Assembly (NCBI GenBank): GCA_958295855.1
Contig: OY282383.1
Span: forward strand, 4,958,329-5,022,328
DNA from: an uncultured Poribacteria bacterium
Lineage (GTDB): Bacteria > Poribacteria > WGA-4E > WGA-3G
DNA length: 64,000 bases
Direction of reading: 5' to 3'
This document shows positions 1 through 64,000 of this stretch, piece by piece; position 1 is the first letter of the stretch; the number at the start of each line of letters is the position of its first letter. The notes under the pieces were generated by a model. That model did not search any database. It was not told the origin of the DNA and was given only the letters and a program-made list of their open reading frames with translations. Both the position numbers and the translations under genes were made by a program.

Positions 1-629
1 ACTCTGGTTTTCAATGCCAAAGTATTTCGCGATTTTTAGAGAGTTTTTCCCTTTTCGATGTGCGCCTCCACGGGATGTAAAGCACTGAAGTTTCTGGAGA
101 AAATCAATGTGAGCAGCAGCCCCTTCAATGTCGTTCAAATTCAAGACAGTTTTCAGAAGGACAAGGCCGCTTTTATCTTTCAACTCCTCCTGCTTCTCAG
201 AAGGAATCAGGTTTTTCAGTGCTTCTTCATTGAGGGAGTCGATTAATATCTTGGAAAGGGTTAGCACCAAACCATCAAATTCTCTTTGTTCGTCAGTAGC
301 GGGAATCCTCAAGGATTGGAGGCGGTGTGCATCGGCAATACACAAGGGAAGCAACCACTGCCAACCGAGATGTGTTTGACTCGCCTTTTGCAAATCATCA
401 TAGCATTGCTTAAATATATATCCAGGCTTCATGTCGCGCCGCATATCTTGTAGTGTCCGCGCTTGTGACAATCGCTTTTTGTCGGCATTCGTATTCATGC
501 CCTCCTCCTTTCTGCCATCGCATAGCATAAGTACATTGAAGTATATCACATTTTTCTCTTGCATTGCAATCCAACTTCGTCTAAACTCATGCATCAATTC
601 AATTGCATTTCTCATGAGGAGAGAACAAC

Positions 630-1715
630 ATGGCTATCCGAGTAGGTATCGTTGGTACAGGTGGCATTTCGCGGGCGCATCAGAGTGCTTACGCGAAAGC
701 GGGTGGTTTCGAGATTGTTGCTGTCTGTGACATGATCAAAAGCAAGGCACGGCAAGCCGCCGAGGAATGGGGCGTTCCGAAAAAGAACGTTTTCTCAAGT
801 TACAACAAGATGCTTGAAATGGACGACATCGATACGGTGAGCGTGTGTACTTACAATCAAGGGCATCGTCGGCCGACGGTCGCCGCGTTGGAGGCTGGCA
901 AACACGTTTTCTGTGAAAAGCCGATGGCAGCAACCCTCCCGGATGCAGCTGCCATGGTGCGCGCAGCGAAAGCGTCTGGCAAAATCTTGCAGATTGGCAT
1001 TCACAGCACGTTTAATCCGAGACTCCAGTTTGCGAAGAAGGTAGTTGATGCAGGATTACTCGGCGACATCTACTATTCTGAATCTGTGGGATGCAGGCGG
1101 CGCGGGAATCCGGGGCACACGTTCATCTATAAGAAGACAGCGGGTGCCGGAGCAACAGTTGACATCGGGGTTTACAACATGCACAACTCCTTGTATGCAA
1201 TGGGCTATCCAAAGCCGGTGCGCGTTTCCGCAATCACGGAGGATTATATATCCCAGCAAGACCCGAGGTTTCGTGGCATCATGGATGTTGAGGAGTTCGG
1301 CGCGGCGTGGGTTCGGTTCGAAGATGGCGGCGTAATGGTGTTTAAGATCTCGTGGGCAATTCATCAAGACTCTCTCGGCAGCAGCTTCTGTCTGGGTACA
1401 AAATCTGGCATCTCAGTAGACAGTGCCGTCGTCTATGCCGATGAATACAGCGATGAACTCAAGAAGTTGGTTGAATCAGAAGGGCTCACGGCGGAACCGA
1501 ACCCCCCGGAGGGGATGACAACTATACAGTTCTCGGGATTTCCGGCGGTTGATGTTTGGGAAGCGCAGATGACTGCATTCCGGGAAGCTGTCAAATCGGA
1601 CGGCCCCTCGCCGATACCGCCGGAGGGTGTCATGCTGACGAATGTGATTATGGATGGCATTTTCCGTTCGCATAAAGCGGGGAGAGAGGTATCGGTTCAG
1701 GTGCCAGAAATCTAA
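630..1715 (+). CDS. Gfo/Idh/MocA family NAD(P)-dependent oxidoreductase
   Basis: N-terminal Rossmann motif IVGTGGISRAH and the CEKPMA (EKP) motif typical of Gfo/Idh/MocA. ATG preceded by gaggagag SD. Confidence 0.85.
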   Translation: MAIRVGIVGTGGISRAHQSAYAKAGGFEIVAVCDMIKSKARQAAEEWGVPKKNVFSSYNKMLEMDDIDTVSVCTYNQGHRRPTVAALEAGKHVFCEKPMAATLPDAAAMVRAAKASGKILQIGIHSTFNPRLQFAKKVVDAGLLGDIYYSESVGCRRRGNPGHTFIYKKTAGAGATVDIGVYNMHNSLYAMGYPKPVRVSAITEDYISQQDPRFRGIMDVEEFGAAWVRFEDGGVMVFKISWAIHQDSLGSSFCLGTKSGISVDSAVVYADEYSDELKKLVESEGLTAEPNPPEGMTTIQFSGFPAVDVWEAQMTAFREAVKSDGPSPIPPEGVMLTNVIMDGIFRSHKAGREVSVQVPEI

Positions 1716-1717
1716 GC

Positions 1718-1870
1718 GTATTTGTCATTCCTTGCGGAGAATTCAGAATGCACCTCATGTCTGAAAATGCCCTGTAAATCTCGTCAGAGGTTTCTGACGC
1801 AAGGTTCACATCAGAATCCTCTGACGAGATTTGTAACGGCTTTCAAACTACACCCGCAAGGTATGTTGGA
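1718..1870. repeat. MITE family A copy containing a 15-bp perfect inverted repeat hairpin (bidirectional terminator candidate)
   Basis: aaatctcgtcagagg ... cctctgacgagattt (about 1750-1830). tcattccttgcggagaattcagaatgca module. Lies between convergent genes. Confidence 0.8.
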
Positions 1871-2918
1871 GGTTACGGATGACATATATCCATGCCCGCT
1901 TCCCACGTACATTCACTGTCACTCGCTGCGCTATCTTGAGAGCTCTTTGTTGTTTGAGCAGGCTATCTAGGAGGGTGCGTTGCGAAGTCAGCAGAACCAT
2001 CTTGCCGCTCGGCTTGAGCACGGTTTGGTATTCGCGAAGACACTTCTGATACAGTGTCGCAAGCTGCGATGCGTTTCCAACAGTCTCGCCAAACGGTAGG
2101 TTACAGACGATTTTATCGACCGTTTTGGGTTGTAGCGGCAAATTTTGTGCATCCCAATGAAAAAATTGGCGAGGTTGGTGTTTCCTACCGAAATTCGCCA
2201 CAGTAGCGGCTAATGCCTCTGTGGAGACATCGCCGCCGATAAGGTAGCGGTAGCGGCCGGCAAATGCACGCTCCAACAGGAGAGTGCCAGCACCGCACAT
2301 CGCATCTAAAAAGACATCGTTTGGGCGCGGTTGTGAGAGTCGCACCATGCTATAGGCTAGCGTCGGTTTGAGCGATGCGGGGATGTGCGCCTGTTTGTAA
2401 GGGCGTTGCGCCATCTCTATAGGCGACAGCCTGATGCTGATATATCCGTCGTCACCATGCACCTCTGCCCAGACATCCAGTGCGGCACCTGTCCCTGTGT
2501 TATGCCAACCGCGCTCAAGCAACGCCCTCTCAACAACCCGTTGCAGATCCAACCTTCGGAAGTTGCGTTGTCCTGCCAATCGGCTTGTCACCCGAAACGT
2601 AATCCGCTTGCGCACCCTAATGCCCACCTGCCGACAGCACGCAAACGCCTCTCCGAAATTGAAGCGCGCCAATGAACGGCTCAGCGCAGTTAAAGAGCGG
2701 CGTGAGCGCGTCATCTTCGGAAGTTGTTTGATAACGAGGAACAGATGCTCCGCTGTCCGTAGTGATAACAGATCTCGCGGGTTTCCTGAATACTGAAAGA
2801 GGATGCGCTGTGGTTTTCGCCCGATAATCTTCAGGTGTCCTGTGTCCTCAAAGCGTTCGGCTAATTCCTCGCGTGCGATATTTTCTAGTCCCCCGGTTAC
2901 AATAATTGAATAAAGCAT
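1848..2918 (-). CDS. THUMP-domain class I SAM-dependent RNA methyltransferase (RlmL/Trm14-like)
   Basis: SAM motif I DAMCGAGTLLLE and motif-IV-like NLPFGE. The N-terminal ~150 aa is THUMP-like. Size 356 aa. Confidence 0.65.
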   Translation of the reverse strand: MLYSIIVTGGLENIAREELAERFEDTGHLKIIGRKPQRILFQYSGNPRDLLSLRTAEHLFLVIKQLPKMTRSRRSLTALSRSLARFNFGEAFACCRQVGIRVRKRITFRVTSRLAGQRNFRRLDLQRVVERALLERGWHNTGTGAALDVWAEVHGDDGYISIRLSPIEMAQRPYKQAHIPASLKPTLAYSMVRLSQPRPNDVFLDAMCGAGTLLLERAFAGRYRYLIGGDVSTEALAATVANFGRKHQPRQFFHWDAQNLPLQPKTVDKIVCNLPFGETVGNASQLATLYQKCLREYQTVLKPSGKMVLLTSQRTLLDSLLKQQRALKIAQRVTVNVRGKRAWIYVIRNLQHTLRV

Positions 2919-2930
2919 CTATTTTTTTTC

Positions 2931-5204
2931 CTATGGTTCGGGCCAATTCAGGTGGCGATGCAGGAAACGGAACGTGCCTTCGGCGTTAATCTGATGCCCT
3001 CCATCAAAGAATTCGATTTCCGTTCTATCGGCGATGCCTAATTGAACGTAAAGTCGCCGCACAACTGCGTATTCATGTGCCACCCATTCATCGGGAGCCA
3101 CGCCGTCGTCATGCCCGCGCTCCACCATAAACGGCCGCGGTGCGATTAGCCCCGCCATCTCCCCATAGTTGAACGTATTTCCTAAATCAAACTCTGGCAT
3201 CTCATATTCACCAGTGAACATGTAGCTATACCGCGAATCAAAGGTGGCGTTTTTGACAATCCACTCGTTGAAATCGGCTGAACAGATCGAGCAGGCATAT
3301 CGTTCAAGCAGTGCCGGCACCCGCATGGCTGTCTTCCCACCGTAGGAGAGCCCATAAAACCCAATCCGCTCCGCATCGACGAACGGTTGTTCCGCCAACC
3401 AGTCAAGCGTTCGCTCATGCTGGCGAATAATCAGCGAAAAAAGCGACCACTTAATCGGATTTGCCTTGCGTTGGAGTACGCGGAAAGCATCATAACCGAT
3501 ATACGGATTCTGCGGTGCGTAGGTAATAAATCCCCTGTCTGCCAGCTGCGCTGCGTAGGAATAGTAGACAGATTCTATCCTCGCATCGGCTGTATCCTGC
3601 GGTGTGCCCTCTAAGCCGTGTTGACAGACGACAACGGGACGTTGCTCACCCGGCTGGAGGACATTTGGGAGTAGCAAGATGCCGTAAGCGAAAACGTCCT
3701 TCCACACATCAAGCACCACTTCGTAACCTTTCCAACGGGGCTCATCATAAATGAGGCGCGTTCTTGGATTCGCAGGCACGTCGGGAGCTGGGCACCGCCC
3801 GATAACCTCATCCCAGAAGTAGGTTTTGGCATCCGCACAGAGCTCCTTCCACCGTTCAGCTGTAGGAGCCGCTCCCTGTCGCGGTCCCATCGTATTTTTC
3901 CAGAAGAACTGTTGCCTCCGTGATGCTGCTTCCCGCAGAAAGCGTTGCGTCACATTGACGAGTTGCATAAACTGCCGCTGTTGCCGTGTCTCGTAATCAA
4001 AGGTGTCATCAGTTGGTTGAGAAAGGAGATGGTACCAGTCAATATGTGCAGTTTCAACGCCGAGTTGCGTAAGAAAAGCGTTTAACGTTTCTTTATCGCC
4101 CGGCAACCTATCCGCAGGAGAGACGAGGTGCAGGGCATCTTCACTGCCGAGCTGTTGATAAAAGGAACGTGCTTGGTTAAACTCTGCCTGTACCGATTCC
4201 ATCGGCGGCGAAACCAGTTGTCCCGGTGCTGCCCCGCCGCGGCCGTCGCGCAACGGTGGAGGCCCCGCGACCTCAGGCCCTCGACTCGCTTCGATGATTA
4301 ATGGACGCGGTGCTATGAGACTCGCGATGTCAGCATCGCCAAATTCGTGCAACAGTCCCCACACATTTCGGTAAATCGGCTCCCGCCAAACCTCTTGACG
4401 CGATTGGAAATACCCACTGACAACTGTTGCCTGAATTCGGGTATCTGCTGCCGCGCTGTAGAGTGCTATCAGCCCGCCCTCGCCGTAGCCGATAACGCCA
4501 ATCGGCTCTTCGTAAGGGGACATCCAGTCCACCAGTGCCAGTACCTTCTGCACTTCATACCCGATAATGTGTCTTCCCAACTCAAACGCCATCCGGTAGA
4601 TGAATTCCCGATGTGGTTGGTTTGTCAGTGCACCGAGTGTTGGGTTGCCGGAGTAGGTATCCTCTCGGTTAATCAGGAGCGGGATAACGACGCGACACCC
4701 TGCCTTTGCTAAACGGCGTGCAAACTGAGCGTTCGGCGGCAACGCATCTGTTACCCCGGCTATCATCTCTGGTGTCCAGTCTGCATCGGGCAGCGCAACG
4801 ACTTGGGCGATAACCGGGACGTTGTGCATCGGTTCCAAGAGAAGCCCTTCGCCCTCGACATCATCAAAAACGGGCCACCGTACGCGGGATACAATGTAAT
4901 TCTCGCCCTTCGTAAAGTGCGCGGGGGTTTTTGTAGTTGCTACATAAGCGAGCTCCTCAATCGGCACGCGCGCATCAAGGCATCCTATCTGCTTCTTAAA
5001 CCTTTCTCGATTCGGTTCAACAGATTCTGCGTATGCCTTGTGGGAACTGTAATCCCGATGCCACAACGCCTCCCGTTTTTCAACCGAACTGGCTACCGCG
5101 CTCGTTACGTAGCCGTCTAAGGCTTCAACCATTTGCGCAGCGAGAGCACCTTCCAACGTCAAAGGGTTCGTTCCTTGTAATATTTGAGCAGGTTTGTTTG
5201 ACAT
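2931..5204 (-). CDS. tandem alpha/beta-hydrolase fold protein (putative esterase/peptidase)
   Basis: Two hydrolase-like halves with nucleophile elbows GYGEGG and GLSYGG. Start moved to MSNKPAQILQ (ggagg SD), because the longer ORF runs into a family-B hairpin at 5331-5347. Confidence 0.6.
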   Translation of the reverse strand: MSNKPAQILQGTNPLTLEGALAAQMVEALDGYVTSAVASSVEKREALWHRDYSSHKAYAESVEPNRERFKKQIGCLDARVPIEELAYVATTKTPAHFTKGENYIVSRVRWPVFDDVEGEGLLLEPMHNVPVIAQVVALPDADWTPEMIAGVTDALPPNAQFARRLAKAGCRVVIPLLINREDTYSGNPTLGALTNQPHREFIYRMAFELGRHIIGYEVQKVLALVDWMSPYEEPIGVIGYGEGGLIALYSAAADTRIQATVVSGYFQSRQEVWREPIYRNVWGLLHEFGDADIASLIAPRPLIIEASRGPEVAGPPPLRDGRGGAAPGQLVSPPMESVQAEFNQARSFYQQLGSEDALHLVSPADRLPGDKETLNAFLTQLGVETAHIDWYHLLSQPTDDTFDYETRQQRQFMQLVNVTQRFLREAASRRQQFFWKNTMGPRQGAAPTAERWKELCADAKTYFWDEVIGRCPAPDVPANPRTRLIYDEPRWKGYEVVLDVWKDVFAYGILLLPNVLQPGEQRPVVVCQHGLEGTPQDTADARIESVYYSYAAQLADRGFITYAPQNPYIGYDAFRVLQRKANPIKWSLFSLIIRQHERTLDWLAEQPFVDAERIGFYGLSYGGKTAMRVPALLERYACSICSADFNEWIVKNATFDSRYSYMFTGEYEMPEFDLGNTFNYGEMAGLIAPRPFMVERGHDDGVAPDEWVAHEYAVVRRLYVQLGIADRTEIEFFDGGHQINAEGTFRFLHRHLNWPEP

Positions 5205-5367
5205 AACCTCAATACCTCCACTGTGGGCGCGACCTCCGGTCGCACAGATTGTACAGGCAGCACCGCAGTGCCTGCCCGACGGAAACCAGAAAATTGGGTT
5301 TCTGCTCGGTTTTGTCCAGGTGGCATATTGCCCCTGCAAAGCAGGGGTATATACCATGGCAGACCTA

Positions 5368-5925
5368 TCTTGCCTCCCAAATTCTCCGCAAGGAACGCCG
5401 AAAAACTTGCGTCAGAAACCTCCGACGAGATTTACAGTGCATTGTTATACCTATCTTGCATTCTTAATTCTCCGCAAGGAACGACGAAAAACTTGCGTCA
5501 GAAACCTCCGACGAGATTTACAGTGCATTGTTATACCTATCTTGCATTCTTAATTCTCCGCAAGGAATGACGAAAAACTTGCGTCAGAAACCTCCGACGA
5601 GATTTACAGTGCATTGTTATACCTATCTTGCATTCTTAATTCTCCGCAAGGAACGCCGAAAAACTTGCGTCAGAAACCTCCGACGAGATTTACAGTGCAT
5701 TGTTATACCTATCTTGCATTCTTAATTCTCCGCAAGGAATGACGAAAAACTTGCGTCAGAAACCTCCGACGAGATTTACAGTGCATTGTTATACCTATCT
5801 TGCATTCTTAATTCTCCGCAAGGAATGACGAAAAACTTGCGTCAGAAACCTCCGACGAGATTTACAGTGCATTGTTATACCTATCTTGCATTCTTAATTC
5901 TCCGCAAGGAACGCCGAAAAACTAA
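5368..5925. repeat. tandem array of seven 86-bp units derived from dispersed MITE family A
   Basis: Anchor aaaaacttgc recurs at 5401, 5487, 5573, 5659, 5745 and 5831. Units differ only at 1-2 positions (aacgccg/aacgacg/aatgacg). Confidence 0.9.
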
Positions 5926-7109
5926 ATAATCCCCTCTTGGCTTAACCTTTCCACTTCATCCGGGTGCATTTTCAACACGCCGGTCAACACCTCCATCGTG
6001 TGTTCACCGAGGCTGGGGGCAGGTACGTCCACCCGACTGGGGGTTTCAGAGAGTTTAATCGGCGCACCGGGTACCTCGACCGGCCCTGTGATATTATGCA
6101 CCACCTGCGTAATCATCTCTCGCGCTTGCACCTGTGGATGGGCGACTACCCTATCCATGGCGTTGATGGGGCCGCATGGTACCCCGATTTTTCCCAATGC
6201 GTCGATCCATTCATCCGTTGTGCGTTGGCACATAACCTCCGCGAGAATAGGAAAGAGTTCGCTGTGGTTTGCTGTCCGGTCCGCGTTGGTGCTGAACCGC
6301 GCGTCCGAGATGAGCTCTTGCCGATTGACATGTTCACAGAATTTTGCCCAGAGCGTATCATTTCCGATAGCAATGATAACGTGTCCATCTGCAGAGGCGA
6401 ATGCTTCAAACGGCGTAATTGCTGGATGTCGGCTTCCGAGCGGTTGTGGCACTTCACCTGTGGCGAAATAGCGGACGACAGCATTCTCTAAAACTGCGAC
6501 GAGGCTATCTAACATGGCGACATCCACAAGCTGTCCTTTTCCCGTGTGGTGCCGGTGGTGCAGTGCTGACAAAATGCCAATTGTTGTGAAGAGTGCAGCA
6601 GTGATGTCGCTAATGGAGGTACCGACGCGCACCGGTGGCCCGTCCGGTTCACCGGTGATGCTGATAATGCCGCCCATGCCTTGGATAATCATATCGTACG
6701 CCCCCTGCTGCGCATAGGGGCCGGTCTGTCCAAATCCAGAACACGCCGCATAAATGAGCGAAGGATGTTCTGCTGTGAGCGCGTCGTAATCCAACCCCAG
6801 TTTTTTCATCGTTCCCGGGCGAAAATTTTCAACCACAACGTCGCTCTGCTTCACCAACCGCTTGAATATTGCTTGGCCACGCTCGGTTTTGAGATTGAGC
6901 GTTATGCTCCGCTTACCACGATTGACGCTCATGAAATAGAGGCTAAACCCGTTTTTGAAGGGTCCGAAATTTCGAGATTCATCCCCACCATTTGGGTGTT
7001 CAATCTTAATCACTTCGGCACCAAGGTCACTCAGCAGCATCGTCGCATAGGGGCCGGCGAGAACTCGGGTTAAATCTAAAACCTTTATTCCGTCCAGTGG
7101 GGTTGCCAT
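5922..7109 (-). CDS. CoA-transferase family III (CaiB/BaiF/formyl-CoA transferase-like)
   Basis: N-terminus GIKVLDLTRVLAGPYATMLLSDLGAEVIKIE is the family signature. Start placed at MATPLDG (aggag SD), because upstream ORF sequence is a family-B hairpin. Confidence 0.85.
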   Translation of the reverse strand: MATPLDGIKVLDLTRVLAGPYATMLLSDLGAEVIKIEHPNGGDESRNFGPFKNGFSLYFMSVNRGKRSITLNLKTERGQAIFKRLVKQSDVVVENFRPGTMKKLGLDYDALTAEHPSLIYAACSGFGQTGPYAQQGAYDMIIQGMGGIISITGEPDGPPVRVGTSISDITAALFTTIGILSALHHRHHTGKGQLVDVAMLDSLVAVLENAVVRYFATGEVPQPLGSRHPAITPFEAFASADGHVIIAIGNDTLWAKFCEHVNRQELISDARFSTNADRTANHSELFPILAEVMCQRTTDEWIDALGKIGVPCGPINAMDRVVAHPQVQAREMITQVVHNITGPVEVPGAPIKLSETPSRVDVPAPSLGEHTMEVLTGVLKMHPDEVERLSQEGII

Positions 7110-7199
7110 TTCTAACTTCTCCTGTGAGAGTGGGCGAGGTTTGTAAGGGGTATTTACCCCTGCAAGCAGGGGTAAAAGCCTGTCTCCCGATACCACTCA

Positions 7200-8102
7200 T
7201 CAAGATGCAGGGAGTTCTTCGCCAACGATGAGGCGATATGCCTCGCGATATTTCTCACCTGTTTTGGAGATGACGGTGTCAGGTAGTTCAGGTGCAGGCG
7301 GTTGTTTGTTCCATCCAATCTCGGAGAGGTAATCCCGAACGAACTGTTTGTCGAAACTCTGCTGTGGTTTGCCGGGTTCGTACAAGTCAGCGGGCCAAAA
7401 GCGCGAGGAATCCGGTGTGAAAACTTCATCAATGAGAATCAAATCACCGTTGCGTTGGCCGAATTCAAACTTGGTATCGCAGAGAATAATGCCGGCGTTT
7501 TCGGCGTGCTGACTGGCGGCGGTGAATAGCGCGAAACTGGCAGCAATCAACCGGTCGGTAAGTTCATCCCCGACCTGGGCTTGCATCTCTTCAATAGAGA
7601 TCGGTTCGTCGTGTTCCCCGTGCTCCGCTTTGGTTGTCGGGGTAAACATGAGTTCCGGCAGCCGGTCGGATTCGCGTAGCCCCGCTGGTAGTTTTTGCCC
7701 ACAGATGTCACCTGTTTTTTGATAGGATGCCCATCCGGAGCCAGCGAGGTACCCGCGAACCACACACTCAATGTCAACCCGGTCCGCTTTGTGAACGAGC
7801 ATGGAGCGGCCGTTTAATGTCTCGGCATCACCATGTAAGGTATCCGGATAGTCTGTAACTTCTGTCGTAATGAGGTGATTGTCGACGACAGATTGGGTGT
7901 AATTGAACCAAAATTTGGACAAACCGGTTAAGACTCTACCTTTGTCTGGGATGCCGTTCGGCAAAACGATGTCAAAGGCGGAAATCCGATCGGTGGAGAC
8001 GATGAGGAGTTCATCCCCGAGGTCGTAGATATCGCGTACCTTGCCGCGGTGGGCAGGGGTAAAATGCGTTAAATTTGTGGATGTAAGAACGTTTGTTGCC
8101 AT
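7200..8102 (-). CDS. purC: phosphoribosylaminoimidazole-succinocarboxamide synthase (SAICAR synthetase)
   Basis: GKVRDIYDLGDELLIVSTDRISAFD is the SAICAR-synthetase ATP-grasp signature. Aggagg SD. Confidence 0.9.
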   Translation of the reverse strand: MATNVLTSTNLTHFTPAHRGKVRDIYDLGDELLIVSTDRISAFDIVLPNGIPDKGRVLTGLSKFWFNYTQSVVDNHLITTEVTDYPDTLHGDAETLNGRSMLVHKADRVDIECVVRGYLAGSGWASYQKTGDICGQKLPAGLRESDRLPELMFTPTTKAEHGEHDEPISIEEMQAQVGDELTDRLIAASFALFTAASQHAENAGIILCDTKFEFGQRNGDLILIDEVFTPDSSRFWPADLYEPGKPQQSFDKQFVRDYLSEIGWNKQPPAPELPDTVISKTGEKYREAYRLIVGEELPAS

Positions 8103-8183
8103 CTATTCCTCCTTATGCCCCCCCTCCCGGGGGAGTGGTTTGTAACCCGGTCGCGATGCGGAGATCGCTCCTACCGTATGGTG

Positions 8184-8753
8184 CTATTCTTTCAGAAGTT
8201 TTTGGAGCACAAGCGCGCTCCCATTTGCTGAATCAATTTGGAGTGCCTTGGCAATCTCCTGTTTTGCGTCCTGTTTCTCACCCAGGTAGTAGTAACACGC
8301 TGCTTTGAGTGTATAGAGTTCGGCATTGGAGTGGTAATCGTGCCGAAAGAGGTATTGCCTGTCAGTTTGCAGTGCGTTATCAATTGCGCGGATAGCGGCG
8401 CTGAAATCGGAGGCCTCCTTGTGCCGCAGGTAGAGCACATTTGCGAGGCCAACCCACGCGTCCGCATTGGCTGCATCAAGTTGAACGGCATTTTGAAACG
8501 CTTCTTGTGCAATCGGGATGGTGAGCGATAGACTGAGGTGACTCCACCCGACACCGTTATGTGCATCGGCAAGTTCCGCGTTGAAGTTGAGTGCGCGTTC
8601 AAAACTGAGCAATGCCTGCGTGTAGTCCCCTGAGTTATAGGCATGCCATCCCTTTTGTGTGTAATTCAGGGCAGTTGGCGTATCGGTTTCCGAGTCGCTG
8701 GAACAACCGCTCAGGGTTAGCAACGCAGCGACAAGTATAAGAATAGCAAGCAT
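8184..8753 (-). CDS. TPR-repeat lipoprotein
   Basis: Signal peptide plus lipobox LTLSGCSS. Multiple TPR-like A/L/Y-rich repeats. Start moved to MLAILILVAALL, because the upstream ORF part is MITE-A sequence. Confidence 0.55.
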   Translation of the reverse strand: MLAILILVAALLTLSGCSSDSETDTPTALNYTQKGWHAYNSGDYTQALLSFERALNFNAELADAHNGVGWSHLSLSLTIPIAQEAFQNAVQLDAANADAWVGLANVLYLRHKEASDFSAAIRAIDNALQTDRQYLFRHDYHSNAELYTLKAACYYYLGEKQDAKQEIAKALQIDSANGSALVLQKLLKE

Positions 8754-8755
8754 TT

Positions 8756-8930
8756 TCGTTATTCCTTGCAGAAATGCACGTCGCTTATGGGCGAAATACG
8801 CCGCAGAATTGAGAATGCAAGATACATCTAAGAATGCACTGTAGCTCTCGTCGGAGGTTTCTGACGCAAGGTTTACATAAGAGTCCTCTGACGAGATTTG
8901 TAAGGGCTTTCGAACTACACTGGCAAGCAT
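8756..8930. repeat. MITE family A copy (composite)
   Basis: Contains ctcgtcggaggtttctgacgcaaggtt, cctctgacgagatttgtaa and gaattgagaatgcaag modules shared with 1718-1870, 12585-12690, 55236-55320 and 63005-63095. Confidence 0.8.
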
Positions 8931-8939
8931 GGTTCTCCG

Positions 8940-11900
8940 CTATTCAGATTTAAGGGTTGATAACAGGGGGCTGCGGAGTGCCAAGGCAGCCGCAACAGCA
9001 TTTGCAATTATACCAAAGACGAAGATGGAAAGCAAGGTAATTGTGAGGGACAACCATGGCAAAGCGCGGAGATGCTCTAAGATAATTGTGAGGGACAACC
9101 ATGGAAAAGCACGGAGATACCATTGCGAAGTCAGGATTGCTGCAAGCCCCGCGACAATGCCGATAAGCATCCCCACAGTGAGAAGGAAGCAGTTTTCAAG
9201 AAATAGCATCCGCGAGAGGAACTGGCGGCGAAAACCGAAGGCACGCAGGGCAGCCAATTCCCTGCGGCGTTCGATGATATTTCTAAACAGCACGAGTGCT
9301 AACCCGAGGGTGCCGAGCAACACCCCTAAACCGCCGAGGCTCTGAAAAGTGGAGATATAGGTGTTTTCAACTGCCCGGTAGCTTGCCAATCGCACCGATG
9401 CTAACGTAACATCAAATCCGTAATCGCCTAATGTTTTTTCTAACGTTTGTTCTGTCTCTGCCATCAATTCAGGTGGCGTTTTGATGAGGAAAAATTGATA
9501 CCCGCTTTGACTCGGGAAGTATTTCATGAAGTTCTCCTCTGAGATGATGAGCTGGCTTTGGAACAGGCTGTTCTCGAGCGTGCGAAGGTGAAGGCTGAGC
9601 GGTTTTCCAAATTCATCTTGGATGATAAATTCATCGTCAGGATTGTGGTGTAAAATCCAGCGAAGCGACTTTTCATCGCCGATGGCGATAACCTGGCCGC
9701 CGGTATCGGATGCGTTCGGTATTGGCTTCCGCCATGTTCCCGCCCTCCCGCTTCCCCCCAATGCGAATACGGCATCCGAAACGCCTAAAATTTGCGGTTT
9801 CTGGGGCCGATAGAGGTTGAGACAACTCACATCTTCACCGGGAAGTACGCGAAACGGAATCACCTCCGATGCGCTCAGGAGTTGGGAAGCTTTCTCGGAA
9901 AAGCCGAGTTCAAACCGTCCCTCTGGCGTATTCAGGCTGTGGTGTAAAGGGAGCGCGGACTCAGCGACAAAAGCGTACGCTGTCTCTGGAAGGGCATCGT
10001 GCCGATTTGCGCCCACTGCGACGATAATACAGCACGCCAAGCTGACCGTTGTAACACAAGCTTTGCTCCGTTTTGCCTGCCACGCGGCGTTTTTGAGGGA
10101 AAACCGCATCCTGCTCAGCCGCTTTGGTACACGCTGTGAACTTAGCCATTTATTAAAGGCGGACCAACCTACACCGAGAATAAAAAGCGTCGACAGGAGA
10201 AATTGGACAATCGGATGCATAAACCATGTAACAAGCGTATCCAGAATCCATGCACCAACAGGAAAATAGGCTGTTATGACACCTACAACGAATCCGATGA
10301 CGAAAGAAACGAATTGATGGAAATCACCGCTGATCAACAAGAAGAGGCTAAAACCTACCACAAGCAAAATAGTACTAAGTCCGCTCCATCCCTCCGTAAA
10401 GAGCAGACCACCTCCCAGGATACCGAGCATGAATCCACTAACAAAGATACGAATTTTGGCTACCCAACCCCCTGATACATTTGCATTTTGAGGGAGTGGT
10501 ATTATCCCCCGCTTGGCGGGGGTGAATACCCTAAGCGGTGTGGCATTCGCGGCATCAAAATCAGTTTCACCGGCGAGGAGCGCGGCAGTGGAGACACGCC
10601 CTACCCTGACAACAGCCCTAAGGATAGAAATCATAACGACTGCGAATACTACCAGGATACCGATGAGTAAGCTCCACAGACTCGCATGAAATTCTATAAA
10701 GGGTGTGCCGATAGCAGGCAACCACCACGTCTGTAGCCCGAATATCATCAGCTGTGCATACCCGATTGCCAGCAGGCACCCTAAGAGACTACCGATACCA
10801 GCGATGATGCCCCCTTCGTAAAGGAAACGGCGACGGATTTTGGCAAGTGGGTAGCCAACAGCTTGTAAAATGCCGATCTCGCGCGAACGTTGTTCGACAC
10901 CGATACAAAAAAACATCTCAACGAGCCAGGCGACCGCGAGGATTAAAAAAAAGCTTAGACTGCTAAACAACATGCCAAAATCTGTTGCTCCTGCTGATGC
11001 TTCAAGCCCATCCGAGCGAAGCGGTAAAAACTGGAACCCGACCTGTTCTGGCTGAATCTTTTTGAGGAATTCAGTTTCAAAAAGCGCGCGTGTCGCAGGG
11101 ATGTCTGTGCCCGGTGCAGTTTCCAATCGAATAGCGGTGAGTTCTCCGAATCGGTTTTTCCAGAGTCGTTTGCCGGTTTCCAGCGGAACATAAGCTTTCG
11201 GCGTTGCCCCGTATTCATCCCAATATGCCTCATCCTGACTACGAATGAGGGTGTAATCAATCGGAAAAGGAGACTCCCATTCGGACATATCGGCGGTGTC
11301 GTGAATGCCCGGAAATTCAGGGATGATGTCCCTGTCTGCGGCAATACCCTCAATTGGAACAATGCCTTTCATAAGGAATTGTGCCTTTTCAATCGTGTAC
11401 GTTTCACCCGCGTCGACGCGATAGTAGTTAATCTCAACACTATCGCCCACTTTGGCATCAAGCTCTGCCGCTGCCCACGTATTAAGGATAATTTCATCTG
11501 TTCCCCCCGATACCAGCGGTGCTTCAAGTTTGTCAATTGGCAATGCCATGATTGTTGCGTATGGAACAGTTTTGTCGTTAGTCCTTATCGTATTCGCGAG
11601 GTAGGTGAGTGTAGGGAGCACAGGGATGTGGTTTTCAGCCGCAATTGTTAGGGCCGTATCCGACAGGACTGGCTTGAGAAGGTACTGCTGGCTTTGCAAG
11701 TCGAAGTGGTTCTCATGTTCCTGAATGTTTAAGCCGAGTGCCGCTAGCGTCAACTGAAGGTTGTCCGGTGAAAGCGGAGCAACGTCTGCCGTGAATAGGG
11801 CGTTCACTTTGCCAGCTTGGCCAAGTGCTTTTTGCAAAACCGGGAGTGCGATGAACACATTCAAAGGGAGGCTTTGATGTGCGCGCAGACTGAATCTGCC

Positions 11901-12542
11901 TGCATTCTCGTTCCCGATAATGTCACGCACAATTAGCCGGAGGCTTTGAATCACCTCAGATGTTTCTCGTCGCCCGAGAAGAAACTCAGGATGGATGTCA
12001 ACTGCTTGCGGAAAATTAACCAGAATCGCATCGCCGACCTGAACGTTCAATTCGCTTTGGAGTGCCTCGTTAATGACAATGGCAGCGAAGGGCTGGTTTG
12101 ACGTTTTGTTCAGAGTGGTTTCCCCCCCTCCCGGTGGAGGGGTTTGCTCATGTTGTATTCCCCGCTTTGCGGGGGAACCAGCCCTTTGCCAAAATTGGAA
12201 GAAGGCATCATCTACACCGTAAATGTTAACCTTTGAGGCGCGGGTTTCAGTTTTCGGGACAACGACTGTGCCGTTCAGCAGAATCGCTGGCACCATGCCC
12301 TGCGGGAGTTTACTATGAAAAGCGTTGCTTTTCATAATCAACTCGGGTTGAAAAAAGTGGTCGGCGATGAGGGCATGCTGAATTGTGCCGAGGCGTTCCA
12401 ACGTGAGGGCACGCAGGCTCCCGCGGACAGAATCGCCAACAATCAAGGCACCGGCAAGCACTCCCGTTGCCACCGCAGTACAAAGCGCAACGGTGAGATG
12501 TATCTGCCAAAAGTATTTATGGGATGCCCAAAATGTGCGCAT
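8940..12542 (-). CDS. ABC transporter permease, MacB/FtsX-like with duplicated FtsX domains
   Basis: 1200 aa, two blocks of 4 TM helices with large periplasmic loops. Adjacent to an ABC ATPase. Contains in-frame family-B repeat-derived segments (…SPAKRGIQHEQTPPPGGGETT…, …FTPAKRGIIP…). Confidence 0.7.
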   Translation of the reverse strand: MRTFWASHKYFWQIHLTVALCTAVATGVLAGALIVGDSVRGSLRALTLERLGTIQHALIADHFFQPELIMKSNAFHSKLPQGMVPAILLNGTVVVPKTETRASKVNIYGVDDAFFQFWQRAGSPAKRGIQHEQTPPPGGGETTLNKTSNQPFAAIVINEALQSELNVQVGDAILVNFPQAVDIHPEFLLGRRETSEVIQSLRLIVRDIIGNENAGRFSLRAHQSLPLNVFIALPVLQKALGQAGKVNALFTADVAPLSPDNLQLTLAALGLNIQEHENHFDLQSQQYLLKPVLSDTALTIAAENHIPVLPTLTYLANTIRTNDKTVPYATIMALPIDKLEAPLVSGGTDEIILNTWAAAELDAKVGDSVEINYYRVDAGETYTIEKAQFLMKGIVPIEGIAADRDIIPEFPGIHDTADMSEWESPFPIDYTLIRSQDEAYWDEYGATPKAYVPLETGKRLWKNRFGELTAIRLETAPGTDIPATRALFETEFLKKIQPEQVGFQFLPLRSDGLEASAGATDFGMLFSSLSFFLILAVAWLVEMFFCIGVEQRSREIGILQAVGYPLAKIRRRFLYEGGIIAGIGSLLGCLLAIGYAQLMIFGLQTWWLPAIGTPFIEFHASLWSLLIGILVVFAVVMISILRAVVRVGRVSTAALLAGETDFDAANATPLRVFTPAKRGIIPLPQNANVSGGWVAKIRIFVSGFMLGILGGGLLFTEGWSGLSTILLVVGFSLFLLISGDFHQFVSFVIGFVVGVITAYFPVGAWILDTLVTWFMHPIVQFLLSTLFILGVGWSAFNKWLSSQRVPKRLSRMRFSLKNAAWQAKRSKACVTTVSLACCIIVAVGANRHDALPETAYAFVAESALPLHHSLNTPEGRFELGFSEKASQLLSASEVIPFRVLPGEDVSCLNLYRPQKPQILGVSDAVFALGGSGRAGTWRKPIPNASDTGGQVIAIGDEKSLRWILHHNPDDEFIIQDEFGKPLSLHLRTLENSLFQSQLIISEENFMKYFPSQSGYQFFLIKTPPELMAETEQTLEKTLGDYGFDVTLASVRLASYRAVENTYISTFQSLGGLGVLLGTLGLALVLFRNIIERRRELAALRAFGFRRQFLSRMLFLENCFLLTVGMLIGIVAGLAAILTSQWYLRAFPWLSLTIILEHLRALPWLSLTITLLSIFVFGIIANAVAAALALRSPLLSTLKSE

Positions 12543-12584
12543 ATTCTTTCAGTCGGTAGGAATCGCGATTCGGAGATGGCTCCT

Positions 12585-12690
12585 ACCTTTGTAAACCTTG
12601 CGTCAGAAACCTCTGACGAGATTTACAGTGGATTGTTAGATCTATCTTGCATTCTCAATTCTCCGCAAGGAATGCCGAAGAGGAGTTTGT
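12585..12690. repeat. MITE family A copy overlapping the 3' end of the ABC ATPase gene
   Basis: aaccttgcgtcagaaacctctgacgagatttacagtg...attctcaattctccgcaaggaatgccgaag. Supplies the last codons of ORF 12655..13491. Confidence 0.8.
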
Positions 12691-13491
12691 AGTGCCAATA
12701 TCTGTCTCTACAGTACAGGTACCATCGGCGAGCTTGAGGTGATTCTGAAACAGGGAGGCGAATGCAAGGTTATGTGTAACAACGATTAAGATGTTCTGTT
12801 CCGCCTTGTGGAGTTCAAAGAGGACATTGGCGATAGTCTCCGCAGTTGTGTTATCAAGATTGCCTGTTGGTTCATCACAGAGGAGAATGCCCGGGCGGTT
12901 GATAAGCGCGCGCGCGATAGCAACGCGTTGGCGTTCGCCACCGGAGAGCTCCGCGGGCCGATGCGAGCGACGGTGTGTGAGTCCAACCTGTTGGAGGAGT
13001 TCGTATGCCCGTTGTGTGGCATCAGGTGGTTTCCCTTTAAATACAAGCGTCGGGATTAACACATTTTCAAGCACGGAATATTGCGGCAGCAGATGGTGTT
13101 CCTGAAACACAAACCCAATCACCGCGTTCCGATATCGCGCAAGTTCAGGTTCAGTGAGTGTAAACGGATCGGTGTTGTTAATCTCGACCCGCCCGCCAGA
13201 GGGTTTTTCTAATGTGCCGATGAGATGCAGAAGGGTGCTTTTGCCGGAACCGGAGGGACCGGTAATGGCGACAGAGGCACCCGCGCGAAAGGCAAATGAG
13301 ATGTTGCGCAGGACCTGGATTTTCCCGAAGTCCTTGGAAAGATTGGAAACTTTGAGCAGGGGGGTACTGTTTTTCGTCAATTCGGTTTCTGCTCCGATTT
13401 TTCCGCGGTGGGATTCGCCCCGCTTTGCGGGGTATTTACCCACTGCAAAATCGGGTTTCTTATGAGTTCCAACGAACATCCTCAAAATCAA
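12655..13491 (-). CDS. ABC transporter ATP-binding protein (LolD/MacB type)
   Basis: Walker A GPSGSGKST, signature LSGGERQRVAIARAL, Walker B ILLCDEPTGNLD. The true start is uncertain because the 5' region is family-B repeat. The C-terminal tail …SSAFLAEN is read from MITE A. Confidence 0.85.
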   Translation of the reverse strand: MILRMFVGTHKKPDFAVGKYPAKRGESHRGKIGAETELTKNSTPLLKVSNLSKDFGKIQVLRNISFAFRAGASVAITGPSGSGKSTLLHLIGTLEKPSGGRVEINNTDPFTLTEPELARYRNAVIGFVFQEHHLLPQYSVLENVLIPTLVFKGKPPDATQRAYELLQQVGLTHRRSHRPAELSGGERQRVAIARALINRPGILLCDEPTGNLDNTTAETIANVLFELHKAEQNILIVVTHNLAFASLFQNHLKLADGTCTVETDIGTTNSSSAFLAEN

Positions 13492-13790
13492 TGTGCGTTT
13501 CTCCTCTATAAAAGAACCAAAGGGGTTGCCATCTGATTAGAGACACTCACATCAAGGCATTTCGTCAATTCAGTTTCAAGGGTAGGCACAAGGCACTACC
13601 CCTACGGATTTTTCCGTGGTGGGATTCGCCCCGCTTTGCGGGGTATTTACCCACTACAAAATCGGGTTTTCATCAATTCAGTTTCAAGGGTAGGCACAAG
13701 GCACTACCCCTACGGATTTTTCCGTGGTGGGATTCGCCCCGCTTTGCGGGGTATTTACCCACTGCAAAATCGGGTTTCTGCGACGTGCAT
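13398..13790. repeat. cluster of family-B hairpins (CCCCGCTTTGCGGGG) and family-E (gggtaggcacaaggcactacccctac) units, ~118-bp period, about 2.5 copies
   Basis: tcaattcagtttcaagggtaggcacaagg at about 13565 and 13683. ccccgctttgcggggtatttacccact at about 13410, 13636 and 13745. Confidence 0.85.
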
Positions 13791-13812
13791 TTCCGCAAGG
13801 AATAACGCATTC

Positions 13813-14229
13813 TCAATTCTCCGCAAGGAGTAACGAAGAAATAAAATCGGGGATAGGGATAGCACGTATCTTTTCACCGGGATTGCATACACAACAGACA
13901 GTCGTGAATTGCCCACGTGCTATGTCCTTTCCCTGATGGGTAAAACAGAATTGATAGGTGAGCGACTTCGTCCCTTTTTTCGAAACCCACATAAGGATGT
14001 CCACTTCATCTTCAAAACGCAGGGGGTGTAGATATTCACACGACGCAGCGAGGCGAGGCCATCCAATTTTATCCCCATTCCACTCAGTTGCGACGCTGGT
14101 GCCTAGGCTCCGTAAGAATTCATGTTCCGCAGATTCCATAAACACGAAAAACCTACTGAAATGAACGATGCCTGCCATATCTGTATCGGCAAACTCAATT
14201 TTCCGTTTTGTTCGGTATTCAGTCCGCAT
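13813..14229 (-). CDS. acyl-CoA thioesterase, hotdog fold (YbgC/4HBT-like)
   Basis: FADTDMAGIVHFSRFFVFMESAE matches the 4HBT/YbgC active-site region (D…hVhf). Confidence 0.65.
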   Translation of the reverse strand: MRTEYRTKRKIEFADTDMAGIVHFSRFFVFMESAEHEFLRSLGTSVATEWNGDKIGWPRLAASCEYLHPLRFEDEVDILMWVSKKGTKSLTYQFCFTHQGKDIARGQFTTVCCVCNPGEKIRAIPIPDFISSLLLAEN

Positions 14230-14317
14230 TTTTATTATCCTACCGCGGCCATATTCTATACCTGTGTGGAAGGGATTTGTAACTTTAGTCCCGTGCTTTG
14301 CACGTGATAAAATGCCT

Positions 14318-14352
14318 TCCCGAAGTTCACCACTATTGAAAATAGTGGCAAA
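14318..14352. repeat. family C palindrome CCACTATT-GAAAA-TAGTGG
   Basis: ttcaccactattgaaaatagtggcaaacctc. Also at 15862-15898, 37980-38015 and 38830-38868 (some as reverse complement). Confidence 0.85.
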
Positions 14353-14370
14353 CCTCTACGCTATGAGGAG

Positions 14371-15786
14371 TTACATTTTCGGGAAGTTTGGAACATCCTT
14401 ATAGTGGCTCCACGTTTCGGCATAGATTTTCCAGTGTCCATCCGCTGGATCTACCATTAAATTCAGTTTTTTTGTGCCATAATCGTCGTAAGCAGGGCGG
14501 CTTCCTTCTGCAGGCCTTCCAGTGAATTTTTGCAAGAATGTAGCATCGGCAACTGCCCTGTCTCCGTTAATCTGCAAGTTGGAAATTGACACCTGAATGT
14601 CCCCGTACATTTTGTTGAGTTTTTGCATCTTTGTGCGAAGATCCCTTTTTGTCAGGTAGACAGAAGTTTCCTTGCCGTTTCGCACGGTGACGCGCGTGAT
14701 TTGCGCCCGTTCTGCATAGATGCCCATGTAGGTTTGAAGGTCTTTGTCCTCCCAAGCTGTTTGCCATTTTCCCAAGATTTGCCTCACTTTGAGTTGGGTA
14801 TCAAGTGGCGCAGTTCCTTCAAAGGTGCCGCCTGAAGTTTCACCGGAAACAGTGTCCATGGCGGGCTCTTCATGTTGCACTATCTCTGTGGAGCTTGATG
14901 CGTCACTGATTTCATCGTTAGTCAGTTTCCATCTGCGTCTAAAAAATCCCTTTTTCTCAATAGCAAGCGTTCGGAAGTGTGATTCAATTGGGATGTCATC
15001 ACTTTGCAGCACTACGCGGATGTTGGCAACCACATAGCGATTTTTATGCTGTGGGACAGCCGTATAGGTAGCCTGCGTTAAGTCAATCACATGGGCTTGG
15101 GACATCATGTCTTTGATTCGTTGAAAGTTTACTTTCCGCTTTTTTAGGGCAGATTTATCCCAGAGTCCAGTGTATTTCTTTACATTTTGCGATTCCAGCG
15201 CGGCCTTCCATGAAAGGACTAGGGGTGCTACAGGCGTTTTGGGCTGTAACGTAGTGGGCGTTGGCACAGTGGGCTCAGTAGGTGTGCTCACCGGAGCAAG
15301 TTGTTGGCCGACTACCTCATCCTTGATAATCTTCCACCGCTCTTGAATGATGCCTTTCTTTTCAATAATAAGGTTTCGCAGCTGCTGTTGCGATTCACCG
15401 CGAAAATGTACAATAAGCGGTACTCCTTCAATCCGTAAGCGGTTGGTGTATCGAGGGTCCGTGCGCGGTTCAATAGCCTGCTCATGGAGGTTGACTTCAA
15501 AATTCACTGTATCATCTTTTAGGAGTTCCACTGTGCGTTGATAGTTCGTATCAGATTTCTGGCGTGTGTTCGTGCCCCAGAGTGCTTCATATTTTTTCAC
15601 ATCTCCGGATTCAAGCGCACTTTTCCACTTCGCCAAAAAGGCGATAGGCGTTTCACTGGAGCTCATGAACATCACGACGAATACAACGAGGGCAATGACG
15701 ATAGCTGCAATCGCGCCACCCCACATCAGGTGCCGCGGCAGAGTGAATTTATTTTTGCCATTTTGCGCGTTGTTAGGGCTATTCAT
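14371..15786 (-). CDS. membrane-anchored hypothetical protein with three NTF2-like/SnoaL-like repeats
   Basis: N-terminal TM helix. Three internal repeats each starting W(K/Q)xA(L/W)ExxD/NVKKY…W. Same domain as the C-terminus of the next gene. Confidence 0.45.
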   Translation of the reverse strand: MNSPNNAQNGKNKFTLPRHLMWGGAIAAIVIALVVFVVMFMSSSETPIAFLAKWKSALESGDVKKYEALWGTNTRQKSDTNYQRTVELLKDDTVNFEVNLHEQAIEPRTDPRYTNRLRIEGVPLIVHFRGESQQQLRNLIIEKKGIIQERWKIIKDEVVGQQLAPVSTPTEPTVPTPTTLQPKTPVAPLVLSWKAALESQNVKKYTGLWDKSALKKRKVNFQRIKDMMSQAHVIDLTQATYTAVPQHKNRYVVANIRVVLQSDDIPIESHFRTLAIEKKGFFRRRWKLTNDEISDASSSTEIVQHEEPAMDTVSGETSGGTFEGTAPLDTQLKVRQILGKWQTAWEDKDLQTYMGIYAERAQITRVTVRNGKETSVYLTKRDLRTKMQKLNKMYGDIQVSISNLQINGDRAVADATFLQKFTGRPAEGSRPAYDDYGTKKLNLMVDPADGHWKIYAETWSHYKDVPNFPKM

Positions 15787-15861
15787 AGCTTAATCTCCTT
15801 GCGCGCTTGGGGGTGGTATAAGCCCCCGCAAAGCGGGGGTAAATTCCCCATCGCGCTTGTG

Positions 15862-15898
15862 GGAAGAGGTTTGCCACTATTTTCAATAGTGGTGAACT
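15862..15898. repeat. family C palindrome copy
   Basis: gtttgccactattttcaatagtggtgaacttc. Confidence 0.85.
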
Positions 15899-15900
15899 TC

Positions 15901-17241
15901 TTAAAGATTGGGTACATTCTCGTAGATCTGCCAGATCTCGTGATGGATTTTCCATGCGTTACCCACTTGATGCATCCAGACTTCGCGAATCCATATATTG
16001 TACAGGGCTGTCGCGTTTTCGTCTTCCGCTGGGCGAACTAAACGGCTCAAGCGGTGAACGCCGATGACACTTTCCCCCTCAACCTGAGTGTCTGTTTTAA
16101 CTTTACGCCAGGGATGAGCGTTCATCTGCCGCAGGGCGGCTTCAAGTTGGCTCCGGTCAATTTTGCTGCGATTTTCCTTGCTTTCCCGAATCACCACTTT
16201 ATCGGTCACCACGTGTGGCGTATAGTAGCCAAGATGCCCTGTGAGGTTTTTACTATGCCACGCATTATTCCAATTGCTGAGTGCTGTTTTGCCGGCAGCA
16301 ATCTGTTCCGTGGAGAGCGAGGTGCGCCCTGTCTTGACAGGCTCATTCGCCTGTTGACTCTGGACATAAGCGCGTGCCTCTTGTGCTTTCTGTTTCAGAT
16401 AGTCCGCATGTTTTTCTACACCACTCCGCTGGTTCGCCTGTGCCAGTTTCTCCGTATAGATTTGCGCCTGTTCGCGCATCTGCTTTCTGATAGATTCGGC
16501 CTGGGCGATAGCCGCACGTTTCTGATGTCCCTCTTCTTTCACCATGACATCAGCTACTTCCAGTTTGCGACGAAGTTCCGCCATTTCCTTACCGTAGTTG
16601 CGGAGGGCGGTTTCTGCCCGATTCGAGCGGGACTGAATCTCCTTTAAGGTTTCACTAAGTTCCGCAACCTGTTTGCCATATTTTTCCCGCGTATTGCTCA
16701 GTTCCCGTCTCTTTTTTTCCAGGTTGCTAATCGTCTGTTTCAAATCCTTTTTCTCACGAGTGAGTTGCTGCAGCTCATCCTGCACCATCGCGAGTTGTTC
16801 TGTTTTAGTGTTGAGGTTTTGGCGAAGTGTCTTCGCCCCTGCTTCCTTTTCGAGAATAATTGCATTTAATTCCGAGTTTTTGGTGATGTTGACAGCATTC
16901 CGTTGCGCGACTCTGGCATCAACGATTGCTTGGTGCGCGAGTCGGAGGGCATCGCTCCCGTTCTTTTCAGCGAATGCCGTTCTCGCTTCCTCAAGATTGG
17001 ATACGGCAGCTTCAAACGCTTCGGGAACAAGCGAAGGGGCATCGGCTGCACGCGCCGCTTCAATCGCTGACTCTGCCCGCGTGAGCACGGTGTCGACTTC
17101 TGGTGCTTCAATCTTCCCAAGTTGCCCCCCACACCCTGCAAAGCAGAGTGAGACAAGAAGTAAACCAGTGAGCCGCATGCGGCTCGGAGCCGAGTTAACC
17201 TTGACAAACACTTCTCGCGATAAAGCGATAAACCGTTTCAT
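15901..17241 (-). CDS. coiled-coil lipoprotein with C-terminal NTF2-like domain
   Basis: Lipobox LVSLCFAGCGG. About 250 aa of heptad-rich Q/E/K/R sequence. C-terminal W..AW..K.L…Y domain paralogous to 14371..15786. Confidence 0.45.
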   Translation of the reverse strand: MKRFIALSREVFVKVNSAPSRMRLTGLLLVSLCFAGCGGQLGKIEAPEVDTVLTRAESAIEAARAADAPSLVPEAFEAAVSNLEEARTAFAEKNGSDALRLAHQAIVDARVAQRNAVNITKNSELNAIILEKEAGAKTLRQNLNTKTEQLAMVQDELQQLTREKKDLKQTISNLEKKRRELSNTREKYGKQVAELSETLKEIQSRSNRAETALRNYGKEMAELRRKLEVADVMVKEEGHQKRAAIAQAESIRKQMREQAQIYTEKLAQANQRSGVEKHADYLKQKAQEARAYVQSQQANEPVKTGRTSLSTEQIAAGKTALSNWNNAWHSKNLTGHLGYYTPHVVTDKVVIRESKENRSKIDRSQLEAALRQMNAHPWRKVKTDTQVEGESVIGVHRLSRLVRPAEDENATALYNIWIREVWMHQVGNAWKIHHEIWQIYENVPNL

Positions 17242-17496
17242 TTTTTTGACTCCTTTTTTCTTTCTAAGTGTGCTCTAAAGAGCTTTTACGTGAAAATTCT
17301 GCTGTAGGTGCGCTTTCTGAGCGGGTGCCCCCAATAGTGGTAACGTTCAAAGCTCCTGCTACTAGCAAACCTACCCAAACGGAAATTCTGGTTGACGTTG
17401 TATACGCACTTTACGCAAAAGTTCCTAGTGATATACTCCCCCAGCTGAAGCAGTGGGGAAACCTCTTACCCCGTGCCAGCAAGGTGGATTGTGGTA

Positions 17497-17950
17497 TCAA
17501 CAAGGGGTGCTCGCCGTGGCGAGTCTTATACCCTCTCCGCCAAAGGTTGATATCCCAACCTTAAGAATGTTTATTGCCGCATTCACATCTCTATCATGCA
17601 GGGTTTTACACACATGACAATACCACTCCCGGTCTTTGAGTTCCAGAAACATCACACGCTGCCCGCAGTTGTGGCATAAAGGTATTAGCCCTGCTTTGCA
17701 GGGATAAATACCGATTCGGAGTTGTGGCTTCCCAACGTCCGATGGTTTCCACACGCTTGCATCGTTTGTGTGCCTGCCAACGTATCTTTTGCATGAAGTC
17801 ACCGAAGCCGAGGTCGGATACCTTCTGTCCCCAGAGACGTTTCATACCTTTGAGGTTCAAGTCCTCGAAGAAACACACGTCAAACAGGCGGACAAGGTGC
17901 AATGCCAGTTTCCAGTGATGGTCTTCACGTTGCCTCTTACCACTATCAAA
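17497..17950 (-). pseudogene. tnpB: IS200/IS605-family tnpB remnant (C-terminal RuvC-II/zinc-finger/RuvC-III part only, frameshifted)
   Basis: Two overlapping frames read …FEDLNLKGMKRLWGQKVSDLGFGDFMQKI… and …CHNCGQRV…EWYCHVCKTLHDRDVNAAINILKVG…. No N-terminal 60% and no tnpA. Confidence 0.7.
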
Positions 17951-18081
17951 GATAGTGGTGACTGCCTGTGGTGAATACCTTTTTTGCGTTTTCTACATCC
18001 CCACGCTGAAGCATGGGGTTTTGAAAACGGGGAGTTGATAACCAATAAACGTAAATTTCAAGGTTTGGTTTCTTTTCGTTG

Positions 18082-19191
18082 TTATTCAAACACAGGTACA
18101 GCGAGAATATGGGGTTGGGCGGCATCCGTTTTCATTTGTCCAAGCACTTCTTTGATCGCAGCCGCTCTCGTTTTTCCAACGTCCTCAACTGCTTGTAGTT
18201 CTGCGACGGTGGCAGTCTGAATCCCTGCCAACGTTTTGAACCTTTGAACAATGTTTTCAAGGACATTCAGTGGAATACGTGGTACCTGACGCAGCATCCG
18301 ATACCCGCGCGGCTCCAGCACCTCTAAAGTATTACCAATATTACGCGGGTACCCCAAGGCACTGCTGATATTGCTCCCAGTTGCCAGGCTGTTCGCGTCA
18401 AGCCCCAGAATCTTTTCAAATGCTTGGGATTCATCGCGCGGGCTGCCTTGATAGTAGTCTTTCATAATCAGAATCCCTCTCTCAATCTCAGTTGTTAATT
18501 CCGAGGGAATGAGTTGTAGCGATTGGGCCTGGGTGCCTAATTCAACCCGGTAGCGGTTTAATTCATGTTCTGTCCGTCGCACCCGTTCACACAATTGGAT
18601 AGCTGTGACGACATCCTTCAGTGTAACATTCCCGCTGAGTTCGGCCCAATTCAGGACTGTTACGGCGTTTTGCATGGCTTTAACGTACCGGGTAAGCGCG
18701 AGCATAGTTTGGTTGGCACCGGAGATGAGAATCGGACGCTCCCGGAAAATATAGTGCTGATTTTTCGTATACAACGTCAGTGTATTGCGGCTCCGTGACA
18801 CGGCGAGGACTATGTGTTCTGTCTGTTTGGCGAATTTATCCGCTGTGCGGTGGCGGAGCCCCGTTTCGCTCGTGGGAATATTCGGGTTCAACCTCAGTGT
18901 GACATTCGCGCGCGCAATCCGTTTCATATCCTCAGAAAGGACAATCGCCCCATCCATTTTTGCCAATTCATACAAGCGCGTCGGCGTATACCGGCAGTTG
19001 ATGCGGAAGCCGCCCTCTGTCAAATCTAGAATCTCTGGCGTATCCCCAACGACAATCAAGCCGCCCGTTTTGCCTTGAATCATAAAATCGATGCCCTCTC
19101 TGAGAGAAGTCCCTGGCGATAGCAACTTCAAAGCAGCGACGAGTTCACGTTCCTTCTGATTTTCCGTTGAAATGTTCAGCACTGTACCCAC
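18082..19191 (-). CDS. disA: DNA integrity scanning protein DisA (diadenylate cyclase)
   Basis: LYELAKMDGAIVLS, SETGLRHRTADKFAKQT, LGYP, LEPRGYRMLRQVPRIP and a C-terminal HhH (IQTATVAELQAVEDVGKTRAAAI). These align along the whole of B. subtilis DisA. Confidence 0.9.
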   Translation of the reverse strand: MGTVLNISTENQKERELVAALKLLSPGTSLREGIDFMIQGKTGGLIVVGDTPEILDLTEGGFRINCRYTPTRLYELAKMDGAIVLSEDMKRIARANVTLRLNPNIPTSETGLRHRTADKFAKQTEHIVLAVSRSRNTLTLYTKNQHYIFRERPILISGANQTMLALTRYVKAMQNAVTVLNWAELSGNVTLKDVVTAIQLCERVRRTEHELNRYRVELGTQAQSLQLIPSELTTEIERGILIMKDYYQGSPRDESQAFEKILGLDANSLATGSNISSALGYPRNIGNTLEVLEPRGYRMLRQVPRIPLNVLENIVQRFKTLAGIQTATVAELQAVEDVGKTRAAAIKEVLGQMKTDAAQPHILAVPVFE

Positions 19192-19400
19192 CTCCCATTT
19201 AATAGAATATCATATTTCAACGTGCGGTGTCAAGGTTAATTTCGGCGTAGCTTGCAGGTTTCTGAAACTGGCTATAGAAAAATCAGGTTGTGGTTCCGGG
19301 AATCTGCTAATTGGGAGCTGCTACGCAAGATTCCTGTCGCCTCAACGACATGGCTCGGTGTCGGGTAGGGCTATAGCGTCAAAAAACTGCCACAATTTCC

Positions 19401-19429
19401 TTGACTTCACGCCGAAATAAATGTATAAT
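19401..19429 (+). promoter_or_regulatory. sigma70-type promoter candidate (TTGACT-17-TATAAT)
   Basis: ttgacttcacgccgaaataaatgtataat, about 140 nt upstream of the ppiB-like ATG. Confidence 0.45.
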
Positions 19430-19571
19430 GAGTACATGTTGTATGGAGAAGCACAACAACTATTGTTTGTGCCTGCTGATAGTAACACATCCCGCAGCTC
19501 TCTCTTGCGCGAATGTTCAGCAGCTTTATGTTGTTTTTAATCAAATTTAAAATTGTGAAAAGTGAGAAACG

Positions 19572-20147
19572 ATGCAAATGAGTTTATTAAATTCCTTTTT
19601 CGGCGCAACTCGCAGGGCTCCGAAACCTGCTAAAAAAAAGTCTACAGTCAGTGCGAGCTCCGACGAACAATTACCTATAGTAACCCTTGAAACCGATAAA
19701 GGCACCATAATAATTGAACTTTATCCGGAGAGTGCCCCCGCAACCGTAGCCAATTTTAAGAAACTAATTGAGGCTGGGTTTTACGACGGTTTGACGTTTC
19801 ACCGGTTTGTGCGAGGGTTTGTCATCCAAGGTGGTGCCCCAGATAGCACCGGCATGGGAGGCCCAGGGTGGACAATTCCCGGCGAATTCCAAGATGCGGA
19901 ACTTCGGGCGAAGATGCCACCCCACGAAAAAGGCGTTATTGCAATGGCTCGGAAACCTTCCCCCGATTCAGCGGGAAGCCAATTCTATATTTGTCTAAGC
20001 ACAGATGCAAGCATTTACGCACATCTAAACGGCAACTATACCACATTTGGAAGGGTGATTGAAGGGCTAGACGACGTAGTAACCGCGCTTCGAGAGGGCG
20101 ATATAATGATTGAGGTTACGCTCAAAGACTCGCCCGAACAAAACTGA
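19572..20147 (+). CDS. cyclophilin-type peptidyl-prolyl cis-trans isomerase
   Basis: FHRFVRGFVIQGG, IAMARKPSPDSAGSQFYI. Has an N-terminal ~35-aa K/A-rich extension. Confidence 0.85.
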   Translation: MQMSLLNSFFGATRRAPKPAKKKSTVSASSDEQLPIVTLETDKGTIIIELYPESAPATVANFKKLIEAGFYDGLTFHRFVRGFVIQGGAPDSTGMGGPGWTIPGEFQDAELRAKMPPHEKGVIAMARKPSPDSAGSQFYICLSTDASIYAHLNGNYTTFGRVIEGLDDVVTALREGDIMIEVTLKDSPEQN

Positions 20148-20192
20148 TTTTTTCTTTCCTATAAAATCAATATTTAGAGAGGTTTACGAAAC

Positions 20193-21248
20193 ATGGAAGA
20201 ATGGAAACGCCTCGTGAGGGATACTGTCAATACGCCAGAAAAGCTAGCTGCCGCGTTTGATGTTGATGTAGAGGAGATGCAGCGCATCCACAAAGAATTT
20301 CCCATCCGTATCAATCCCTATTATCTCAGTCTCATAGAAAAACCCGGTGATCCGATTTGGAAACAGGTTGTCCCAGACCCACGTGAATTGATTAGTACAG
20401 GCGTGGAGGACCCGCTGCACGAAGAAGATGACAGCGAGGTGCCAAATGTCACCCACCGATACCCCGATAGGGCACTTTTTTATGTCAACTATATGTGCCC
20501 AATTTACTGCCGTTTCTGCACCCGCAAGCGGAAAGTCGGGGACCCGCACTCCATCGCTGATAATAACATTGAGGCTGGCCTCGCTTACATTCAGGCGCAT
20601 CCGGAGATTCGCGATGTCATTATTTCCGGCGGCGACCCGCTCATGTTAACAGATAAGAAAATTGAGACAATTGTCAGCGGGCTACGGGCGATAGAACACT
20701 TAGAGATTATCCGAGTCGGTTCACGAGTACCGGTAACGTTGCCACAACGCATTACCCCCGAGTTGTGTGCAATTTTGAAGCGGCACCATCCTTTTTACAT
20801 TAACACCCACTTCAACCATCCACGCGAAATTACCCCAGAGACAGAGAAAGCGTGCGGCATGTTAGCCGATGCCGGCATCCCGCTTGGTAACCAGGCAGTA
20901 CTTCTCAAAGGCGTGAACGATGAGCCTGCTGTGATGGTGGAACTGATGAAGGGATTGTTACGCATCCGGGTGAAGCCGTACTATATCTATCAAGCGGATC
21001 TGGTTGTCGGCACAGACCATTTCCGGACAGCGGTGAAGACAGGGTTAGAAATCGTTGCGGCATTACGTGGGCATATCTCTGGGCTTGGCGTACCGCATTA
21101 TGTCGTTGATGCACCGGGCGGTGGCGGGAAAATCGCCCTGATTCCCGACCCGGTTGTGGCATTTGATGACGATGAAATTCAACTCCGGAACTACGAAGGC
21201 AACGTCTACAGCTATCCGAGTACGCCGTTTTATGATGAGGATTGGTAG
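20193..21248 (+). CDS. KamA-family radical SAM protein (lysine 2,3-aminomutase, EpmB-like)
   Basis: CPIYCRFCTRK is a CxxxCxxC radical-SAM cluster in KamA context. Size 351 aa, like EpmB/YjeK. Confidence 0.8.
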   Translation: MEEWKRLVRDTVNTPEKLAAAFDVDVEEMQRIHKEFPIRINPYYLSLIEKPGDPIWKQVVPDPRELISTGVEDPLHEEDDSEVPNVTHRYPDRALFYVNYMCPIYCRFCTRKRKVGDPHSIADNNIEAGLAYIQAHPEIRDVIISGGDPLMLTDKKIETIVSGLRAIEHLEIIRVGSRVPVTLPQRITPELCAILKRHHPFYINTHFNHPREITPETEKACGMLADAGIPLGNQAVLLKGVNDEPAVMVELMKGLLRIRVKPYYIYQADLVVGTDHFRTAVKTGLEIVAALRGHISGLGVPHYVVDAPGGGGKIALIPDPVVAFDDDEIQLRNYEGNVYSYPSTPFYDEDW

Positions 21249-21263
21249 GGAAGCTGCTTTTGT

Positions 21264-21378
21264 CTGAATCACGGATTATCACAGATAACGCAGATGACGC
21301 GGATTTTAAAAGCGTCTCTGCTCTTCTCCGCGTTAATCCGCGTAATCTGTGTCATCCGCGATTCAGACAATGAACCAT
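21264..21378. repeat. compact MITE of family D (imperfect terminal inverted repeats around aaaatccgcg / cgcggatttt)
   Basis: tctgaatcacggattatcacagataacgcagatgacgcggattttaa … ccgcgttaatccgcgtaatctgtgtcatccgcgattcagacaatgaacc. Same modules in 25560-26470, 47640-47795 and 56950-58110. Confidence 0.75.
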
Positions 21379-21395
21379 TTTTGCATAAAAAAAAC

Positions 21396-21424
21396 TTGAC
21401 AAAAAACGCTACATTTGCTAAAAT
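21396..21424 (+). promoter_or_regulatory. sigma70-type promoter candidate (TTGACA-17-TAAAAT)
   Basis: cttgacaaaaaacgctacatttgctaaaat. First of two tandem duplicated promoter modules. Confidence 0.4.
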
Positions 21425-21478
21425 AACATCAGTTTTGAACGTTTTTGGCAATTTTCCGAGATTTTTGCATAAAAGAAC

Positions 21479-21507
21479 TTGACAGAAATTGCATTATTTG
21501 CGATACT
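21479..21507 (+). promoter_or_regulatory. sigma70-type promoter candidate (TTGACA-17-GATACT)
   Basis: cttgacagaaattgcattatttgcgatact. Second copy of the duplicated module (ttgcataaaa…cttgaca repeated about 85 bp apart). Confidence 0.4.
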
Positions 21508-22286
21508 AACTGCAACTTTGGTGATAGAATCTATTTCCGCATCGCGATGTACCGCAAACCAAAACGGAACGAGGAACGACACAAGTGAAGCAGCGAATGC
21601 TCAATTTCATTGCAAAACAGGTCACCGCAGCCCAGCTTGGGCCCCGCGGTACGCAGCACCCTCAGTGTGCGTCTGGCCCCTTCGTCGCGTTGTCACACGT
21701 TCCGGTTCACCTTGACACCGAAAAAGTAGGATTTACCCCCCCCGTACTTATTTTCCGTTAAGTATATTTACAAAACACGGCAGCGTCGGCGTTTGTCGCC
21801 GTTTGGTTGCCTTCAACCCCGCACGCATTCTTTGCGTGGCGGGCTATTTTTGTTGCATCGGGACAGTCCCGATGCATGTTTTCCTATCTGTTGTTATGTC
21901 CCCAGTTTGTTCCATTTTCCTGCTGCGAGAGATTTCCGCGCGCTGCCTTTCGCGGTACAGATTGCTGCGGGCTCTGCTTCATTTTGACAGTGTGGACACA
22001 TGGACTATTGATGGACGTAACGCGCGTCACTGTTAACGGTGACAAGGCTTTTAAACTATTGCCGCATCATGTCTACCAGAAAAAGTTATGTGGAAAGTTG
22101 CACCCCATCACCTGGAAGGATTCCCAGATCCAGCCGGCTCTGCCGGATACTGAATGATTGTCCTTCGTGCGGGCTCGCGCAAACTCAGACACGCTGAGTC
22201 CTTGCCGAACCCGCACGAACAGCCGCGAAACGATGTCACGTCCTTTCGCATGTTTCATAACACCGCGATACACCTATCGCTATTAA

Positions 22287-23840
22287 TTGAAGGAAGGAAA
22301 AACAATGAATAACAGAACAAACCGCCACGGAATTGCCAGGCTCCGGGAGAACGACCATCTACGCCTTGGCCATTTTGGCATGTTGTTGCCTCCACAATGC
22401 CCGCCTCTACCAACTTGGGCGGAAGATTTCGGTATTAAAAATCGATGTGAGGCCGAGACCGTAGCGGCCACGCTCGGCAAACCTTGCGGCATCATGCACG
22501 ACGCGAGAGACACGTCTCGAAACAGCACTCTTCCCGCCGCATACACGTTCTTCGCGCAGTTCGTCGACCACGACATCACCCTCGATGCACGTAGCCAACT
22601 TGAAAGTGAAGTATTGAGCAGAGAGAATGTGGAGCGACTACCGAATCTCCGTTCCGCCTCGCTTGACTTGGATAGCGTGTATGGCTTTGGGCCTGATATA
22701 TCACCGCACCTCTACCACCGAGAGCAACCGTGGCACCTGCTCGTAGGCAGCCAGGTTGGCGACGTTGAGAATCCCAAGGATGTTCCGCGCCGCGCCGATG
22801 GCACAGCCTTGATCGGCGACCCGCGCAACGACGAAAACATCTTTCTCTCGCAGATGCACCTATTGTTTTTACGCTTTCATAATCGCCGCATCATTGATCT
22901 GCTTATTCGACATGATAACAGCCACGTTGAGGACGCGAATCAGCAGCATCTTCCGCTTCGCTTTGAGGACGTGCAGAGGGATGTGCGGTACCACTACCAG
23001 TACATCGTGCTTCACGACTTCTTGAGGCGCATCTGTAATGAAAGCATTTACAACTTTGCACTGCCAATGATTCAGGAAAATGCGAACAGACCTGAAAACG
23101 AAAGGGATTATCCTTTTTTCCTTAGTTCTCTGGTTGACAACGACAACCGCCTCCGCATGCCCGTTGAGTTTTCCGCGGCAGCCTATCGGTTCGGACATAC
23201 CCTCGTGCGCTCCCGGTACCCGGTGAACCCGAACTATCCGTCGATCGAGATATTTGACGAACGATTCGGCACCGTTGGGCTCAGCCCGGTACCACCAGAA
23301 CTTACCGTGGATTGGCGGTTCCTTTTGGATGTAAACCCCCATCAGCCCTACGTGAACTCCAAAGCCATTGACCATCTACTTGCGAATGAGTTAGTGGAAC
23401 TTCCCGAACGCGTCGTGGGACCGAACGCAAGACCGCAAGATTTCTCCTTGGCGTTCCGGAATCTCCTCCGAGGGTATGTCCTGGGGCTGCCAAGCGGACA
23501 GCAGGTTGCGGCAGCACTGGCACCCCAATACCAGTTTGATCCCGCGCAAGACTTGGAATTCGGAGGTATTCCGCGCTGGGACGGTGTGGACGAGAATTTG
23601 CGGAACAGACTTGAAGCACACACGCCTCTGTTTTTCTATCTGATGCGGGAGGCAGGAGTCCTAGGCGGCGGTGATCATTTAGGGCCCGTTGGCTCTGCTA
23701 TCCTCATGGAGGTCTTTGGCGCGATGCTCGTCCACCACGACACGTTCTTGAACGTGGAGGGTTGGCAACCAGATAGCAACGTCACCCAAGGAAGCAACGG
23801 ACTAACGTTGGCGGATATCGTCCGGTATGTCTCATCGTAG
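22287..23840 (+). CDS. animal-haem peroxidase family protein (peroxidase-cyclooxygenase superfamily)
   Basis: Distal His region FAQFVDHDIT, proximal His AYRFGHTLV, Ca-binding-like LDLDSVYG. Confidence 0.75.
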   Translation: MKEGKTMNNRTNRHGIARLRENDHLRLGHFGMLLPPQCPPLPTWAEDFGIKNRCEAETVAATLGKPCGIMHDARDTSRNSTLPAAYTFFAQFVDHDITLDARSQLESEVLSRENVERLPNLRSASLDLDSVYGFGPDISPHLYHREQPWHLLVGSQVGDVENPKDVPRRADGTALIGDPRNDENIFLSQMHLLFLRFHNRRIIDLLIRHDNSHVEDANQQHLPLRFEDVQRDVRYHYQYIVLHDFLRRICNESIYNFALPMIQENANRPENERDYPFFLSSLVDNDNRLRMPVEFSAAAYRFGHTLVRSRYPVNPNYPSIEIFDERFGTVGLSPVPPELTVDWRFLLDVNPHQPYVNSKAIDHLLANELVELPERVVGPNARPQDFSLAFRNLLRGYVLGLPSGQQVAAALAPQYQFDPAQDLEFGGIPRWDGVDENLRNRLEAHTPLFFYLMREAGVLGGGDHLGPVGSAILMEVFGAMLVHHDTFLNVEGWQPDSNVTQGSNGLTLADIVRYVSS

Positions 23841-23959
23841 GCAATCCGCCTTGGGAACCGTCTGAATTCAGACAACCGAAACACACGGGCGGGCACCGTG
23901 CCCGCCCACAACTCAGTAGGTGGGCCCACCGGGGCCCGATACGCAAAAGGAGAAATCCA

Positions 23960-25558
23960 ATGAAAATATTAATGTTGTTCAGCTTGACTCTGCTGTTAAC
24001 CGCCACGATGGTACTCACACCCGCCACCGCACAAGAATACGTACACACCGACACCTTGACAGGACACACGAGTTGGGTTCGCGTAACCTTCAAGGATAAC
24101 GGGACGCTTATCAGTGGGAGTTATGACGACACTCTCGGCGCCTGGAATGTTACCACCGGACAGCAACGCTGGCAACAGGATGTTGGCGATGTCGTCCAAG
24201 CCGTTGCACTCCCCACGCATGACCCTGTCTTCATCGCCTATGGTGGGGATGGCAATCATAACATTCGGATGCGCTATAGTGATGATGGCGACTGGCGCGG
24301 CAAGGTGGCGGGGCATACAAACAGTGTCCTTAGCCTCGCCTTCAAGCCGAACAGTTATCTGCTGGCGAGTGGGAGTAGGGACAAAACCATCCGCATCTGG
24401 GATGTGGGTAACGTAAACAACCTGCGGCATGTGCGCACGTTGCACGGCCACACGGATGCGGTCGTCTCGGTGGCGTGGAGTCCGGATGGTAGCACCCTCG
24501 CCAGCGCAAGTCTTGATGGCACGGTGCGGTTGTGGAATCCGAACAACGGCATCAACTTCGCCGTGCTGCGGGGGCATACGGAGGGTGTCTTCTGCGTGGC
24601 GTGGAGTCCGGACGGCAGCATCGTCGCCAGTGGGAGTAATGACTACACCATCCGTTTATGGGATCCGGACACGCACGGTACTCGGCGCGTGCTGCGGGGA
24701 CACACCAGGGTTGTCATTTCGTTAGCGTTCCATCCGAACGGACAGACGCTGGCGAGTGGGAGTTCTGACAACACCATCCGCTTGTGGAACCCGAACACCG
24801 GAAGCCTCAAAGCCACCCTCACGGAATACAGGACTAACATCAATGGCTTAGCGTTCTCGCCGAACGGACAGACTCTCGCCGGTGGGGGGCCTAGATACCG
24901 AGATATCAGTTTGTGGCGGTTGCTGTCGGTGGATGTCACGGGGAATGGAGTTGTCAATGTCAATGACCTTGCGGAACTGGTGAAGAGTTACGGCAAAACC
25001 GTCGCTGGTGGAGCAAACCGCCGCGCCGATGTCAACAAGGATGGAAAGGTTGACATTGACGATCTCCTCTTGGTAGCGAAGGCTGTGGATGCTGCAGCGG
25101 CTGCGCCTGCGTTCGTGCAGGGAGATATCGAGACCTGGAGCATATCGGCGGAGGATGTGCAGCAGTGGATCCGCGATGCCAAAGAAGCCAAGGCAGATCC
25201 CGCAGGGATTGCCGCGCTGGAACGCATCTTGGCAACGCTCAGTAGGAGGGACCTCCCGGTCCCGAAAGAGACAGCACTGCTTGCCAACTATCCGAATCCG
25301 TTTAATCCGGAAACGTGGATACCCTATCAATTGGCGAAGCCTGCTGAAGTGACGCTCTCCATCTATGCGGCGGATGGGACGTTAGTCAGGACGCTGGCGT
25401 TAGGTCAGATGCCTGCGGGTGTGTATGAGACGCAGGCACGCGCGGCGTATTGGGATGGCCGCAATGCACAGGGAGAGCCTGTTGCGAGTGGTGTGTATTT
25501 CTATACGCTGACAGCGGGAGATTTCACCGCAACGAAGAAGATGGTGATAAGGAAATAG
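23960..25558 (+). CDS. secreted WD40-repeat protein with dockerin-like Ca-binding repeat and T9SS-type C-terminal sorting domain
   Basis: Signal peptide. At least 7 WD repeats (GHT..V.S.A.SPDG…WD/WN). Dockerin-like VNVNDL…DVNKDGKVDIDDL. C-terminal NYPNPFNPET…IYAADG…SGVYFY resembling TIGR04183. Confidence 0.75.
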   Translation: MKILMLFSLTLLLTATMVLTPATAQEYVHTDTLTGHTSWVRVTFKDNGTLISGSYDDTLGAWNVTTGQQRWQQDVGDVVQAVALPTHDPVFIAYGGDGNHNIRMRYSDDGDWRGKVAGHTNSVLSLAFKPNSYLLASGSRDKTIRIWDVGNVNNLRHVRTLHGHTDAVVSVAWSPDGSTLASASLDGTVRLWNPNNGINFAVLRGHTEGVFCVAWSPDGSIVASGSNDYTIRLWDPDTHGTRRVLRGHTRVVISLAFHPNGQTLASGSSDNTIRLWNPNTGSLKATLTEYRTNINGLAFSPNGQTLAGGGPRYRDISLWRLLSVDVTGNGVVNVNDLAELVKSYGKTVAGGANRRADVNKDGKVDIDDLLLVAKAVDAAAAAPAFVQGDIETWSISAEDVQQWIRDAKEAKADPAGIAALERILATLSRRDLPVPKETALLANYPNPFNPETWIPYQLAKPAEVTLSIYAADGTLVRTLALGQMPAGVYETQARAAYWDGRNAQGEPVASGVYFYTLTAGDFTATKKMVIRK

Positions 25559-25559
25559 G

Positions 25560-26470
25560 AAATCGCCGTTACATCTGAATGCGCGGATGATTTTCTCGTC
25601 TGAATCACGGATTATCACGGAGTACACGGATAGACGCGGATTTTAAGAGGGCCTCTGCTCTTCCCCACGTTTGTCCGTGTCATCCGTGCCACTCCGGGGT
25701 TCAGACAATGAACCATTACATTTCCCCATTAATTTTTTGTTTTCACCAGACACCTGTCGCCCCGCTGGGGCTAAACAAGCAGGTAGGCCCGTGGTACTAT
25801 ACACATGTCGCCCCGCTGGGGCTAAAGAGGTTGCGCGCGGGTTATTTTCTTGTCTGAATCGCGGATTATCACAGATTACGCAGATGACGCGGATTTTAAG
25901 AGGGCTCTGCTCTTCCCCACGTTTGTCCGTGTCATCCGTGCCACTCCGGGGTTCAGAAATGAACCATTACATTGCCCCATTAATTTTTTGTTTTCACCAG
26001 ACACCTGTCGCCCCGCTGGGGCTAAAGAGGTTGCGATCGTGGGGTATTTTCTCGCCCATAAGCGACGTGCAGTCAGACAATAAACACCTCATCGCTGCTA
26101 GGCTTGTAGCGTGACGTGACTTTACAAAAACACCCTCTTAAAATCCGCGTTAATCTGCGTAATCCGTGTAATCCGCGATTCAGACAATGAACACCTCCAT
26201 CCCCCCCATTAATTTTTTGTTTTCATGAGACACCTGTCGCCCCGCTGGGGCTAAACAAGCAGGTAGGCCCGTGGTACTATACACCTGTCGCCCCGCTGGG
26301 GCTAAAGAGGTTGCGATCGCGGGTTATTTTCTCGCCCATAAGCGACGTGCAGTCAGACAATAAACACCTCATTGCTGCTAGGCTTGTAGCGTGACGTGAC
26401 TTCACAAAAACACCCTCTTAAAATCCGCGTTTATCCGCGTAATCTGTGTAATCCGCGATTCAGATTAAAT
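25560..26470. repeat. array of composite family-D repeat units (about 230-290 bp each, about 3.5 copies) containing paired 24-nt direct repeats ACATGTCGCCCCGCTGGGGCTAAA
   Basis: gtcgccccgctggggctaaa at about 25755, 25800, 26010, 26235 and 26285. Inter-repeat segment caagcaggtaggcccgtggtactatacac conserved. aaaatccgcg/gattcagacaatgaacc modules. No ORF. Confidence 0.85.
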
Positions 26471-26583
26471 TCTTAATCTTCATGAAAACCCGCCAGCACT
26501 TATCTACGCCGCAGTGCCTTATAGCTGCCCTGTCGCCCTCGTGCTCCGTTTTAGCACCTCGTCAATTGCACTGAAGATTCAGA

Positions 26584-26612
26584 TTGACAATGTTAATCTT
26601 TTCGTGTATACT
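26584..26612 (+). promoter_or_regulatory. sigma70-type promoter candidate (TTGACA-17-TATACT)
   Basis: ttgacaatgttaatcttttcgtgtatact, 57 nt upstream of the Uma2 gene. Confidence 0.45.
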
Positions 26613-26668
26613 GATAAGACTTAGACACAAGCAGGATACAGAAAACCCTACACAAAGGAGACATCACC

Positions 26669-27376
26669 ATGCGAAATCAAAACACGCCTCGACTCCATTA
26701 CGCACCAACAGAAGAGATGGATACCTATCCCGAATCTGATGGGAAACCTATCGCAGAAACGGATCTGCACCGGGATGAACTTCTCAAAACCATTGAGCTA
26801 CTCAGAGAACATTTTAAGGCGCTACCAGATGCCTACGTATCGGGTAACCTGATGATGTATTATACGAAGGGGGAGGCAAGCCACTCAGTATCGCCGGATG
26901 TGTTCGTCAGCTTTGGGGTAGGGCGACATCCCCGGCGCATCTATCGGATGTGGCAAGAGGGAAAGCCTCCGGACTTCGTGCTTGAGTTCTCGAGCAAAGG
27001 GACGTTTCGTAACGATTTGAACGCCAAGAAAACGCTTTATGCGTCGGCACTGGGGGTGCGTGAATACTTCTTATATGATGTGGAACATCTCTATTTACCT
27101 GCACCGCTGCTCGGATTTACGCTGCGGGATGGTGTCTATGTGCCGATTGCTGCGGGTTCAGATGGGGGAATTCTGTCATCAACATTAGGTTTGGCGTTGT
27201 ACTCACTGCCTGCCGGGCTGGGTTTTTATGATGTGCGTGCATCGGAATGGCTGAAGACACCTGCTGAAAAGGAAGCCATCGCCCGGCAACGTGCTGAAGC
27301 TGCCGCACAGCGCGCCGAATCGGAGAACGCACGACTCCGTCAGGAACTTGCACGGTTGAAACGCTTAGAGAATTAG
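26669..27376 (+). CDS. Uma2-family (DUF820) putative restriction-endonuclease-like protein
   Basis: YPESDGKP…ETDLHRDEL…YVSGNLMMYY…PDVFVSFGV…PDFVLEFSS. Coiled-coil Q/A/R-rich tail. Confidence 0.7.
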   Translation: MRNQNTPRLHYAPTEEMDTYPESDGKPIAETDLHRDELLKTIELLREHFKALPDAYVSGNLMMYYTKGEASHSVSPDVFVSFGVGRHPRRIYRMWQEGKPPDFVLEFSSKGTFRNDLNAKKTLYASALGVREYFLYDVEHLYLPAPLLGFTLRDGVYVPIAAGSDGGILSSTLGLALYSLPAGLGFYDVRASEWLKTPAEKEAIARQRAEAAAQRAESENARLRQELARLKRLEN

Positions 27377-27385
27377 GCGTAAGCA

Positions 27386-28195
27386 ATGTCCATCAATACC
27401 ATAGAACAAGACTTTATTAATAAAGTTTCGGCAAAGGTTAGGCTTTCAGCCGATGGCAAAGAACGTTTCCGCGTATTAACTCCCTTCCAGTTTGAAGACG
27501 GAGATCAGTTGGTCATCGTCCTGAAAAAGGTGGGCGATCGGTGGATACTTTCCGACGAAGCACATACTTATATGCACCTCACCTACGAAATTGATGAGAA
27601 ACTTCTTCATAGCGGTACACGCAAGAAGATTATCGCGAAGGCACTCTCCATGTTTGATGTTGATGACCGCGATGGAGAATTAATACTTGATGTGTCCGAT
27701 GGAAATTACGGTGACGCACTGTATGATTTTACCCAAGCACTTCTCAAGATAACTGACGTGTCATACCTGTCAAGAGAACGCGTGCAATCTACATTTATGG
27801 AGGATTTTCGAGCCCTATTGTGTGAAGTTGTCCCGGAGGAGCGGATGCGTTTCGACTGGAGCGACTCAGAGCGAGATGCGGAAAGAAACTACATAGTAGA
27901 TTGTCGAATTAACGGAATGCCGGATCCGCTTTTCGTGTATGCACTCGCTAATAATGATAGGATTCGTGATGCCACGATTGCGCTGCACCAGTTCAAGGAG
28001 TGGGATATCCCGTTCCGTTCTCTGGGCATCTTCAAGAATCGGGGGGCTACCAGTCGCAAGGTACAGGCACGCTTCAGCGATGTGTGCCAGAAGCAATTCC
28101 CCAGCCTCAGCCTAAACGATGCCAGCATCAGAGCATATCTCGTTGATAACATCGGCAGCATTGAGGAGGCGGAAACGAGTTGGCGGATTCAATAA
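27386..28195 (+). CDS. hypothetical protein (possibly DUF1828/DUF1829-like), 10 nt downstream of Uma2 gene
   Basis: Strong coding ORF with no motif I can name. Tight spacing suggests an operon with the Uma2 gene. Confidence 0.4.
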   Translation: MSINTIEQDFINKVSAKVRLSADGKERFRVLTPFQFEDGDQLVIVLKKVGDRWILSDEAHTYMHLTYEIDEKLLHSGTRKKIIAKALSMFDVDDRDGELILDVSDGNYGDALYDFTQALLKITDVSYLSRERVQSTFMEDFRALLCEVVPEERMRFDWSDSERDAERNYIVDCRINGMPDPLFVYALANNDRIRDATIALHQFKEWDIPFRSLGIFKNRGATSRKVQARFSDVCQKQFPSLSLNDASIRAYLVDNIGSIEEAETSWRIQ

Positions 28196-28326
28196 TTTGC
28201 GGGTGATGTTTGATTATCGGTTTTCGGGGCTTGGCAGCGGGTGTCTTGTTTCCAAAGCGGAAGTTCCTGACTATCTGATTTGACAGGACAGGTGCGGCGG
28301 GTTAAACCGGAGGTTACAACGCAACA

Positions 28327-29865
28327 ATGAGCGTGATTCGTATTTTCATCAGCAGTGTACAAAGAGAATTCGCACGGGAACGTGAGGTACTACGCGACTA
28401 TCTGCACGGAGATCCGTTGATGCGGCGGTTTTTTGATGTCTTTCTGTTCGAGGATGTCCCAGCGTCGGATCGCCGGCCCGATGCCCTCTATCTGGACGAG
28501 GTCGAGCAATCCGATCTCTACGTGGGGTTGTTCGGCAACGACTACGGAACCGAGGATGAGGACGGAATATCACCGACAGATCGGGAGTTTGAACAAGCAA
28601 CCGCTTCTGGCGTACATCGTCTGATCTTCGTGAAGGGTACGAACGACAGCGTCCGGCATCCGAAGATGACAACCCTGATCAGTAAGGCACAGACCGGACT
28701 GATTCGGAAACGTTTCAACACGCCGGAAGAACTGGTGGCGGGGCTCTATGCGGCGTTAGTCGAGTACCTGGATAGCAAAGATCTCGTTCGTTCTGAGCCC
28801 TTTGACGTGGCACCGTGTACGAAGGCGGCGTTAACCGATCTTGACTCCGGACAAATGGGATGGTTTATCCGCACGGCACGCAGCACTAGGGCGTTCCCGC
28901 TGACTGAAGGGGCATCAGCCGAGGAACTACTCGTACATCTCAACCTCCGAAACGACGGCCGACCGACGAACGCGGCGGTGCTACTGTTCGGGAAGGCACC
29001 ACAGCGCTTTCTGATCTCTTCCGAGGTTAAGTGTGCCCACTTCCACGGAACAGAGGTAGCCAAGCCGATACCGTCCTATCACGTCTACAAAGGCACGGCG
29101 TTTCAACTCGTAGATCAGGCAGTAGACTTCGTACTCAGCAAAATCGCGCTGGCGGTGGGGACGCGGGCGAAAAGCATTCAGGTACCGGTCACCTATGAGA
29201 TTCCAAAAGAAGTGGTGACTGAAGCGATTGTCAATGCCGTAGCCCATCGGGACTACACCAGCAACGCCAGCATACAGGTGATGCTCTTCGCTGACCGGCT
29301 TGAAGTCTGGAATCCCGGCCGACTGCCACCGCCGCTGACGCTAGAGCAATTGCGAGTCGCGCACCCGTCTGTGCCCAGCAACCCTTTGCTTGCCGAATCC
29401 TTATACCTTGCCGCGTACATTGAGCGAATGGGAACAGGAACGTTAGACATGATCCGCCGATGCATCGACGCTGGTTTGCCAGAACCGGAATTCACCGCTA
29501 GCAGTGGATTCATGACAACCCTTCGGCGTGCCACCCCGGCGGCGCAAATGACGGTGCAGCCAGAGTCACAGCCAGAGTCACAGCCAGAGTCACAGCCAGA
29601 GTCGCAGCCAGAGTCGCAGCCAGAGCCACGCCCTGGAGCTCTCAAATCAAGAGTACTCAGCCTGCTGGCAAACGAGCCGATGCAAAAAGCCGAATTGTCC
29701 AGGAACTTGGGACAAAAGGCAGTTTCCGGGCAACTCAACAAAGTTGTCCGGATGCTCCTCGCAGATGAGATGATCGAATACACGCGCCTGAACAAACCCA
29801 ATAGTCGACTACAGAAGTACCGCTTGACGAACAAGGGAAGGGCCTCCCTGATGCATCTGAGATGA
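28327..29865 (+). CDS. DUF4062 + AlbA_2/Schlafen-like + HATPase_c_4 + C-terminal wHTH protein
   Basis: N-terminus IFISSVQREF…LYVGLFGNDYG…HRLIFVKG (DUF4062-like Rossmann). Middle and C-terminal regions match the 'RecG-like putative DNA-binding/ATPase' architecture. (QPES)6 linker. Terminal wHTH. Confidence 0.55.
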   Translation: MSVIRIFISSVQREFAREREVLRDYLHGDPLMRRFFDVFLFEDVPASDRRPDALYLDEVEQSDLYVGLFGNDYGTEDEDGISPTDREFEQATASGVHRLIFVKGTNDSVRHPKMTTLISKAQTGLIRKRFNTPEELVAGLYAALVEYLDSKDLVRSEPFDVAPCTKAALTDLDSGQMGWFIRTARSTRAFPLTEGASAEELLVHLNLRNDGRPTNAAVLLFGKAPQRFLISSEVKCAHFHGTEVAKPIPSYHVYKGTAFQLVDQAVDFVLSKIALAVGTRAKSIQVPVTYEIPKEVVTEAIVNAVAHRDYTSNASIQVMLFADRLEVWNPGRLPPPLTLEQLRVAHPSVPSNPLLAESLYLAAYIERMGTGTLDMIRRCIDAGLPEPEFTASSGFMTTLRRATPAAQMTVQPESQPESQPESQPESQPESQPEPRPGALKSRVLSLLANEPMQKAELSRNLGQKAVSGQLNKVVRMLLADEMIEYTRLNKPNSRLQKYRLTNKGRASLMHLR

Positions 29866-29911
29866 CTTGGCAACAGCAACGTTGAGGGACCGGAAAAAAG
29901 GATTGTAATTC

Positions 29912-31486
29912 ATGATTGAAAGACGGTTAAGAGAACTCTGGGAAAATTTGCAAAGCAAAAAACCGCATCTACCCCATTTTCTCTCGGAGATTTACTTAGA
30001 CGGTATTCGTGGACTTCATAACTTGCGGGTGTTGTTTGACTATCCTGTGAGTGTTATTGCAGGCGGAAATGCTACCGGAAAGTCAACGGTGCTTTTTGCA
30101 GCTGCCTGCGCCTATAAGGTGCCAGGAGCAGGGGTTAAGGACTTCGTGCCCTCCACACTGTTTCCAGATTTTCGCCCTAAATTCGGTGAGCGCCAGGATA
30201 TTCAGCAAAACATCACTATGGAATTCAATTATCAGACTCGAGACGGTATGCGTTCCATGCGATGGCGACGATCCAAGGGGTGGAACCGTAGTTTTTTCGG
30301 CCGCAAAAACGCGAGCCAGCCGGAGCGGCAGATCTATCTTAGAACACTCAGCAACCTAAGTAACCCTTCTGAGGTGCGCGGTGTTCTCAGCATGTCGCGC
30401 CTAAAATCTGAACTGCAAGAAATACCCATGACACCATCACAGATTGAGTTCGTACATCAAATGCTCCCCTTCAGGTACTCGGAGGTCGTCGATCTGTCTA
30501 GCGGTAACAAAAATCTTCTCTTTGCTGCCCAGGAAGGCGGGGCCACTTACTCCGAACTGCACATGGCTGCTGGTGAGCGCGCCCTATTGCGGTTGTCACA
30601 AGAGATCACGCAACTTGATGGCGCGCTCGTTCTGATTGATGAAGTGGAAGCAGGTTTGCACCCTTGGGTACAGCAACTTCTCATGTTACATTTACAGCAA
30701 CTGGCACTGCGCAACGACCTCCAAATCATCGTAACCTCCCACAGCCCGGTCGTCCTTGACTCAGTCTCTGCCCGCGGGCGTATTTTTCTTGACCGGGACG
30801 AAGCATCAGGCAAGGTTGTTGTCCGCCCACCCTATCGCGATGTAATTCAGAATGCCCTCTATGGACGCTCCAGTGAAGTGCTTAAACTGCTCTGTGAAGA
30901 CGAGATCGCTGAAGGTATTTTAAAAGGTGTGTTGGATTTGCTGTTATCCAGAGAAAGAATTAAGTGGGAATCTGTCCATATCGGGCGCGACACGGGAGCG
31001 AGTGAATTTCCTATGCACGCTCGTGCTTTAGAAAAATTTGGTCAGCTTCAAAACACCATCTTCATTCTCGACGGTGACCAGCGTGATGGTGAAATCGCAC
31101 ACAAAATACAGGCAACTGTAAGACATAGTGTCAGCATCCCAGTATTGTTCCTGCCCGGTAGCGGGGCACCGGAAAGTTGGGCCTGGGAAAAACTGCAACA
31201 AATTTCTGACGCTGATGCAGAGCAATTGGGCACCAATCTTGGCGTTCTGTCCAACTTAATGGATCAATTGGATGCTACTTATGCCTCAGTGTCCGACTCA
31301 CCAGAAACAGCGAAAATTAAATTTCGTACCCTATCCGAACACTTAAGTAGAGAGGCACCGGAGGTCTGCCGAATCCTCGCACGGTTAGAGGCTGAACGAA
31401 AAGAGAGTGACCTCCGGCCTTTCGTGGAAAAATTGCTGCAAATTTTGTTGCAGTGGCGGGGTAATCCGAAGGGAACAGTGGTATGA
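29912..31486 (+). CDS. OLD-family-like protein: ABC/AAA_21-type ATPase with C-terminal Toprim-like nuclease motifs
   Basis: Walker A GGNATGKST, Walker B LVLIDEVEAGLHP, IIVTSHSP. C-terminal LLCEDEIAEG and FILDGDQRDGE resemble the Toprim E and DxD motifs. 46 nt after the preceding gene. Confidence 0.55.
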   Translation: MIERRLRELWENLQSKKPHLPHFLSEIYLDGIRGLHNLRVLFDYPVSVIAGGNATGKSTVLFAAACAYKVPGAGVKDFVPSTLFPDFRPKFGERQDIQQNITMEFNYQTRDGMRSMRWRRSKGWNRSFFGRKNASQPERQIYLRTLSNLSNPSEVRGVLSMSRLKSELQEIPMTPSQIEFVHQMLPFRYSEVVDLSSGNKNLLFAAQEGGATYSELHMAAGERALLRLSQEITQLDGALVLIDEVEAGLHPWVQQLLMLHLQQLALRNDLQIIVTSHSPVVLDSVSARGRIFLDRDEASGKVVVRPPYRDVIQNALYGRSSEVLKLLCEDEIAEGILKGVLDLLLSRERIKWESVHIGRDTGASEFPMHARALEKFGQLQNTIFILDGDQRDGEIAHKIQATVRHSVSIPVLFLPGSGAPESWAWEKLQQISDADAEQLGTNLGVLSNLMDQLDATYASVSDSPETAKIKFRTLSEHLSREAPEVCRILARLEAERKESDLRPFVEKLLQILLQWRGNPKGTVV

Positions 31487-31610
31487 GCACCGGTGGCGAA
31501 AAGGAGAAACGCACACAGGAGCGCGTCCTCAATTGGCGGTATTGAATGACGCGCAAGCAGCGGTGCCGGGCAGCCATTCCGCCCTACAACCCACAAAACT
31601 CCTACCATAC

Positions 31611-32390
31611 CTACCATTTCTCTTTTTCTTTCTCCTCCCCCTTGTTAAGGAACGGACTGAGCAGATCGATCGGGATGGGGAAGACAACGGTTGAGTTCTT
31701 CTCCGCGCTGACTTCTACCAAAGCTTGAAGAAATCGGAGTTGCACGGCAGTCGGGGTTTTACTCAGAATTTCAGCGGCATCCGTTAAAACCGCGGCGGAC
31801 TCGAACTCTCCCTCGGCGTGTGTGACTTTGGCGCGACGTTCGCGTTCCGCTTCTGCCTGTTTCGCCATGGCGCGTTGCATTTCAGCAGGCAGATCTACGT
31901 GCTTGATTTCCATCGCCAGCACTCCAATTCCCCAGTGTTCACAATGTTTTTTGATAATTTCCTCAAGGTCCTGATTGAGTTTTTCGCGTTCCGAGAGCAG
32001 ATCATCTAGCTCAGCGCGTCCGAGGACACTGCGGAGCGTGGTTTGCGCAATTTGGGAAATAGCAAAGCCGAAGTCTTCGACCTCAATCACCGCCTTATCT
32101 GGTTCAGTCACCCTAAAGGTGAGCACTGCGTTGACGCTCACGGAGACGTTGTCTTTTGTGATTACATCTTGGGGGGTGACATCGTTGACGATGACGCGGA
32201 GGCTGATACGTTGCATCCGTTCGATCCAGAAGGGTATCAGGAAGACGAGGCCGGGACCGCGGGTGCCGGTTAAGCGGCCCAGGCGGAAGATGACAGCGCG
32301 TTCGTACTCTTTGAGGATGCGTATACTTGTCGCAAGCAGAATGATAATTACAATCGCAATCGCGAAATAGGTTGGTTGAATTTCTGGCAT
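31611..32390 (-). CDS. SPFH/band-7 (stomatin/HflC-like) membrane protein
   Basis: N-terminal TM helix. Full-length stomatin-like core ([10 protein letters not shown]…, coiled-coil [10 protein letters not shown]). Confidence 0.85.
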
Positions 32391-32454
32391 TTTCGATATT
32401 CCTTTCTTATTTCAAATGAATAGGGGTGTCTGATGCTGTGAATGGTAAAAATGA

Positions 32455-33501
32455 CTAAGAGGTTTCGCCGACGATCTCACGGATTTTTCCAAAGAACGCG
32501 CGTTTTCGCGGGGTGTTGATTTGCCATTGCACAGGTACGGATTGATAGCCGTTAAAATAATCGTTTTCACCAGGGTCGAAGTAGCCCCATGAGGCGTATT
32601 GGCTGACAGCGGCAACACAGTTGTTTTCAGGTTTATCAAAATCGAAATGGTCATCTTCGTTGAAAAGAATGGGCATGGGCCGGTACCCGGGCACCTCGCG
32701 CGTCTGTTGCACCATTTCAACGATGCGATTCGGATCGCTGACACCGTTGCCGTGGACGAGCAGGAAATCGGAGGCGCGGACAACATTTTCAAACGGCACC
32801 CTACCGCCGCCATAACTGGTTCCGGCGAGTAATCTTCTACCGTCGCGCGCTGTGGAAACCTTGACACGTTCAATAAGTTCATGAACCCGTTCTGGCTGTA
32901 AAATCTCATGGGTGTACCTGACATTGCATTCGTTGTTAACCTCGACGATGACGTTAGTATAGCCACGGTCAAAAAGCCACTGGGTTGCATTGTCCGTTGC
33001 GCGTGTGACAGCAGTTTCGTCAGTGAGCCTCCGGTCTTGTCCGAAGTAGAAGTAGCCCAAAATGACAACCATGCCGAGTTCGTCAGCGCGGTCGATAATC
33101 CTCGCCAGTCGAGACATGTAATCTGGGTTGAGGCTGCCATCGGCTTCGATGGCTGAGTTGTGCCACGGTTGTGCTTTCGAATATCCCTCAGGGCTCCCGC
33201 CTTGCAGGTTGATAGTGAATGCCAATACACCGTGTGCACGCCATTCCGGCATAGCGCACAGAAATTCGCGTGTATTTCGTTCTGCATCCCATTCACCTGT
33301 ATCTGGATATGTCCAGCGATGTACAGTGTCAGGGTTCCGGTCATCGAAGATGCCTTGCACCATGCGGGAGTTGAAAAGCAACCCCTCGATGTTATTGCCT
33401 TGGTAAAAACGTCCCGGATAGGTAATCTCTCCGTTGATGTAAAATGCATCGTCAACGATACTAACGGCTGTTTTCATGTTAAATTCCTTTCGTTTTGTCA
33501 A
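32455..33501 (-). CDS. glycoside hydrolase, GH5-like (TIM barrel)
   Basis: VIVEVNNECN (NE acid/base-like). Second acidic strand ILFNEDDHF. Weak family assignment. Confidence 0.45.
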   Translation of the reverse strand: MTKRKEFNMKTAVSIVDDAFYINGEITYPGRFYQGNNIEGLLFNSRMVQGIFDDRNPDTVHRWTYPDTGEWDAERNTREFLCAMPEWRAHGVLAFTINLQGGSPEGYSKAQPWHNSAIEADGSLNPDYMSRLARIIDRADELGMVVILGYFYFGQDRRLTDETAVTRATDNATQWLFDRGYTNVIVEVNNECNVRYTHEILQPERVHELIERVKVSTARDGRRLLAGTSYGGGRVPFENVVRASDFLLVHGNGVSDPNRIVEMVQQTREVPGYRPMPILFNEDDHFDFDKPENNCVAAVSQYASWGYFDPGENDYFNGYQSVPVQWQINTPRKRAFFGKIREIVGETS

Positions 33502-33556
33502 TAAAGGTTCTCATGCCCCAGCGTACTTCTGCTGCATTTGATGTGATGCTTTCAAT

Positions 33557-36500
33557 TTACTGCGTTTTCCGCGAAAGTGCCTTGAAATACTGCCGAAGCT
33601 GCTTCCGATACTGAAAGGGGATGTTTTCAAGCTCCTTTGCATCAGGCGTAGTTTCCAACTTCCGCACAATTTCTAGCAGTTCAGGATGCAGGGGTGGCAC
33701 TTCTTGTGCAGGACTTGACGGAAACCTTTTGGCTACCTGTGCTTTTCGTTGCTTACCGACATCCCGCTTCTGCAACGATTTTAAACTGTCGAGCATACGC
33801 GTCAGAATTTGTTCCTGTTTCTCAAGCACCTGTTCATTGAGTGCCCCTTGCCGGAGTGCTTCCTCAACCTCTGTCATTTCTTCGGCGACATTTTCGAGGC
33901 TTCCGAGCATCTCTGCCATCTGCTCTGCCATTTCTGAGAGCCGTTCTGTTGCCTCTCGGATGAGTTGCTGTTGGGCGGCGAGTTGTCTGAGCATTTGCTC
34001 AAGTCCGGGTGTTCTCCCTTGTTGGCGCATCTGCTGACTCAGATTTTGCGCCATCTCGTTCAGCTGTTCTTGGCTCTGAGCGAGTTGTTGCATTTGTTCC
34101 ATCATGTTTTCCAATCCGCTGGCACCCATCTGTTGGTTCATTTGTGCCATTGCATCAAGGAGCTCAAAGATTGCCTGGTTGAGGTCCGCGAGTGCTGCTT
34201 TTTGGATAGGCATAGCGAGGCTAGGTTGCCGATCTTCTAAGGCACGTGCTGCGCGAGATAGGGCATCGTTTGAGGCGTTGAGGTGCCACACAATAGTGGG
34301 ATCTACTTCCATCTGTCGCGTGCCTAACTCCCAAAGCTGCTCTGCGAGTTGGGTGATGCTCTCGGCTGTGCTGAGTTCATCTGCGGCGAGTTGTTGCAAT
34401 CTCTGAATTTCACTCGGAAGATAATTGTCAACCCCAGTGGTGAGGAGCTCGTTTGTTTGGCGTAGCACCTTTTCATGAAGGTGGGAGAGGTGAAGTCCAC
34501 TTTCAACAGCTTGCCGCATGGCAGTTAAGGTTTCATCGGCGTTCGCGCCTTCCATGAATTCCAAGGCGTTATCCAAGCCTTGTGCCAGTTCAGTTAGCGT
34601 CTGCTCCGCTTCTCTGCCCGCTTGGTGTGCCTGTTCGCTTTGTCCGCTTCGGAGGTGGGTACTGGTAGCTTGGAGGGTTTCAGGCAGTTTATGTTCCTGC
34701 GCGAATTGGTTGAGCCGCGTGACTTCATCAGCGAGGCGTTCTATTTGCGGTGGCGCGTTTTCTGCCTTTTCTGCCAACTGCCCCATTTCAGTACCAAGCG
34801 TCTCCAGTTTTTCGCTGAGCCGGTCGAATTCCTCCCCTACCCTGTCTTCCTTCTGCGCTAAGTCTTTCATCTCAGTTGCAGAGCGAGGAGAATGCGCCTC
34901 GCCATCCGCGTCTACAATATCATCCGTAGAATCGCTTTGCAAGTTTGCTAACGTATCCATCAGTTGTTTCTGTCTGGAAGCGAGCTCTTTTGCCTGTTTC
35001 ACTGCAGCTTCAAGTTCTTGTTGCAGCAGAAGTTGTTCATAGAGGGATTTGGCGCGTTCCAACTGCTGTAAAAACTGCTCTTGGTTCATATTCGCGGCTG
35101 TCATCGCTTTTTCCTGTTCAGTCAACTGCTGTTGTGCCAACGCTTCAGACAACTTCTGCAAAAGTGCCTTATGTTCCTCGGAAAGGGCTTTGTCCATCAA
35201 GTCTTGCAGTTCCTGGTACTTTTGGATAGTCTCGCTGTCAAAAAGTTCATTCTTTTCCATTTCCTTCGCTGTCTGCTTCATGTCTTCAACCAGTTGCTTG
35301 GCTGTCTGCTCAATCTGTTTCTGGGTTTCAAGCACTTGTTGCATGAGGTTTTCATCTTTGAGGGTGAGCTGTTGGCTCTTTCGGATCTTATCAAGGAGGG
35401 TATCAACTAAGCCGGTAGCATCCGCTTGCTCGTCAAAGAGTTCTTCAAACCCGCGCTGTTCTGTTTCCTGTTCGGCAGCGATAGCATCGTACAATTCGGA
35501 GAGCGACGGGAAACGGAGGGTGTATGTCTGCGATTTGCCGATATTGGGCCCTAATATGTTGTCCGTGTCTAATGCTTCGACATAGTAAGCGAGCGTCTCA
35601 CCTGGGAAAAGCCCAACGCGGTCGACATCCCACGTGTACGCTAAGAAAACAGAATTTTGGGTAACATCCCACTGCTTTAAAGGCACATTAACAAGCAAAG
35701 CACCTTCGGTTTCAACACGATATACTAATTGGAGTGCTTGGATGCCGTAGTCATCTGTCGCCTCTATCTTGAGCTCTACTAACATAGCATCGTCCAGCAC
35801 GCTGTCACGAGCGGGTTCAAGGATAACAACCTCAGGTGCAGTATCCTTGACAACATTGATAGTATAGTTCACCGGGTCGCGATTTGTGAAGCCTTCAACA
35901 TCGGTAAGGTGTATGCGATAGTTTTCGCTTCGTTGTGCGATAAAGGTGCCCTGTATCTGCGGTTCCTCTTTTCCTCCTACTGTAGGGGACACCGGTTCCT
36001 GTGCCTGTTCGCCTTCGAGGGGCCTGTTTACGAGTGCGAGAGAAACATCCTCAGATTCTTCAAACGCCAAGTACGCCTTCGCCAGCGGCTTGTTGCTTTC
36101 GCCAGTGAACACGACTTCCGTTCCGAAAAGCGTCTGTATATCCCCGGTGTTTGTCTCTAGCGTCTGTGCTGACAGTTGTGTGTAGGCAGGATAGTTGAGC
36201 CGGAGTTGGAACTCCTTGACAAGGGGTTCGTGTCTCACCGTTATCTGATAATGCGGCGATGCTACAGCTTTGGTAGCGACATAGTATTGTAAGGAACGGT
36301 TCACATTTTCGATCGTCGCGCGATAGGTATGGTAAGGGTTGGGTAACCCAACCCCTTCGCTGTGCATTGCCAGCGATTGCCATGGCCGGGTCCCCGTGCC
36401 CATCCTTGCGCCCTCCACTTCATTACCAATGCGATAGTAGAGGGCAATAGGCGAGCCAAGATGCCCGCTCACTTTTGCTGTTATGGTAACTGATGTCCCC

Positions 36501-37159
36501 CGCTCAATTTGGGCGTTGCCGGGGTAAACTTCCTCAATTTGTATTGTACCCTCTTGGGGTGTTTTAGGCAACGTCTGGAAGATTTGGGCAAAACCTATGG
36601 AGTTTTCGGCAGGAAACCAGAGGAAATTGGTGAATAGCAGCAGCCCCACAGCTGTTATAGCCAGTGCCGCATTCCGCTTGACTTTCATCCATTCGTTCTG
36701 AAAAACCTGCTTCGATTGGAGCCGTTCCATATCATGCCCGGTCTGCAGAATCAGTTGTCCAATAAATTCTGGGGCATACCCGAGCCGGTTATCCGCTAAC
36801 GTACCCCAGAGTTGCACAGCACTGAGGATTCGGTTTTCGGAGGCTTCTTCGCCCTCCGTATTTACGAACTCAAGATATGCCGCGACCTTAGCGTCTGTCA
36901 GTTTTCGGCACAGCGGCTGGATAATCGTCCGGATAGCAGTGTAGCCGCCGATGCCCAGGGATAAAAGGACAATTCCGAGGTGTATCCAGCGCGGCAAAGG
37001 GAGCTGAAAACTGACGAGACTTGCTGTCATGACGAGCCCGAGGATGCCGACAGACATCAGCAAACCTGCTGAGAAAATGAGCCATCGCCACGTTCGTCGA
37101 AAGGCGCGAAGCCGGGCAATAAGATATTGGTATGTCTGATTCACATGCTGTGTGTTCAT
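33557..37159 (-). CDS. large membrane-anchored protein with Ig-like region and about 700-aa coiled coil (DUF4175-like)
   Basis: Three N-terminal TM helices, beta-rich middle and extremely long Q/E/L heptad region. Opposite-strand ORFs are low-complexity shadows. Confidence 0.5.
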   Translation of the reverse strand: MNTQHVNQTYQYLIARLRAFRRTWRWLIFSAGLLMSVGILGLVMTASLVSFQLPLPRWIHLGIVLLSLGIGGYTAIRTIIQPLCRKLTDAKVAAYLEFVNTEGEEASENRILSAVQLWGTLADNRLGYAPEFIGQLILQTGHDMERLQSKQVFQNEWMKVKRNAALAITAVGLLLFTNFLWFPAENSIGFAQIFQTLPKTPQEGTIQIEEVYPGNAQIERGTSVTITAKVSGHLGSPIALYYRIGNEVEGARMGTGTRPWQSLAMHSEGVGLPNPYHTYRATIENVNRSLQYYVATKAVASPHYQITVRHEPLVKEFQLRLNYPAYTQLSAQTLETNTGDIQTLFGTEVVFTGESNKPLAKAYLAFEESEDVSLALVNRPLEGEQAQEPVSPTVGGKEEPQIQGTFIAQRSENYRIHLTDVEGFTNRDPVNYTINVVKDTAPEVVILEPARDSVLDDAMLVELKIEATDDYGIQALQLVYRVETEGALLVNVPLKQWDVTQNSVFLAYTWDVDRVGLFPGETLAYYVEALDTDNILGPNIGKSQTYTLRFPSLSELYDAIAAEQETEQRGFEELFDEQADATGLVDTLLDKIRKSQQLTLKDENLMQQVLETQKQIEQTAKQLVEDMKQTAKEMEKNELFDSETIQKYQELQDLMDKALSEEHKALLQKLSEALAQQQLTEQEKAMTAANMNQEQFLQQLERAKSLYEQLLLQQELEAAVKQAKELASRQKQLMDTLANLQSDSTDDIVDADGEAHSPRSATEMKDLAQKEDRVGEEFDRLSEKLETLGTEMGQLAEKAENAPPQIERLADEVTRLNQFAQEHKLPETLQATSTHLRSGQSEQAHQAGREAEQTLTELAQGLDNALEFMEGANADETLTAMRQAVESGLHLSHLHEKVLRQTNELLTTGVDNYLPSEIQRLQQLAADELSTAESITQLAEQLWELGTRQMEVDPTIVWHLNASNDALSRAARALEDRQPSLAMPIQKAALADLNQAIFELLDAMAQMNQQMGASGLENMMEQMQQLAQSQEQLNEMAQNLSQQMRQQGRTPGLEQMLRQLAAQQQLIREATERLSEMAEQMAEMLGSLENVAEEMTEVEEALRQGALNEQVLEKQEQILTRMLDSLKSLQKRDVGKQRKAQVAKRFPSSPAQEVPPLHPELLEIVRKLETTPDAKELENIPFQYRKQLRQYFKALSRKTQ

Positions 37160-37331
37160 TTGTACTCCTCCTCGTCTTGCTTTTTTTTAAACTGAATTCA
37201 TGGGGGATACGCTCTGTCACTCATCAGAAACCCGCTTTTGAGCAGCTTCTTCCCCCGCTTTGCGGGGAAAAAGCAATCAGCAATCGTTATTAACCCCTGC
37301 AAAGCAGGGGATAACTACCATCCGAGCTCGG

Positions 37332-38102
37332 TTAGTGGGTTAGCGCGTAAACAGCGATATTCACAGCCATCTTTGCGGCGAGTTCCCGAACTTGGGGTGT
37401 ATCGTCTGGATGCACATCGGCATCTTCAAGTCCATCCCCGATGTCAGCACTGTAAACGTAGTAAACTACCATCCGTCCATCATGAAAGAGCCCAAACCCT
37501 TGCGCGGGTTCCGAATCATGTTCATGAATTTTGGGGAGCCCTGGCAAGTCATAGAAGCAGTGATAAATCGGATGTGCGTTCGGTATCGGTTGTAGTTTCT
37601 GCTCAGGGAAGACCCGGCGCATTTCACGGCGAAAGCTCTCATCCAACCCGTAGTCATCGTTCGCGAAGAGAAAGCCTCCGCTAGTGAGGTAGTGCCGCAA
37701 CGCTTCAACTTCGCTTTCAGTGAGGCGAATATTTCCGTGTCCGACGAGGTAGAGCATCGGATATTGATAAAGGGTGTGCTCTGTCAGTTTCAGAATCACC
37801 CGGTCTTCGGCCGTTTCAATATCTGTCCGTGTGCGGAGGATGTGGAGCCAATTGCTGATAGCAGTCGCATCGCCGTACCAATCTCCGCCCCCGCCATAGT
37901 GGATTTGGGCGATAGTAAACTGCTCGCCCGCCTCCTGTGTGCTGATTGCTACGCAAAATAGGAGGCAACAGACTAAAAACAGATGTTCACCACTATTGAA
38001 AATAGTGGCAAACCTCTTGAATATTGTTTGATGGACGGATAACGGGGCACGCACTCTGCCACACCAGGAGCCCCAATGTCTTAATTGTCTCATAGAATAC
38101 AC
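37332..38102 (-). CDS. DUF4159-like protein
   Basis: GGGGDWYGDATAISNWL…FANDDYGLDESFRRE. The N-terminus contains a family-C palindrome read in frame (…FATIFNSGEH…). Confidence 0.45.
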   Translation of the reverse strand: MYSMRQLRHWGSWCGRVRAPLSVHQTIFKRFATIFNSGEHLFLVCCLLFCVAISTQEAGEQFTIAQIHYGGGGDWYGDATAISNWLHILRTRTDIETAEDRVILKLTEHTLYQYPMLYLVGHGNIRLTESEVEALRHYLTSGGFLFANDDYGLDESFRREMRRVFPEQKLQPIPNAHPIYHCFYDLPGLPKIHEHDSEPAQGFGLFHDGRMVVYYVYSADIGDGLEDADVHPDDTPQVRELAAKMAVNIAVYALTH

Positions 38103-38108
38103 CTCACC

Positions 38109-40568
38109 CTAGGTGAGCCCCATGCGTTTGCGTAAAAACCATTCCGTGCCTAATAACCCAACAACTGTCATGAGAATGAGTGGATGTGCCCAGAGTTCGC
38201 GCTCGGCCATGGCGAAAACCGGGTTTTGGACTACCTCAATGTTGTCAGGCAGTGATTCCGCATCAGCTATAGCAAGATAGGCCCCTCCCGTTTGCGCCGC
38301 GAGCTGTTTAAGTAGATTTTCATTGAGTTGGGGTGCCTCCAACTCCGCGAGTTGAGGCTGGACGTAAATGTCGATTTTTTCTTCTTCCAATGTGGTGTTA
38401 CCTCCTACGCCTATAGCACGAATGCGGTAAGTTCCCTTCTGTAATGCTTCAAATTGGGCATTATAGGTACCAGCGTTATCTGCTGTTCCATCTATTGCTT
38501 CTGCGCGAGTTCTGAGCGCAAAGGGGGTGCCCTCGGGTGGTGTAACCTGAATTTGAATTGTTGCCCCCGCTTGGGGCTGATAGGTTTCAGAATACACCCG
38601 CGCCGTAACTGCTACTGTGTCCCCTATTGCATACGTGGATGCATCCGTGGTAAGGTATAGCCGGTTTCCATCGGTGTTCGTTGCCATCCATCGGAGGACT
38701 TGTGCCCAGAAGCGTGCATAGAATGTGTAACGGTTGGTGTCTTTAAAATTCCGCGCGCCGAAATCCCAATTCCATAAGCCTTCTGCGGCAATGAGAAGGC
38801 TTTTGCCTAAGCCGGCTCTCTGAAAAATCAGAAGAGGTTTGCCACTATTTTCAATAGTGGTGAACTTTGGTTCGCTTTTTCCGGTCTCCATAAGTGTTCT
38901 TGCCCCGCCCCTGAGTCGGAAGCCACTAAAGAAACGTGAGAGGGCCGGCAAGTTTCGCCAAAGGGCAACGTTGCTTTGCTGTGTCTGGTTAAGGATATTA
39001 CCCCTGCTTTGCAGGGGCGAATACAATCCGAGTTGTAGCATGGGATGAAATGCGCCCGATTGTGTCAGTTGCACAGTGAATTCTGTGTCCCACATGCGAC
39101 ATCCGTTTATCGGAATGTGAATGGGAAGAAGTTTCGCCAGTTCCGTGTTTCTGAGCCCGTTCGTGCCAAGCATGTTCCCGGAAGGCAGAAAGATAATCGG
39201 CTTTCCGTGTACCTCTACAAAATCGACAATCGCGCTTTGTTGACTTGGGGTGAGATGTTCAGCCGTGACATCGCCTAGAATCAGCACATCGTATGTGAGA
39301 AGTTCAGCGAGCGTTTCGGGGAAACGGGGTGTTTCTGACGCAGGGCTACCTTGTGGATAATACCCATTTAAACGGCTTAGCACAACGTCAGTGCCGGTGC
39401 GTTTTGAGGTTTCATGAAGAGATAAGAGTGCCCAAGTCGGCTCAATGTCGGGATCCCGTTCCAGGGCCCGTTTTAGGAACGTATACTCCCATCTCGGTTT
39501 ACCCTCTAAGTAGAAAACGTTCAGTTTTGCCTTCACGCTCTTTAACGAGAACGTTTTTTCATTATTTTCGTTTGTCAGTTCGCTGTCCAGGGTGGGCAGT
39601 GCAACAGTATATTGAAAATTACCCTCGGTCTGTGGTGTTAACTTGAGTTCAATAACCTGTTTTGTTTGCATAAGGATATTACCCCTGCTTTGCAGGGGCG
39701 AATACAAGTGGCTAGGGGCAACATTCTGACGCTGTTCGTCCGTAAACGTTAATGTTGCTGCGTCCACGAGACGATTGCTATTCACCTCCCTCAAGGACAG
39801 CCGTGTTGTTTCACCTGTGTAGCCCGTTTGGACAACCGTCACGCGGATGACGCTCTCATGCCCTGTGTAGGCAACCGGTGTGACATCAACCCGCTGAATC
39901 TGGATGTCCTTTGGCGGTTCCACATTGCCCACCCCTATTGCATAAACAGGTGTATCTAATGCGACAAGTGCCTCAAGCGGAAACTGTCCAGAATTATGTG
40001 CGCCATCCGTGATAAGCACAACACCCGCGCGCTGTTGTCCTTTCCAAGCGTCTGCCACTTCCCGGAGTGCCGTTCCAATATTGGTTAGCGTGCCTTCAGG
40101 TTCAATATTAAATTGAAAGCTTGCCTCTGGCGAAGGGGCATTCACGTCTGGCGCCGGTGCTACACTTTGACGCAGCTTGGTGTCGAAAGGGTAGAGATGA
40201 ACCTGGAACCGGTTACGCAAAGCCTGCAGGAATTGACTGGATTCACCAAACAAGAGTTGATTCACTTGACCGATCCGTGGCACAGCATTTTCACTAGACT
40301 CTCCATCTGCTAACTGCATACTTTTCGAGGTATCCACCAAGATGGAAAGATGTGTCGGTGGCGTGATGTCCTTTTTTTCGATGACTACGGGTGCTAACAG
40401 ACAGCCAAGTAAGATCGACGCGGCGAAAATCCGCAGGGCGATGAGTAAAAATCTATGCCTCGCTTGCAAAGGACGGTTGAGACGTAGGTAAACGAATGCT
40501 GTCGTGCCAATTACAATGGCGATACCGAGTGCAACTGCCCAGCCCGGCCAAAAATAGGTGAATCGCAT
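38109..40568 (-). CDS. BatA-like membrane protein (aerotolerance-regulator N-terminal TM domain + vWA + GATase1-like C-terminal region)
   Basis: N-terminal 2 TM helices + HLSILVDTSKSM (MIDAS DxSxS). Carries three in-frame MITE-derived insertions (two LYSPLQSRGNIL, one FTTIENSGKPLL). Confidence 0.6.
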   Translation of the reverse strand: MRFTYFWPGWAVALGIAIVIGTTAFVYLRLNRPLQARHRFLLIALRIFAASILLGCLLAPVVIEKKDITPPTHLSILVDTSKSMQLADGESSENAVPRIGQVNQLLFGESSQFLQALRNRFQVHLYPFDTKLRQSVAPAPDVNAPSPEASFQFNIEPEGTLTNIGTALREVADAWKGQQRAGVVLITDGAHNSGQFPLEALVALDTPVYAIGVGNVEPPKDIQIQRVDVTPVAYTGHESVIRVTVVQTGYTGETTRLSLREVNSNRLVDAATLTFTDEQRQNVAPSHLYSPLQSRGNILMQTKQVIELKLTPQTEGNFQYTVALPTLDSELTNENNEKTFSLKSVKAKLNVFYLEGKPRWEYTFLKRALERDPDIEPTWALLSLHETSKRTGTDVVLSRLNGYYPQGSPASETPRFPETLAELLTYDVLILGDVTAEHLTPSQQSAIVDFVEVHGKPIIFLPSGNMLGTNGLRNTELAKLLPIHIPINGCRMWDTEFTVQLTQSGAFHPMLQLGLYSPLQSRGNILNQTQQSNVALWRNLPALSRFFSGFRLRGGARTLMETGKSEPKFTTIENSGKPLLIFQRAGLGKSLLIAAEGLWNWDFGARNFKDTNRYTFYARFWAQVLRWMATNTDGNRLYLTTDASTYAIGDTVAVTARVYSETYQPQAGATIQIQVTPPEGTPFALRTRAEAIDGTADNAGTYNAQFEALQKGTYRIRAIGVGGNTTLEEEKIDIYVQPQLAELEAPQLNENLLKQLAAQTGGAYLAIADAESLPDNIEVVQNPVFAMAERELWAHPLILMTVVGLLGTEWFLRKRMGLT
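38830..38868. repeat. family C palindrome inserted in frame inside CDS
   Basis: aggtttgccactattttcaatagtggtgaacttt, translated as FTTIENSGKPLL. Confidence 0.85.
38987..39022. repeat. family B hairpin (aaggatattaCCCCTGCTTTGCAGGGGcgaatacaa) inserted in frame inside CDS
   Basis: Exact 36-nt string also at 39662-39697 in the same gene. Confidence 0.9.
39662..39697. repeat. family B hairpin, second identical in-frame copy
   Basis: Identical 36 nt to 38987-39022. Confidence 0.9.
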
Positions 40569-40692
40569 GTTTTTTTAATTCCTTTCACCATACATTATAA
40601 CCTGATTACAGTGTTCCTGTCAACACCATTTTCGTTTTGCTCATCTCTGCGCGACACCAACGAAATAGCCCGAAATCTGTCAAAAATAGGAT

Positions 40693-40721
40693 TGACAATG
40701 GGTAATTCTCTATGGTAAAAT
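40693..40721 (+). promoter_or_regulatory. sigma70-type promoter candidate (TTGACA-17-TAAAAT)
   Basis: ttgacaatgggtaattctctatggtaaaat, about 25 nt upstream of ORF 40747. Confidence 0.4.
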
Positions 40722-40746
40722 GTGCTAAACTTCAAACTTTGTAGAA

Positions 40747-41133
40747 ATGGAGCATAACATGGCGGAAGAAAACGGTAACGACAATGTATCTGAAAGTCTA
40801 CAACCGATGCAGGCAGAAAGTGGTGTTATCATCAATGCCTCGCAGATGCAGTCCATCGATATTAGCGAACGTTTTACTCGAGTTAAAACGGAGACTGGCT
40901 GGCGTATCCAGTTGAATGCGCCGGGGCGCGTCACTATCAACTTCATGACTAGCATGCGGAAATTTGAAACGACGTTGATGCAGGGCGATATCATTGAGCG
41001 AGACGGGGAAGATCTGATTTTGCTTCGGAATCAGCAGGCTGACGCGTACCGGTCACAGCGAGGTGTTTCTCCCTTAGCACGGAGTGTCGAGCGCACGCTT
41101 GGCTCTGAACCTGCCGGTGGCAAGACAGTCTAG
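40747..41133 (+). CDS. hypothetical protein
   Basis: 128-aa ORF with upstream promoter candidate. No recognisable motif. Confidence 0.35.
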   Translation: MEHNMAEENGNDNVSESLQPMQAESGVIINASQMQSIDISERFTRVKTETGWRIQLNAPGRVTINFMTSMRKFETTLMQGDIIERDGEDLILLRNQQADAYRSQRGVSPLARSVERTLGSEPAGGKTV

Positions 41134-41142
41134 TGAAGGCAA

Positions 41143-41685
41143 TTGCGCGCGCAGGAGGTAACCTCCATTTTAGAACGCATCTATAGGCTTCTTTCCAGTC
41201 TAAGGGGGGGCACTCTGGTTCCGACAGGGGTGGTGCTGAGCCCAGAAAGTCACGCGAAAATTGTCTCGGAGCTTTCTGAAATTTTTGAGGCGGAAAACAT
41301 TTCCCGCATACAACTTGAGCATCACCTTGCCTTGGCTGTCTCCATTCGATCAGAGAATACGGATGTGGTTATCGTGAAGGAGTTGGTTCCCAACCCGTGC
41401 CCAGTATGTCACCACCGGTTAACCTTCCTTCGGGAGCTGATCGAGCGTTTTGAAAACGATGACGCGAATCTAATTCGTTGTCCTATGGGGCACCGTTATC
41501 CGGGGCAGCTGAAGATGTACTATCTGAATATTTTCCAACAGGATGAGGGGAACGAAATAAAAAAGTCGGTAACGGCGTGTCCAGAGTGTGGGAGCAAAAA
41601 CATCCAGTATTTGGGGCCGGCAGAAATGTTTTGTCTTGACTGTGATTGGGACAGCGGCATGGCACCACGTTACCGGCGGATATAG
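41143..41685 (+). CDS. hypothetical protein with two CxxC…CxxH/CxxC zinc-ribbon-like motifs
   Basis: CPVCHH…CPMGH and CPECGS…CLDC. 10 nt after the previous ORF. Confidence 0.4.
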   Translation: MRAQEVTSILERIYRLLSSLRGGTLVPTGVVLSPESHAKIVSELSEIFEAENISRIQLEHHLALAVSIRSENTDVVIVKELVPNPCPVCHHRLTFLRELIERFENDDANLIRCPMGHRYPGQLKMYYLNIFQQDEGNEIKKSVTACPECGSKNIQYLGPAEMFCLDCDWDSGMAPRYRRI

Positions 41686-41719
41686 GGGTGTGCCCTTATT
41701 ATATGAGAAGCGGGCGGAG

Positions 41720-41746
41720 ATGGGGCTCCGCCCTTACAATTCCCGG
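41720..41746. terminator. GC-rich hairpin between convergent genes (bidirectional terminator candidate)
   Basis: gggcggag-atgggg-ctccgccc. Confidence 0.35.
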
Positions 41747-41747
41747 T

Positions 41748-43397
<1,650 letters not shown>

Positions 43398-43542
43398 CTA
43401 TTGGTTTTAGAGTAATTCGCTATTTAAATATTTGGATATGCTTAATTATAGCATGCACGGCGTGTAAAGTCAATTTTTTTAATGACCCGGAGTTAAAACC
43501 TGACATCATCTCAAGTTCTTCCTTTTTGCCATCCTAATACGC

Positions 43543-46233
43543 CTAAAAGAGTCTGTCTTGTCTCATATCTTCCCTAACTCTTTCACGACCGGCAAGGAAA
43601 CCATCTAATAACTTCTTCTCTCTGCTCTCAATCGGCAGCGTTTCAGATACGGCTTGCGCGACACGATAGAACGCCTCGCTGCGTCCAAAACCACTGTCGA
43701 AAAGGACACGAATCATCTCATCTCGTTGGCTCTTTTCCCAGAGGAACAGCACATGGTGAAGCACGTCAATCAGCTCATCAGCACCAGAAAGACTGTCAAG
43801 CATTCGCGTTTGTGGCCCAAGCACGCGAATAAACTGCTTTTCTTTCACAATGAACCCTTTTCCGCCCCACTTTTGTGCAACATCCACCCCACAGGACTGC
43901 GCCAATTTCCGCGCCTCGTCAAAAGGAACGCGCGCTTCGCCGTATTCCCATCGCCAGAGGACATAGAAGCGGGTAATGTCGGAAATCTCACCTGCAAATC
44001 CATTGTGCAAAATCTGCCGCACGGCATAATCGGTGGCGATTTCTCGGACATCGTCAAGCAGGCGATGCGCGCGGATAATCTCTCCTTCAAAAGTCATGAC
44101 CTGCTCGTATTTGCCGAAGACCTCAATTGCCGAGCCGATGGCGGCGATAAAAAAGTCTGCCCCGCTCAGGCCTTCCTCCCAGAGTCTGTGGAGTTTCGCG
44201 TTGAGGTGCGTTGTCAGTTCCATCTTGACTTCGTTGTAGAAACCTGTCGGTTCGCGTGCCATTTTCCGGGCGACGATGTAGATGGAGGAAGCGAGCGCAG
44301 CCGATTCATTAGCCCGTAGTCGGGTAGCCTTTTCTGTAGACAAGGGCCAAGCACCAGTCATGATGAGCCCAGAATCCAGCAAAGCGTTAATCAGCGTCTC
44401 CCAACCTGCAGTGGATTTGTGGGCATAGACGATAACGGTGACACCGTTGGGTTTCAAAACGCGGTGAATTTCTTGGAAAGATTGCTTGAGCGCCTCCTCA
44501 AAGAACCGCTTTCCCTCCTCAAAACCGCCTGGGCCGTGTGAATAGGCGACAACCTCGTTTCTCTTCGGAGTCAACGGTGTGGCGAAAAGTTCAGGATGCA
44601 CATCACCCAACGTTCGCTTCAGCCATACGTAGAAGAAATCGGAGAGATACGAATAGGGCACGTTATCGTAGTATGGCGGATCGGTGAAAACGGCATCGAA
44701 GAAGTTGTCAGGATGCGGTAGGTTGGTGGCTGAGGATTGGGTAACTGTAGCATTGTGTGGGAAAAGCGTTGAACTTAAATGTGAAGTAATTTTTAAAGTA
44801 GTATCAGTTTGCCTAGCCCAATTCCCTGTCAAAATACCAGATGGATTTTGCTCTGAATAATCAAAAACCATAGGGAGTGCCTGCCGGCCAAAAACATTGT
44901 AAACATTTTCCCCCAAAGGGTGCCACCAACACAAAGACGCATTATAACTTGAATGACAGCTTAGGATTAAAGCCAAATAACTCACCACCGCCTTCGCGTA
45001 TTCTGCATCAACCCCTTCTGCCACCATCTTTTGATACGCCGCCCTCACCTTCTCCGCAAACGTAATCAATGATAGTTTCTGCCGCGCGTTGAAGAGGTCT
45101 CCCCATTTCAGTATGCCATAGCCTTGCACCCGAAAACCTAATGTGCCTTTCGGTGGCAGAGGCTCATCTGGCACCGCGTCCATGCCCCATGCCAAAGTCA
45201 ACTTCTCCCGCTTCTCCGCAAGGTACGCCGTGGCGCACGCAAAGACAGCCAGGTCAGTATCCGTCGCCACACGATAACGTTTACCCGTCGTACCCGGCTT
45301 GTGCAGTACAACGGCAACCAGCCGCTGTCCCGATTTCCCCTCCTGAAACAGGCGCCGCGTCAACTTGGCTTCCACCGCCCCACCGCACACAGGACACACC
45401 GCCACAGCGCGTGAGATAGTCCCTTTCGTTGGATCAAAGTTGTCAGGCATCTGTTCATACCCATCGCCGACAATCTTGAAGTCGACACGCCCACTTTCAA
45501 CATCAGGATACAGTGCCACCTTTTTTTTCGCCTTCTTCGCCAGCCAGAATTGTTTCAGCAAGGGGATATCTATACCACACGACGGGTTCTGACATGGAAT
45601 TGTCCTTGCCCAAATATACCCGACCGGAATTGACCCGTCTGCCTCTTCAGAGTAGAATGTGCCAAGCTCCTTCTTCGCTTCGGCAAGCACCCACTCTCCC
45701 CATTTCTTGACATCTTCTAACAAAGGATTTTTCGCCGGTTCACCAAAACGGATGCCTTCACCCGGTTCCCCCGCGGGGCTGCCGTACTTCTGTGAGTATT
45801 CCAGCGTGCATTTCTGAATTAAGACAGCAACAGGGTTAAGGTCATTGGAATAGGTGTCGCATCCCAGTCGAAGTGCCTCCAGCGGAATTGCACCGCCGCC
45901 CCCAAAGGGATCGAGAACCTTCGGTGGCGCACCGTCGTTGGAAACCTCAAGGATTTCTTCCTGTGCTCTTTTAATTAGATGGGAATTTAGGGAATTTTCC
46001 CACTTCGAGAGGTCCCTGATAAAATTCCGTTTCTGCTGCCACTCGTCAATATCTTTTGGGGGTGGAATCAAGGCAGCGTAGGCGGTTGCCCGTGAAGATG
46101 CAAGCGGCCGCCTCGCCCACCAGATGTGGAGGGCAGAGATATGTCCGTGGCGTATGTTTTTCTCGCGAGCGGCCTCGGCGGAGACTTCTTTGACAGGGAA
46201 GGTCTCTTCAATGAAACGTTTGTCTTCGTTCAT
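43543..46233 (-). CDS. DUF1156-type N6-adenine/N4-cytosine DNA methyltransferase
   Basis: N-terminus ETFPVKEVS…HIWWARRP (DUF1156-like), motif I DPFGGGGAIPLEA, motif IV FTDPPYYDNVPY, Zn ribbon CPVCGG. Size 896 aa. Confidence 0.7.
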   Translation of the reverse strand: MNEDKRFIEETFPVKEVSAEAAREKNIRHGHISALHIWWARRPLASSRATAYAALIPPPKDIDEWQQKRNFIRDLSKWENSLNSHLIKRAQEEILEVSNDGAPPKVLDPFGGGGAIPLEALRLGCDTYSNDLNPVAVLIQKCTLEYSQKYGSPAGEPGEGIRFGEPAKNPLLEDVKKWGEWVLAEAKKELGTFYSEEADGSIPVGYIWARTIPCQNPSCGIDIPLLKQFWLAKKAKKKVALYPDVESGRVDFKIVGDGYEQMPDNFDPTKGTISRAVAVCPVCGGAVEAKLTRRLFQEGKSGQRLVAVVLHKPGTTGKRYRVATDTDLAVFACATAYLAEKREKLTLAWGMDAVPDEPLPPKGTLGFRVQGYGILKWGDLFNARQKLSLITFAEKVRAAYQKMVAEGVDAEYAKAVVSYLALILSCHSSYNASLCWWHPLGENVYNVFGRQALPMVFDYSEQNPSGILTGNWARQTDTTLKITSHLSSTLFPHNATVTQSSATNLPHPDNFFDAVFTDPPYYDNVPYSYLSDFFYVWLKRTLGDVHPELFATPLTPKRNEVVAYSHGPGGFEEGKRFFEEALKQSFQEIHRVLKPNGVTVIVYAHKSTAGWETLINALLDSGLIMTGAWPLSTEKATRLRANESAALASSIYIVARKMAREPTGFYNEVKMELTTHLNAKLHRLWEEGLSGADFFIAAIGSAIEVFGKYEQVMTFEGEIIRAHRLLDDVREIATDYAVRQILHNGFAGEISDITRFYVLWRWEYGEARVPFDEARKLAQSCGVDVAQKWGGKGFIVKEKQFIRVLGPQTRMLDSLSGADELIDVLHHVLFLWEKSQRDEMIRVLFDSGFGRSEAFYRVAQAVSETLPIESREKKLLDGFLAGRERVREDMRQDRLF

Positions 46234-46364
46234 AATGGATTCCTCCTATGTTAATGTGGGGTGTAGTAGAGCACAATTGCAAATGGGTCAACACAATTTG
46301 GTAGGTTCGCATAGATGCTGCTCGCCGCACGCGTTGAGTGGCATCAATTTCCGCGATAATTTTT

Positions 46365-47579
46365 CTATCTGTTATACAATACCAACAAGGGCACCTGGTG
46401 TTTGATCGGGACGTTCTCGCGTTCATATTCCCAATCACTAATCGCTGAACTTGATGTTTTCTTGAGACCTAATTCCTCCGCTACCTGAACCTGTGTCAAG
46501 CCTGCTTTCATTCTCATTTCTCTCAATTCTTGACCTGTAAATTCAAAGTCAATAGGCTCAGGCAGATCGATAACGGGTGCGGATGCTTCTTCTAGTGCGA
46601 TTTCTGCGTTCAGTTCTGCTTCACCTGATGCCACATTGGATTTTAGATATTTTTTATAGGCAAATTCAAGCACGGGTAGAAGTTCTCTCAGATTTTCAGG
46701 AATAGCATAATAGGCTCTACCGTGATTGAGACGATCCGAGGCAGTCTTGCATCCATGTTGCCTTCCCAATTTTTCTGCCTCTTCTTCCACTATCTCGGCA
46801 AAGAATCGAGGAGGGCTAAAAGTAATGTCGAGGCCAAAGACTACTTCCTCTCTATACCCTTTTAACCCAAAACTACAAAGATCTTCCGAGAATTTCCGAT
46901 CTAGTTCCCAACCTTCTTCTTCAATCAAATGCAGCATCTCTGCAACCCCGCTGTAAAATGCGCTGCATTTTTTTTCAGGATATTTTGATTCATAGTGTTT
47001 CCTAAGTTCTTGGGGTACGGAATCTCTAACCCGCGCTATTGTCCTGTTGGCCTCCGTTACCGCCCGTGTCTTTTCTTCTAGTGCGATTTCTGCGTTCAGT
47101 TCTGCTTCACCTGATGCCACATTGGATTTCAAGAGGTATTTCTCCAGATCGGAGATAGCAGTCTCTCGATTTTCAATATCGGTTTCACAGAAAAACCTGT
47201 CGCCCAAACTGGAGGCTTCCCACCGAAAGAGGTAAAATCGCCAGCGTTTGCCGTTTGTAATTATTGCAAGGGGGACATTTCCACTATAAGCGTAGGAGCA
47301 GGTTTGTTCCTCGTATCTTGCGATTGGCTCATTCCACCGTTTACACTCAATCAACACAACAGGATTCTGTTCTTGTTTGATGCGTAAGGCGTAATCAGCA
47401 CTTCCACTCTCTACCTTATATTCCGGTAGAACTTCCATAGACGCTAAATTAGCATCGTCCCAACCTAAAGCCCGGAGAATGGGCAGGATGACATATTGCT
47501 GGGTGGTTGCTTCTTTGGCATATGTCAGGTGTTCTTTGTGTTCAAGAATATGCGAAATTGTGTTTCTCAGATCCGGCAT
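46365..47579 (-). CDS. PD-(D/E)xK nuclease (HsdR-N/Mrr-like) with C-terminal XRE-type HTH
   Basis: …SADYALRI…VVLIECKRW (D…ExK core). C-terminal LTQVQVAEELGLKKTSSSAISDWE HTH. Start set at MPDLRN, because upstream ORF sequence is repeat. Contains an exact ~58-nt internal direct repeat. Confidence 0.55.
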   Translation of the reverse strand: MPDLRNTISHILEHKEHLTYAKEATTQQYVILPILRALGWDDANLASMEVLPEYKVESGSADYALRIKQEQNPVVLIECKRWNEPIARYEEQTCSYAYSGNVPLAIITNGKRWRFYLFRWEASSLGDRFFCETDIENRETAISDLEKYLLKSNVASGEAELNAEIALEEKTRAVTEANRTIARVRDSVPQELRKHYESKYPEKKCSAFYSGVAEMLHLIEEEGWELDRKFSEDLCSFGLKGYREEVVFGLDITFSPPRFFAEIVEEEAEKLGRQHGCKTASDRLNHGRAYYAIPENLRELLPVLEFAYKKYLKSNVASGEAELNAEIALEEASAPVIDLPEPIDFEFTGQELREMRMKAGLTQVQVAEELGLKKTSSSAISDWEYERENVPIKHQVPLLVLYNR

Positions 47580-47589
47580 GCGACATCTC

Positions 47590-47795
47590 CTTATTCCTAG
47601 TGATATACTCCCACTGCTAAAGCAAGGGGAAACCTCCGTCTCTTGCCCACCGTGCCACCGTGTGTCCCGCTGGGGCTGAGCATCTAGGGCAGTCTGCGTT
47701 TCTATACACATACCGCCCTGACAGGGCTAAAACGCCCCCAAAATCCGCGTTATTCTGCGTAATCCGTGTAAATCCGCGATTCAGACGAAAAATGA
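47590..47795. repeat. family-F hairpin element (ttcctagtgatatactccc…ggggaaacctcc) plus degenerate family-D modules
   Basis: About 45 nt homologous to 17436-17482 next to the tnpB remnant. gtgtcccgctggggctga / gccctgacagggctaaaacg / aaaatccgcgttattctgcgtaatccgtgtaaatccgcgattcagac. Confidence 0.7.
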
Positions 47796-47825
47796 TACCA
47801 GAAAAACGTGAAGAAGGCAAGACAT

Positions 47826-49544
47826 TTATTTATTGTCTGCCGATGGCAGGGCAGGCTCCACATACAACGTCTTTTCGTGTGTGTAATGCACATAGCCTGC
47901 TACGTTGCCCTTTCGCTTAACGACATAGCGCGCCCATGTATAGTCAACGGGGACATGGCTGGCATGGTGCGCCTTGCTGAAGTAGGCGGCAAGTTGGGCG
48001 GCTTGCAAGAGCGTTGGCATCGGGATGTCGGGGCGGTTTTCTGGGTTGCGGATGATGACATGCGACCCGTGGATTTGCTTTGCGTGGAGCCACATGTCGC
48101 GCGGCTTGGCAATCTGGCGCAAGAGCAGATCGTTGGATTGGCTGTTGCGCCCGACGTACATCTGAAATCCGTTGGTGGAAGTATACTTCCGGAAAGGGCC
48201 TTCGCTCCTCTGCTGTTGCTGTTTACCCCGCTGTTGCGCCCTGAGGTACCCGTTCTCAATAAACTCGGTACGGAGCGCGCGTAGCGAGTCCAGTGTATCC
48301 GCCGATTCAACTTTGGCTTCATAAACGCAGCGGACTTCTTCCGCCGCTTCTAGTTCGGCAAGCCGCTGTTGGATAAGCGAATACCCTCGTTTTGCCTTGG
48401 TGTATTTCTTGAAATAGGTTTGTGCGTTTGCGGAAGGTGTCTGTTCCGGATTGAGCGGAATTAAGAGCGTTTCCAATTCTGGGCTATAGTAATTTTGCAA
48501 CGCAACCTGTTTTTGCCCGCGGGTGATGGTGTGTAGATTTGCAAGAAGCAGTTCGCCCTGAATGCGATAATCTTCTGATTTTTCGGCACGTTCTAAATCT
48601 GCACGCAACCCATTCGCTTTTCGCTGCAGCAGATTCTGCTGTTTTTCCAATGCCTGTGTGAGGGTGCGTTGTTCCGATGCGATGTTCTCCTTCAAGGTGA
48701 TTGCCTCGTAGTAGGCAGTCAGTGCCTCGCTCATCGTTTCAAACGTCTGGCAGGTGGCATTCGGAAATTGGTACAACGGTATCGGGGAAGCGGCTATAGG
48801 CTCCGTACCCTCCATGAGCAGTTGTGGAGAGGCATGCCTCGGATCTAAACAGGCGATAACCTGCTGATAGGCATCCCATAGTTCTGTCTCCTCAGCCCGC
48901 GCGACAATCTCCTTCGCGAGTGTCGGGCTGAGCCCATCAATTTTGTTAAAGAGTTGTCGCCAACTCACGGCTACAGGGCCGGACGATAAAAAGAGTTCAG
49001 TAAACGTTGCCTTATCTAGGCTCAACGGATCTAATTTCTCTTGTTGTGGGGGTAAACAGTAGGTTTCACCGGGCAAAACTTCTCGGTGTCGACTCATTGT
49101 TTCGTCAATATGTTTCAGACATTCCAGAATTCTATCCTCAACTGCGTCGATGAGGATGATGTTGCTGTGTTTGCCCATAAACTCTGCAATAATTGCTTTC
49201 GGTGACGGGTGTATCAGTTCATCAGAAACGGGTTGGACAGTTATCTTGAGTATCCGATCCCAACCGAGTTGTTCAATTGCGGTAATAGTACCACGTCTGA
49301 GGTGCGTTGTTAGGAAATCTGCCAGATAGGATTGCTTCTGCCCCTCGGGTGGCTTTTGAATGAGATGGGCACGGGCATGCACAGAATGGGCAGATAAAGT
49401 GAGCCAGTGCGTTTGGGCAGCGCGACCGATCTTGAATGAAAAGGTGTGTGGGTTGGCTTGTTCAATGTGCCGGATGGTGCTGCCCAAAAGGGTTTGGCGC
49501 AATTCGTGCGTAACAAGGCGTAAGGCTAAGCTATCATAAGACAT
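47826..49544 (-). CDS. rqcH: NFACT-family ribosome quality control protein (RqcH/FbpA-like)
   Basis: N-terminal NFACT-N (DSLALRLVTHELRQTL…PHTFSF). C-terminal NFACT-R/DUF814 (DMWLHAKQIHGSHVIIRNPE…). Confidence 0.75.
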   Translation of the reverse strand: MSYDSLALRLVTHELRQTLLGSTIRHIEQANPHTFSFKIGRAAQTHWLTLSAHSVHARAHLIQKPPEGQKQSYLADFLTTHLRRGTITAIEQLGWDRILKITVQPVSDELIHPSPKAIIAEFMGKHSNIILIDAVEDRILECLKHIDETMSRHREVLPGETYCLPPQQEKLDPLSLDKATFTELFLSSGPVAVSWRQLFNKIDGLSPTLAKEIVARAEETELWDAYQQVIACLDPRHASPQLLMEGTEPIAASPIPLYQFPNATCQTFETMSEALTAYYEAITLKENIASEQRTLTQALEKQQNLLQRKANGLRADLERAEKSEDYRIQGELLLANLHTITRGQKQVALQNYYSPELETLLIPLNPEQTPSANAQTYFKKYTKAKRGYSLIQQRLAELEAAEEVRCVYEAKVESADTLDSLRALRTEFIENGYLRAQQRGKQQQQRSEGPFRKYTSTNGFQMYVGRNSQSNDLLLRQIAKPRDMWLHAKQIHGSHVIIRNPENRPDIPMPTLLQAAQLAAYFSKAHHASHVPVDYTWARYVVKRKGNVAGYVHYTHEKTLYVEPALPSADNK

Positions 49545-49614
49545 GAGAAAAATCTTTAGTGATGTGTGCGGTTGATTGAAAAAAGCAACAAAAGCGGTCG
49601 AGCAGAACCTGTGC

Positions 49615-50553
49615 CTAATGATACTGTTTCAATTGTTGCGTTATGCTATGAAGTTGTTCCTTAATTTTTGAGGGAACGCGCGGATTAAATGGCCCGCCGG
49701 TACCAGCCGCTATATCATCAAAACCGCTTAAAATCATTGCCTCCACAACGGCGGAGTAGTTGTAAACGCGCTCGTTCATAAAGCGGATTTCTTCGAGCGG
49801 TGCAATAGCGGCTTCAATGCGTGCTGAGGTTTCGTGATCTCCGCGGCGTTGGGCGTTGCTGATTTCATCCGAAGCACGTGCAAATGCGACAGCGATGCCG
49901 GAGGTATGCCCTTTCGTGCCCAACAGGGCGGGATAGGTACACCGATCGCCGATACCCCACATGACTAAACCGTTATCGCCGATACCTTCGACGAGGGGTA
50001 TGACATCTTGGGCATCTGTCCCGATTTTCACGCCGATGAAATGCGGTGAGTCGTTTAGCAGACGGATAACTGCCTCCATGTCGCGCTTCTGCCGAAAATA
50101 GTAGAGAAATCGCGCGTTACATCTGCTACCGTAATACTCCCCGAATTCCATATACTGTTCATAGATGCCTTCAGGGCTGGATATGCCTGCTAGCGGCATC
50201 AACAAATATGCATCTGGTGGCTTTTGAAGTTCAGCTTGCGCCTCAATGAGTTGACCAGCTTGATTAATAGGGTTTGGCACGATGCCTGATACGAGGATAC
50301 CCTCCTCACCGATTTGCTGTCCTGTTCTATCAATAAGGCGTAGTTGTTCTGTTTCATTGATGTGGTGAATGAGGCTGGTTCCCGCTATAGCGATGACGCG
50401 CTTCCGCCCCTGGTCCAAGTAGTTATTCCGCATCAAGTAGTCAACATTTTTCGCATGGCCTGCGTAATCGATCTTGCCTCCATTGAAAGGGATAATAGGA
50501 ATTGCTGTAACTGAATTGAGTGCATCCAAAAGCAGCGATAACTCTAATGCCAT
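49615..50553 (-). CDS. dihydrodipicolinate synthase/N-acetylneuraminate lyase family (class I aldolase) protein
   Basis: FIGVKIGTDAQD (Schiff-base Lys context). TIM-barrel length and glycine pattern. Subfamily not assignable. Confidence 0.55.
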   Translation of the reverse strand: MALELSLLLDALNSVTAIPIIPFNGGKIDYAGHAKNVDYLMRNNYLDQGRKRVIAIAGTSLIHHINETEQLRLIDRTGQQIGEEGILVSGIVPNPINQAGQLIEAQAELQKPPDAYLLMPLAGISSPEGIYEQYMEFGEYYGSRCNARFLYYFRQKRDMEAVIRLLNDSPHFIGVKIGTDAQDVIPLVEGIGDNGLVMWGIGDRCTYPALLGTKGHTSGIAVAFARASDEISNAQRRGDHETSARIEAAIAPLEEIRFMNERVYNYSAVVEAMILSGFDDIAAGTGGPFNPRVPSKIKEQLHSITQQLKQYH

Positions 50554-50566
50554 TATGATTCTCCTT

Positions 50567-51385
50567 TTAAAATCTTTTTCTTAAAACGAATACGCTCTCC
50601 AAGGCCCCTGCCGACACGTCAGTTTGCACATCTATTTCAAGGGTATTGGATTGTGTCTGCTTTAGGTTCCAATGTTTCGTTGTGATTCGTGCTTCAACTG
50701 CACTAATAACATGGTTTAAAATCGTTAAGCCTAAGAAGAACTTCGCACGTTCAAAGGTATCGTTCGCTTTTTGTCTTAATTCAAAAGCATCCAGCCGGTC
50801 GCGCGAGTCAAATTCAATGTCTACATCGGGTTCATCTTTGAAGGGTTTCGCATCCTCCCAGTACCACTTGCCAGTGCGCGCCCGGGTCGCCTCTGAATCG
50901 TAGACATGGTTCCAGTTTTCATATTGTGTGGCGTGTTCAAAATCCTCGATGGGATCCCAGTTTTCAAAGGAGCCGGGGCCGTCGAAGATAACGTGTTGTC
51001 TGACAACATCGCGGTACTCGTCGCGCGTATTTACGGCGGCGTTTCGCAGGATAAAGTAGGTTGCAAGCAAACCGACTTCTGCGGCTGCGTATAGGTAGCC
51101 GCGCTTCGCCCCAGCGTAGAGTTGCCCCGCGCCAGGTAGAACAAGCGAATAGAGAAATGCTTCATTCGGTGATTTCAAAGCCGAATTGAGATAGGCTGAG
51201 GCGTGTTGCCCTTGTTCCATGGAATTTGTTTCAGCGGATTGATTCGATAGCCACCGGTTTCCGAGTGCCGAATCAAGGTAGAAAGCCGTGAACGGATTTG
51301 CCCTGGGCGTGCCGGAGGCAAGACATAAACCGGGTGCTAGACAGAGTGCTATCACAAGCATCAAAATTTGGGTGTTAGATTTCAT
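50567..51385 (-). CDS. secreted hypothetical protein
   Basis: Signal peptide MKSNTQILMLVIALCLAPGLCLASG. Upstream ORF part is a family-B hairpin (…TPAKQGAN…). Confidence 0.4.
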   Translation of the reverse strand: MKSNTQILMLVIALCLAPGLCLASGTPRANPFTAFYLDSALGNRWLSNQSAETNSMEQGQHASAYLNSALKSPNEAFLYSLVLPGAGQLYAGAKRGYLYAAAEVGLLATYFILRNAAVNTRDEYRDVVRQHVIFDGPGSFENWDPIEDFEHATQYENWNHVYDSEATRARTGKWYWEDAKPFKDEPDVDIEFDSRDRLDAFELRQKANDTFERAKFFLGLTILNHVISAVEARITTKHWNLKQTQSNTLEIDVQTDVSAGALESVFVLRKRF

Positions 51386-51434
51386 TGTATTTGCCCCCTG
51401 CTTTGCAGGGGTGTTCCACTTAAAGTGTTTTCCT

Positions 51435-52550
51435 TTAAAAGACGAATACGCCGGTTGCTTCGATGAGCCGTTCACGACTGGGACCGAAGCGCGGGCCGTA
51501 TGTCAAATCTAATTTGAATAGGTACACCGATACCCCGATGCCATAAGTGAAGTAATCGGCGAGGTCTGGTAGGTTAATGCCGGGTTCAGTTTTGTAGCCA
51601 ACCCGAAGTGCCAGCAGGTTTCCGAGCCAATACTCTACCCCAAGATTCTTTTGGAGATGCCGCCATTCAAAAGCCCGGATACCGACACCCCGGTCGGAAA
51701 GCAGTTGCTCCCGCGTGAGTTTTTCCGCTCTTTCCGCGTTAAGCCTTTCCAGATCTACGGTTAATTCTTCTTCATTTTCTGCTAATTTATCAATATACGC
51801 GGTAATACCACTCACGAGGCGGATGTGGTTATATCTATCGCGGTAAAGGCTCATTGAAGTGCCCAGCCGGAGCAACCGAGGCAAAGCATCGGCTTGGTTT
51901 TCATCAATAAAAGAGATACCGGGCCCAACGTTTTGAATCGCTGCCCCAACAGTCGTCGGTATCACATTGAAGGGCAGCAGGTATTGCACACCCAAATCGA
52001 CAGCGTAAGAGCTGCCACTTTCCCTGCCGAGGACCATCCGAATCACCTTACCGTTGATGCCTGCGGCTAACGTCTCAGTAATCCTGTCGGCGTAGGAGAA
52101 TGTCAAGGCGAAGTTGGTGCCCAGGCTTTCCTCTCGAAGCACATCGGGGGAATCCGTGGTTACAGCAATCGTGCCTTGTCCTTGCATTTGGAGTGTTGCC
52201 CCGATAGTGCCGACGTTACCGAGGGGCATCGCCCCCGAAAGGAAGGTGTAATATAAGCCTTCGCCAGCCTCACCGAAAGGCCCACTGTAATCTGTATAAA
52301 ACATTGAGGCTTGCGCTGCCTTTTGGCCGGAACGAACCTTGCTCTGGGGCATATCCGCCAAACCGCTTGGGTTCCAAAGCGATGTGGTGACATCACCGGA
52401 CATTGCTGAAAACGCGTCGCCGAGGGCTCTTGCGCGGGCGCCGCCGCCTAAGTTCAAAATTTGCGCGCCTGTCCGCCCTGGTCCTGCCAACACTGTCGGC
52501 GGCAGAAAGCTAACTAAGCCTAAAAAAAGTAGTGTGGAAAATCTGATCAT
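51435..52550 (-). CDS. outer-membrane beta-barrel protein (possibly PorV/UPF0164-like)
   Basis: Signal peptide. Alternating amphipathic strands. C-terminal aromatic …TGVFVF. Confidence 0.4.
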   Translation of the reverse strand: MIRFSTLLFLGLVSFLPPTVLAGPGRTGAQILNLGGGARARALGDAFSAMSGDVTTSLWNPSGLADMPQSKVRSGQKAAQASMFYTDYSGPFGEAGEGLYYTFLSGAMPLGNVGTIGATLQMQGQGTIAVTTDSPDVLREESLGTNFALTFSYADRITETLAAGINGKVIRMVLGRESGSSYAVDLGVQYLLPFNVIPTTVGAAIQNVGPGISFIDENQADALPRLLRLGTSMSLYRDRYNHIRLVSGITAYIDKLAENEEELTVDLERLNAERAEKLTREQLLSDRGVGIRAFEWRHLQKNLGVEYWLGNLLALRVGYKTEPGINLPDLADYFTYGIGVSVYLFKLDLTYGPRFGPSRERLIEATGVFVF

Positions 52551-52984
52551 AATTTTAATTCTCGCTTGCCAAGTGCAAGCCTTCAATAGCGCGCCGATAT
52601 GTCGTAGCGGTATCACCATAAGGTAAACCTACGAAAAATAGCGCATCCTCTTTCCTTATTCCTTTGGTTTGTAAGGGCGGGAGGGTATATATCCCCTGCT
52701 TTGCAGGGGTGTATAAGACACCTGTCTCCGCCGTTTTCTGCAGTGGAAAAACAATACGAATTAAATTAATTTGGTATAACATCTATAATAACGAAAATCG
52801 CGTCAATCGGTTTACATTAATTGCATTGCGACATGTTTGGGCGCTGCAATTGTTGTTGACAGAAAAAAGGGTGAGGTGCTAAAATCCTATACAAGTAGAG
52901 ATGTCGGGCAAGCACTGTGGCATCGCCCCTACAGCTATCAAACGGATACCAAAACACCAAAAGCGGAGAATGGATATATAACAC

Positions 52985-55144
52985 ATGCGAATAGCTTTAG
53001 CAGCCTTCGTAACCCTCTGTTTCTGTGGGTTATTTACAAGCGAAGTTTCTGCGAGTCGAGAGATTAAAGCCGTTTTGACAGAAACGCCCCCTAAAATTGA
53101 TGGAAAATTGGATGATGGGTGTTGGCAAAACGTTGCCAAAACAGGTGAGTTTATCCAATTTGAGCCCGAACGCAGCAAACCTGCAACACAGGCAACCAAT
53201 GTTTACCTCACTTACGATGCCAACAATCTGTATGTCGCTTTTGAATGTTTCAAGGCAGATATGGACAATCTCGCGGCGAATCAGACTCGACGCGACTCCT
53301 TCTTCTTTTCCGATGATCATGTTGAAATTTTAATTGATACCTTTCTTGACGGCCGTAACTGCTATACGTTCGCTTTAAATCCGCTCGGTACGCAGACTGA
53401 CCGGAGGCTTATTAATGAAGGCTCAAACAGACGGACAGGGCAGTCTGCTATCGGAACCGCTATTTCGTGGGACTGCAATTGGGAAGGGCAAGCAGGAAAA
53501 GAGGCAGATAAATGGGTAGCGGAGTTTGCTATTCCGTTTGCCGAACTCCGTTTTTCAAAGGAGATAGCAACCGCAACCTGGGGCATTAACTTCTGGCGAA
53601 ACGATGAATCCCCCGCAGAAGAACAGACATGGGCAGATTTGGGGGAACGCCAATATGCAGTCTCAAAATTTGGACACCTAACCGACCTCCCGCTTACGGA
53701 AGTGGTTACCCAGCGGCCTTTGAAGTTCAAGCCGTATAGCACGTTGAAGCCGCAACTTTCGCAATTTGAAGGCGGTGAGGCGGAGATGAACATCAAAGCG
53801 GATGCAGGGATGGATGTGAGGTATCCTATCGCGGATTTCACTATAGATTTGACAGTAAACCCAGATTTCGCCCAGATTGAGGCAGACCCGGACCTGGTGA
53901 ATTTAACTGACATTCCACTCCGATTCCCTGAAAAACGCCCTTTCTTCCTTGAGGGAAACGAACTCTTCCAAATGCCGCTTGACCTGTTTTATAGCCGACG
54001 CGTGGAAGACCTGCTCGGGGGCGGAAAGGTCATCGGGAAATACGGCAAATATAATATCGCCCTCATGGGCGCAGTCGCGGGACCGGAGGACATGGAGAGA
54101 GAGATAGAAGATGGCGAACTGCCCCTTGCTAACTATAACTACTCCGTTTTTCGGTTGCAAAGGGAAGTTGGAAAAACGTCATCCGTTGGCATTTTAGGAG
54201 TGAACAAGCAGCGCGGCGCGACTTACGACCGGGCAGGTGGCCTGGATGCGCGAATCCAGCTACCGGCAGACGTGAATCTTAATCTGGAATATGCCCGTGA
54301 ATGGAAGGCCGGTTTCCAGCAGCCTCCTGTAACCCAAGGGCGCGTGAGTGCCCCACCCAGCATTGAGGACGATGTGATTTTTGTTCAGCTCGCCCGTCGG
54401 ACAAATGTGTTCTCGTTGGATGCAGTTTACGCAGACATCGGGGAGAACTTTAACCCTGAAACGGGCTTCGTGCCGCGCGTGGATAGACGGGGCGTTGTCG
54501 TAAGAAGTCGCTATAACAAGCAATATAAGGGTGCGCTTGAAAGGCTGCGCGGCGAAGTGGAATACGAACGCCTGGCAAACCAGGCAGGGCAACTCACCAA
54601 TCACCGCACAAGTTTTAGTGGGCTACTTGGTGTTAAGGATTTCTTTTTCTTCCTCGGGCCGCAGTGGTATTATCACGTCAACGAAGAGAATGAGGTGTTT
54701 ACGGATAGAACTGTGCGCTTTTTCGCTGGGTGGTTCCCACCCAAATATGTTCAGCTCCGGAACACTGGAACGTTCGGGGTGCGCGATGACAAGGATACGT
54801 TCTTTATTCGTCCTGAGATTACGATTCGCCCCACCTCGAAACTCAGTTTTGAGTTCATTCTGCAGCGGCTCCATGAAAGATCCCCGGGTTCAACGCAATG
54901 GAATCTCTCGGAATGGACGCGCCGCTTCGTCGTAGGGTATCAGTTCGCGCAACGGATGTATGCAAGAGCCAGCGCAGAATTTACGTTAGAACGGGAACGC
55001 CGCGTTTTCGGGCTTTTTGCGTATGAGTATCGCCCCGAAAGCACCTTCTTTATTGTTTACAATGACAATCGACATGTGGACGGCGACATCGAGCGGATTC
55101 TGTTTATCAAAATCGCACACCTCTTGAAAACGGAACTTTTTTAG
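52985..55144 (+). CDS. DUF5916/CBM9-like domain secreted protein
   Basis: Signal peptide. N-terminal DGKLDDGCWQNV…YLTYDANNLYVAFEC is typical of CBM9-like N-domains of DUF5916 proteins. C-terminal beta-rich ending in F. Confidence 0.5.
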   Translation: MRIALAAFVTLCFCGLFTSEVSASREIKAVLTETPPKIDGKLDDGCWQNVAKTGEFIQFEPERSKPATQATNVYLTYDANNLYVAFECFKADMDNLAANQTRRDSFFFSDDHVEILIDTFLDGRNCYTFALNPLGTQTDRRLINEGSNRRTGQSAIGTAISWDCNWEGQAGKEADKWVAEFAIPFAELRFSKEIATATWGINFWRNDESPAEEQTWADLGERQYAVSKFGHLTDLPLTEVVTQRPLKFKPYSTLKPQLSQFEGGEAEMNIKADAGMDVRYPIADFTIDLTVNPDFAQIEADPDLVNLTDIPLRFPEKRPFFLEGNELFQMPLDLFYSRRVEDLLGGGKVIGKYGKYNIALMGAVAGPEDMEREIEDGELPLANYNYSVFRLQREVGKTSSVGILGVNKQRGATYDRAGGLDARIQLPADVNLNLEYAREWKAGFQQPPVTQGRVSAPPSIEDDVIFVQLARRTNVFSLDAVYADIGENFNPETGFVPRVDRRGVVVRSRYNKQYKGALERLRGEVEYERLANQAGQLTNHRTSFSGLLGVKDFFFFLGPQWYYHVNEENEVFTDRTVRFFAGWFPPKYVQLRNTGTFGVRDDKDTFFIRPEITIRPTSKLSFEFILQRLHERSPGSTQWNLSEWTRRFVVGYQFAQRMYARASAEFTLERERRVFGLFAYEYRPESTFFIVYNDNRHVDGDIERILFIKIAHLLKTELF

Positions 55145-55191
55145 CGAAGAATCTCATAACGAACAGGCAGATGCCACGCCGTAGAATTTTC

Positions 55192-55219
55192 TTGACAAAG
55201 GGCACTGCTGTAGTATAAA
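55192..55219 (+). promoter_or_regulatory. sigma70-type promoter candidate (TTGACA-16-TATAAA)
   Basis: ttgacaaagggcactgctgtagtataaa, upstream of lnt. A MITE-A copy lies between promoter and gene. Confidence 0.35.
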
Positions 55220-55235
55220 ATTAATGTAATACGTA

Positions 55236-55320
55236 CGAATTTTTTAACATTCCTTGCGGAGTATTGAGAATGCACAATACTTTGTAGCTCTCGTCGGAGG
55301 TTTTTGACGCAAGGTTACAG
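55236..55320. repeat. MITE family A copy in lnt 5' region
   Basis: cattccttgcggagtattgagaatgcacaatactttgtagctctcgtcggaggtttttgacgcaaggtt. Confidence 0.8.
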
Positions 55321-55350
55321 GAAAAGGAGGAGATTCCTACGGAAGACTTT

Positions 55351-56961
55351 TTGAAACGTTATCAACATTGGATATTTGTGGTACTCTCAGCAATACTGCT
55401 GTTTCTCAGTTTCCCGAACGCGAACCTTTTCCCACTTGCGTGGTTTGCGATGGTACCGTTTTTCATTGCACTCAACCGCGCGACAAGTTGGAAATCTGCT
55501 TTTTGCATGGGCTATTTAACGGGCTTCCTCTTTTTTGCTGGGTTATTCGTTGCTATCGTTTTCCTCTACCCCTACGCGAATATCTACCAGACGCTGGTGG
55601 GCTATCTATTATTAGTAGGGTATACTGCGCTCTACTTTGGGGTTTTCGCGGCGTTCGTTCAGCTGTTGCCGTGGCGCTCCGGAGTCCTATTTCCTGTGGC
55701 AGCGGCTTGCATTTGGATAGCTTTAGAGTGGGTGCGTAGTTGGCTGCTAACGGGGTTTCCTTGGGGAAGCATCGGCTATTCGCAATGGAACAATCTGCCG
55801 GGGATACAGATAGCTTCAGTGTTTGGTGTGCATGGTGTCAGTTTCGTCATCGTACTTTTCAATGCGGGTATTGCCACGGTGCTTCGCGCACACCGCCAGT
55901 GGCGGCAGGAGATTGCGGCAATAGGGGTACCACTGATTGTGATGCTCAGCTGCTTCGGTTACGGTGTTTTCCAACTGAGCTCTGTTGAAAGTTCAGTAGC
56001 TGCAGAAAAATCGCGCCCTGGCACTTCCCCTGCCTCAGCTGTCAAAACTGCGTCCCCGAAAACATTAAACATTGGGCTTGTCCCCGGCAACATTTCACAA
56101 CTTCGGAAATGGAAGCTGACTGAATTTCCAGATATCTTCAGACGCTATATAGCATTGACACATGAAGCGAGTCGAGCCGCACCCGATGTCATTATTTGGC
56201 CCGAGACCACGGTGAGAGGGGAAGTGTTATTAAATCATTGGCCAACATACCACGGCAGGTTTAAGCAGATGCTGCGCGAGACAGAGATTCCGATGCTTAT
56301 TGGGGCAACAGATTATGAAAAGGTAGACGCTATGGGCAACAAAGTGGATAAGGTGTACAACCGGGCATTTTCAGTTTCTCCAGAAGGGGAGATTCTCGGC
56401 AAGTATGCGAAAATGCGCCTTGTCCCCTTTGGCGAATATGTGCCTTTGGCGAGTTTCCTCCCCAATTTAATCCAATTTCGACCCACTGAACCGGGAAAAT
56501 CAGTAAACCTTTTGCCCCTGTTCAACGTTAAAAATGCAAGTGTTGAAAAGATAGAGATTGGTGTCTCAATCTGCTTTGAATCCGGATTTCCGGACCATTT
56601 TCGCCGGTTCGTTAAAAAAGGAGCGAAGGTCATGAGCATCCTCATCAACGATGCCTGGTTTGAAGGAACAGCCTTCCCGGAACTCCATTTGTCTATGGCA
56701 CCTTTCCGAGCCGTTGAGAACAGAATTGCTGTAGTCCGTTGTGCGAATGGCGGATTTTCATGCATGTTTGATAAGTTTGGCAGGACAACGACACCGTTGG
56801 TTACCCCGCACACCGCCCAAGAGATTCTCGTTGCAGCTGTACAATTGAGAGAAGGTGAACAAACGCTTTATACCCGCTATGGCGATTGGTTTCCGATTCT
56901 CTGCGCGCTGTTCTGTCTCGGATGGCTAGGTTGGCGAATCTTCGTTCGGTTTCGTCCATAA
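55351..56961 (+). CDS. lnt: apolipoprotein N-acyltransferase
   Basis: At least 6 N-terminal TM helices + CN-hydrolase domain with WPET and ICFESGFPD (E/K/C triad context). Confidence 0.85.
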   Translation: MKRYQHWIFVVLSAILLFLSFPNANLFPLAWFAMVPFFIALNRATSWKSAFCMGYLTGFLFFAGLFVAIVFLYPYANIYQTLVGYLLLVGYTALYFGVFAAFVQLLPWRSGVLFPVAAACIWIALEWVRSWLLTGFPWGSIGYSQWNNLPGIQIASVFGVHGVSFVIVLFNAGIATVLRAHRQWRQEIAAIGVPLIVMLSCFGYGVFQLSSVESSVAAEKSRPGTSPASAVKTASPKTLNIGLVPGNISQLRKWKLTEFPDIFRRYIALTHEASRAAPDVIIWPETTVRGEVLLNHWPTYHGRFKQMLRETEIPMLIGATDYEKVDAMGNKVDKVYNRAFSVSPEGEILGKYAKMRLVPFGEYVPLASFLPNLIQFRPTEPGKSVNLLPLFNVKNASVEKIEIGVSICFESGFPDHFRRFVKKGAKVMSILINDAWFEGTAFPELHLSMAPFRAVENRIAVVRCANGGFSCMFDKFGRTTTPLVTPHTAQEILVAAVQLREGEQTLYTRYGDWFPILCALFCLGWLGWRIFVRFRP

Positions 56962-58110
56962 GCGATGTGCATTCAGACAATGAACCATTACATTTCCCCA
57001 TTAACTTTTGGCTTTCATCAGACACATGTCGCCCCGCTGGGGAAACCAAAGAGTGAGGGTAGGCACGCGGTACTATACACCTGTCGCCCCGCTGGGGCTA
57101 AAGAGGAGCATCGCCGCGCGGCCCACGGACAAAGGCTCGTAGGGGCGGTATGTTTATAGTATCAGGTTGCCCCTTCCGTAGCGAAAACAGAGATTTGGAT
57201 TTTAATTTGAAAATAGATTTGGAATGTGTTAGACTTAAAGCAATGAGCCTATTACCGCGCGGAATATGACTGAGCGTGAGAAACGAAACTTTAGGAGGCT
57301 CCGAAAATGAAGGCGCTGCAAGTCCCAGAGTTTTCGACTTATGAAGAGGAAGCTGCGTTTTGGGATAACCTTGACACCGCTCGGGCATGAAAATATAAGG
57401 GCGAAAGCCTATAGGGTGGGTTGAACGGGGCCACCTAAATACTAGGCACATGTCGCCCCGCTGGGGCTAAGGATGAGGGTAGGCACGCGGTACTATACAC
57501 ATGTCGCCCCGCTGGGGCTAAAAACGTTTCGCATCCCCGCGCCTTAGTCCCGTAGGGACGCAGGGTAGGCACAAGGCCTAGCCCTACAAAAAAAGAAATT
57601 AAGAACACTTTACCGAAAATGTTGCACCGCGAGATGCCCAAAATCCGCGTCATTCTGCGTTATCCGCGTCATTCCGCGATTCAGATAGAGGCGATATACA
57701 TGTCGCCCCGCTGGGGCTAAACAGGAGGGTAGGCATGCGGTACTATACACATGTCGCCCCGCTGGGGCTAAAAACGTTTCGCATCCCCGCGCCTTAGTCC
57801 CGTAGGGACGCAGGGTAGGCACAAGGCCTACCCCTACAAAACAAGAAATTAATAACACTTTTCAGATAGAGGCGATATACATGTCGCCCCGCTGGGGCTA
57901 AACAGGAGGGTAGGCACGCGGTACTATACACATGTCGCCCTGACAGGGCTAAGAGGAAGGAAATAGGAAATCGTCGTGTGGCCTGTAGGGCGAACGATTA
58001 AAATCCGCGTTTTCCGCGTAATCCGTGTAATCCGCGATTCAGACAATGAACCATTACATTCCCCATTCATTTTTGGTTTTTATTCGACACATTTCGCCCC
58101 GCTGGAGCAA
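56950..58110. repeat. second array of composite family-D/E units with paired 24-nt direct repeats (ACATGTCGCCCCGCTGGGGCTAAA) and invariant 31-nt spacers
   Basis: Repeat at about 57030, 57090, 57449, 57510, 57698, 57760, 57879, 57940 and 58090. Spacer gagggtaggcacgcggtactatac conserved. gggtaggcacaaggcctacccctac modules. No ORF. Confidence 0.85.
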
Positions 58111-58200
58111 GGCCCCCTGGGCCTCAGCCCGCGTTCAACCCGCTAGACTATAGGGGGAGGTGCTGTACCTCAGCCCTTTTATTTTAGATTTGAGGAATTA

Positions 58201-59306
58201 TATGCTTGTAGATTTGAAAACCCAAGTTGAATTGATGAACACCCGACTGCTTGAACTCGGAGGGTATCTTTGACCTGGCTAAAAAACGAAAAGAATTAAC
58301 TGAACTTGAAAAGCAAACTATCGTACCAGGTTTTTGGAGCAATCCGCAACGTGTCCAAGAAGTCAATAGGCGCATCGCTGTTCTCCGAGATGAGATAAGT
58401 ACTTATGAAAAGTTGAGCCTAAAAATTGAAGACATCCAGACTTTGGTCGCGCTTGCCACCGAAGAAAACGATGAGAGTCTACACCCCGAAATCGCAAGTG
58501 ACTTAGAGAGCGTCGCCACTCACCTTCAACAGATGGAACTTAGGTTAATGTTGACTGGCGAGTTTGATGAGAATAACGCAATTCTCAGTATTCACGCTGG
58601 TGCGGGGGGCATCGATGCTCAAGATTGGGCAGAGATGTTGATGCGGATGTACCTCCGCTGGTGCGCCCTACGTGGCTATCAAACCGAAATTGTAGACTTA
58701 GCAGCGAGTGAGGAAGCCGGGATTAAAGGCACAACGATTCTCGTTACGGGTGCCTCGGCTTACGGGTACCTACAGGCTGAAGCCGGTGTCCACAGGCTTG
58801 TTCGGTTGTCACCGTACGATTTTAACAATCGCCGGCATACCTCCTTTGCCGCGGTTGACGTTACCCCTGAAATCGATGAGACGGTGGCGGTCGATGTCCG
58901 AACGGATGACCTCCGCATAGATTGCTACCGTGCAAGCGGCGCGGGAGGACAGCACGTCAACGTCACGGACTCCGCTGTCCGGATTACGCATAAGCCGACA
59001 GGGATTATAGTGCAGTGCCAGAATGAACGCTCACAGCATAAGAACCGAGAAATCGCGATGAAACTTCTGCGCTCGCGACTCTATGAACGGCACCTCGCTG
59101 AACGGGAAGCTGAACTTGCCAAAGAGCGAAGCGAACGCCCTGAGATTAACTTTGGTAGCCAAATCAGGTCGTATGTCTTGCATCCATACCAACGCGTCAA
59201 GGATTTGCGAACAAACGTCGAAACCGGCAACGTCGACGCGGTGTTGGATGGTGCATTGGATTCGTTCATTGAGAGCTACTTGAAAATGAAGGCGCAACAG
59301 AAATAG
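58201..59306 (+). CDS. prfB: peptide chain release factor 2 with programmed +1 frameshift
   Basis: Frame-0 ATG…GGAGGG TAT CTT TGA C (SD-like + CUU UGA C shifty site at about 58258-58274). Downstream frame has SPYDF and GAGGQHVN (GGQ) motifs. Coordinates ±1. Confidence 0.9.
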
Positions 59307-59317
59307 TTTTGTGATGG

Positions 59318-59352
59318 CGCGCTTTGTCAGCGCGCCTACTTATAAATTTTTA
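59318..59352 (+). terminator. rho-independent terminator candidate after prfB
   Basis: ggcgcgc-tttgtca-gcgcgcc hairpin followed by an A/T-rich tract. Confidence 0.45.
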
Positions 59353-59495
59353 GTTGCTTTATCACAGCAGTTGCGTTATAATTATAAAGTGGACCGGCAT
59401 GGATGCCAGGCTCTACACCATGGAAATGGTGAGGCGTAGGTAGGCAGGGAACCCGTTCTTAAAAAAAAAGACAAAATGAAAAGGAGGGAGAATCG

Positions 59496-60968
59496 ATGGA
59501 AGAAACAAAGGATTTAATTCAGCAACGTCGCGACAAATTGGACGAAATTCGCAAATTCGGTGTAGAACCCTACCCACACAAATACGAACCAACACACACG
59601 AGTTCTGCAATTCACCAGGATTTTGGCGAAATTCAAGAAACCCCCGACGACACTCAGCCGATTCGAGTCGCAGGCCGTATCATGACAAAGCGCGACCACG
59701 GCAAAAGCAGTTTCGCACATTTACAGGATGGCGAAGGCAGAATTCAGATTTACGTCCGTCGAGACAAAGTCGGCGCAGAACCCTATAAAATATATCGCCG
59801 CTTCGATAGTGGAGACATTATCGGAGTCGAGGGAGTGGTCTTCCGAACTCGCACAGGAGAACTCACCGTTCTCGCGAGTGCCATACAGCTCCTTTCTAAG
59901 TCTATCCGGCCCCTCCCCGAAAAATGGCACGGCTTACAAGATAAACAGACGCGCTATAGGCAACGTTACGCCGACCTCATCATGAATCCTGAGGTGAAGG
60001 ACGTTTTTCTCAAGCGCACACAAATTGTCCAAGCGATTCGCGACATGCTCAACAGCCAAGGTTTTATTGAAGTAGAAACGCCGGTGCTTCAACCAATCTA
60101 TGGTGGTGCAAACGCGCGCCCGTTCACAACGTATCACAATACCTTGGAGCAACCGCTCTATCTGCGCATCGCTAATGAACTCTATCTCAAGCGACTGATA
60201 GTCGGAGGGTTTGAGCGCGTTTATGAATTCTCGCGCGACTTCCGAAATGAAGGCATGGACCGGGATCACAATCCCGAATTTACGATGCTTGAACTTTATC
60301 AAGCTTATGCAGATTATCACCAGATAATGGCGTTAACCGAAACGCTGATTGCGGATACATCCGAAATCATTCACGGGACAACAAAGATTCACTATCAGGA
60401 GCATGACATTGATTTCACACCACCGTGGCGCAGAGTGAGCATGGTTGATGCAGTTCGAGAGTACAGCGGCATTGACCCGGGCCCGCTATCCCCGGATGAA
60501 CTGTACACAGCGGCAGTCAACGTGGGCGTTGAACTGGTAGGCGATGAAACGAAGGGCAAGGTTATCGCCGAGCTTTTTGACGCATTTGTGGAGCCGAAAC
60601 TCATTCAGCCCACATTTATAATGGATCACCCCATTGAGGTCTCGCCGTTTGCCAAAAAGAAGCCTGAAAATCCGGAGTTCGTTGAACGCTTTGAATTTTT
60701 TATTTCCGGGATGGAAGTTGGAAACGCTTTTAGTGAACTCAACGACCCGGTCGATCAGCGCCAGCGTTTTCTCGAGCAAGCAAACAGTTTAGCGGCTGGC
60801 GATGATGAAGCCTTCATGATGGACGAAGATTACCTGCGCGCCCTGGAATACGGCATGCCACCGACGGGCGGACTCGGCATCGGCATAGACAGGCTTACGA
60901 TGTTGTTGACGAACCAATACTCCATCCGGGACGTAATCCTGTTTCCGCAGATGCGCCCGGAAAACTAA
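59496..60968 (+). CDS. lysS: lysine--tRNA ligase (class II)
   Basis: Full-length match to LysS (OB-fold N-domain, motif 2/3, GGLGIGIDRL). Classic prfB-lysS linkage. aaggaggg SD. Confidence 0.95.
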   Translation: MEETKDLIQQRRDKLDEIRKFGVEPYPHKYEPTHTSSAIHQDFGEIQETPDDTQPIRVAGRIMTKRDHGKSSFAHLQDGEGRIQIYVRRDKVGAEPYKIYRRFDSGDIIGVEGVVFRTRTGELTVLASAIQLLSKSIRPLPEKWHGLQDKQTRYRQRYADLIMNPEVKDVFLKRTQIVQAIRDMLNSQGFIEVETPVLQPIYGGANARPFTTYHNTLEQPLYLRIANELYLKRLIVGGFERVYEFSRDFRNEGMDRDHNPEFTMLELYQAYADYHQIMALTETLIADTSEIIHGTTKIHYQEHDIDFTPPWRRVSMVDAVREYSGIDPGPLSPDELYTAAVNVGVELVGDETKGKVIAELFDAFVEPKLIQPTFIMDHPIEVSPFAKKKPENPEFVERFEFFISGMEVGNAFSELNDPVDQRQRFLEQANSLAAGDDEAFMMDEDYLRALEYGMPPTGGLGIGIDRLTMLLTNQYSIRDVILFPQMRPEN

Positions 60969-60969
60969 C

Positions 60970-61533
60970 ATGAAAACCGCGCCCACACTTCACACAGAAA
61001 GGTTGATACTTCGTTCGCTTACCCTTGAAGATGCCGCGGATATACAACACCTTGCTGGCGAATACGATGTCGCATCAACATTATCTAATATGCCACACCC
61101 TTATGGAGATGGGATGGCTGAGGAATGGATTCACTCCTGTTACAACAAGTATAAAAAAGACAAAGCACTAAACTTCGCAGTTACGCTTAGAACAGACAGG
61201 CACTTAATTGGCGGGATAGAGCTGAGACTCGACCGCGGGAATGAGAATGGCGAACTCGGCTATTGGATTGGGAAACCTTACTGGAACCGTGGGTATTGCA
61301 CTGAGGCAGCAAGAATTGTTGTTGCATATAGCTTTGAAGTCTTGATGTTGAACCGAATTTATGCTCAATATTTCAAACGCAATGCGGCCTCCGGACGTGT
61401 TCTGGAAAAAATCGGGATGTGCTACGAAGGATGTCTCCGACAACATACAAAAAAATGGGATAACTTTGAGGATTTAATGAGATACGGGATGCTAAAAACG
61501 GATTTCAATTCACTAGCTCCTATCTCATCTTAA
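60970..61533 (+). CDS. GNAT family N-acetyltransferase (RimJ/RimL-like)
   Basis: TERLILRSLTLEDAAD…, acetyl-CoA region IGGIELR…GYWIGKPYWNRGYCTEA. Start overlaps lysS stop. Confidence 0.75.
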   Translation: MKTAPTLHTERLILRSLTLEDAADIQHLAGEYDVASTLSNMPHPYGDGMAEEWIHSCYNKYKKDKALNFAVTLRTDRHLIGGIELRLDRGNENGELGYWIGKPYWNRGYCTEAARIVVAYSFEVLMLNRIYAQYFKRNAASGRVLEKIGMCYEGCLRQHTKKWDNFEDLMRYGMLKTDFNSLAPISS

Positions 61534-61540
61534 GATATAT

Positions 61541-63001
61541 ATGAGATTTGAATGGTTCGTAGCCTCCCGCTACCTGCGTTCACGGCGAAAACAGTCCTTT
61601 ATCTCAATTATTAGCATCATCTCCATTGGCGGCGTTGCCCTCGGTGTGGCTACCGTCATTCTTGTGATTGCTGTTTTAAACGGCGTTGAACATGGGCTAA
61701 AGGATCGGTTTCTCGCCAATGAGGCACATGTAGTCCTGCGCCTGTTCGGTAATGATTTTTTTAGTAATTATCAAGAACGGGTTGCGCAGATTGAAGGCAT
61801 GGAGGAGGTAGTTGCCGCGTCGCCTGTCATTTTATCGCAAGTCGCCGTTTTTCCAGAACATAGCGAAACGATTCAGGATGTAATTTATATAAAGGGCATT
61901 GAGCCGAAGCAGGAAGACGCGGTGACCGGCTTCTCACAATTTGTGAACGGTTCGGTTGACTTTAAAAACTCGCCCTTGATAAAAGAAGCGGCGTTTCTGA
62001 GGGATGAGACTATCACCGGTGGCATTATTCTCGGTGCGCGCTTGGCAACCCGCCTCGGCATCGCTAAAGGCGATGTGTTACGGTTTGTCGTTAAACTCGT
62101 AAAACACCCGATAGACGAAGCAAGGCTCCTACCGGACCTGGCGAACTTCGTCGTGCTCGGGTTGTATGAATCTGAAATGGCGGTATATGATAACAACTTC
62201 GGGTTTATTCATATAGATGCCGCCCAAGCCTTGTATAAGAAAGCAAACCGTGTGAATACCATCTTCGTCCGCCTAAAGGAGGCAGAATTGGCATCTCAGG
62301 TTGCTGCACGTATTGAAGAAACAGTTCAATTTACTGTGTTAGAAGGAATGCCGACAACTACAACGTGGATGGAGACGCATGCACCGCTTTTCTCAGCTCT
62401 TCGATTGGAAAAGATTGCAACAGTCCTCATTGAAGCACTCATCATCTTAGTTGCTGCGTTTAACATTGCCAGCACGCTGATTATGACAGTGATGGAAAAG
62501 ACTAAAGATGTTGGTACCCTGCGGACACTCGGTGCTTCACGAGGAAACATTATGAGCATCTTCATGATTCAGGGAGGGGTAATCGGGATGCTGGGTATGA
62601 CGCTGGGCACCACTTTAGGCATTGTGCTTTGTTGGCTACTTGCTTCCAATACCGTACGGCCCTCCTACTGGTTCGCCTTTGTGCTTGTTGTGCCAATTCT
62701 CCTACAGGTGGTGATTGCGTTACGACGGACGTTGTCGCTGCGCGGCAGTTTGAAATTTGGACTGGGGCTCTTATGGCTCGTTGGCATAGCGTTCACGCTT
62801 TACTGTGCAGTCCGGCCGATTTCGCTTGTGGAGCTCGGCCTTAGCCACATCTACCAGATGAATCAATTGCCGATAAAGGTGAGTTGGTTCTTTGTTATCT
62901 TCATCAACGTGCTGTCCTTTCTGATTTGCTGGCTTGCGACGCTATACCCGGCATGGCAAGCGGCAAATTTGAAGCCCGTTGAAGCTTTGCAGCATGAATA
63001 A
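61541..63001 (+). CDS. lolE: lipoprotein-releasing system permease (LolC/E family, FtsX domain) with extra hydrophobic insertion
   Basis: N-terminus FEWFVASRYLRSRRKQSFISIISIISIGGVALGVATVIL. C-terminal FtsX. 486 aa, so about 70 aa longer than typical LolC/E. Confidence 0.7.
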   Translation: MRFEWFVASRYLRSRRKQSFISIISIISIGGVALGVATVILVIAVLNGVEHGLKDRFLANEAHVVLRLFGNDFFSNYQERVAQIEGMEEVVAASPVILSQVAVFPEHSETIQDVIYIKGIEPKQEDAVTGFSQFVNGSVDFKNSPLIKEAAFLRDETITGGIILGARLATRLGIAKGDVLRFVVKLVKHPIDEARLLPDLANFVVLGLYESEMAVYDNNFGFIHIDAAQALYKKANRVNTIFVRLKEAELASQVAARIEETVQFTVLEGMPTTTTWMETHAPLFSALRLEKIATVLIEALIILVAAFNIASTLIMTVMEKTKDVGTLRTLGASRGNIMSIFMIQGGVIGMLGMTLGTTLGIVLCWLLASNTVRPSYWFAFVLVVPILLQVVIALRRTLSLRGSLKFGLGLLWLVGIAFTLYCAVRPISLVELGLSHIYQMNQLPIKVSWFFVIFINVLSFLICWLATLYPAWQAANLKPVEALQHE

Positions 63002-63004
63002 TTT

Positions 63005-63095
63005 TAGATTTTTTGTCATTCCTTGCGGAGTAATCAGAATGCAAGACAGGTCTAACAATACACTATAGATCTCGTCAGAGGTTTCTGATGCAAGT
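63005..63095. repeat. MITE family A copy between lolE-like and lolD-like genes
   Basis: ttgtcattccttgcggagtaatcagaatgcaag…atctcgtcagaggtttctgatgcaagtt. Confidence 0.8.
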
Positions 63096-63174
63096 TTTTT
63101 AATCCTTAATTAGCAGGGAACACACTACAAACTTGACGAAAAACTGATTTTGACACTGGTATGTTTCCCCTGCT

Positions 63175-63897
63175 TTGCAGGGGTTAATACCCCCTGGAAA
63201 AATCGGAGCAGAAACCCAATTGACGAAAAACGCACTCATCCGCATTGTAGATTTACAAAAATCCTATTATGATGGCGAGACAGAACTGCCGGTCCTTCAA
63301 GGGGTTAATCTGGAGGTGTACGCGTCGGAAGTACTAGCAGTTGTCGGGGCCTCAGGGGTTGGTAAGAGCACGCTGCTCCATATTATCGGGACACTTGACC
63401 GGCCGACAGCAGGGCGCGTTTTTTACGAAGAACACAACGTTTTTGATTTGCCCGATAGAGATGTCGCCCGGTTTCGGAATGAGCGCATCGGCTTTGTTTT
63501 TCAATTTCATCACCTGTTACCGGAGTTTACCGCGCTTGAAAATGTTGCAATGGGCGCGTTAATCACATCGCCAAACAGCGGGGCCGTTTATGAGAAGGCG
63601 CGCGAATTGCTTGACTATGTGCAGCTGTCCGAACGACTTGAGCATTATCCAAGCCAGTTATCGGGTGGGGAACGGCAACGCGTCGCAATCGCACGTGCAT
63701 TAATTAATCAGCCCAAAGTTGTCTTGGCTGATGAACCCACAGGTAACCTTGACCGGCGAAGTAGCGATTCGGTCCTAGAACTTTTGTGGAATTTGAATGT
63801 CAAATCCGGGCAAACCTTTATTATTGTAACCCACAATCAGGAACTCGCCCAGCGAGCTGACCGGGTTGTACATCTCGTTGATGGAAAAGTTGTTTGA
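63175..63897 (+). CDS. lolD: lipoprotein-releasing system ATP-binding protein (ABC ATPase)
   Basis: Walker A GASGVGKST, LSGGERQRVAIARAL, Walker B VLADEPTGNLD. The 5' end of the ORF is a family-B hairpin, so the true start is probably downstream. Confidence 0.85.
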   Translation: MQGLIPPGKIGAETQLTKNALIRIVDLQKSYYDGETELPVLQGVNLEVYASEVLAVVGASGVGKSTLLHIIGTLDRPTAGRVFYEEHNVFDLPDRDVARFRNERIGFVFQFHHLLPEFTALENVAMGALITSPNSGAVYEKARELLDYVQLSERLEHYPSQLSGGERQRVAIARALINQPKVVLADEPTGNLDRRSSDSVLELLWNLNVKSGQTFIIVTHNQELAQRADRVVHLVDGKVV

Positions 63898-64000
63898 TCT
63901 TTTCGTCATTCCTTGCGGAGTAATCAGCAAATGTAAGAAATAAAAAAGTTGTTCATTGGCCATTCACAACTTGGTATGAAACCCCTGCAAAGCAGGGGCA

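Follow-up and report, generated by a model that had tools for sequence, protein, structure and literature searches.

HEC-04 (Hma-embedded candidate 04) is a single-gene defense, whose activity was validated experimentally after it had been cloned apart from the system that surrounds it (Payne et al. 2024, bioRxiv 10.1101/2024.01.29.577857). An ABC ATPase and an OLD-like TOPRIM domain are fused in one polypeptide, and both its Walker A lysine and its E/DxD triad are needed: the mutants K62A and E319A/D375A/D377A are inactive (bioRxiv 10.1101/2024.01.29.577857). The same overall layout and fold are found in the class 1 OLD proteins (P2 Old and Thermus scotoductus OLD, 6p74), the class 2 OLD proteins (6nk8 and 6njx), Gabija (GajA), PARIS (AriA/AriB), and the ATPase-Toprim protein of type I-B retrons.

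A second relevant group is the defense systems with a DUF4062 domain (NIR), for which a role as an NADase effector was demonstrated in 2026. This function is known in four or more systems, including Swarozyc, Evangelion, Vulcan, and Vesta, and several of them act as single proteins. In Swarozyc, Evangelion (Eva01-04), Vulcan, and NIR-Avs2 (10.64898/2026.05.01.722283, 10.64898/2026.06.25.731849, 10.64898/2026.09.04.749371), an N-terminal, TIR-like DUF4062 domain with a conserved catalytic glutamate comes before a C-terminal sensor ("AUX") of variable type. These systems are single-gene and mobile, and they are tied to defense islands or plasmids. Finally, PrrC of EcoprrI, an anticodon nuclease in an hsd operon, is a precedent for a defense gene that is nested among type I restriction-modification (R-M) genes.

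Here we describe two adjacent genes from an uncultured Poribacteria bacterium, in a window of 64,000 nt (the whole stretch of DNA that was analyzed; contig OY282383.1). Features are on the + strand unless stated otherwise. Gene 1 (28327..29865) encodes 512 amino acids and gene 2 (29912..31486) encodes 524; both open reading frames are exactly as described in an earlier, sequence-only reading, on the same strand and 46 nt apart. That reading proposed that they form a two-gene defense cassette. We agree that both are defense-type genes. Our preferred explanation (probability about 0.72) is that they are two autonomous, single-gene anti-phage modules that became neighbors by chance, as former cargo of the slot between hsdS and hsdR in a type I R-M operon that has since decayed.

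Gene 2 is related to HEC-04

The best of the 149 PADLOC matches for gene 2 was HEC-04 (PDLC04149; E = 6.6e-41, 138 bits). The alignment joins residues 17-480 to positions 20-456 of the profile's 494, which is 88% coverage of each, and HEC-04 was also the top match when the N- and C-terminal halves of the protein were searched separately. The second-best model, the type I-B retron ATPase-Toprim, was far behind (3.3e-22, 77 bits). By sequence, gene 2 is a member of the HEC-04 family, which has been tested, and the earlier statement that this pairing is not a described system overlooked that one of its members matches a named, single-gene defense (bioRxiv 10.1101/2024.01.29.577857).

The OLD/GajA-type layout that had been read from the sequence is borne out by Pfam, by the conserved motif residues, and by the Toprim fold. 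The ABC ATPase head (29960..30811) matches AAA_21, AAA_15, AAA_23, and SMC_N in Pfam, and its profile matches PtuA, the OLD nuclease 6p74, AriA, and Rad50 in the PDB; the AlphaFold2 model of this head is of low confidence. The Toprim and helical C-terminal region (residues 321-517, 30872..31462) has the E/DxD metal site of HEC-04 and is similar to Bp OLD (6NK8). Among 32 relatives (24-66% identity), all of the key residues are invariant or nearly so: K57 of Walker A (GGNATGKS; fully invariant; codon 30080-30082), D243/E244 of Walker B (30638-30643), H277 (30740-30742), E329 (30896-30898), and D387xD389 (31070-31072 and 31076-31078). The Walker A lysine and the E...DxD motif are conserved in HEC-04 as well.

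HEC-04 and gene 2 are also alike in being embedded in DNA-modification-based defense operons. The HEC-04 protein that was assayed, in E. coli, derives from an Hma system, while the relatives of gene 2 either lie within type I R-M operons or stand alone. For GajA and AriA, the sequence match to gene 2 is confined to the ATPase motifs. We rejected Gabija, PARIS, and the type I-B retron as identities for gene 2: its neighbors are the Uma2 gene, the DUF1828 gene, gene 1, and the Band_7 gene, and no GajB (UvrD-like), AriB, or retron reverse transcriptase or ncRNA is nearby. Orthologs of gene 2 with about 65-70% identity are found in more than ten bacterial phyla, which suggests recent transfer of a single defense gene across phyla.

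Gene 1 joins an NIR-type domain to a new kind of putative sensor region

Gene 1 encodes an NIR/DUF4062 domain, a middle region, a GHKL-like HATPase_c_4 domain, a repeat linker, and a winged helix-turn-helix (wHTH). Pfam confirms the three domains that had been proposed from the sequence alone: DUF4062 (residues 5-91, E = 1.3e-19, across the whole PF13271 model, positions 1-82), HATPase_c_4 (residues 314-396, E = 3.9e-19), and a wHTH of the Fic-like_C type (residues 442-501, E = 2e-6). Hundreds of homologs with 54-82% identity have the same three domains. The proposed (QPES)6 linker is there too, as a 12-nt x 6.1 tandem repeat found by TRF (29557..29629); the linker is expanded in the window, as the consensus of the homologs holds a single QPES. 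The wHTH (29650..29829) is well modeled (pLDDT of 81-90 for residues 441-510), and the family's profile matches the Fic C-terminus in PDB 4rgl (4e-13). The AlphaFold2 model is poor across residues 225-436.

The NIR/DUF4062 domain (residues 1-150, 28327..28776) was matched to DUF4062 by Pfam in all 33 of the 33 homologs that we searched. A profile search also matches it to the solved DUF4062 structure of KpSwz (3.4e-7), with the match ending at profile position 171. Foldseek related the modeled domain to the CMP N-glycosidase BcmB, TIR-STING, DNPH1, the TIR domain of SARM1, and nucleoside-deoxyribosyltransferases (NDTs), with probabilities of 1.0 and target TM-scores of 0.5-0.7. This is the same spectrum of matches that was published for NIR, and the model thus predicts a TIR-like/NDT-like fold. 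As for the active site, E87-F88 (in the motif SPTxxEF; Glu87 codon at 28585-28587) is invariant in the 33 homologs and fits E87-Y88 of Evangelion, whose E-Y motif was published as catalytic. HMMER instead puts the catalytic E97 of KpSwz against position 85 of gene 1, where the window has D and other members of the family have E, H, or Q. Because E87 is conserved and matches the Evangelion motif, we consider E87 to be the putative catalytic glutamate.

The remainder of gene 1 is unlike the named NIR systems. Its AUX consists of the middle region and HATPase_c_4 (residues 151-396, 28777..29514; similar to PDB 3lmm, 2.6e-6) followed by the wHTH, and the homologs show no variation in the Bergerat-type motifs E299xxxN303, D323, and G369xG371. 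In the named systems, by contrast, the AUX types are an HTH/winged, portal-binding AUX, the short Eva AUX, HEAT repeats, or an alkaline phosphatase partner. Gene 1 lacks HEAT repeats, has no phosphatase gene among its neighbors, and has R-P-D in place of Evangelion's Q/W/E motif, and we ruled out that it is Swarozyc, Evangelion, Vulcan, or Vesta proper, as it does not have their system-specific AUX. The terms HATPase_c_4, AlbA, Schlafen, and RecG are all absent from the text of the three papers on these systems (10.64898/2026.05.01.722283, 10.64898/2026.06.25.731849, 10.64898/2026.09.04.749371). This arrangement of the DUF4062/NIR NAD-degrading domain is undescribed, and it is the only novelty of the locus.

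The middle region and HATPase_c_4 are shared with the Schlafen-AlbA_2/HATPase_c_4/wHTH proteins (COG2865 type; PDB 3lmm), and the order of HATPase_c_4 and then a wHTH is as in "RecG-like" proteins (Pfam, 3lmm, 4rgl). Gene 1 had been read as having the full AlbA_2/Schlafen plus HATPase_c_4 architecture. The HATPase_c_4 half of that holds, but SLFN_AlbA_2 (PF04326) does not match gene 1 or any of the 33 homologs, even at E ≤ 5. For comparison, a true AlbA_2 + HATPase_c_4 paralog (L013:7104-8393) has AlbA_2 at residues 39-150. BLASTP aligns residues 212-359 of gene 1 with residues 219-363 of this canonical paralog (an offset of 7; 29% identity over 153 residues), with no alignment before residue 212. 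Since the alignment begins only there, it is DUF4062 that fills the position of AlbA_2. Similarly, the PADLOC models pAgo (PDLC02394) and Aga_SIR2-PNTD1-PNTD2 cover residues 157-393 only; in the latter, another NADase domain (SIR2) is fused ahead of the same module, which is an analogous design. There is no Argonaute gene near gene 1. Gene 1 shows domain swapping with the Schlafen-type and the SIR2, Argonaute-associated proteins.

Overall, gene 1 is predicted to be a single-protein NADase defense gene, and it would add a new type of sensor to the newly described NIR effector family. The architecture is well conserved and widely distributed, with examples from sponge symbionts, sediments, bioreactors, and conjugative plasmids of Legionella.

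A model for the two genes

We propose that, in sponge-associated Poribacteria, both genes entered the "embedding" slot between hsdS and hsdR. In gene 2, the ABC ATPase head would sense infection or use ATP, and the OLD-type Toprim domain, with E329 and D387xD389 as the predicted metal ligands, would then cut nucleic acid. By analogy with Swarozyc, Evangelion, Avs2-NIR, Vulcan, and Vesta, gene 1 may combine sensor and effector in a single chain, as a protein of the DUF4062/NIR class. Its middle region, GHKL-like HATPase_c_4, and wHTH would be the variable AUX, which probably binds phage nucleic acid or protein, drives oligomerization, and switches the NADase on. The two genes may be co-transcribed, and neither would require the other.

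A type I restriction-modification slot and its decay

Sister genomes carry both genes as cargo of a type I R-M operon, between hsdS and hsdR, which supports the defense-island context that had been suspected. In the window, hsdM and hsdS are absent and hsdR and ygjP are deleted. What is left is a stub of roughly 48 nt from the 5' end of hsdR (31483..31531), which we identified with blastn and tblastn. In blastn comparisons to four related loci (L011, L018, L010, and L002), the window is collinear for about 45 nt beyond the stop of gene 2, into their hsdR start, and then jumps to the SPFH/Band_7 gene (31611..32390, - strand; identified by Pfam), skipping about 3.9 kb. With HsdR residues 1-16 as the tblastn query, 10/16 are identical at the stub. 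On the chromosome, the island is flanked by this conserved Band_7 gene: it is downstream of ygjP, in the same position, in L002, L005, L011, L018, and L029.

The cargo of the hsdS-hsdR slot includes DUF1828, DUF6932, ThsB-TIR, DUF5677, NIR, and HEC-04-like proteins, with 1-5 genes per slot. The slot is a site of cargo shuffling, and the locus is a natural example of "guilt by embedding," in which cargo genes can persist after the loss of their host R-M system.

Could the genes depend on that system? We considered two forms of this idea. The first is that gene 1 represents an unrecognized, widespread defense family in which an NIR NADase replaces the AlbA_2 head of a COG2865-type GHKL/wHTH protein, that it guards type I restriction, and that it may couple with its HEC-04-type neighbor in Poribacteria. 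If so, then the frequent nesting of gene 1 between hsdS and hsdR would reflect retaliation, by NAD+ depletion, against phages that disable or evade the Hsd complex. This is unlikely. The second, which we judge improbable, is that one or both genes are PrrC-like guards that work only with the type I Hsd complex, and that they are non-functional relics in the window, where just the hsdR stub is kept. A guard of this kind might fire, for example, when a phage anti-restriction protein disables the Hsd complex.

Besides the precedent of PrrC and EcoprrI and the location of both genes in Poribacteria, the guard idea is favored by the context of gene 1 in unrelated metagenomes. HsdS or HsdM ends less than 400 nt upstream of gene 1 in 24 of the 51 loci with enough upstream sequence, and HsdR is within 1.2 kb downstream in 16 of the 45 loci with enough downstream sequence. 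Such embedding is a difference from Swarozyc, Evangelion, Vulcan, and NIR-Avs2. On the other hand, 54 of the 80 genomes with gene 2 (described below) have no Hsd gene near it, gene 1 is stand-alone on Legionella plasmids, and HEC-04 was active when cloned by itself. Because there are so many stand-alone copies, dependence on Hsd is unlikely, unlike for PrrC; also, PrrC has no sequence relationship to gene 1 and shares just the class of its ABC ATPase with gene 2. And both open reading frames in the window are intact and keep all of their conserved residues, which argues against their being relics.

The two genes usually occur apart

We examined homologs of gene 2 (63-87% identity) in 80 species-representative genomes from many phyla, and we searched for gene 1 within 10 kb. 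Gene 1 was absent from 62 of the 80 loci, decayed in 8, and intact in 10. All 10 of the loci with intact copies of both genes are from Poribacteria. Outside of Poribacteria, gene 2 is in unrelated contexts, with no recurring neighbor in about 55 loci. Conversely, among 80 metagenome loci with full-length homologs of gene 1 (54-78% identity), 79 lack gene 2 (the exception is L091), as do all 29 of those whose flanks both extend for 1.6 kb or more. Individual loci give the same picture. Gene 1 is without gene 2 in L090 (HsdM-HsdS-gene1-HsdR), and on a conjugative Legionella plasmid it stands by itself, next to partition genes. Gene 2 is alone between hsdS and hsdR in four loci (L005, L007, L012, and L023), and in L002, a 135-nt relic of gene 1 adjoins an intact gene 2.

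These results speak against the proposed two-gene cassette, both in the two-way dissociation and in the decay of gene 1 beside intact gene 2. For genomes outside of Poribacteria, the pairing fails the earlier reading's own check, that the two genes be co-located in related genomes. The results also make it quite doubtful that the genes are an obligate system in which gene 1 (DUF4062/HATPase_c_4/wHTH) is the sensor or regulator and gene 2 is the effector, or the reverse. Such a system would fit with the co-directional genes, the 46-nt gap, and the absence of a terminator-like site on the + strand between them. Also, every locus with intact copies of both genes has them immediately side by side, about 13-110 nt apart. 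This is so for at least 10 species and for both orders, which could mean that the arrangement has arisen, or been retained, repeatedly. However, the pairing is limited to one phylum, even though gene 2 spans many phyla and gene 1 many habitats; HEC-04 functions alone, and so do several DUF4062 proteins. Furthermore, because the R-M slot holds only 1-5 genes, adjacency of two cargo genes is expected by chance. The two genes could still be functionally coupled in Poribacteria specifically. From its distribution, gene 2 is predicted to work as a single gene that requires no partner. If the genes are autonomous modules, as we favor, then cloning both of them as one unit would confound two independent activities.

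It is very unlikely that gene 1 is instead a transcription regulator or a RecG-like, DNA-binding housekeeping protein without a role in immunity, as its wHTH and its source annotations ("transcriptional regulator" or "ATP-dependent DNA helicase RecG") might suggest, given that it lacks a helicase domain, begins with a DUF4062/NIR NADase fold with a conserved glutamate, has a patchy and mobile distribution in R-M operons and on plasmids, and shares its middle/HATPase_c_4 module with SIR2 fusions among the Argonaute-associated defense proteins in PADLOC.

Neighboring genes

Upstream of gene 1, the previously noted Uma2-family putative endonuclease gene is confirmed by Pfam (26669..27376; 8.5e-17). 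It is the head of the co-directional gene array, and there is a promoter-like site by it (26584-26612, 11/12 matches). Between Uma2 and gene 1, a gene had been noted as unknown; it is present but can be identified, as a DUF1828 protein (27386..28195; Pfam DUF1828, 1.5e-24) that matches the PADLOC candidate PDC-M24B (1.2e-20). This gene is found in 20 related loci, mostly upstream of gene 2, and is another recurring cargo of the same R-M slot. The repeat array that was thought to border the region is also there, with its repeat family at 25581-26464.

Gene 2 encodes a putative HEC-04 protein

Gene 1 (28327-29865, 512 amino acids) and gene 2 (29912-31486, 524 amino acids) are on the same strand and are separated by 46 nt, exactly as the sequence-only reading had placed them. 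Both are real genes; each has hundreds of homologs (74-87% identity; the named ones are from Candidatus Poribacteria). Our analyses established the domains and the conserved residues of both genes.

Gene 2 had been read as an OLD/GajA-type protein, and its pairing with gene 1 had not been recognized as a described system. The layout, an ATPase followed by a Toprim domain, was correct, but the family has already been named and tested. The PADLOC model for HEC-04 matches residues 17-480 at full length (E = 6.6e-41, profile positions 20-456 of 494), and the runner-up model was the ATPase-Toprim protein of retron type I-B (E = 3.3e-22). When we searched with the N-terminal 199 residues or the C-terminal 225 residues separately, HEC-04 was the best match for both. 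The Pfam matches (AAA_21, AAA_15, AAA_23, SMC_N, and DUF2813) are to ABC-type ATPase families only. The family is compact: a search of 1.84 billion representatives yielded 158 at E ≤ 1e-30.

Among 32 aligned full-length members, which share 24-66% identity with gene 2, G51, G56, and K57 (Walker A), D243/E244 (Walker B), and H277 are invariant or nearly so, as are E329 (in CEDE) and D387-G-D389 in the Toprim domain. AlphaFold's confidence is good from about residue 321 onwards and is poor for the ATPase head. (AF2 was run with shallow alignments, and the models of the ATPase head and of residues 225-436 of gene 1 were unusable.) The Toprim domain is confirmed by the match to the HEC-04 model, the conserved residues, and the confident C-terminal model.

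A single-gene HEC-04 system protected E. coli, and the K62A and E319A/D375A/D377A mutants were inactive (bioRxiv 10.1101/2024.01.29.577857). Gene 2 is, by homology, a further member of this known and tested family, and given the literature, it would act as an ATP-dependent Toprim nuclease. We rejected carriage by phages: IMG/VR yielded no relative of gene 2 and just one close relative of gene 1.

Gene 1 as a candidate NIR effector

Three of the domains proposed for gene 1 were matched by Pfam: DUF4062 (residues 5-91), HATPase_c_4 (314-396), and a terminal winged helix-turn-helix (Fic-like_C, 442-501). The QPES linker is, as had been noticed, a tandem repeat (12 nt x 6.1).

DUF4062, which has been renamed NIR, is a TIR-like NADase that serves as effector in Swarozyc, Evangelion, NIR-Avs2, Vulcan, and Vesta; a conserved Glu was needed every time (three 2026 preprints: 10.64898/2026.05.01.722283, 10.64898/2026.06.25.731849, and 10.64898/2026.09.04.749371). 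The profile of the gene 1 family matches the solved structure of the DUF4062 protein from Swarozyc (KpSwz; 3.4e-7). The confident N-terminal model of gene 1 matches BcmB, TIR-STING, DNPH1, the TIR domain of SARM1, and nucleoside deoxyribosyltransferases, which is the same spectrum of structural matches that was published for NIR.

Across 33 homologs of gene 1 (55-77% identity), the motif S82-x-T84-x-x-E87-F/Y is kept and E87 is invariant. HMMER places the catalytic Glu of KpSwz (E97) opposite position 85. The window has Asp there, and the family as a whole naturally has E, H, Q, or other residues. We considered whether D85 might be an inactivating change of the catalytic Glu, but we rejected this because position 85 varies naturally and the invariant residue is E87. 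By analogy to E87-Y88 of Evangelion, we take E87 to be the putative catalytic residue. Glu is encoded at codon 85 (28579-28581) in the closest relatives (>90% of the Poribacteria clade). The Asp in the window is probably harmless, since H or Q occurs there in the wider family; it would matter if position 85, and not 87, is catalytic.

The sequence-only reading also placed a Schlafen/AlbA_2 domain in gene 1. It is absent, whether judged with Pfam (no match to PF04326, SLFN_AlbA_2, in any of the 33 homologs at E ≤ 5), with profile searches against PDB, or by comparison to a true AlbA_2 paralog. The paralog, with both SLFN_AlbA_2 (39-150) and HATPase_c_4, lies directly upstream of a gene 1 homolog in a related locus (L013:7104-8393). 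It aligns to gene 1 only from the middle region on (212-359 against 219-363), so its AlbA_2 domain corresponds in position to the DUF4062 region of gene 1. Similarly, PADLOC's pAgo model PDLC02394 covers the paralog from residue 54 and gene 1 from residue 160 only. Possibly, the paralog was the donor or the recipient in a swap of NIR and AlbA_2 domains. In two other loci (L126 and L152), there is a hit upstream of the gene 1 homolog that is 32% identical to the middle region of gene 1.

The middle/HATPase_c_4 region of gene 1 aligns to positions 309-541 of an Argonaute-associated model, Aga_SIR2-PNTD1-PNTD2. This part sits behind the portion that the model's name assigns to SIR2, and the two proteins appear to be parallel designs, with a NADase plus a module. 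The gene 1 homologs show no variation in the GHKL-type motifs (E299xxxN303, D323, and G369xG371). We infer that the middle/GHKL/winged-helix module could be a sensor and that oligomerization might switch the protein on. Based on the literature, gene 1 would then hydrolyze NAD+, leading to abortive infection.

None of the candidate-system models in PADLOC-DB 2.0.0 matches gene 1. HATPase_c_4, AlbA, Schlafen, and RecG go unmentioned in the text of the three DUF4062 preprints, and searching the literature on PNTD1, COG2865, and HATPase_c_4 in defense turned up no useful information about such an architecture. Gene 1 is best described, from its domains, as a putative new architectural variant within the just-described NIR effector class.

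Gene neighborhoods argue against a pair

For gene 2, we surveyed one genome per GTDB species, which gave 80 loci (63-87% identity) from Poribacteria, Acidobacteriota, Chloroflexota, Spirochaetia, Alpha- and Gammaproteobacteria, Binatia, Latescibacterota, Entotheonella, Rhodothermales, Candidatus Synechococcus spongiarum, and others. Orthologs with 63-71% amino-acid identity (L031-L085) are from more than 10 phylum- or class-level lineages, each in a different context; among the taxa just named, several are symbionts of sponges. The spread of gene 2 looks like recent cross-phylum transfer.

In long Poribacteria assemblies, gene 2 loci have the arrangement HsdM-HsdS-[cargo]-HsdR-YgjP-(Band_7). 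For example, the cargo is DUF5677 and gene 2 in L005; DUF6932, DUF1828, and gene 2 in L002; and ThsB_TIR, DUF1828, gene 2, and gene 1 in L004. We clustered all ORFs within 5 kb of gene 2 across the 80 loci. The only recurrent neighbors were restriction-modification (R-M) genes and DUF1828, in Poribacteria; outside of Poribacteria, there were none. DUF1828 as the true partner of gene 2 (as in PDC-M24) was also rejected: neither half of gene 2 matches a PDC-M24A model, and DUF1828 is missing from nearly all gene 2 loci outside of Poribacteria.

The frequent embedding in R-M operons might indicate a PrrC-like dependence on the Hsd complex. However, many copies stand alone, and HEC-04 is active on its own, so we consider such dependence unlikely.

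That gene 1 and gene 2 form an obligate pair is quite improbable. Loci with both genes always have them side by side, but because the slot has only 1-5 cargo genes, adjacency is weak evidence of coupling. The order also varies: gene 1 is first in the window, L011, L013, and L018, and gene 2 is first in at least 10 loci. Near gene 2, gene 1 is intact in 10 of 80 loci (all Poribacteria) and present as fragments only in 8; in the other 62, there is none within 10 kb. In L002, an intact gene 2 is next to a 135-nt relic of gene 1. Conversely, among 80 metagenome loci with a full-length gene 1 homolog (54-78% identity; from sediments, bioreactors, lakes, and soils), 79 lack gene 2 (the exception is L091), as do all 29 of those with at least 1.6 kb on each flank. 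Gene 1 is alone in HsdM-HsdS-gene1-HsdR (L090), and conjugative Legionella plasmids also carry a lone gene 1 homolog ("ATP-binding protein"; 55% identity, 100% coverage) adjoining partition genes. The gene-neighborhood evidence says no to a pair, and the novel two-gene pairing that had been proposed is not supported. Least credible of all is that gene 1 is a plain regulator.

On pLPP-type Legionella plasmids (~130 kb, e.g. NC_006365.1), the gene 1 homolog matches in two pieces, carries the annotation of two ORFs ("DUF4062 domain-containing protein"; "ATP-binding protein"), and is either frameshifted or naturally split. A single metagenome contig (L136) has two gene 1 homologs in tandem (8001-9485 and 9733-11283). 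A 660-residue variant with a longer linker (L088/L089:8001-9983) is in a heavily rearranged island, where its flanks carry transposases (IS1595 and IS66), a DruA gene, and fragments of hsdR.

Loss of the R-M system from the window

The window is collinear with four related loci (L011, L018, L010, and L002) until ~45 nt past the stop of gene 2, into their hsdR start, and collinearity resumes at the Band_7 gene. This implies that hsdR and ygjP (~3.9 kb) were deleted. The first ~48 nt of hsdR persist as a stub directly after gene 2's stop (31483-31531), which is the sole remnant; we found no trace of hsdM, hsdS, or ygjP in the window. Since hsdR and ygjP are deleted relative to L011 and L018, the embedded cargo has outlived its R-M system.

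Upstream, a repeat family (25581-26464), Uma2, and DUF1828 are in place of hsdM and hsdS. The repeat units are ~250-280 nt, in 3-4 direct copies with some inverted segments. In L011, L018, L002, and L013, hsdS has pieces of this repeat (44-76 nt) at its 3' end, and the repeat may be a MITE-like element that marks the island boundary.

Uma2, DUF1828, gene 1, and gene 2 could be co-transcribed, as there is a promoter-like site before Uma2 and no terminator-like site on the + strand in the gap between gene 1 and gene 2. The DUF1828 gene (27386-28195) matches PADLOC's PDC-M24B (E = 1.2e-20) and is recurrent cargo (L007, L009, L014, L023, L024, L071, and L087). An ORF of ~156 amino acids (with a weak match to DUF6978 and none in PADLOC) precedes it in many loci; the window has Uma2 there instead. 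This ORF and DUF1828 might together make up another two-gene candidate system, distinct from the pair discussed above.

Follow-up and report, generated by a model that had tools for sequence, protein, structure and literature searches.

REP-like palindromes as probable mobile in-frame insertions in a vWA/GATase1-like membrane protein gene of Poribacteria

The gene on the reverse strand at 38109..40568 of the window (the whole 64-kb stretch of DNA that was analysed) codes for a membrane protein and contains three copies of dispersed palindromic repeats. This raises the question of whether the repeats are genuine insertions into a functional gene and, if so, how they arrived there and why the reading frame remained open. 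The most probable answer, to which we assign a probability of about 0.8, is that REP-like mobile palindromes, two of 36 nt (B units) and one of 33 nt (a C unit), landed within a vWA/GATase1-like gene of this Poribacteria lineage, inside its coding sequence. The inserts would be translated as extensions of 11-12 residues in surface loops or linkers, with selection presumably having kept only those insertions that were in frame, devoid of stop codons and situated in permissive, indel-tolerant segments.

The ORF is a single uninterrupted frame of 819 codons, in agreement with the initial annotation, which had the gene remaining open across all three repeat copies. Domain and structure matches indicate an N-terminal double TM segment, followed by vWA (matched to PDB 4rck), GATase1-like (matched to PDB 3rht and also 2gk3) and MG2-like domains and a C-terminal TM segment. 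The earlier label of a BatA-like vWA protein is thus roughly right, but the VWA_2 score of 25.8 is slightly under the Pfam threshold of 27, NCBIfam supplies no name for this protein (or for the DUF4159 and orf1200 proteins), and the label does not cover the additional GATase1-like domain.

DNA alignment to two orthologous loci (L001 and L002) demonstrates that all three segments are insertions and fixes their boundaries, with gaps of 36, 39 and 33 nt at the respective sites. The B unit, AAGGATATTACCCCTGCTTTGCAGGGGCGAATACAA, has exactly two exact copies in the window (39672-39707 and 38991-39026, i.e. 4-10 nt away from the 38987 and 39662 first given for this identical pair), as against none in 100 shuffled sequences. 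At site 1 (39672..39707, reverse strand) it forms a clean 36-nt insertion encoding LYSPLQSRGNIL at residues 287-298, in line with the 12 codons originally ascribed to each B unit; at site 2 (38989..39027, reverse strand) the same unit and peptide (residues 515-526) are accompanied by 3 extra nt, so that the gap is one codon longer. Site 3 (38834..38866, reverse strand) holds the C unit, first placed at about 38833, whose 33 nt amount to 11 rather than 12 codons; it encodes KFTTIENSGKP (residues 567-577) and entered in codon phase 1, converting ATT to AAG...CTT and the next residue from I to L. The complete protein contains LYSPLQSRGNIL twice and FTTIENSGKPLL once. Relative to the empty sites of the two orthologous loci, no target-site duplication is present at sites 1 and 3.

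The three segments are missing from 17/17 aligned orthologues, including those of 86-89% identity, and also from P0123, whereas three independent assemblies of ~98% identity carry them. The alignment of orthologues, which had been proposed as a check, thus gave the expected absence down to relatives of 89% identity, and an origin as ancient native sequence is ruled out, as the segments occur in no orthologue examined. The insertions would then date to after the split from the relatives with ~89% protein identity and before the divergence of the three ~98% strains. Close strains also differ in the repeats themselves. In strain L007 half of the site-2 B unit has been deleted between 8-nt direct repeats, GCAAAGCA. 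At the intergenic position 37175..37325 two sister strains (L006 and L007) hold an exact 36-nt B unit and L001 holds nothing, while the window strain has a different element, a 151-nt insertion with two inverted B-type hairpins (37252-37267 and 37294-37310) resembling a REPIN doublet. The presence of the exact unit at this intergenic site marks it as a discrete and recently mobile entity. As for other explanations of such segments, inteins and introns are ruled out by the very short length of the segments and by the frame reading on through them, and CRISPR by the absence of a spacer structure.

Both units belong to families dispersed in the window. B-type hairpins occur at 16 loci, of which nine are intergenic, three lie at the 5' ends of ORFs and four deep in coding sequences; they include 108-nt tandem units with B hairpins at 13560-13777. 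Their heads are mostly GGTAT or GGTAA, with GGTAG in one copy (37320 region) and GGATAT in the two vWA copies. The C palindrome has four copies with 0-1 mismatch (starting at 14325, 15864, 37985 and 38832), where none is expected by chance. Two of these are intergenic, namely one with a single mismatch at 14325..14358 (reverse strand) and an exact one at 15864..15897 (forward strand), adjoining a B-type hairpin at 15823-15839. A further one, at 37985..38018 (reverse strand) and opposite in orientation, lies at the 5' end of the DUF4159 ORF, where it takes the place of the native start and n-region and would read KRFATIFNSGE if translated. The potential to form hairpins is evident in both families, with energies of -16.5 (sense-strand RNA) and -13.6 kcal/mol for B and of -9.8 (sense strand) and -15.6 kcal/mol for C, none of which is equalled by any shuffle. 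Neither unit bears a CGTC tag, and the intragenic copies are singlets. In a k=13 repeat census within genes most matches were chance two-copy pairs, and only families of at least three copies are informative. Rfam covariance models gave no matches at gathering thresholds over the whole window. Searches of genome contigs, a collection outside which the source genome lies, recovered nothing with the exact 26-mer of the B unit or with a degenerate 23-base pattern, and the 20-mer core had a single metagenomic match (L003), which is AT-rich and unrelated.

With respect to the protein, sites 1 and 2 coincide with indel hotspots of the orthologue alignment, and the C site is immediately N-terminal to a core β-strand of the GATase1-like domain. 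A full-length AlphaFold model from 18 sequences was unusable (mean pLDDT 42.8); in it site 1 falls between two β-sandwich-like segments. A model of the domain built from 77 sequences, which is of good quality only over the N-terminal half, places sites 2 and 3 in non-regular segments beside core strands. The insertions may sit in surface loops or linkers, a placement that is to be read as inferred because pLDDT is below 50 exactly at the insertions. Different in-frame insertions occupy the same loops of the vWA protein in three other Poribacteria lineages (L004, L009 and L010); the insertions of L004 and L009 form strong palindromes, and the ones in L004 and L010 recur nearby. Counting that of the window strain, these loops have taken insertions independently in four lineages, from different repeat families wherever a family is recognizable. 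Tryptic peptides predicted to be diagnostic of translation of the inserts in the window protein are FTTIENSGKPLLIFQR, ...HLYSPLQSR, GNILMQTK and GNILNQTQQSNVALWR.

A second gene in the window, coding for an FtsX-type permease (8940..12542), also contains three in-frame hairpin insertions on the reverse strand. Two are of the B type, one of 39 nt at 10497..10535 with a hairpin of -22 kcal/mol and the peptide LRVFTPAKRGIIP, and one of 30 nt at 12152..12181 with the peptide AGSPAKRGIQH; the third is a 27-nt hairpin at 12310..12336, ATGAAAAGC-AAC-GCTTTTCAT, with the peptide IMKSNAFHSK. This brings the verified hairpin insertions to six in two genes within 64 kb, a notable density.

As to how these units move, they would most likely do so as single-stranded hairpins acted upon in trans by an HUH/tyrosine transposase of the RAYT or IS200/IS605 type, a route that would leave no target-site duplication. 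A scan of the 39 large ORFs in the 64-kb window revealed neither a RAYT nor any other transposase, and the three exact B copies yield no convincing target-site consensus, though CTCGG precedes two of them. As an alternative, ectopic recombination, gene conversion or templated repair could have brought in the units from other copies, with site 2 perhaps copied from site 1. The two B copies are indeed identical over 36/36 nt and share orientation and frame, 9/15 flanking nt match on their 5' side (+ strand), site 2 carries the 3 extra nt, and the 96-nt palindrome of L004 replaced 60 nt of native sequence. Against this, the units at sites 1 and 3 were inserted cleanly and have sharp ends, the matching flank at site 1 belongs to the native sequence and is shared by the orthologues, and the 36-nt unit recurs with identical ends at an unrelated intergenic site in the sister strains. 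Hence, recombination is an unlikely source of the copies in general, but some individual events may have been recombinational rather than clean transpositions, given the extra nucleotides at site 2 and the replacement in L004.

That mobile insertion should so regularly preserve the frame might imply a property of the elements, and the initial annotation had suggested that selection for, or a bias toward, insertions that preserve the frame operates in these repeat families. The indels of the locus do not bear this out. In two unbiased locus-wide alignments the indels within coding sequences measure 6, 12, 15, 21, 27, 30, 15, 39, 15, 18 and 45 nt, all multiples of three whether or not a repeat is involved, and the sole exception is a pair of 41+7-nt indels adding up to 48 nt; between genes, lengths not divisible by three prevail (10, 20, 151, 17, 65 and 10 nt, as against 27 and 12 nt). 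Since non-repeat coding indels follow the same rule and most intergenic ones do not, no insertion bias is needed, and survivorship under purifying selection suffices as an explanation. A more elaborate version, in which the families have themselves become compatible with coding sequence through unit lengths divisible by three and stop-free frames, or prefer to insert in frame, is quite improbable. It could draw on the B unit being exactly 36 nt even at the intergenic site, on its being open in 5/6 frames, and on about a quarter of the B-type loci in the window lying deep in genes, which is far above what is usual for REPs. However, the counts of stop-free frames are not unusual for either B (5/6, P=0.10-0.35) or C (4/6, P=0.3-0.76), the intragenic hairpin insertions vary in length (27, 30, 33, 36, 39 and 51 nt), most intergenic repeat indels are not multiples of three, and B-type hairpins are depleted in coding sequences (4/16 loci against a coding density of 85%).

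Retention of the hairpins for a role at the mRNA level, such as translational pausing between domains, mRNA stability or a block to antisense transcription, is very unlikely. The position of site 1 between two β-sandwich-like segments, the stable sense-strand hairpin of B, the terminator-like character of the C unit on the antisense strand and that of the DUF4159-proximal C copy on the sense strand would all fit such a role, but the B units do not resemble terminators, C folds weakly on the sense strand, the hairpins are missing from every orthologue, and in L007 the gene has stayed intact despite a deletion that took away the 3' arm of its site-2 hairpin. Least probable of all is that the gene is a decaying pseudogene, for which three insertions in one gene could signal relaxed constraint, or that its continuity is an artefact of assembly or of numbering, the latter having been put forward as a possible refutation: the frame is unbroken, the three independent assemblies, two of which are hifiasm long-read contigs, share the same structure, the operon context is conserved, and a perfect σ70 promoter (TTGACA-18-TATAAT, 12/12, at 40623-40594) together with post-insertion dN/dS values of 0.17-0.36 inside the insertion-bearing clade (0.19-0.24 between clades), which demonstrate continued purifying selection, argues that the gene is not a pseudogene.

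The insertion of mobile palindromes into a constrained gene invites comparison with previously described intragenic repeats. The analogy drawn at the outset with the Rickettsia palindromic elements (RPEs) is apt in that both involve dispersed palindromes, an ORF that stays open and segments absent from orthologues. The literature on RPEs describes dispersed palindromes inserted in frame in functional genes (Ogata et al. 2000, Science 290:347; PMC10969869, PMC3733652), with orthologues lacking the segment, multiple hits per gene being possible and a location thought to be at the protein surface (PMC10969869, PMC3733652). The present repeats likewise form a dispersed palindromic family (16 B-type loci and four C copies in 64 kb), with in-frame insertion, empty orthologues and a gene that remains constrained. 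On the other hand, the host is a member of the Poribacteria rather than an obligate intracellular alphaproteobacterium, and the units are of 33-36 nt, as against ~150 bp for the classic RPEs of Ogata et al. 2000. Given this difference in size and host, homology with RPE-1 to RPE-10 is unlikely and the units are best regarded as an analogue rather than a member of that group. Moreover, RPE-4 and RPE-6 have been classed as CGTC-tagged REPs (PMC3733652), a tag that the present units lack.

In their structure the units are REP-like, being imperfect palindromes of 20-40 nt that form GC-rich stem-loops and are present in many, mainly extragenic, copies. The REPs of the GTAG and CGTC super-families (Di Nocera, De Gregorio & Rocco 2013, PMC3733652) are 20-40-nt hairpins that are mostly extragenic and often arranged as inverted dimers; a minority are contained wholly in ORFs, where they encode short peptides, some ORFs hold two, and N-terminal copies in many cases are not truly coding. 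The Poribacteria repeats share the short hairpins, the predominantly extragenic location, the inverted doublet, the minority in ORFs and the two inserts per ORF. They differ in that the B heads are mostly GGTA(T/A/G) rather than strictly GTAG, and GGATAT in the vWA copies, and in that their targets are envelope and membrane proteins, unlike the DNA-repair proteins stressed in that study, whose genomes did not include Poribacteria. With REPINs and their RAYT transposases (Nunvar et al. 2010, PMC2817692; Bertels & Rainey 2011, PMC3116915) they have in common the short GC-rich hairpins, the inverted doublet (37252-37310), the lack of target-site duplication and the presence/absence polymorphism among close strains, but the window has no RAYT gene and the inserted copies are singlets rather than doublets. 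ERIC, BOX and QMITE1 are small non-autonomous repeats (MITEs) that also create in-frame peptide insertions; they measure 70-300 bp and have terminal inverted repeats, in most cases along with target-site duplications (PMC10969869). In contrast, the B and C units are simple hairpins of 33-36 nt, outside the 70-300 bp of MITEs with their 15-30-bp terminal inverted repeats, and show no duplication. The L004 palindrome is nearer to MITE size, but its replacement of native sequence precludes the definition of a clean target-site duplication.

Thus, as intragenic REPs and RPEs have already been published, the present case is a further example of a phenomenon known from Rickettsia and other bacteria and not a new kind; what is new is the phylum. 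With it, the occurrence of in-frame "selfish DNA in genes" widens beyond Rickettsia, a few Proteobacteria and Verrucomicrobia to include the sponge-associated and largely uncultivated Poribacteria, for whose repeat content we found no description in the searchable literature. The repeated targeting of the same vWA-protein loops in four lineages amounts to a natural map of loops that tolerate insertion, and the empty site, full unit, point-mutated unit and half-deleted unit provide a dated series in the conversion of a mobile hairpin into protein sequence. There is also a warning for annotation, in that repeats are often the origin of lineage-specific segments of 10-17 residues and of extended N-termini in these genomes. 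A broader and doubtful possibility is that coding sequence is a regular home for hairpin repeats in Poribacteria, with a sizeable genome-wide share lying in frame in envelope and membrane genes and unrelated families striking the same permissive loops across lineages. If this were true, the repeats would be a major ongoing source of variation in loop length and sequence in the surface-exposed proteins of these sponge symbionts, possibly together with adaptation at the level of the elements in the form of unit lengths divisible by three and stop-poor frames.

The host gene (38109..40568, minus strand) forms a single open frame of 819 aa without interruption, whose translation contains LYSPLQSRGNIL twice and FTTIENSGKPLL once, confirming the initial annotation in its view of an ORF open across three repeat copies. 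The 36-nt B unit AAGGATATTACCCCTGCTTTGCAGGGGCGAATACAA has two exact copies in the window (38991-39026 and 39672-39707), and the two B units of this gene are thus identical, as had been proposed. The window holds four copies of the C palindrome AAGAGGTTTGCCACTATTTTCAATAGTGGTGAAC at no more than one mismatch, and none of 100 shuffles contains either pattern. The encoded protein starts with two TM helices, followed by a vWA domain matching PDB 4rck (E=1.6e-5) and by beta-sandwich-like segments; next come a GATase1-like domain, matched by sequence to PDB 3rht (E=3.5e-5) and by fold to 2gk3 (E=1.5e-5), then an MG2-like region and a TM helix at the C-terminus. Directly upstream of its start codon lies a 12/12 match to the promoter TTGACA-18-TATAAT.

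Relatives of this protein all come from Candidatus Poribacteria genomes and metagenomes. The three segments are absent from all 17 aligned orthologues, including P0002, P0003 and P0004 at 80-89% identity, and likewise from P0123, so that the suggested alignment of orthologues bears out their inserted nature; P0002, with 783 aa, equals the query minus exactly 36 aa. DNA alignment against two insertion-free orthologous loci, L002 and the Tara scaffold L001, in which gene order is conserved, places gaps of 36 nt at site 1 (39672-39707), 39 nt at site 2 (38989-39027) and 33 nt at site 3 (38834-38866; codon phase 1, ATT becoming AAG...CTT). The claim that each B unit adds exactly 12 codons therefore holds for site 1, while the gap at site 2 comprises the 36-nt unit and one codon more. 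At sites 1 and 3 the boundaries are sharp, with no target-site duplication. An unbiased syntenic alignment of 11.4 kb between the window and L001 recovered only four window-specific insertions of at least 33 nt, three of them in the host gene and the fourth, of 151 nt, intergenic.

No parts of the orthologue alignment are richer in indels than the two that hold site 1 (aa 287-298) and site 2 (aa 515-526); site 3 (aa 567-577) lies in an otherwise gap-free region directly before the strand LLIFQR. In a domain model (pTM 0.65) site 2 follows the strand 507-512 and site 3 precedes the strand 579-584, both in non-regular segments, though at pLDDT <50; a loop location is thus likely.

The further proposal that these repeat families are selected for, or biased toward, frame-preserving insertion is not supported by comparison with other indels. 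In two locus-wide alignments all indels in coding sequence are multiples of three, whether repeat-derived or not, the sole exception being a paired 41+7-nt insertion in L008 that sums to 48 nt; the intergenic indels measure 10, 20, 151, 27, 17, 65, 10 and 12 nt. The numbers of stop-free frames (5 of 6 for B, 4 of 6 for C) are unremarkable against shuffles or random window segments (P=0.10-0.76). A purifying-selection filter accounts for this most simply, aided by a unit length that is by chance a multiple of three in this B subfamily; adaptation of the elements themselves to coding sequence fits less well.

The wider B family follows the pattern GGTA(T/A/G)-N3-4-CCCC(T)GC-NNN-GC(A)GGGG-N-ATACC and has 16 loci in the window: nine are intergenic, three sit at the very 5' terminus of an ORF and probably precede its true start, and four are deep within genes, so that B-type hairpins are strongly depleted in coding DNA, given a coding density of 85%. 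The 151-nt intergenic insertion contains two inverted B-type hairpins and looks like a REPIN-type doublet. At the same spot L001 is empty, and the sister strains L006 and L007 have the exact 36-nt host-gene unit (TTGTATTCG...ATATCCTT, 36/36), which therefore defines B as a discrete unit with fixed ends. The B unit has therefore been mobile or open to exchange while these strains diverged; recombinational copying of repeat units fits the observations less well than insertion. No Rfam family matched anywhere in the window, and a scan of 39 large ORFs of the window found no transposase.

Dispersed and tandem repeats are very abundant in the window taken as a whole. A third, longer family consists of an 86-nt unit with its own hairpin (CGTCAGAAACCTCCGACG), present as 6.5 tandem copies at 97% identity between two genes (5363-5923) and as single dispersed copies of this ~90-nt family adjoining other genes (1709-1806, 8776-8873, 12593-12679, 55276-55316 and 63000-63097). 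Two large intergenic clusters (25650-26470 and 56970-58110) interleave several families, among them ACACCTGTCGCCCCGCTGGGGCTAAA hairpins and GGTAGGC heads, and look like BIME-type REP mosaics. Upstream of an ABC ATPase gene (13349-13777) a 108-nt tandem unit has two copies at 98% identity and a diverged third, each bearing a B-type hairpin and a GGTAGGCAC...CCCTAC palindrome.

Both units form hairpins and fold better than any of their shuffles: the sense (mRNA) strand gives -16.5 kcal/mol for B and -9.8 for C, the antisense strand -13.6 and -15.6 kcal/mol respectively. A function of the hairpins at the mRNA level nevertheless fits less well: L007 has lost 33 nt in frame between two 8-nt direct repeats (GCAAAGCA), comprising the hairpin's 3' arm at site 2 and 15 nt of native sequence, and this hairpin is therefore dispensable. 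At site 1 both sister strains show a C-to-G change (I to M); the inserted units have thus started evolving. Two further assemblies of about 98% protein identity, the circular 5.51-Mb hifiasm contig L006 and L007, carry all three insertions, and dN/dS is 0.17-0.36 inside this insertion-bearing clade (dS 0.03-0.05), similar to the 0.19-0.24 obtained vs insertion-free relatives. That the gene is a pseudogene, or its continuity an artefact, fits less well given the insertions common to the three strains and these dN/dS values; the insertions are neither an artefact nor a pseudogene signature. Intergenic repeat content also changes between these ~98%-identical strains: L006 and L007 have a repeat-like insertion of 75-85 nt upstream of the vWA promoter region (40658/40659) and about 800 nt of additional sequence at 47665/47666, both lacking in the window strain.

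The same phenomenon recurs in other genes and lineages. The FtsX-type permease gene (8940..12542) has three hairpin insertions of 27, 30 and 39 nt, of which two are B-type; all are missing in an 88%-identical orthologue and present in a 99%-identical one. This gene also has a 45-nt in-frame tandem duplication (9079-9123) that doubles LRAFPWLSLTIILEH in the last transmembrane region, shared with the 99% relative and missing in all others, and an in-frame insertion of the G-rich motif CCGGGAGGGGGGG (PGGGE; 12121-12135), which is polymorphic even vs P0124 at 99% identity; the motif is inserted again in intergenic DNA at 8118-8129. In the DUF4159 gene (region 37985-38102) a C unit of opposite orientation took the place of the native start and positively charged n-region, kept in L001 as MRIGKKLWKP. 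The ORF extends through the unit as far as an upstream ATG that follows GGTGAGG, and gene callers extend it likewise in the sister strains. This C unit is terminator-like in the sense strand, so that it may or may not be translated; it could, by the same token, attenuate read-through from the vWA gene.

Orthologues from other Poribacteria lineages bear different in-frame insertions in the same variable loops, those of L004 and L009 being strong palindromes. In L004 a 96-nt palindrome (11490-11585; -35.7 kcal/mol, net +36 nt) occupies site 2, and a spacer close by contains part of it again; L009 carries a 51-nt hairpin at each of aa 279 and aa 679 (1652-1702 and 2851-2901; -20 and -32 kcal/mol); and L010 has in-frame insertions of 27 nt (aa 516; 11546-11572), whose motif recurs immediately downstream of the gene, and 54 nt (aa 679). 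Under uniform spread over the window coding DNA, the six verified insertions would fall in at most two genes with P ~5e-5, subject to an ascertainment bias in that the 27-nt hairpin of the FtsX-type gene came to light only through aligning that gene. Insertion tolerance is clearly concentrated in a few proteins. Repeats of other kinds also occur within genes, namely six tandem copies of a 12-nt unit (CAGCCAGAGTCA; 29557-29629) encoding a short peptide repeat in ORF 28327..29865, and an exact 57-nt repeat without hairpin (46587-46643 and 47073-47129), with a related 14-mer at 13015, which forms an internal repeat of the HSDR_N/HTH protein (46365..47711). Two defence-like islands, 26669-31486 (Uma2, DUF1828, DUF4062/HATPase_c_4 and AbiEii-like AAA_21) and 43543-47711 (DUF1156 and HSDR_N/HTH), break the otherwise conserved synteny and vary among strains, L001 being without the DUF1156 gene.

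The best-supported explanation of the in-frame hairpins is that hairpin repeats inserted without target-site duplication, would lengthen loops by short translated segments, were kept where harmless, and are now decaying via point mutation and slippage deletion. REP/RAYT and IS200/IS605 systems act on single-stranded hairpin substrates without target duplication, and by analogy we infer a transposition enzyme of one of these types. In-frame palindromic insertions were described for the Rickettsia RPEs in 2000, according to the summaries in PMC10969869 and PMC3733652, and Di Nocera et al. 2013 (PMC3733652) reported in-frame REPs of 20-40 nt from several phyla, with some ORFs hit twice and some N-terminal cases doubtful. 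The hairpins of the window work like both, the likeness shown being one of behaviour rather than of sequence membership in any named family; the B copies mostly have a GGTA(T/A/G) head, which in one of them is a true GTAG. Our literature search found no paper tying Poribacteria to palindromic, REP-type or MITE-type repeats. This case of in-frame palindromic repeats is real and cleanly documented, and of a kind already known in other bacteria.

Follow-up and report, generated by a model that had tools for sequence, protein, structure and literature searches.

A solitary HmaB-type methyltransferase gene apparently copied next to a resident nuclease gene in an uncultured Poribacteria bacterium

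A predicted DUF1156 methyltransferase gene and a predicted nuclease gene lie side by side between groEL and rqcH in the window, by which we mean the whole 64,000-nucleotide stretch of Poribacteria DNA analyzed here. The reading we favor, at a probability of roughly 0.6, is that a stray copy of the gene for HmaB, the methylase component of the known Hma (BREX-related) phage-defense system, landed by accident beside an unrelated, resident Poribacteria nuclease gene. To judge from the comparisons reported here, the nuclease gene has long occupied the rqcH-groEL site and the methylase is a recent, pasted-in arrival; the pair is therefore most likely not a new restriction-modification (R-M) system.

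Identity of the methylase

The methylase gene and its surroundings comprise the following features.

43543..46233, minus strand: 896-aa HmaB-type (DUF1156) amino-methyltransferase, a solitary paralog (ORF, Pfam, PADLOC)
45892..45912, minus strand: SAM-binding motif I, DPFGGGG, aa 108-114 (sequence, 41 homologs)
44671..44682, minus strand: catalytic motif IV, DPPY, aa 518-521 (invariant in 41 homologs)
41748-43385: flanking Cpn60 gene (groEL)
47826-49544: flanking NFACT/RqcH gene (rqcH)
47740..47786, unstranded: dispersed intergenic repeat of about 47 nt (ATCCGCG units) upstream of the pair (alignment)

The 896-aa protein, whose N terminus reads ETFPVKEVS...HIWWARRP, matches the Pfam DUF1156 profile (PF06634; E value 4.8e-22, residues 12-70, 78 bits against a cutoff of 24), and its best PADLOC match is HmaB (PDLC00661; E value 3e-134, residues 4-786). 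Among 41 homologs, D108, F110, and G111-G114 of motif I are invariant and P109 is nearly so (at least 90%). A large insert separates this motif from motif IV, the layout of an amino-methyltransferase (FxGxG, DPPY), and outside the variable part described below, comparison with paralogs gave dN/dS values of 0.11-0.20. The window methylase is thus, by its predicted features, an additional HmaB, complete in length and catalytically intact, and we judge the solitary paralog at this site to be selectively maintained. Its putative function is DNA methylation, on N6-adenine at a specific motif; the one published methylation test of an HmaB, in the Halomonas meridiana study, was negative (PMC11232893).

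These results bear out the initial annotation in its recognition of an 896-aa DUF1156 methyltransferase with DPFGGGG and DPPY and in its tie to a DUF499-type, BREX-related defense family. The placement of the pair between groEL and rqcH, with a repeat upstream, was likewise correct. The nuclease gene is not, as had been stated, the only neighbor on the same strand, since groEL and rqcH lie on that strand too. The cassette cited as usual, DUF499 plus DUF3780, was right as to DUF499; DUF3780 belongs to the Type-2 subtype, and the Type-1 partner is a SNF2-nuclease helicase. The usual partners are indeed missing from the locus: tblastn with the helicase and DUF499 proteins of the sister locus L049 found no homolog of either in the 64-kb window, and DUF3780 was neither found among the scanned window neighbors nor recorded at the syntenic locus L001.

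Relation to known systems

The Hma system and its methylase HmaB are described in PADLOC (Payne et al. 2021, PMC8565338) and in the Halomonas meridiana study (PMC11232893), and HmaB is also the N6-MTase of the Type-1 DUF499-centered "BREX-related" system (bioRxiv 10.1101/2025.10.09.681413). The window methylase shares with HmaB the DUF1156 N terminus, motif I, the large insert, DPPY, and a C-terminal helical region, and is 87-91% identical to the methylases of L004 and L049, two sister-genome loci of the order SNF2-NOV_C helicase, methylase, DUF499. It differs in standing alone and in being present as several copies scattered through each genome. The locus itself was rejected as an Hma or Type-1 BREX-related locus, because the methylase is neighbored by groEL and the nuclease gene and not by the helicase (HmaA) and DUF499 (HmaC). 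The Type-2 BREX-related system (DUF1156, DUF499, and DUF3780) has a methylase of the same broad family, but the canonical partner in the window lineage is the Type-1 SNF2 helicase with a C-terminal REase, and this assignment was rejected as well: the match to NCBIfam NF042963 ("anti-phage-associated DUF1156") scored 195 bits against a cutoff of 1000, and DUF3780 was not found among the scanned neighbors.

Conservation of the gene pair

Nuclease-family genes were counted at 42 loci in GTDB Poribacteria species genomes, each with its 10-kb neighborhood, and methylase genes at 80 metagenome loci, 28 of them with both flanks. No DUF1156 gene lay within 10 kb of a nuclease-family gene (0/42), most of these loci being the same rqcH-groEL site, and no member of this nuclease family lay beside a methylase in the metagenomes (0/80). 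Every metagenome locus with two flanks carried both the SNF2 helicase and DUF499 (28/28; solitary methylases, 0/28), a context that recurred in two further Poribacteria genomes. Apart from the window, the pair occurs in just one sister genome (L001/L002), at about 95% nucleotide identity. The initial annotation had suggested a minimal, noncanonical R-M-like unit and had named a lack of conserved adjacency as refuting it; with 0/42 and 0/80, that suggestion is not supported, and the pair was rejected as a classical Type II R-M pair on the same counts, even though the predicted catalytic site of the endonuclease, D62, E78, and K80 in a modeled PD-(D/E)xK fold, is intact, as in such a system.

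Origin of the methylase copy

Three features delimit the insertion.

43535..46243, minus strand: transplanted segment, delimited by DNA homology to paralogous copies; it starts 10 nt ahead of the ATG and runs 8 nt beyond the stop (blastn)
43488..43534, minus strand: 45-nt remnant of a gene for a 242-aa secreted protein (nucleotide identity, tblastn)
46234..46364, minus strand: intergenic spacer of 131 nt between nuclease and methylase genes, where the promoter-like upstream region of the paralogs is missing

The window methylase shares 87-98% amino acid identity with paralogs at three (other) to four loci of sister genomes, one of which is the canonical helicase-methylase-DUF499 locus. Four methylase loci were found in sister genome s22. 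The 5.50-Mb contig that contains the window carries no fewer than two copies, and the genome's second copy is P0126. In blastn comparisons with five paralogous loci (L047, L048, L049, L003, and L004), homology ended at 46243/46233 on one side and at 43535-43545 on the other, reaching weakly to 43507 in L049 and L004. The methylase is, on its apparent boundaries, a recent, ORF-bounded copy of 2.7 kb inserted at the rqcH-groEL site.

What it displaced can be read from the remnant. The 45 nt have 82-95% nucleotide identity to an internal part of the 242-aa gene at no fewer than 18 loci, corresponding in tblastn to residues 133-149 of the protein. In methylase-free Poribacteria the 242-aa gene holds the position of the remnant, and the order at most nuclease loci is rqcH, nuclease, 242-aa gene, groEL. 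The 242-aa gene has evidently been replaced by the methylase copy, with the 45-nt remnant left behind. The insertion is the derived state, because none of the 42 nuclease loci carries the methylase and because the remnant follows its stop codon.

A conserved promoter-like upstream region is present at L003, L047, L048, and L049 and absent before the window methylase. The 131-nt spacer showed no significant similarity to that region, and no promoter-like or terminator-like site was predicted on its minus strand. Because the copy lost its promoter region, its transcription probably accompanies that of the nuclease gene or starts from that gene.

Under the favored reading, the HmaB gene would have spread, nearly exactly ORF for ORF, from the Hma locus to several chromosomal sites in this lineage, and the window copy (46243-43535) would have come to lie between the resident nuclease gene and groEL, destroying the 242-aa gene and losing its own promoter region. 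The adjacency would then be a chance outcome of insertion into an accessory-gene hotspot, and the product would act as a solitary methylase or as a provider of added specificity for helicase/DUF499 machinery elsewhere, the locus for which is known from sister genomes only. Functional coupling between nuclease and methylase may have arisen after the insertion.

Hypervariable segments of the methylase

Differences between the paralogs are almost confined to two segments between motifs I and IV, the rest of the copies being about 90% or more alike.

45100..45162, minus strand: hypervariable segment A, aa ~358-378, allele LPPKGTLG-FR-VQGYGILKW (alignment)
44734..44976, minus strand: hypervariable segment B, aa ~420-500, allele LILSCHSSYNASLCWWHPLGEN... 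(alignment)

Segment A occurs as at least seven discrete alleles among 41 homologs, and segment B also as at least seven; the two sort independently of each other. Between allele classes of segment B, dS is about 0.85-1.0, versus 0.14-0.26 in the remaining gene. The structure model of the methylase was of insufficient quality to locate the variable segments in three dimensions. The insert between motifs I and IV is identified as the target-recognition domain in the BREX-related study (bioRxiv 10.1101/2025.10.09.681413). The window copy has alleles A1B1 and P0126 has A2B2; given that role of the insert, the window copy and P0126 most likely methylate different DNA motifs. The copies exchange each of the two segments with one another through recombination.

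Orphan DNA methyltransferases derive from R-M systems, and the shufflons of Type I hsdS genes shuffle multiple specificities. The window methylase resembles the former in having no linked restriction partner and the latter in that discrete, predicted target-recognition modules re-assort by recombination between copies. Unlike shufflons, in which half-genes lie next to each other and are accompanied by inverted repeats and a recombinase, its copies are dispersed full-length genes; it differs from both in that its parent is Hma/BREX-related and not of Type I, II, or III.

The same data raise the question of whether the dispersed copies serve mainly as donor cassettes whose variable segments pass by gene conversion to the Hma-locus methylase, their own products being of minor importance. 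If so, gene conversion would change the specificity of a defense system. The A and B alleles re-assort among loci and genomes, and homology is limited to the ORF. At an ECF-sigma locus, two genomes have different alleles within flanks that are 98.4-99.2% identical, the methylase being 91-95% identical and its variable part unalignable; similarly, the window copy is nearer to the nonsyntenic L047 (98%) than to the syntenic L001 (93%). However, every copy still has a full-length frame with its start codon and ribosome-binding site, three keep the conserved promoter-like upstream region, and the low dN/dS already given extends across the catalytic and C-terminal parts and therefore indicates selection on the methylase proteins themselves. 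We regard a reservoir role of this kind as unlikely.

The nuclease gene and the possibility of a new R-M pair

46365..47579, minus strand: 404-aa protein with PD-(D/E)xK nuclease, helical linker, YjbR/MotA-CTD-like domain, and appended XRE HTH (domain matches, alignment, AF2)
47175..47579, minus strand: nuclease domain, aa 1-135, with D62, E78, and K80 (HSDR_N, alignment, Foldseek)
46647..47024, minus strand: C-domain, aa 186-311, alpha/beta fold like YjbR, DUF419, DUF1801, and the T4 MotA DNA-binding domain (Foldseek, PADLOC)
46365..46646, minus strand: appended tail, a second linker copy plus XRE HTH (aa 312-404) and stop codon (alignment, tblastn)
47073..47129, minus strand: exact 57-nt direct repeat, copy 1, in the linker after the nuclease domain (repeat search, family D1)
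46587..46643, minus strand: exact 57-nt direct repeat, copy 2, in the linker before the HTH (repeat search, family D1)

The initial annotation was right about the domains and the catalytic residues of this protein and one residue off in its length (404 aa, not 405). A ribosome-binding site, AAGGAG, precedes the ATG at 47579. Pfam HSDR_N matches residues 57-121 (E value 1.6e-8) and HTH_31/HTH_3 residues 349-388, and D62, E78, C79, and K80 do not vary among 25 family members. In the AF2 model (pLDDT 78), Foldseek relates the nuclease domain to those of BpuSI, DrdV, and HsdR, and the C-domain to 2fki, 2a1v, 2oc6, 1kaf, and 5jlt; the latter is a putative double-wing DNA-binding domain. It is very rare (29 representative clusters in 1.84 billion proteins), matches the C terminus of the PADLOC candidate PDC-S18 (E value 9e-7), and is also found fused to a GmrSD nuclease in P0259. 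The protein shares its fold and D...ExK motif with HsdR of EcoR124I (2w00), BpuSI (3s1s), and DrdV (7lo5) but has no motor, methylase, or specificity subunit, and its family, found only in Poribacteria, is syntenic beside housekeeping genes. In several species the gene is present in decayed form. Identity as HsdR was rejected: HSDR_N stands alone in 404 aa, and hsdM and hsdS were not found among the scanned neighbors in the window or L001. With a nuclease and a putative DNA-binding domain, and no adjacent DUF1156 methylase at 42 of 42 loci, it is most likely a stand-alone, defense-type nuclease, possibly of the Type IV kind.

The HTH tail is absent from most homologs. Its HTH is 44-48% identical to those of L026 and L028 (tblastn), and homologous HTHs lie between linker and C-domain in P0004, P0009, and P0015. 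The two repeat copies are 100% identical at a spacing of 486 nt, and the original gene end, KKYGGN*, is still recognizable beyond the new stop; the HTH would have joined the nuclease in the window genome by recombination at the conserved linker. R-M controller (C) proteins are small XRE HTH proteins with an operator (C-box) upstream of the R-M genes; in the window the XRE HTH is the C-terminal tail of the nuclease, the same HTH is found in paralogs that have no methylase nearby, and the 131-nt spacer holds no convincing palindrome.

These features invite the view that the pair is a newborn R-M-like system: methylation would shield the chromosome, unmodified DNA would be cut by the nuclease, and the HTH would play the part of a controller protein. 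In both genomes with the methylase at this site, the two genes are neighbors in the same orientation, and the promoter region that accompanies the paralogs is missing from the window copy. At L001, 17 nt separate the stop codon of the nuclease gene from the conserved ATG of the methylase, which makes a shared transcript very probable. The catalytic triad is intact, and an HTH was gained in the window genome. Between the only two pair-bearing genomes, window and L001, the C-domain has accumulated 44 nonsynonymous versus 3 synonymous substitutions (omega of about 4.6; P = 0.007), and this fast change, confined to the pair-bearing lineage, could reflect adaptation to the new neighbor.

Several observations nevertheless make this account quite improbable. 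The nuclease occurs without a cognate DUF1156 methylase at 42 of 42 other loci and therefore is not lethal alone, and the methylase family goes with the helicase and DUF499 at all complete loci. The sister genome with the same pair has no HTH, and HTH-bearing nuclease paralogs exist without a nearby methylase (e.g., L028). Omega of the nuclease domain, mostly 0.06-0.16 across the family, is relaxed to 0.39 in the window lineage, where conserved residues of the linker and C-domain have been lost; this also fits decay.

That the large protein methylates RNA (e.g., as an m2G-type enzyme) or protein and serves a housekeeping role, which would render the defense reading moot, is suggested by weak Pfam matches to the RNA-methylase families Cons_hypoth95 and UPF0020 but is very improbable given the tight linkage to the SNF2-nuclease helicase and DUF499 (28/28 loci), the likeness to BREX PglXI (PADLOC E value 1.5e-12), discrete re-assorting modules typical of DNA target-recognition domains, and the patchy occurrence and variable copy number of the gene.

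The rqcH-groEL site, on these comparisons, is a small hotspot for accessory genes. The repeat of about 47 nt upstream of the pair has six further copies in the window and forms arrays in L001, L004, and L049.

Identity of the methylase and the nuclease

The two genes share a strand and lie between genes for Cpn60/GroEL and NFACT/RqcH, as identified by domain search, which agrees with the location between groEL and rqcH reported in the initial annotation.

43543-46233, minus strand: methylase gene, 896 amino acids, from the ORF call on the window
46365-47579, minus strand: nuclease gene, 404 amino acids, with AAGGAG 7 nt before the ATG

The larger protein had been described as a DUF1156-type methyltransferase with motifs I and IV. 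A profile HMM search confirmed an N-terminal Pfam DUF1156 domain (E = 4.8e-22), several Pfam methyltransferase families match weakly and partially, and both motifs are present: DPFGGGG at residues 108 to 114 and DPPY at residues 518 to 521. Across 41 homologues DPPY is invariant, and in motif I P109 alone falls, to about 90%. Across all libraries, the top match over the full length is PADLOC HmaB (E = 3e-134, residues 4 to 786); against the NCBIfam equivalog "anti-phage-associated DUF1156" the protein scores 195 bits, far short of the cutoff of 1000. A profile search of PDB sequences returned no match, and an AlphaFold model of the methylase, built from 41 close homologues, was too poor for use (mean pLDDT 49).

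The smaller protein carries an HSDR_N nuclease domain (E = 1.6e-8) and, at residues 349 to 388, a C-terminal XRE-type helix-turn-helix (HTH), both as first described, its length being 404 rather than 405 amino acids; apart from such details, the first account of the sequence is correct. Residues 186 to 310 match the C terminus of the PADLOC candidate PDC-S18 (E = 9e-7). An AlphaFold model (pLDDT 78) has three parts: a PD-(D/E)xK fold, for which Foldseek returned the BpuSI, DrdV, and HsdR nuclease domains (E about 1e-3); a long helix; and an alpha/beta C-domain like YjbR, DUF419, DUF1801, and the DNA-binding domain of T4 MotA. Residues D62, E78, C79, and K80 are invariant across 25 family members. 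Most members are 330 to 380 amino acids long and end at residue 311 of the window protein, and therefore have no C-terminal HTH.

The nuclease locus in other genomes

All named homologues of the nuclease come from Candidatus Poribacteria. A scan by pattern, with one genome for each GTDB species, yielded 42 nuclease loci; those named by organism are all Poribacteria, and three are labeled only "uncultured bacterium." When these loci were searched with the window methylase, nuclease, GroEL, and RqcH proteins, the nuclease gene was found between rqcH and groEL in most, just where the window has it; the genes there usually run rqcH, sometimes HicA/HicB, the nuclease gene, a gene for a 242-amino-acid secreted protein, and groEL. 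A DUF1156 methylase within 10 kb of the nuclease gene was found at none of the 42. The nuclease gene is truncated, frameshifted, or a stub at loci L031, L033, L038, L041, L042, and L044, and this decay in several species marks it as dispensable.

HicA/HicB genes separate rqcH from the nuclease gene at L020, L032, L033, and L044, and also at L005 (9513-11035), where one protein (P0003) is a fusion of HicB to the nuclease N terminus. One Poribacteria genome has tandem nuclease gene copies upstream of groEL (L015, 8761-9807 and 9917-11041), the second with a signal-peptide-like N-terminal extension. Immediately upstream of groEL lies the gene for the 242-amino-acid secreted protein in most syntenic loci and otherwise the methylase gene; groES was not found beside groEL in the window (41748-43385) or in the syntenic loci, within L005 to L044, whose upstream region was examined.

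Methylase copies and their genomic contexts

The triad of helicase, methylase, and DUF499 protein was identified as the Hma system (PMC8565338; PMC11232893) and renamed Type-1 "BREX-related" in a 2025 preprint (bioRxiv 10.1101/2025.10.09.681413). Metagenome methylase loci follow this arrangement closely: the helicase is present in 35 of 36 with at least 4 kb upstream, DUF499 in all 43 with at least 3 kb downstream, and both in all 28 with both flanks. Of the usual partners named initially, DUF499 thus stands, whereas DUF3780 is assigned to Type-2 BREX-related systems only (bioRxiv 10.1101/2025.10.09.681413). A nuclease family member lay beside the methylase at 0 of 80 metagenome loci.

The nearest relatives of the window methylase are 72 to 98% identical to it over their full length, and several share chromosomes. 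Four copies occur in the sister genome s22:

L001: at the groEL site
L003: after an ECF sigma factor gene
L047: near SAM-cycle genes; 98% amino acid identity to the window methylase
L004: canonical, with SNF2-NOV_C helicase, XisI, AAA_15 ATPase, methylase, MNT/HepT, and DUF499

A second sister genome, s18, holds the ECF-locus and canonical copies, the canonical arrangement also occurs in two more Poribacteria genomes, and the window's own 5.50-Mb contig carries at least one further methylase (P0126; 88% identity in the 41-sequence alignment, 87% by BLASTP). The window methylase belongs to a known family, and its solitary, multicopy state is unusual. Solitary Hma/BREX-related methylase copies maintained by selection appear to be uncommon: none occurs among the 28 metagenome loci in which both flanks are covered.

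Occupancy of the groEL site by a methylase is confined to the window and a single sister genome (L001/L002; nucleotide identity across the region about 95%). DNA likeness among the copies extends from 0 to 10 nt before the ATG to 2 to 36 nt past the stop. The first 8 nt past the window methylase stop are common to other copies; they are followed by 45 nt matching the inside of the 242-amino-acid gene, as present in at least 18 methylase-free loci, and then by the groEL upstream region. Because this internal remnant survives after the stop, the methylase gene is an insertion that displaced the 242-amino-acid gene. The converse, that Poribacteria free of the methylase lost it by deletion, was rejected on the same remnant and is also contradicted by the ORF-bounded homology of the paralogues. 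Three noncanonical copies retain about 100 nt of canonical upstream DNA with a promoter-like TTGCAA...TATAAA, which the window and L001 copies lack. An origin of the 131-nt spacer in the promoter region of a canonical copy was rejected (local alignment 16 versus a shuffle mean of 14.6), and a scan of the spacer upstream of the methylase for promoters and terminators found none on the coding strand.

Among the metagenome loci, L062 (contig OFBB01000074.1) is the sole one to offer 10 kb of sequence upstream but no SNF2 helicase within it; this methylase may represent a further solitary copy, though the contig stops at the methylase. Poribacteria Hma loci carry an MNT/HepT toxin-antitoxin pair between the methylase and DUF499 (L004, 12827-13466; L049, 12740-13379). 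In six metagenome loci (L111, L112, L114, L118, L121, and L128) MNT/HepT matches lie within the stretch covered by the methylase match, a sign that the methylase genes there may be split or interrupted.

Hypervariable segments and exchange between copies

Amino acid differences among seven methylase copies are concentrated at residues 361 to 510, the remainder being nearly identical, and 41 homologues give the same two entropy peaks.

Segment A: residues ~358-378, at least seven discrete alleles
Segment B: residues ~420-500, at least seven discrete alleles

Alleles of the two segments occur in many combinations among the 41 homologues: A1B1 in the window, A2B1 in L001, A3B1 in L049, A3B2 in L003, and A2B2 in L004 and P0126. 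Both segments lie between motifs I and IV, where the insert is the target recognition domain according to the BREX-related study (bioRxiv 10.1101/2025.10.09.681413), and they are probable specificity determinants of the family. The freely reassorting segments, the most useful by-product of this analysis, are natural allele swaps for methylome comparison.

Several patterns read as signs of exchange between copies. Between allele classes, dS in segment B is about 0.85 to 1.0, versus 0.14 to 0.26 in the remaining gene. At the ECF locus of s22 and s18, the flanks are 98.4 to 99.2% identical and the methylase gene 91 to 95%, its variable part not aligning. Finally, the window methylase is nearer the nonsyntenic L047 (98%) than the syntenic L001 (93%). 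Outside the variable part, dN/dS is 0.11 to 0.20 in six comparisons with the window and at most 0.23 in all nine pairs, so the solitary copies are maintained as working proteins.

Adjacency of the two genes

The initial annotation had proposed a minimal restriction-modification-like or BREX-related pair. Such a system would be a new defense architecture; the evidence speaks against it, since the neighbors are not conserved from either side (methylase at 0 of 42 nuclease loci, nuclease at 0 of 80 methylase loci). We favor, with a probability of roughly 0.6 for the whole account, a chance juxtaposition at the rqcH-groEL site, a small hotspot for accessory genes where the nuclease gene, the methylase, and HicAB modules all come and go. 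On this account the nuclease is an older, independent, defense-like gene, and the methylase is an HmaB paralogue that stands alone, is maintained, and carries an allele combination of its own and so, probably, has its own DNA motif. As the insertion brought no promoter, the methylase is probably cotranscribed with the nuclease gene. None of these results overturns current views; what they bring is a refined annotation for a sponge-symbiont genome and testable material for Hma biology.

A broader reading, which we regard as possible though doubtful, is that Poribacteria run a multispecificity Hma/BREX-related defense of dispersed, separately expressed HmaB paralogues with reshuffled modules. 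All paralogues would serve one helicase-DUF499 machinery, or premethylate the genome on its behalf. Among these "satellite" copies would be the window gene, and the two target recognition modules would be continually reshuffled by gene conversion. If true, this would parallel the Type I hsdS shufflons with dispersed whole genes and would offer a first way into the rules by which Hma-type systems set their specificity. That the copy is chiefly a "donor cassette" is unlikely: the signs of exchange accord with it, and the low dN/dS speaks for a working protein.

The HTH tail and selection on the nuclease

On comparison with its relatives, the HTH tail of the window nuclease is a local innovation. 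P0004, P0009, and P0015 carry a homologous HTH too, placed after the conserved linker (LLKSNVASGEAELNAEIALEE) and before the C-domain; the window nuclease has a second, nucleotide-identical linker after the C-domain, running into the HTH. The two linker copies form exact 57-nt direct repeats, in frame and 486 nt apart:

47073-47129: linker copy
46587-46643: linker copy

The former gene end (KKYGGN*) is still legible past the new stop. The exact repeat may be an assembly artifact. Recombination between the copies would remove the C-domain, and the product would be a nuclease-linker-HTH protein. The linker is likewise duplicated in P0092, so it seems prone to rearrangement.

The nuclease domain is strongly constrained familywide (dN/dS mostly 0.06 to 0.16) and the C-domain less so (about 0.22 to 0.59). 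Between the window and L001, dN/dS in the nuclease domain is up at 0.39, and the C-domain has 44 nonsynonymous versus 3 synonymous changes (omega about 4.6; probability under neutrality, 0.0066; Fisher's test versus the nuclease domain, P = 1.6e-4). Gene conversion as the source of the high dN was rejected, as dS in the C-domain, at 0.036, matches the background of the flanks (groEL, 0.035; rqcH, 0.058). The C-domain, which is rare (29 representative clusters in 1.84 billion proteins) and part of a nuclease family found only in Poribacteria, has evolved fast at the protein level on both branches. One of these clusters is P0259 (775 amino acids), a GmrSD (DUF262/DUF1524) type IV restriction nuclease with the C-domain at its C terminus.

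This rate could point to interaction with the newly arrived methylase, the sole observation to do so, and is equally compatible with a gene engaged in an arms race or in the course of changing its function; that the two genes became a functional pair after the insertion is rather improbable. Least probable is a methylase substrate other than DNA. The substrate and motif rules of this methylase family are putative, and the two hypervariable segments locate the probable specificity determinants.

A dispersed repeat and other window features

Two 1200-amino-acid ORFs elsewhere in the window were rejected as paralogues, being unrelated. No Rfam family matched anywhere in the window; the repeat upstream of the pair is therefore not a known RNA. 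This dispersed intergenic repeat of about 47 nt (AAAATCCGCGTTAATCTGCGTAATCCGTGTAATCCGCGATTCAGAC) consists of three to four ATCCGCG units of about 10 nt.

Window: 47740-47786; 26140-26185; 26420-26464; 25852-25897 (minus strand); 57637-57685; 58000-58044; 21327-21368
L001: 6946-7742
L004: 2018-3736
L049: 5174-5698

Sister genomes carry multicopy arrays of it, with a spacing of about 235 nt in L004; these arrays are situated immediately upstream of the nuclease gene and also upstream of the gene encoding the Hma helicase.
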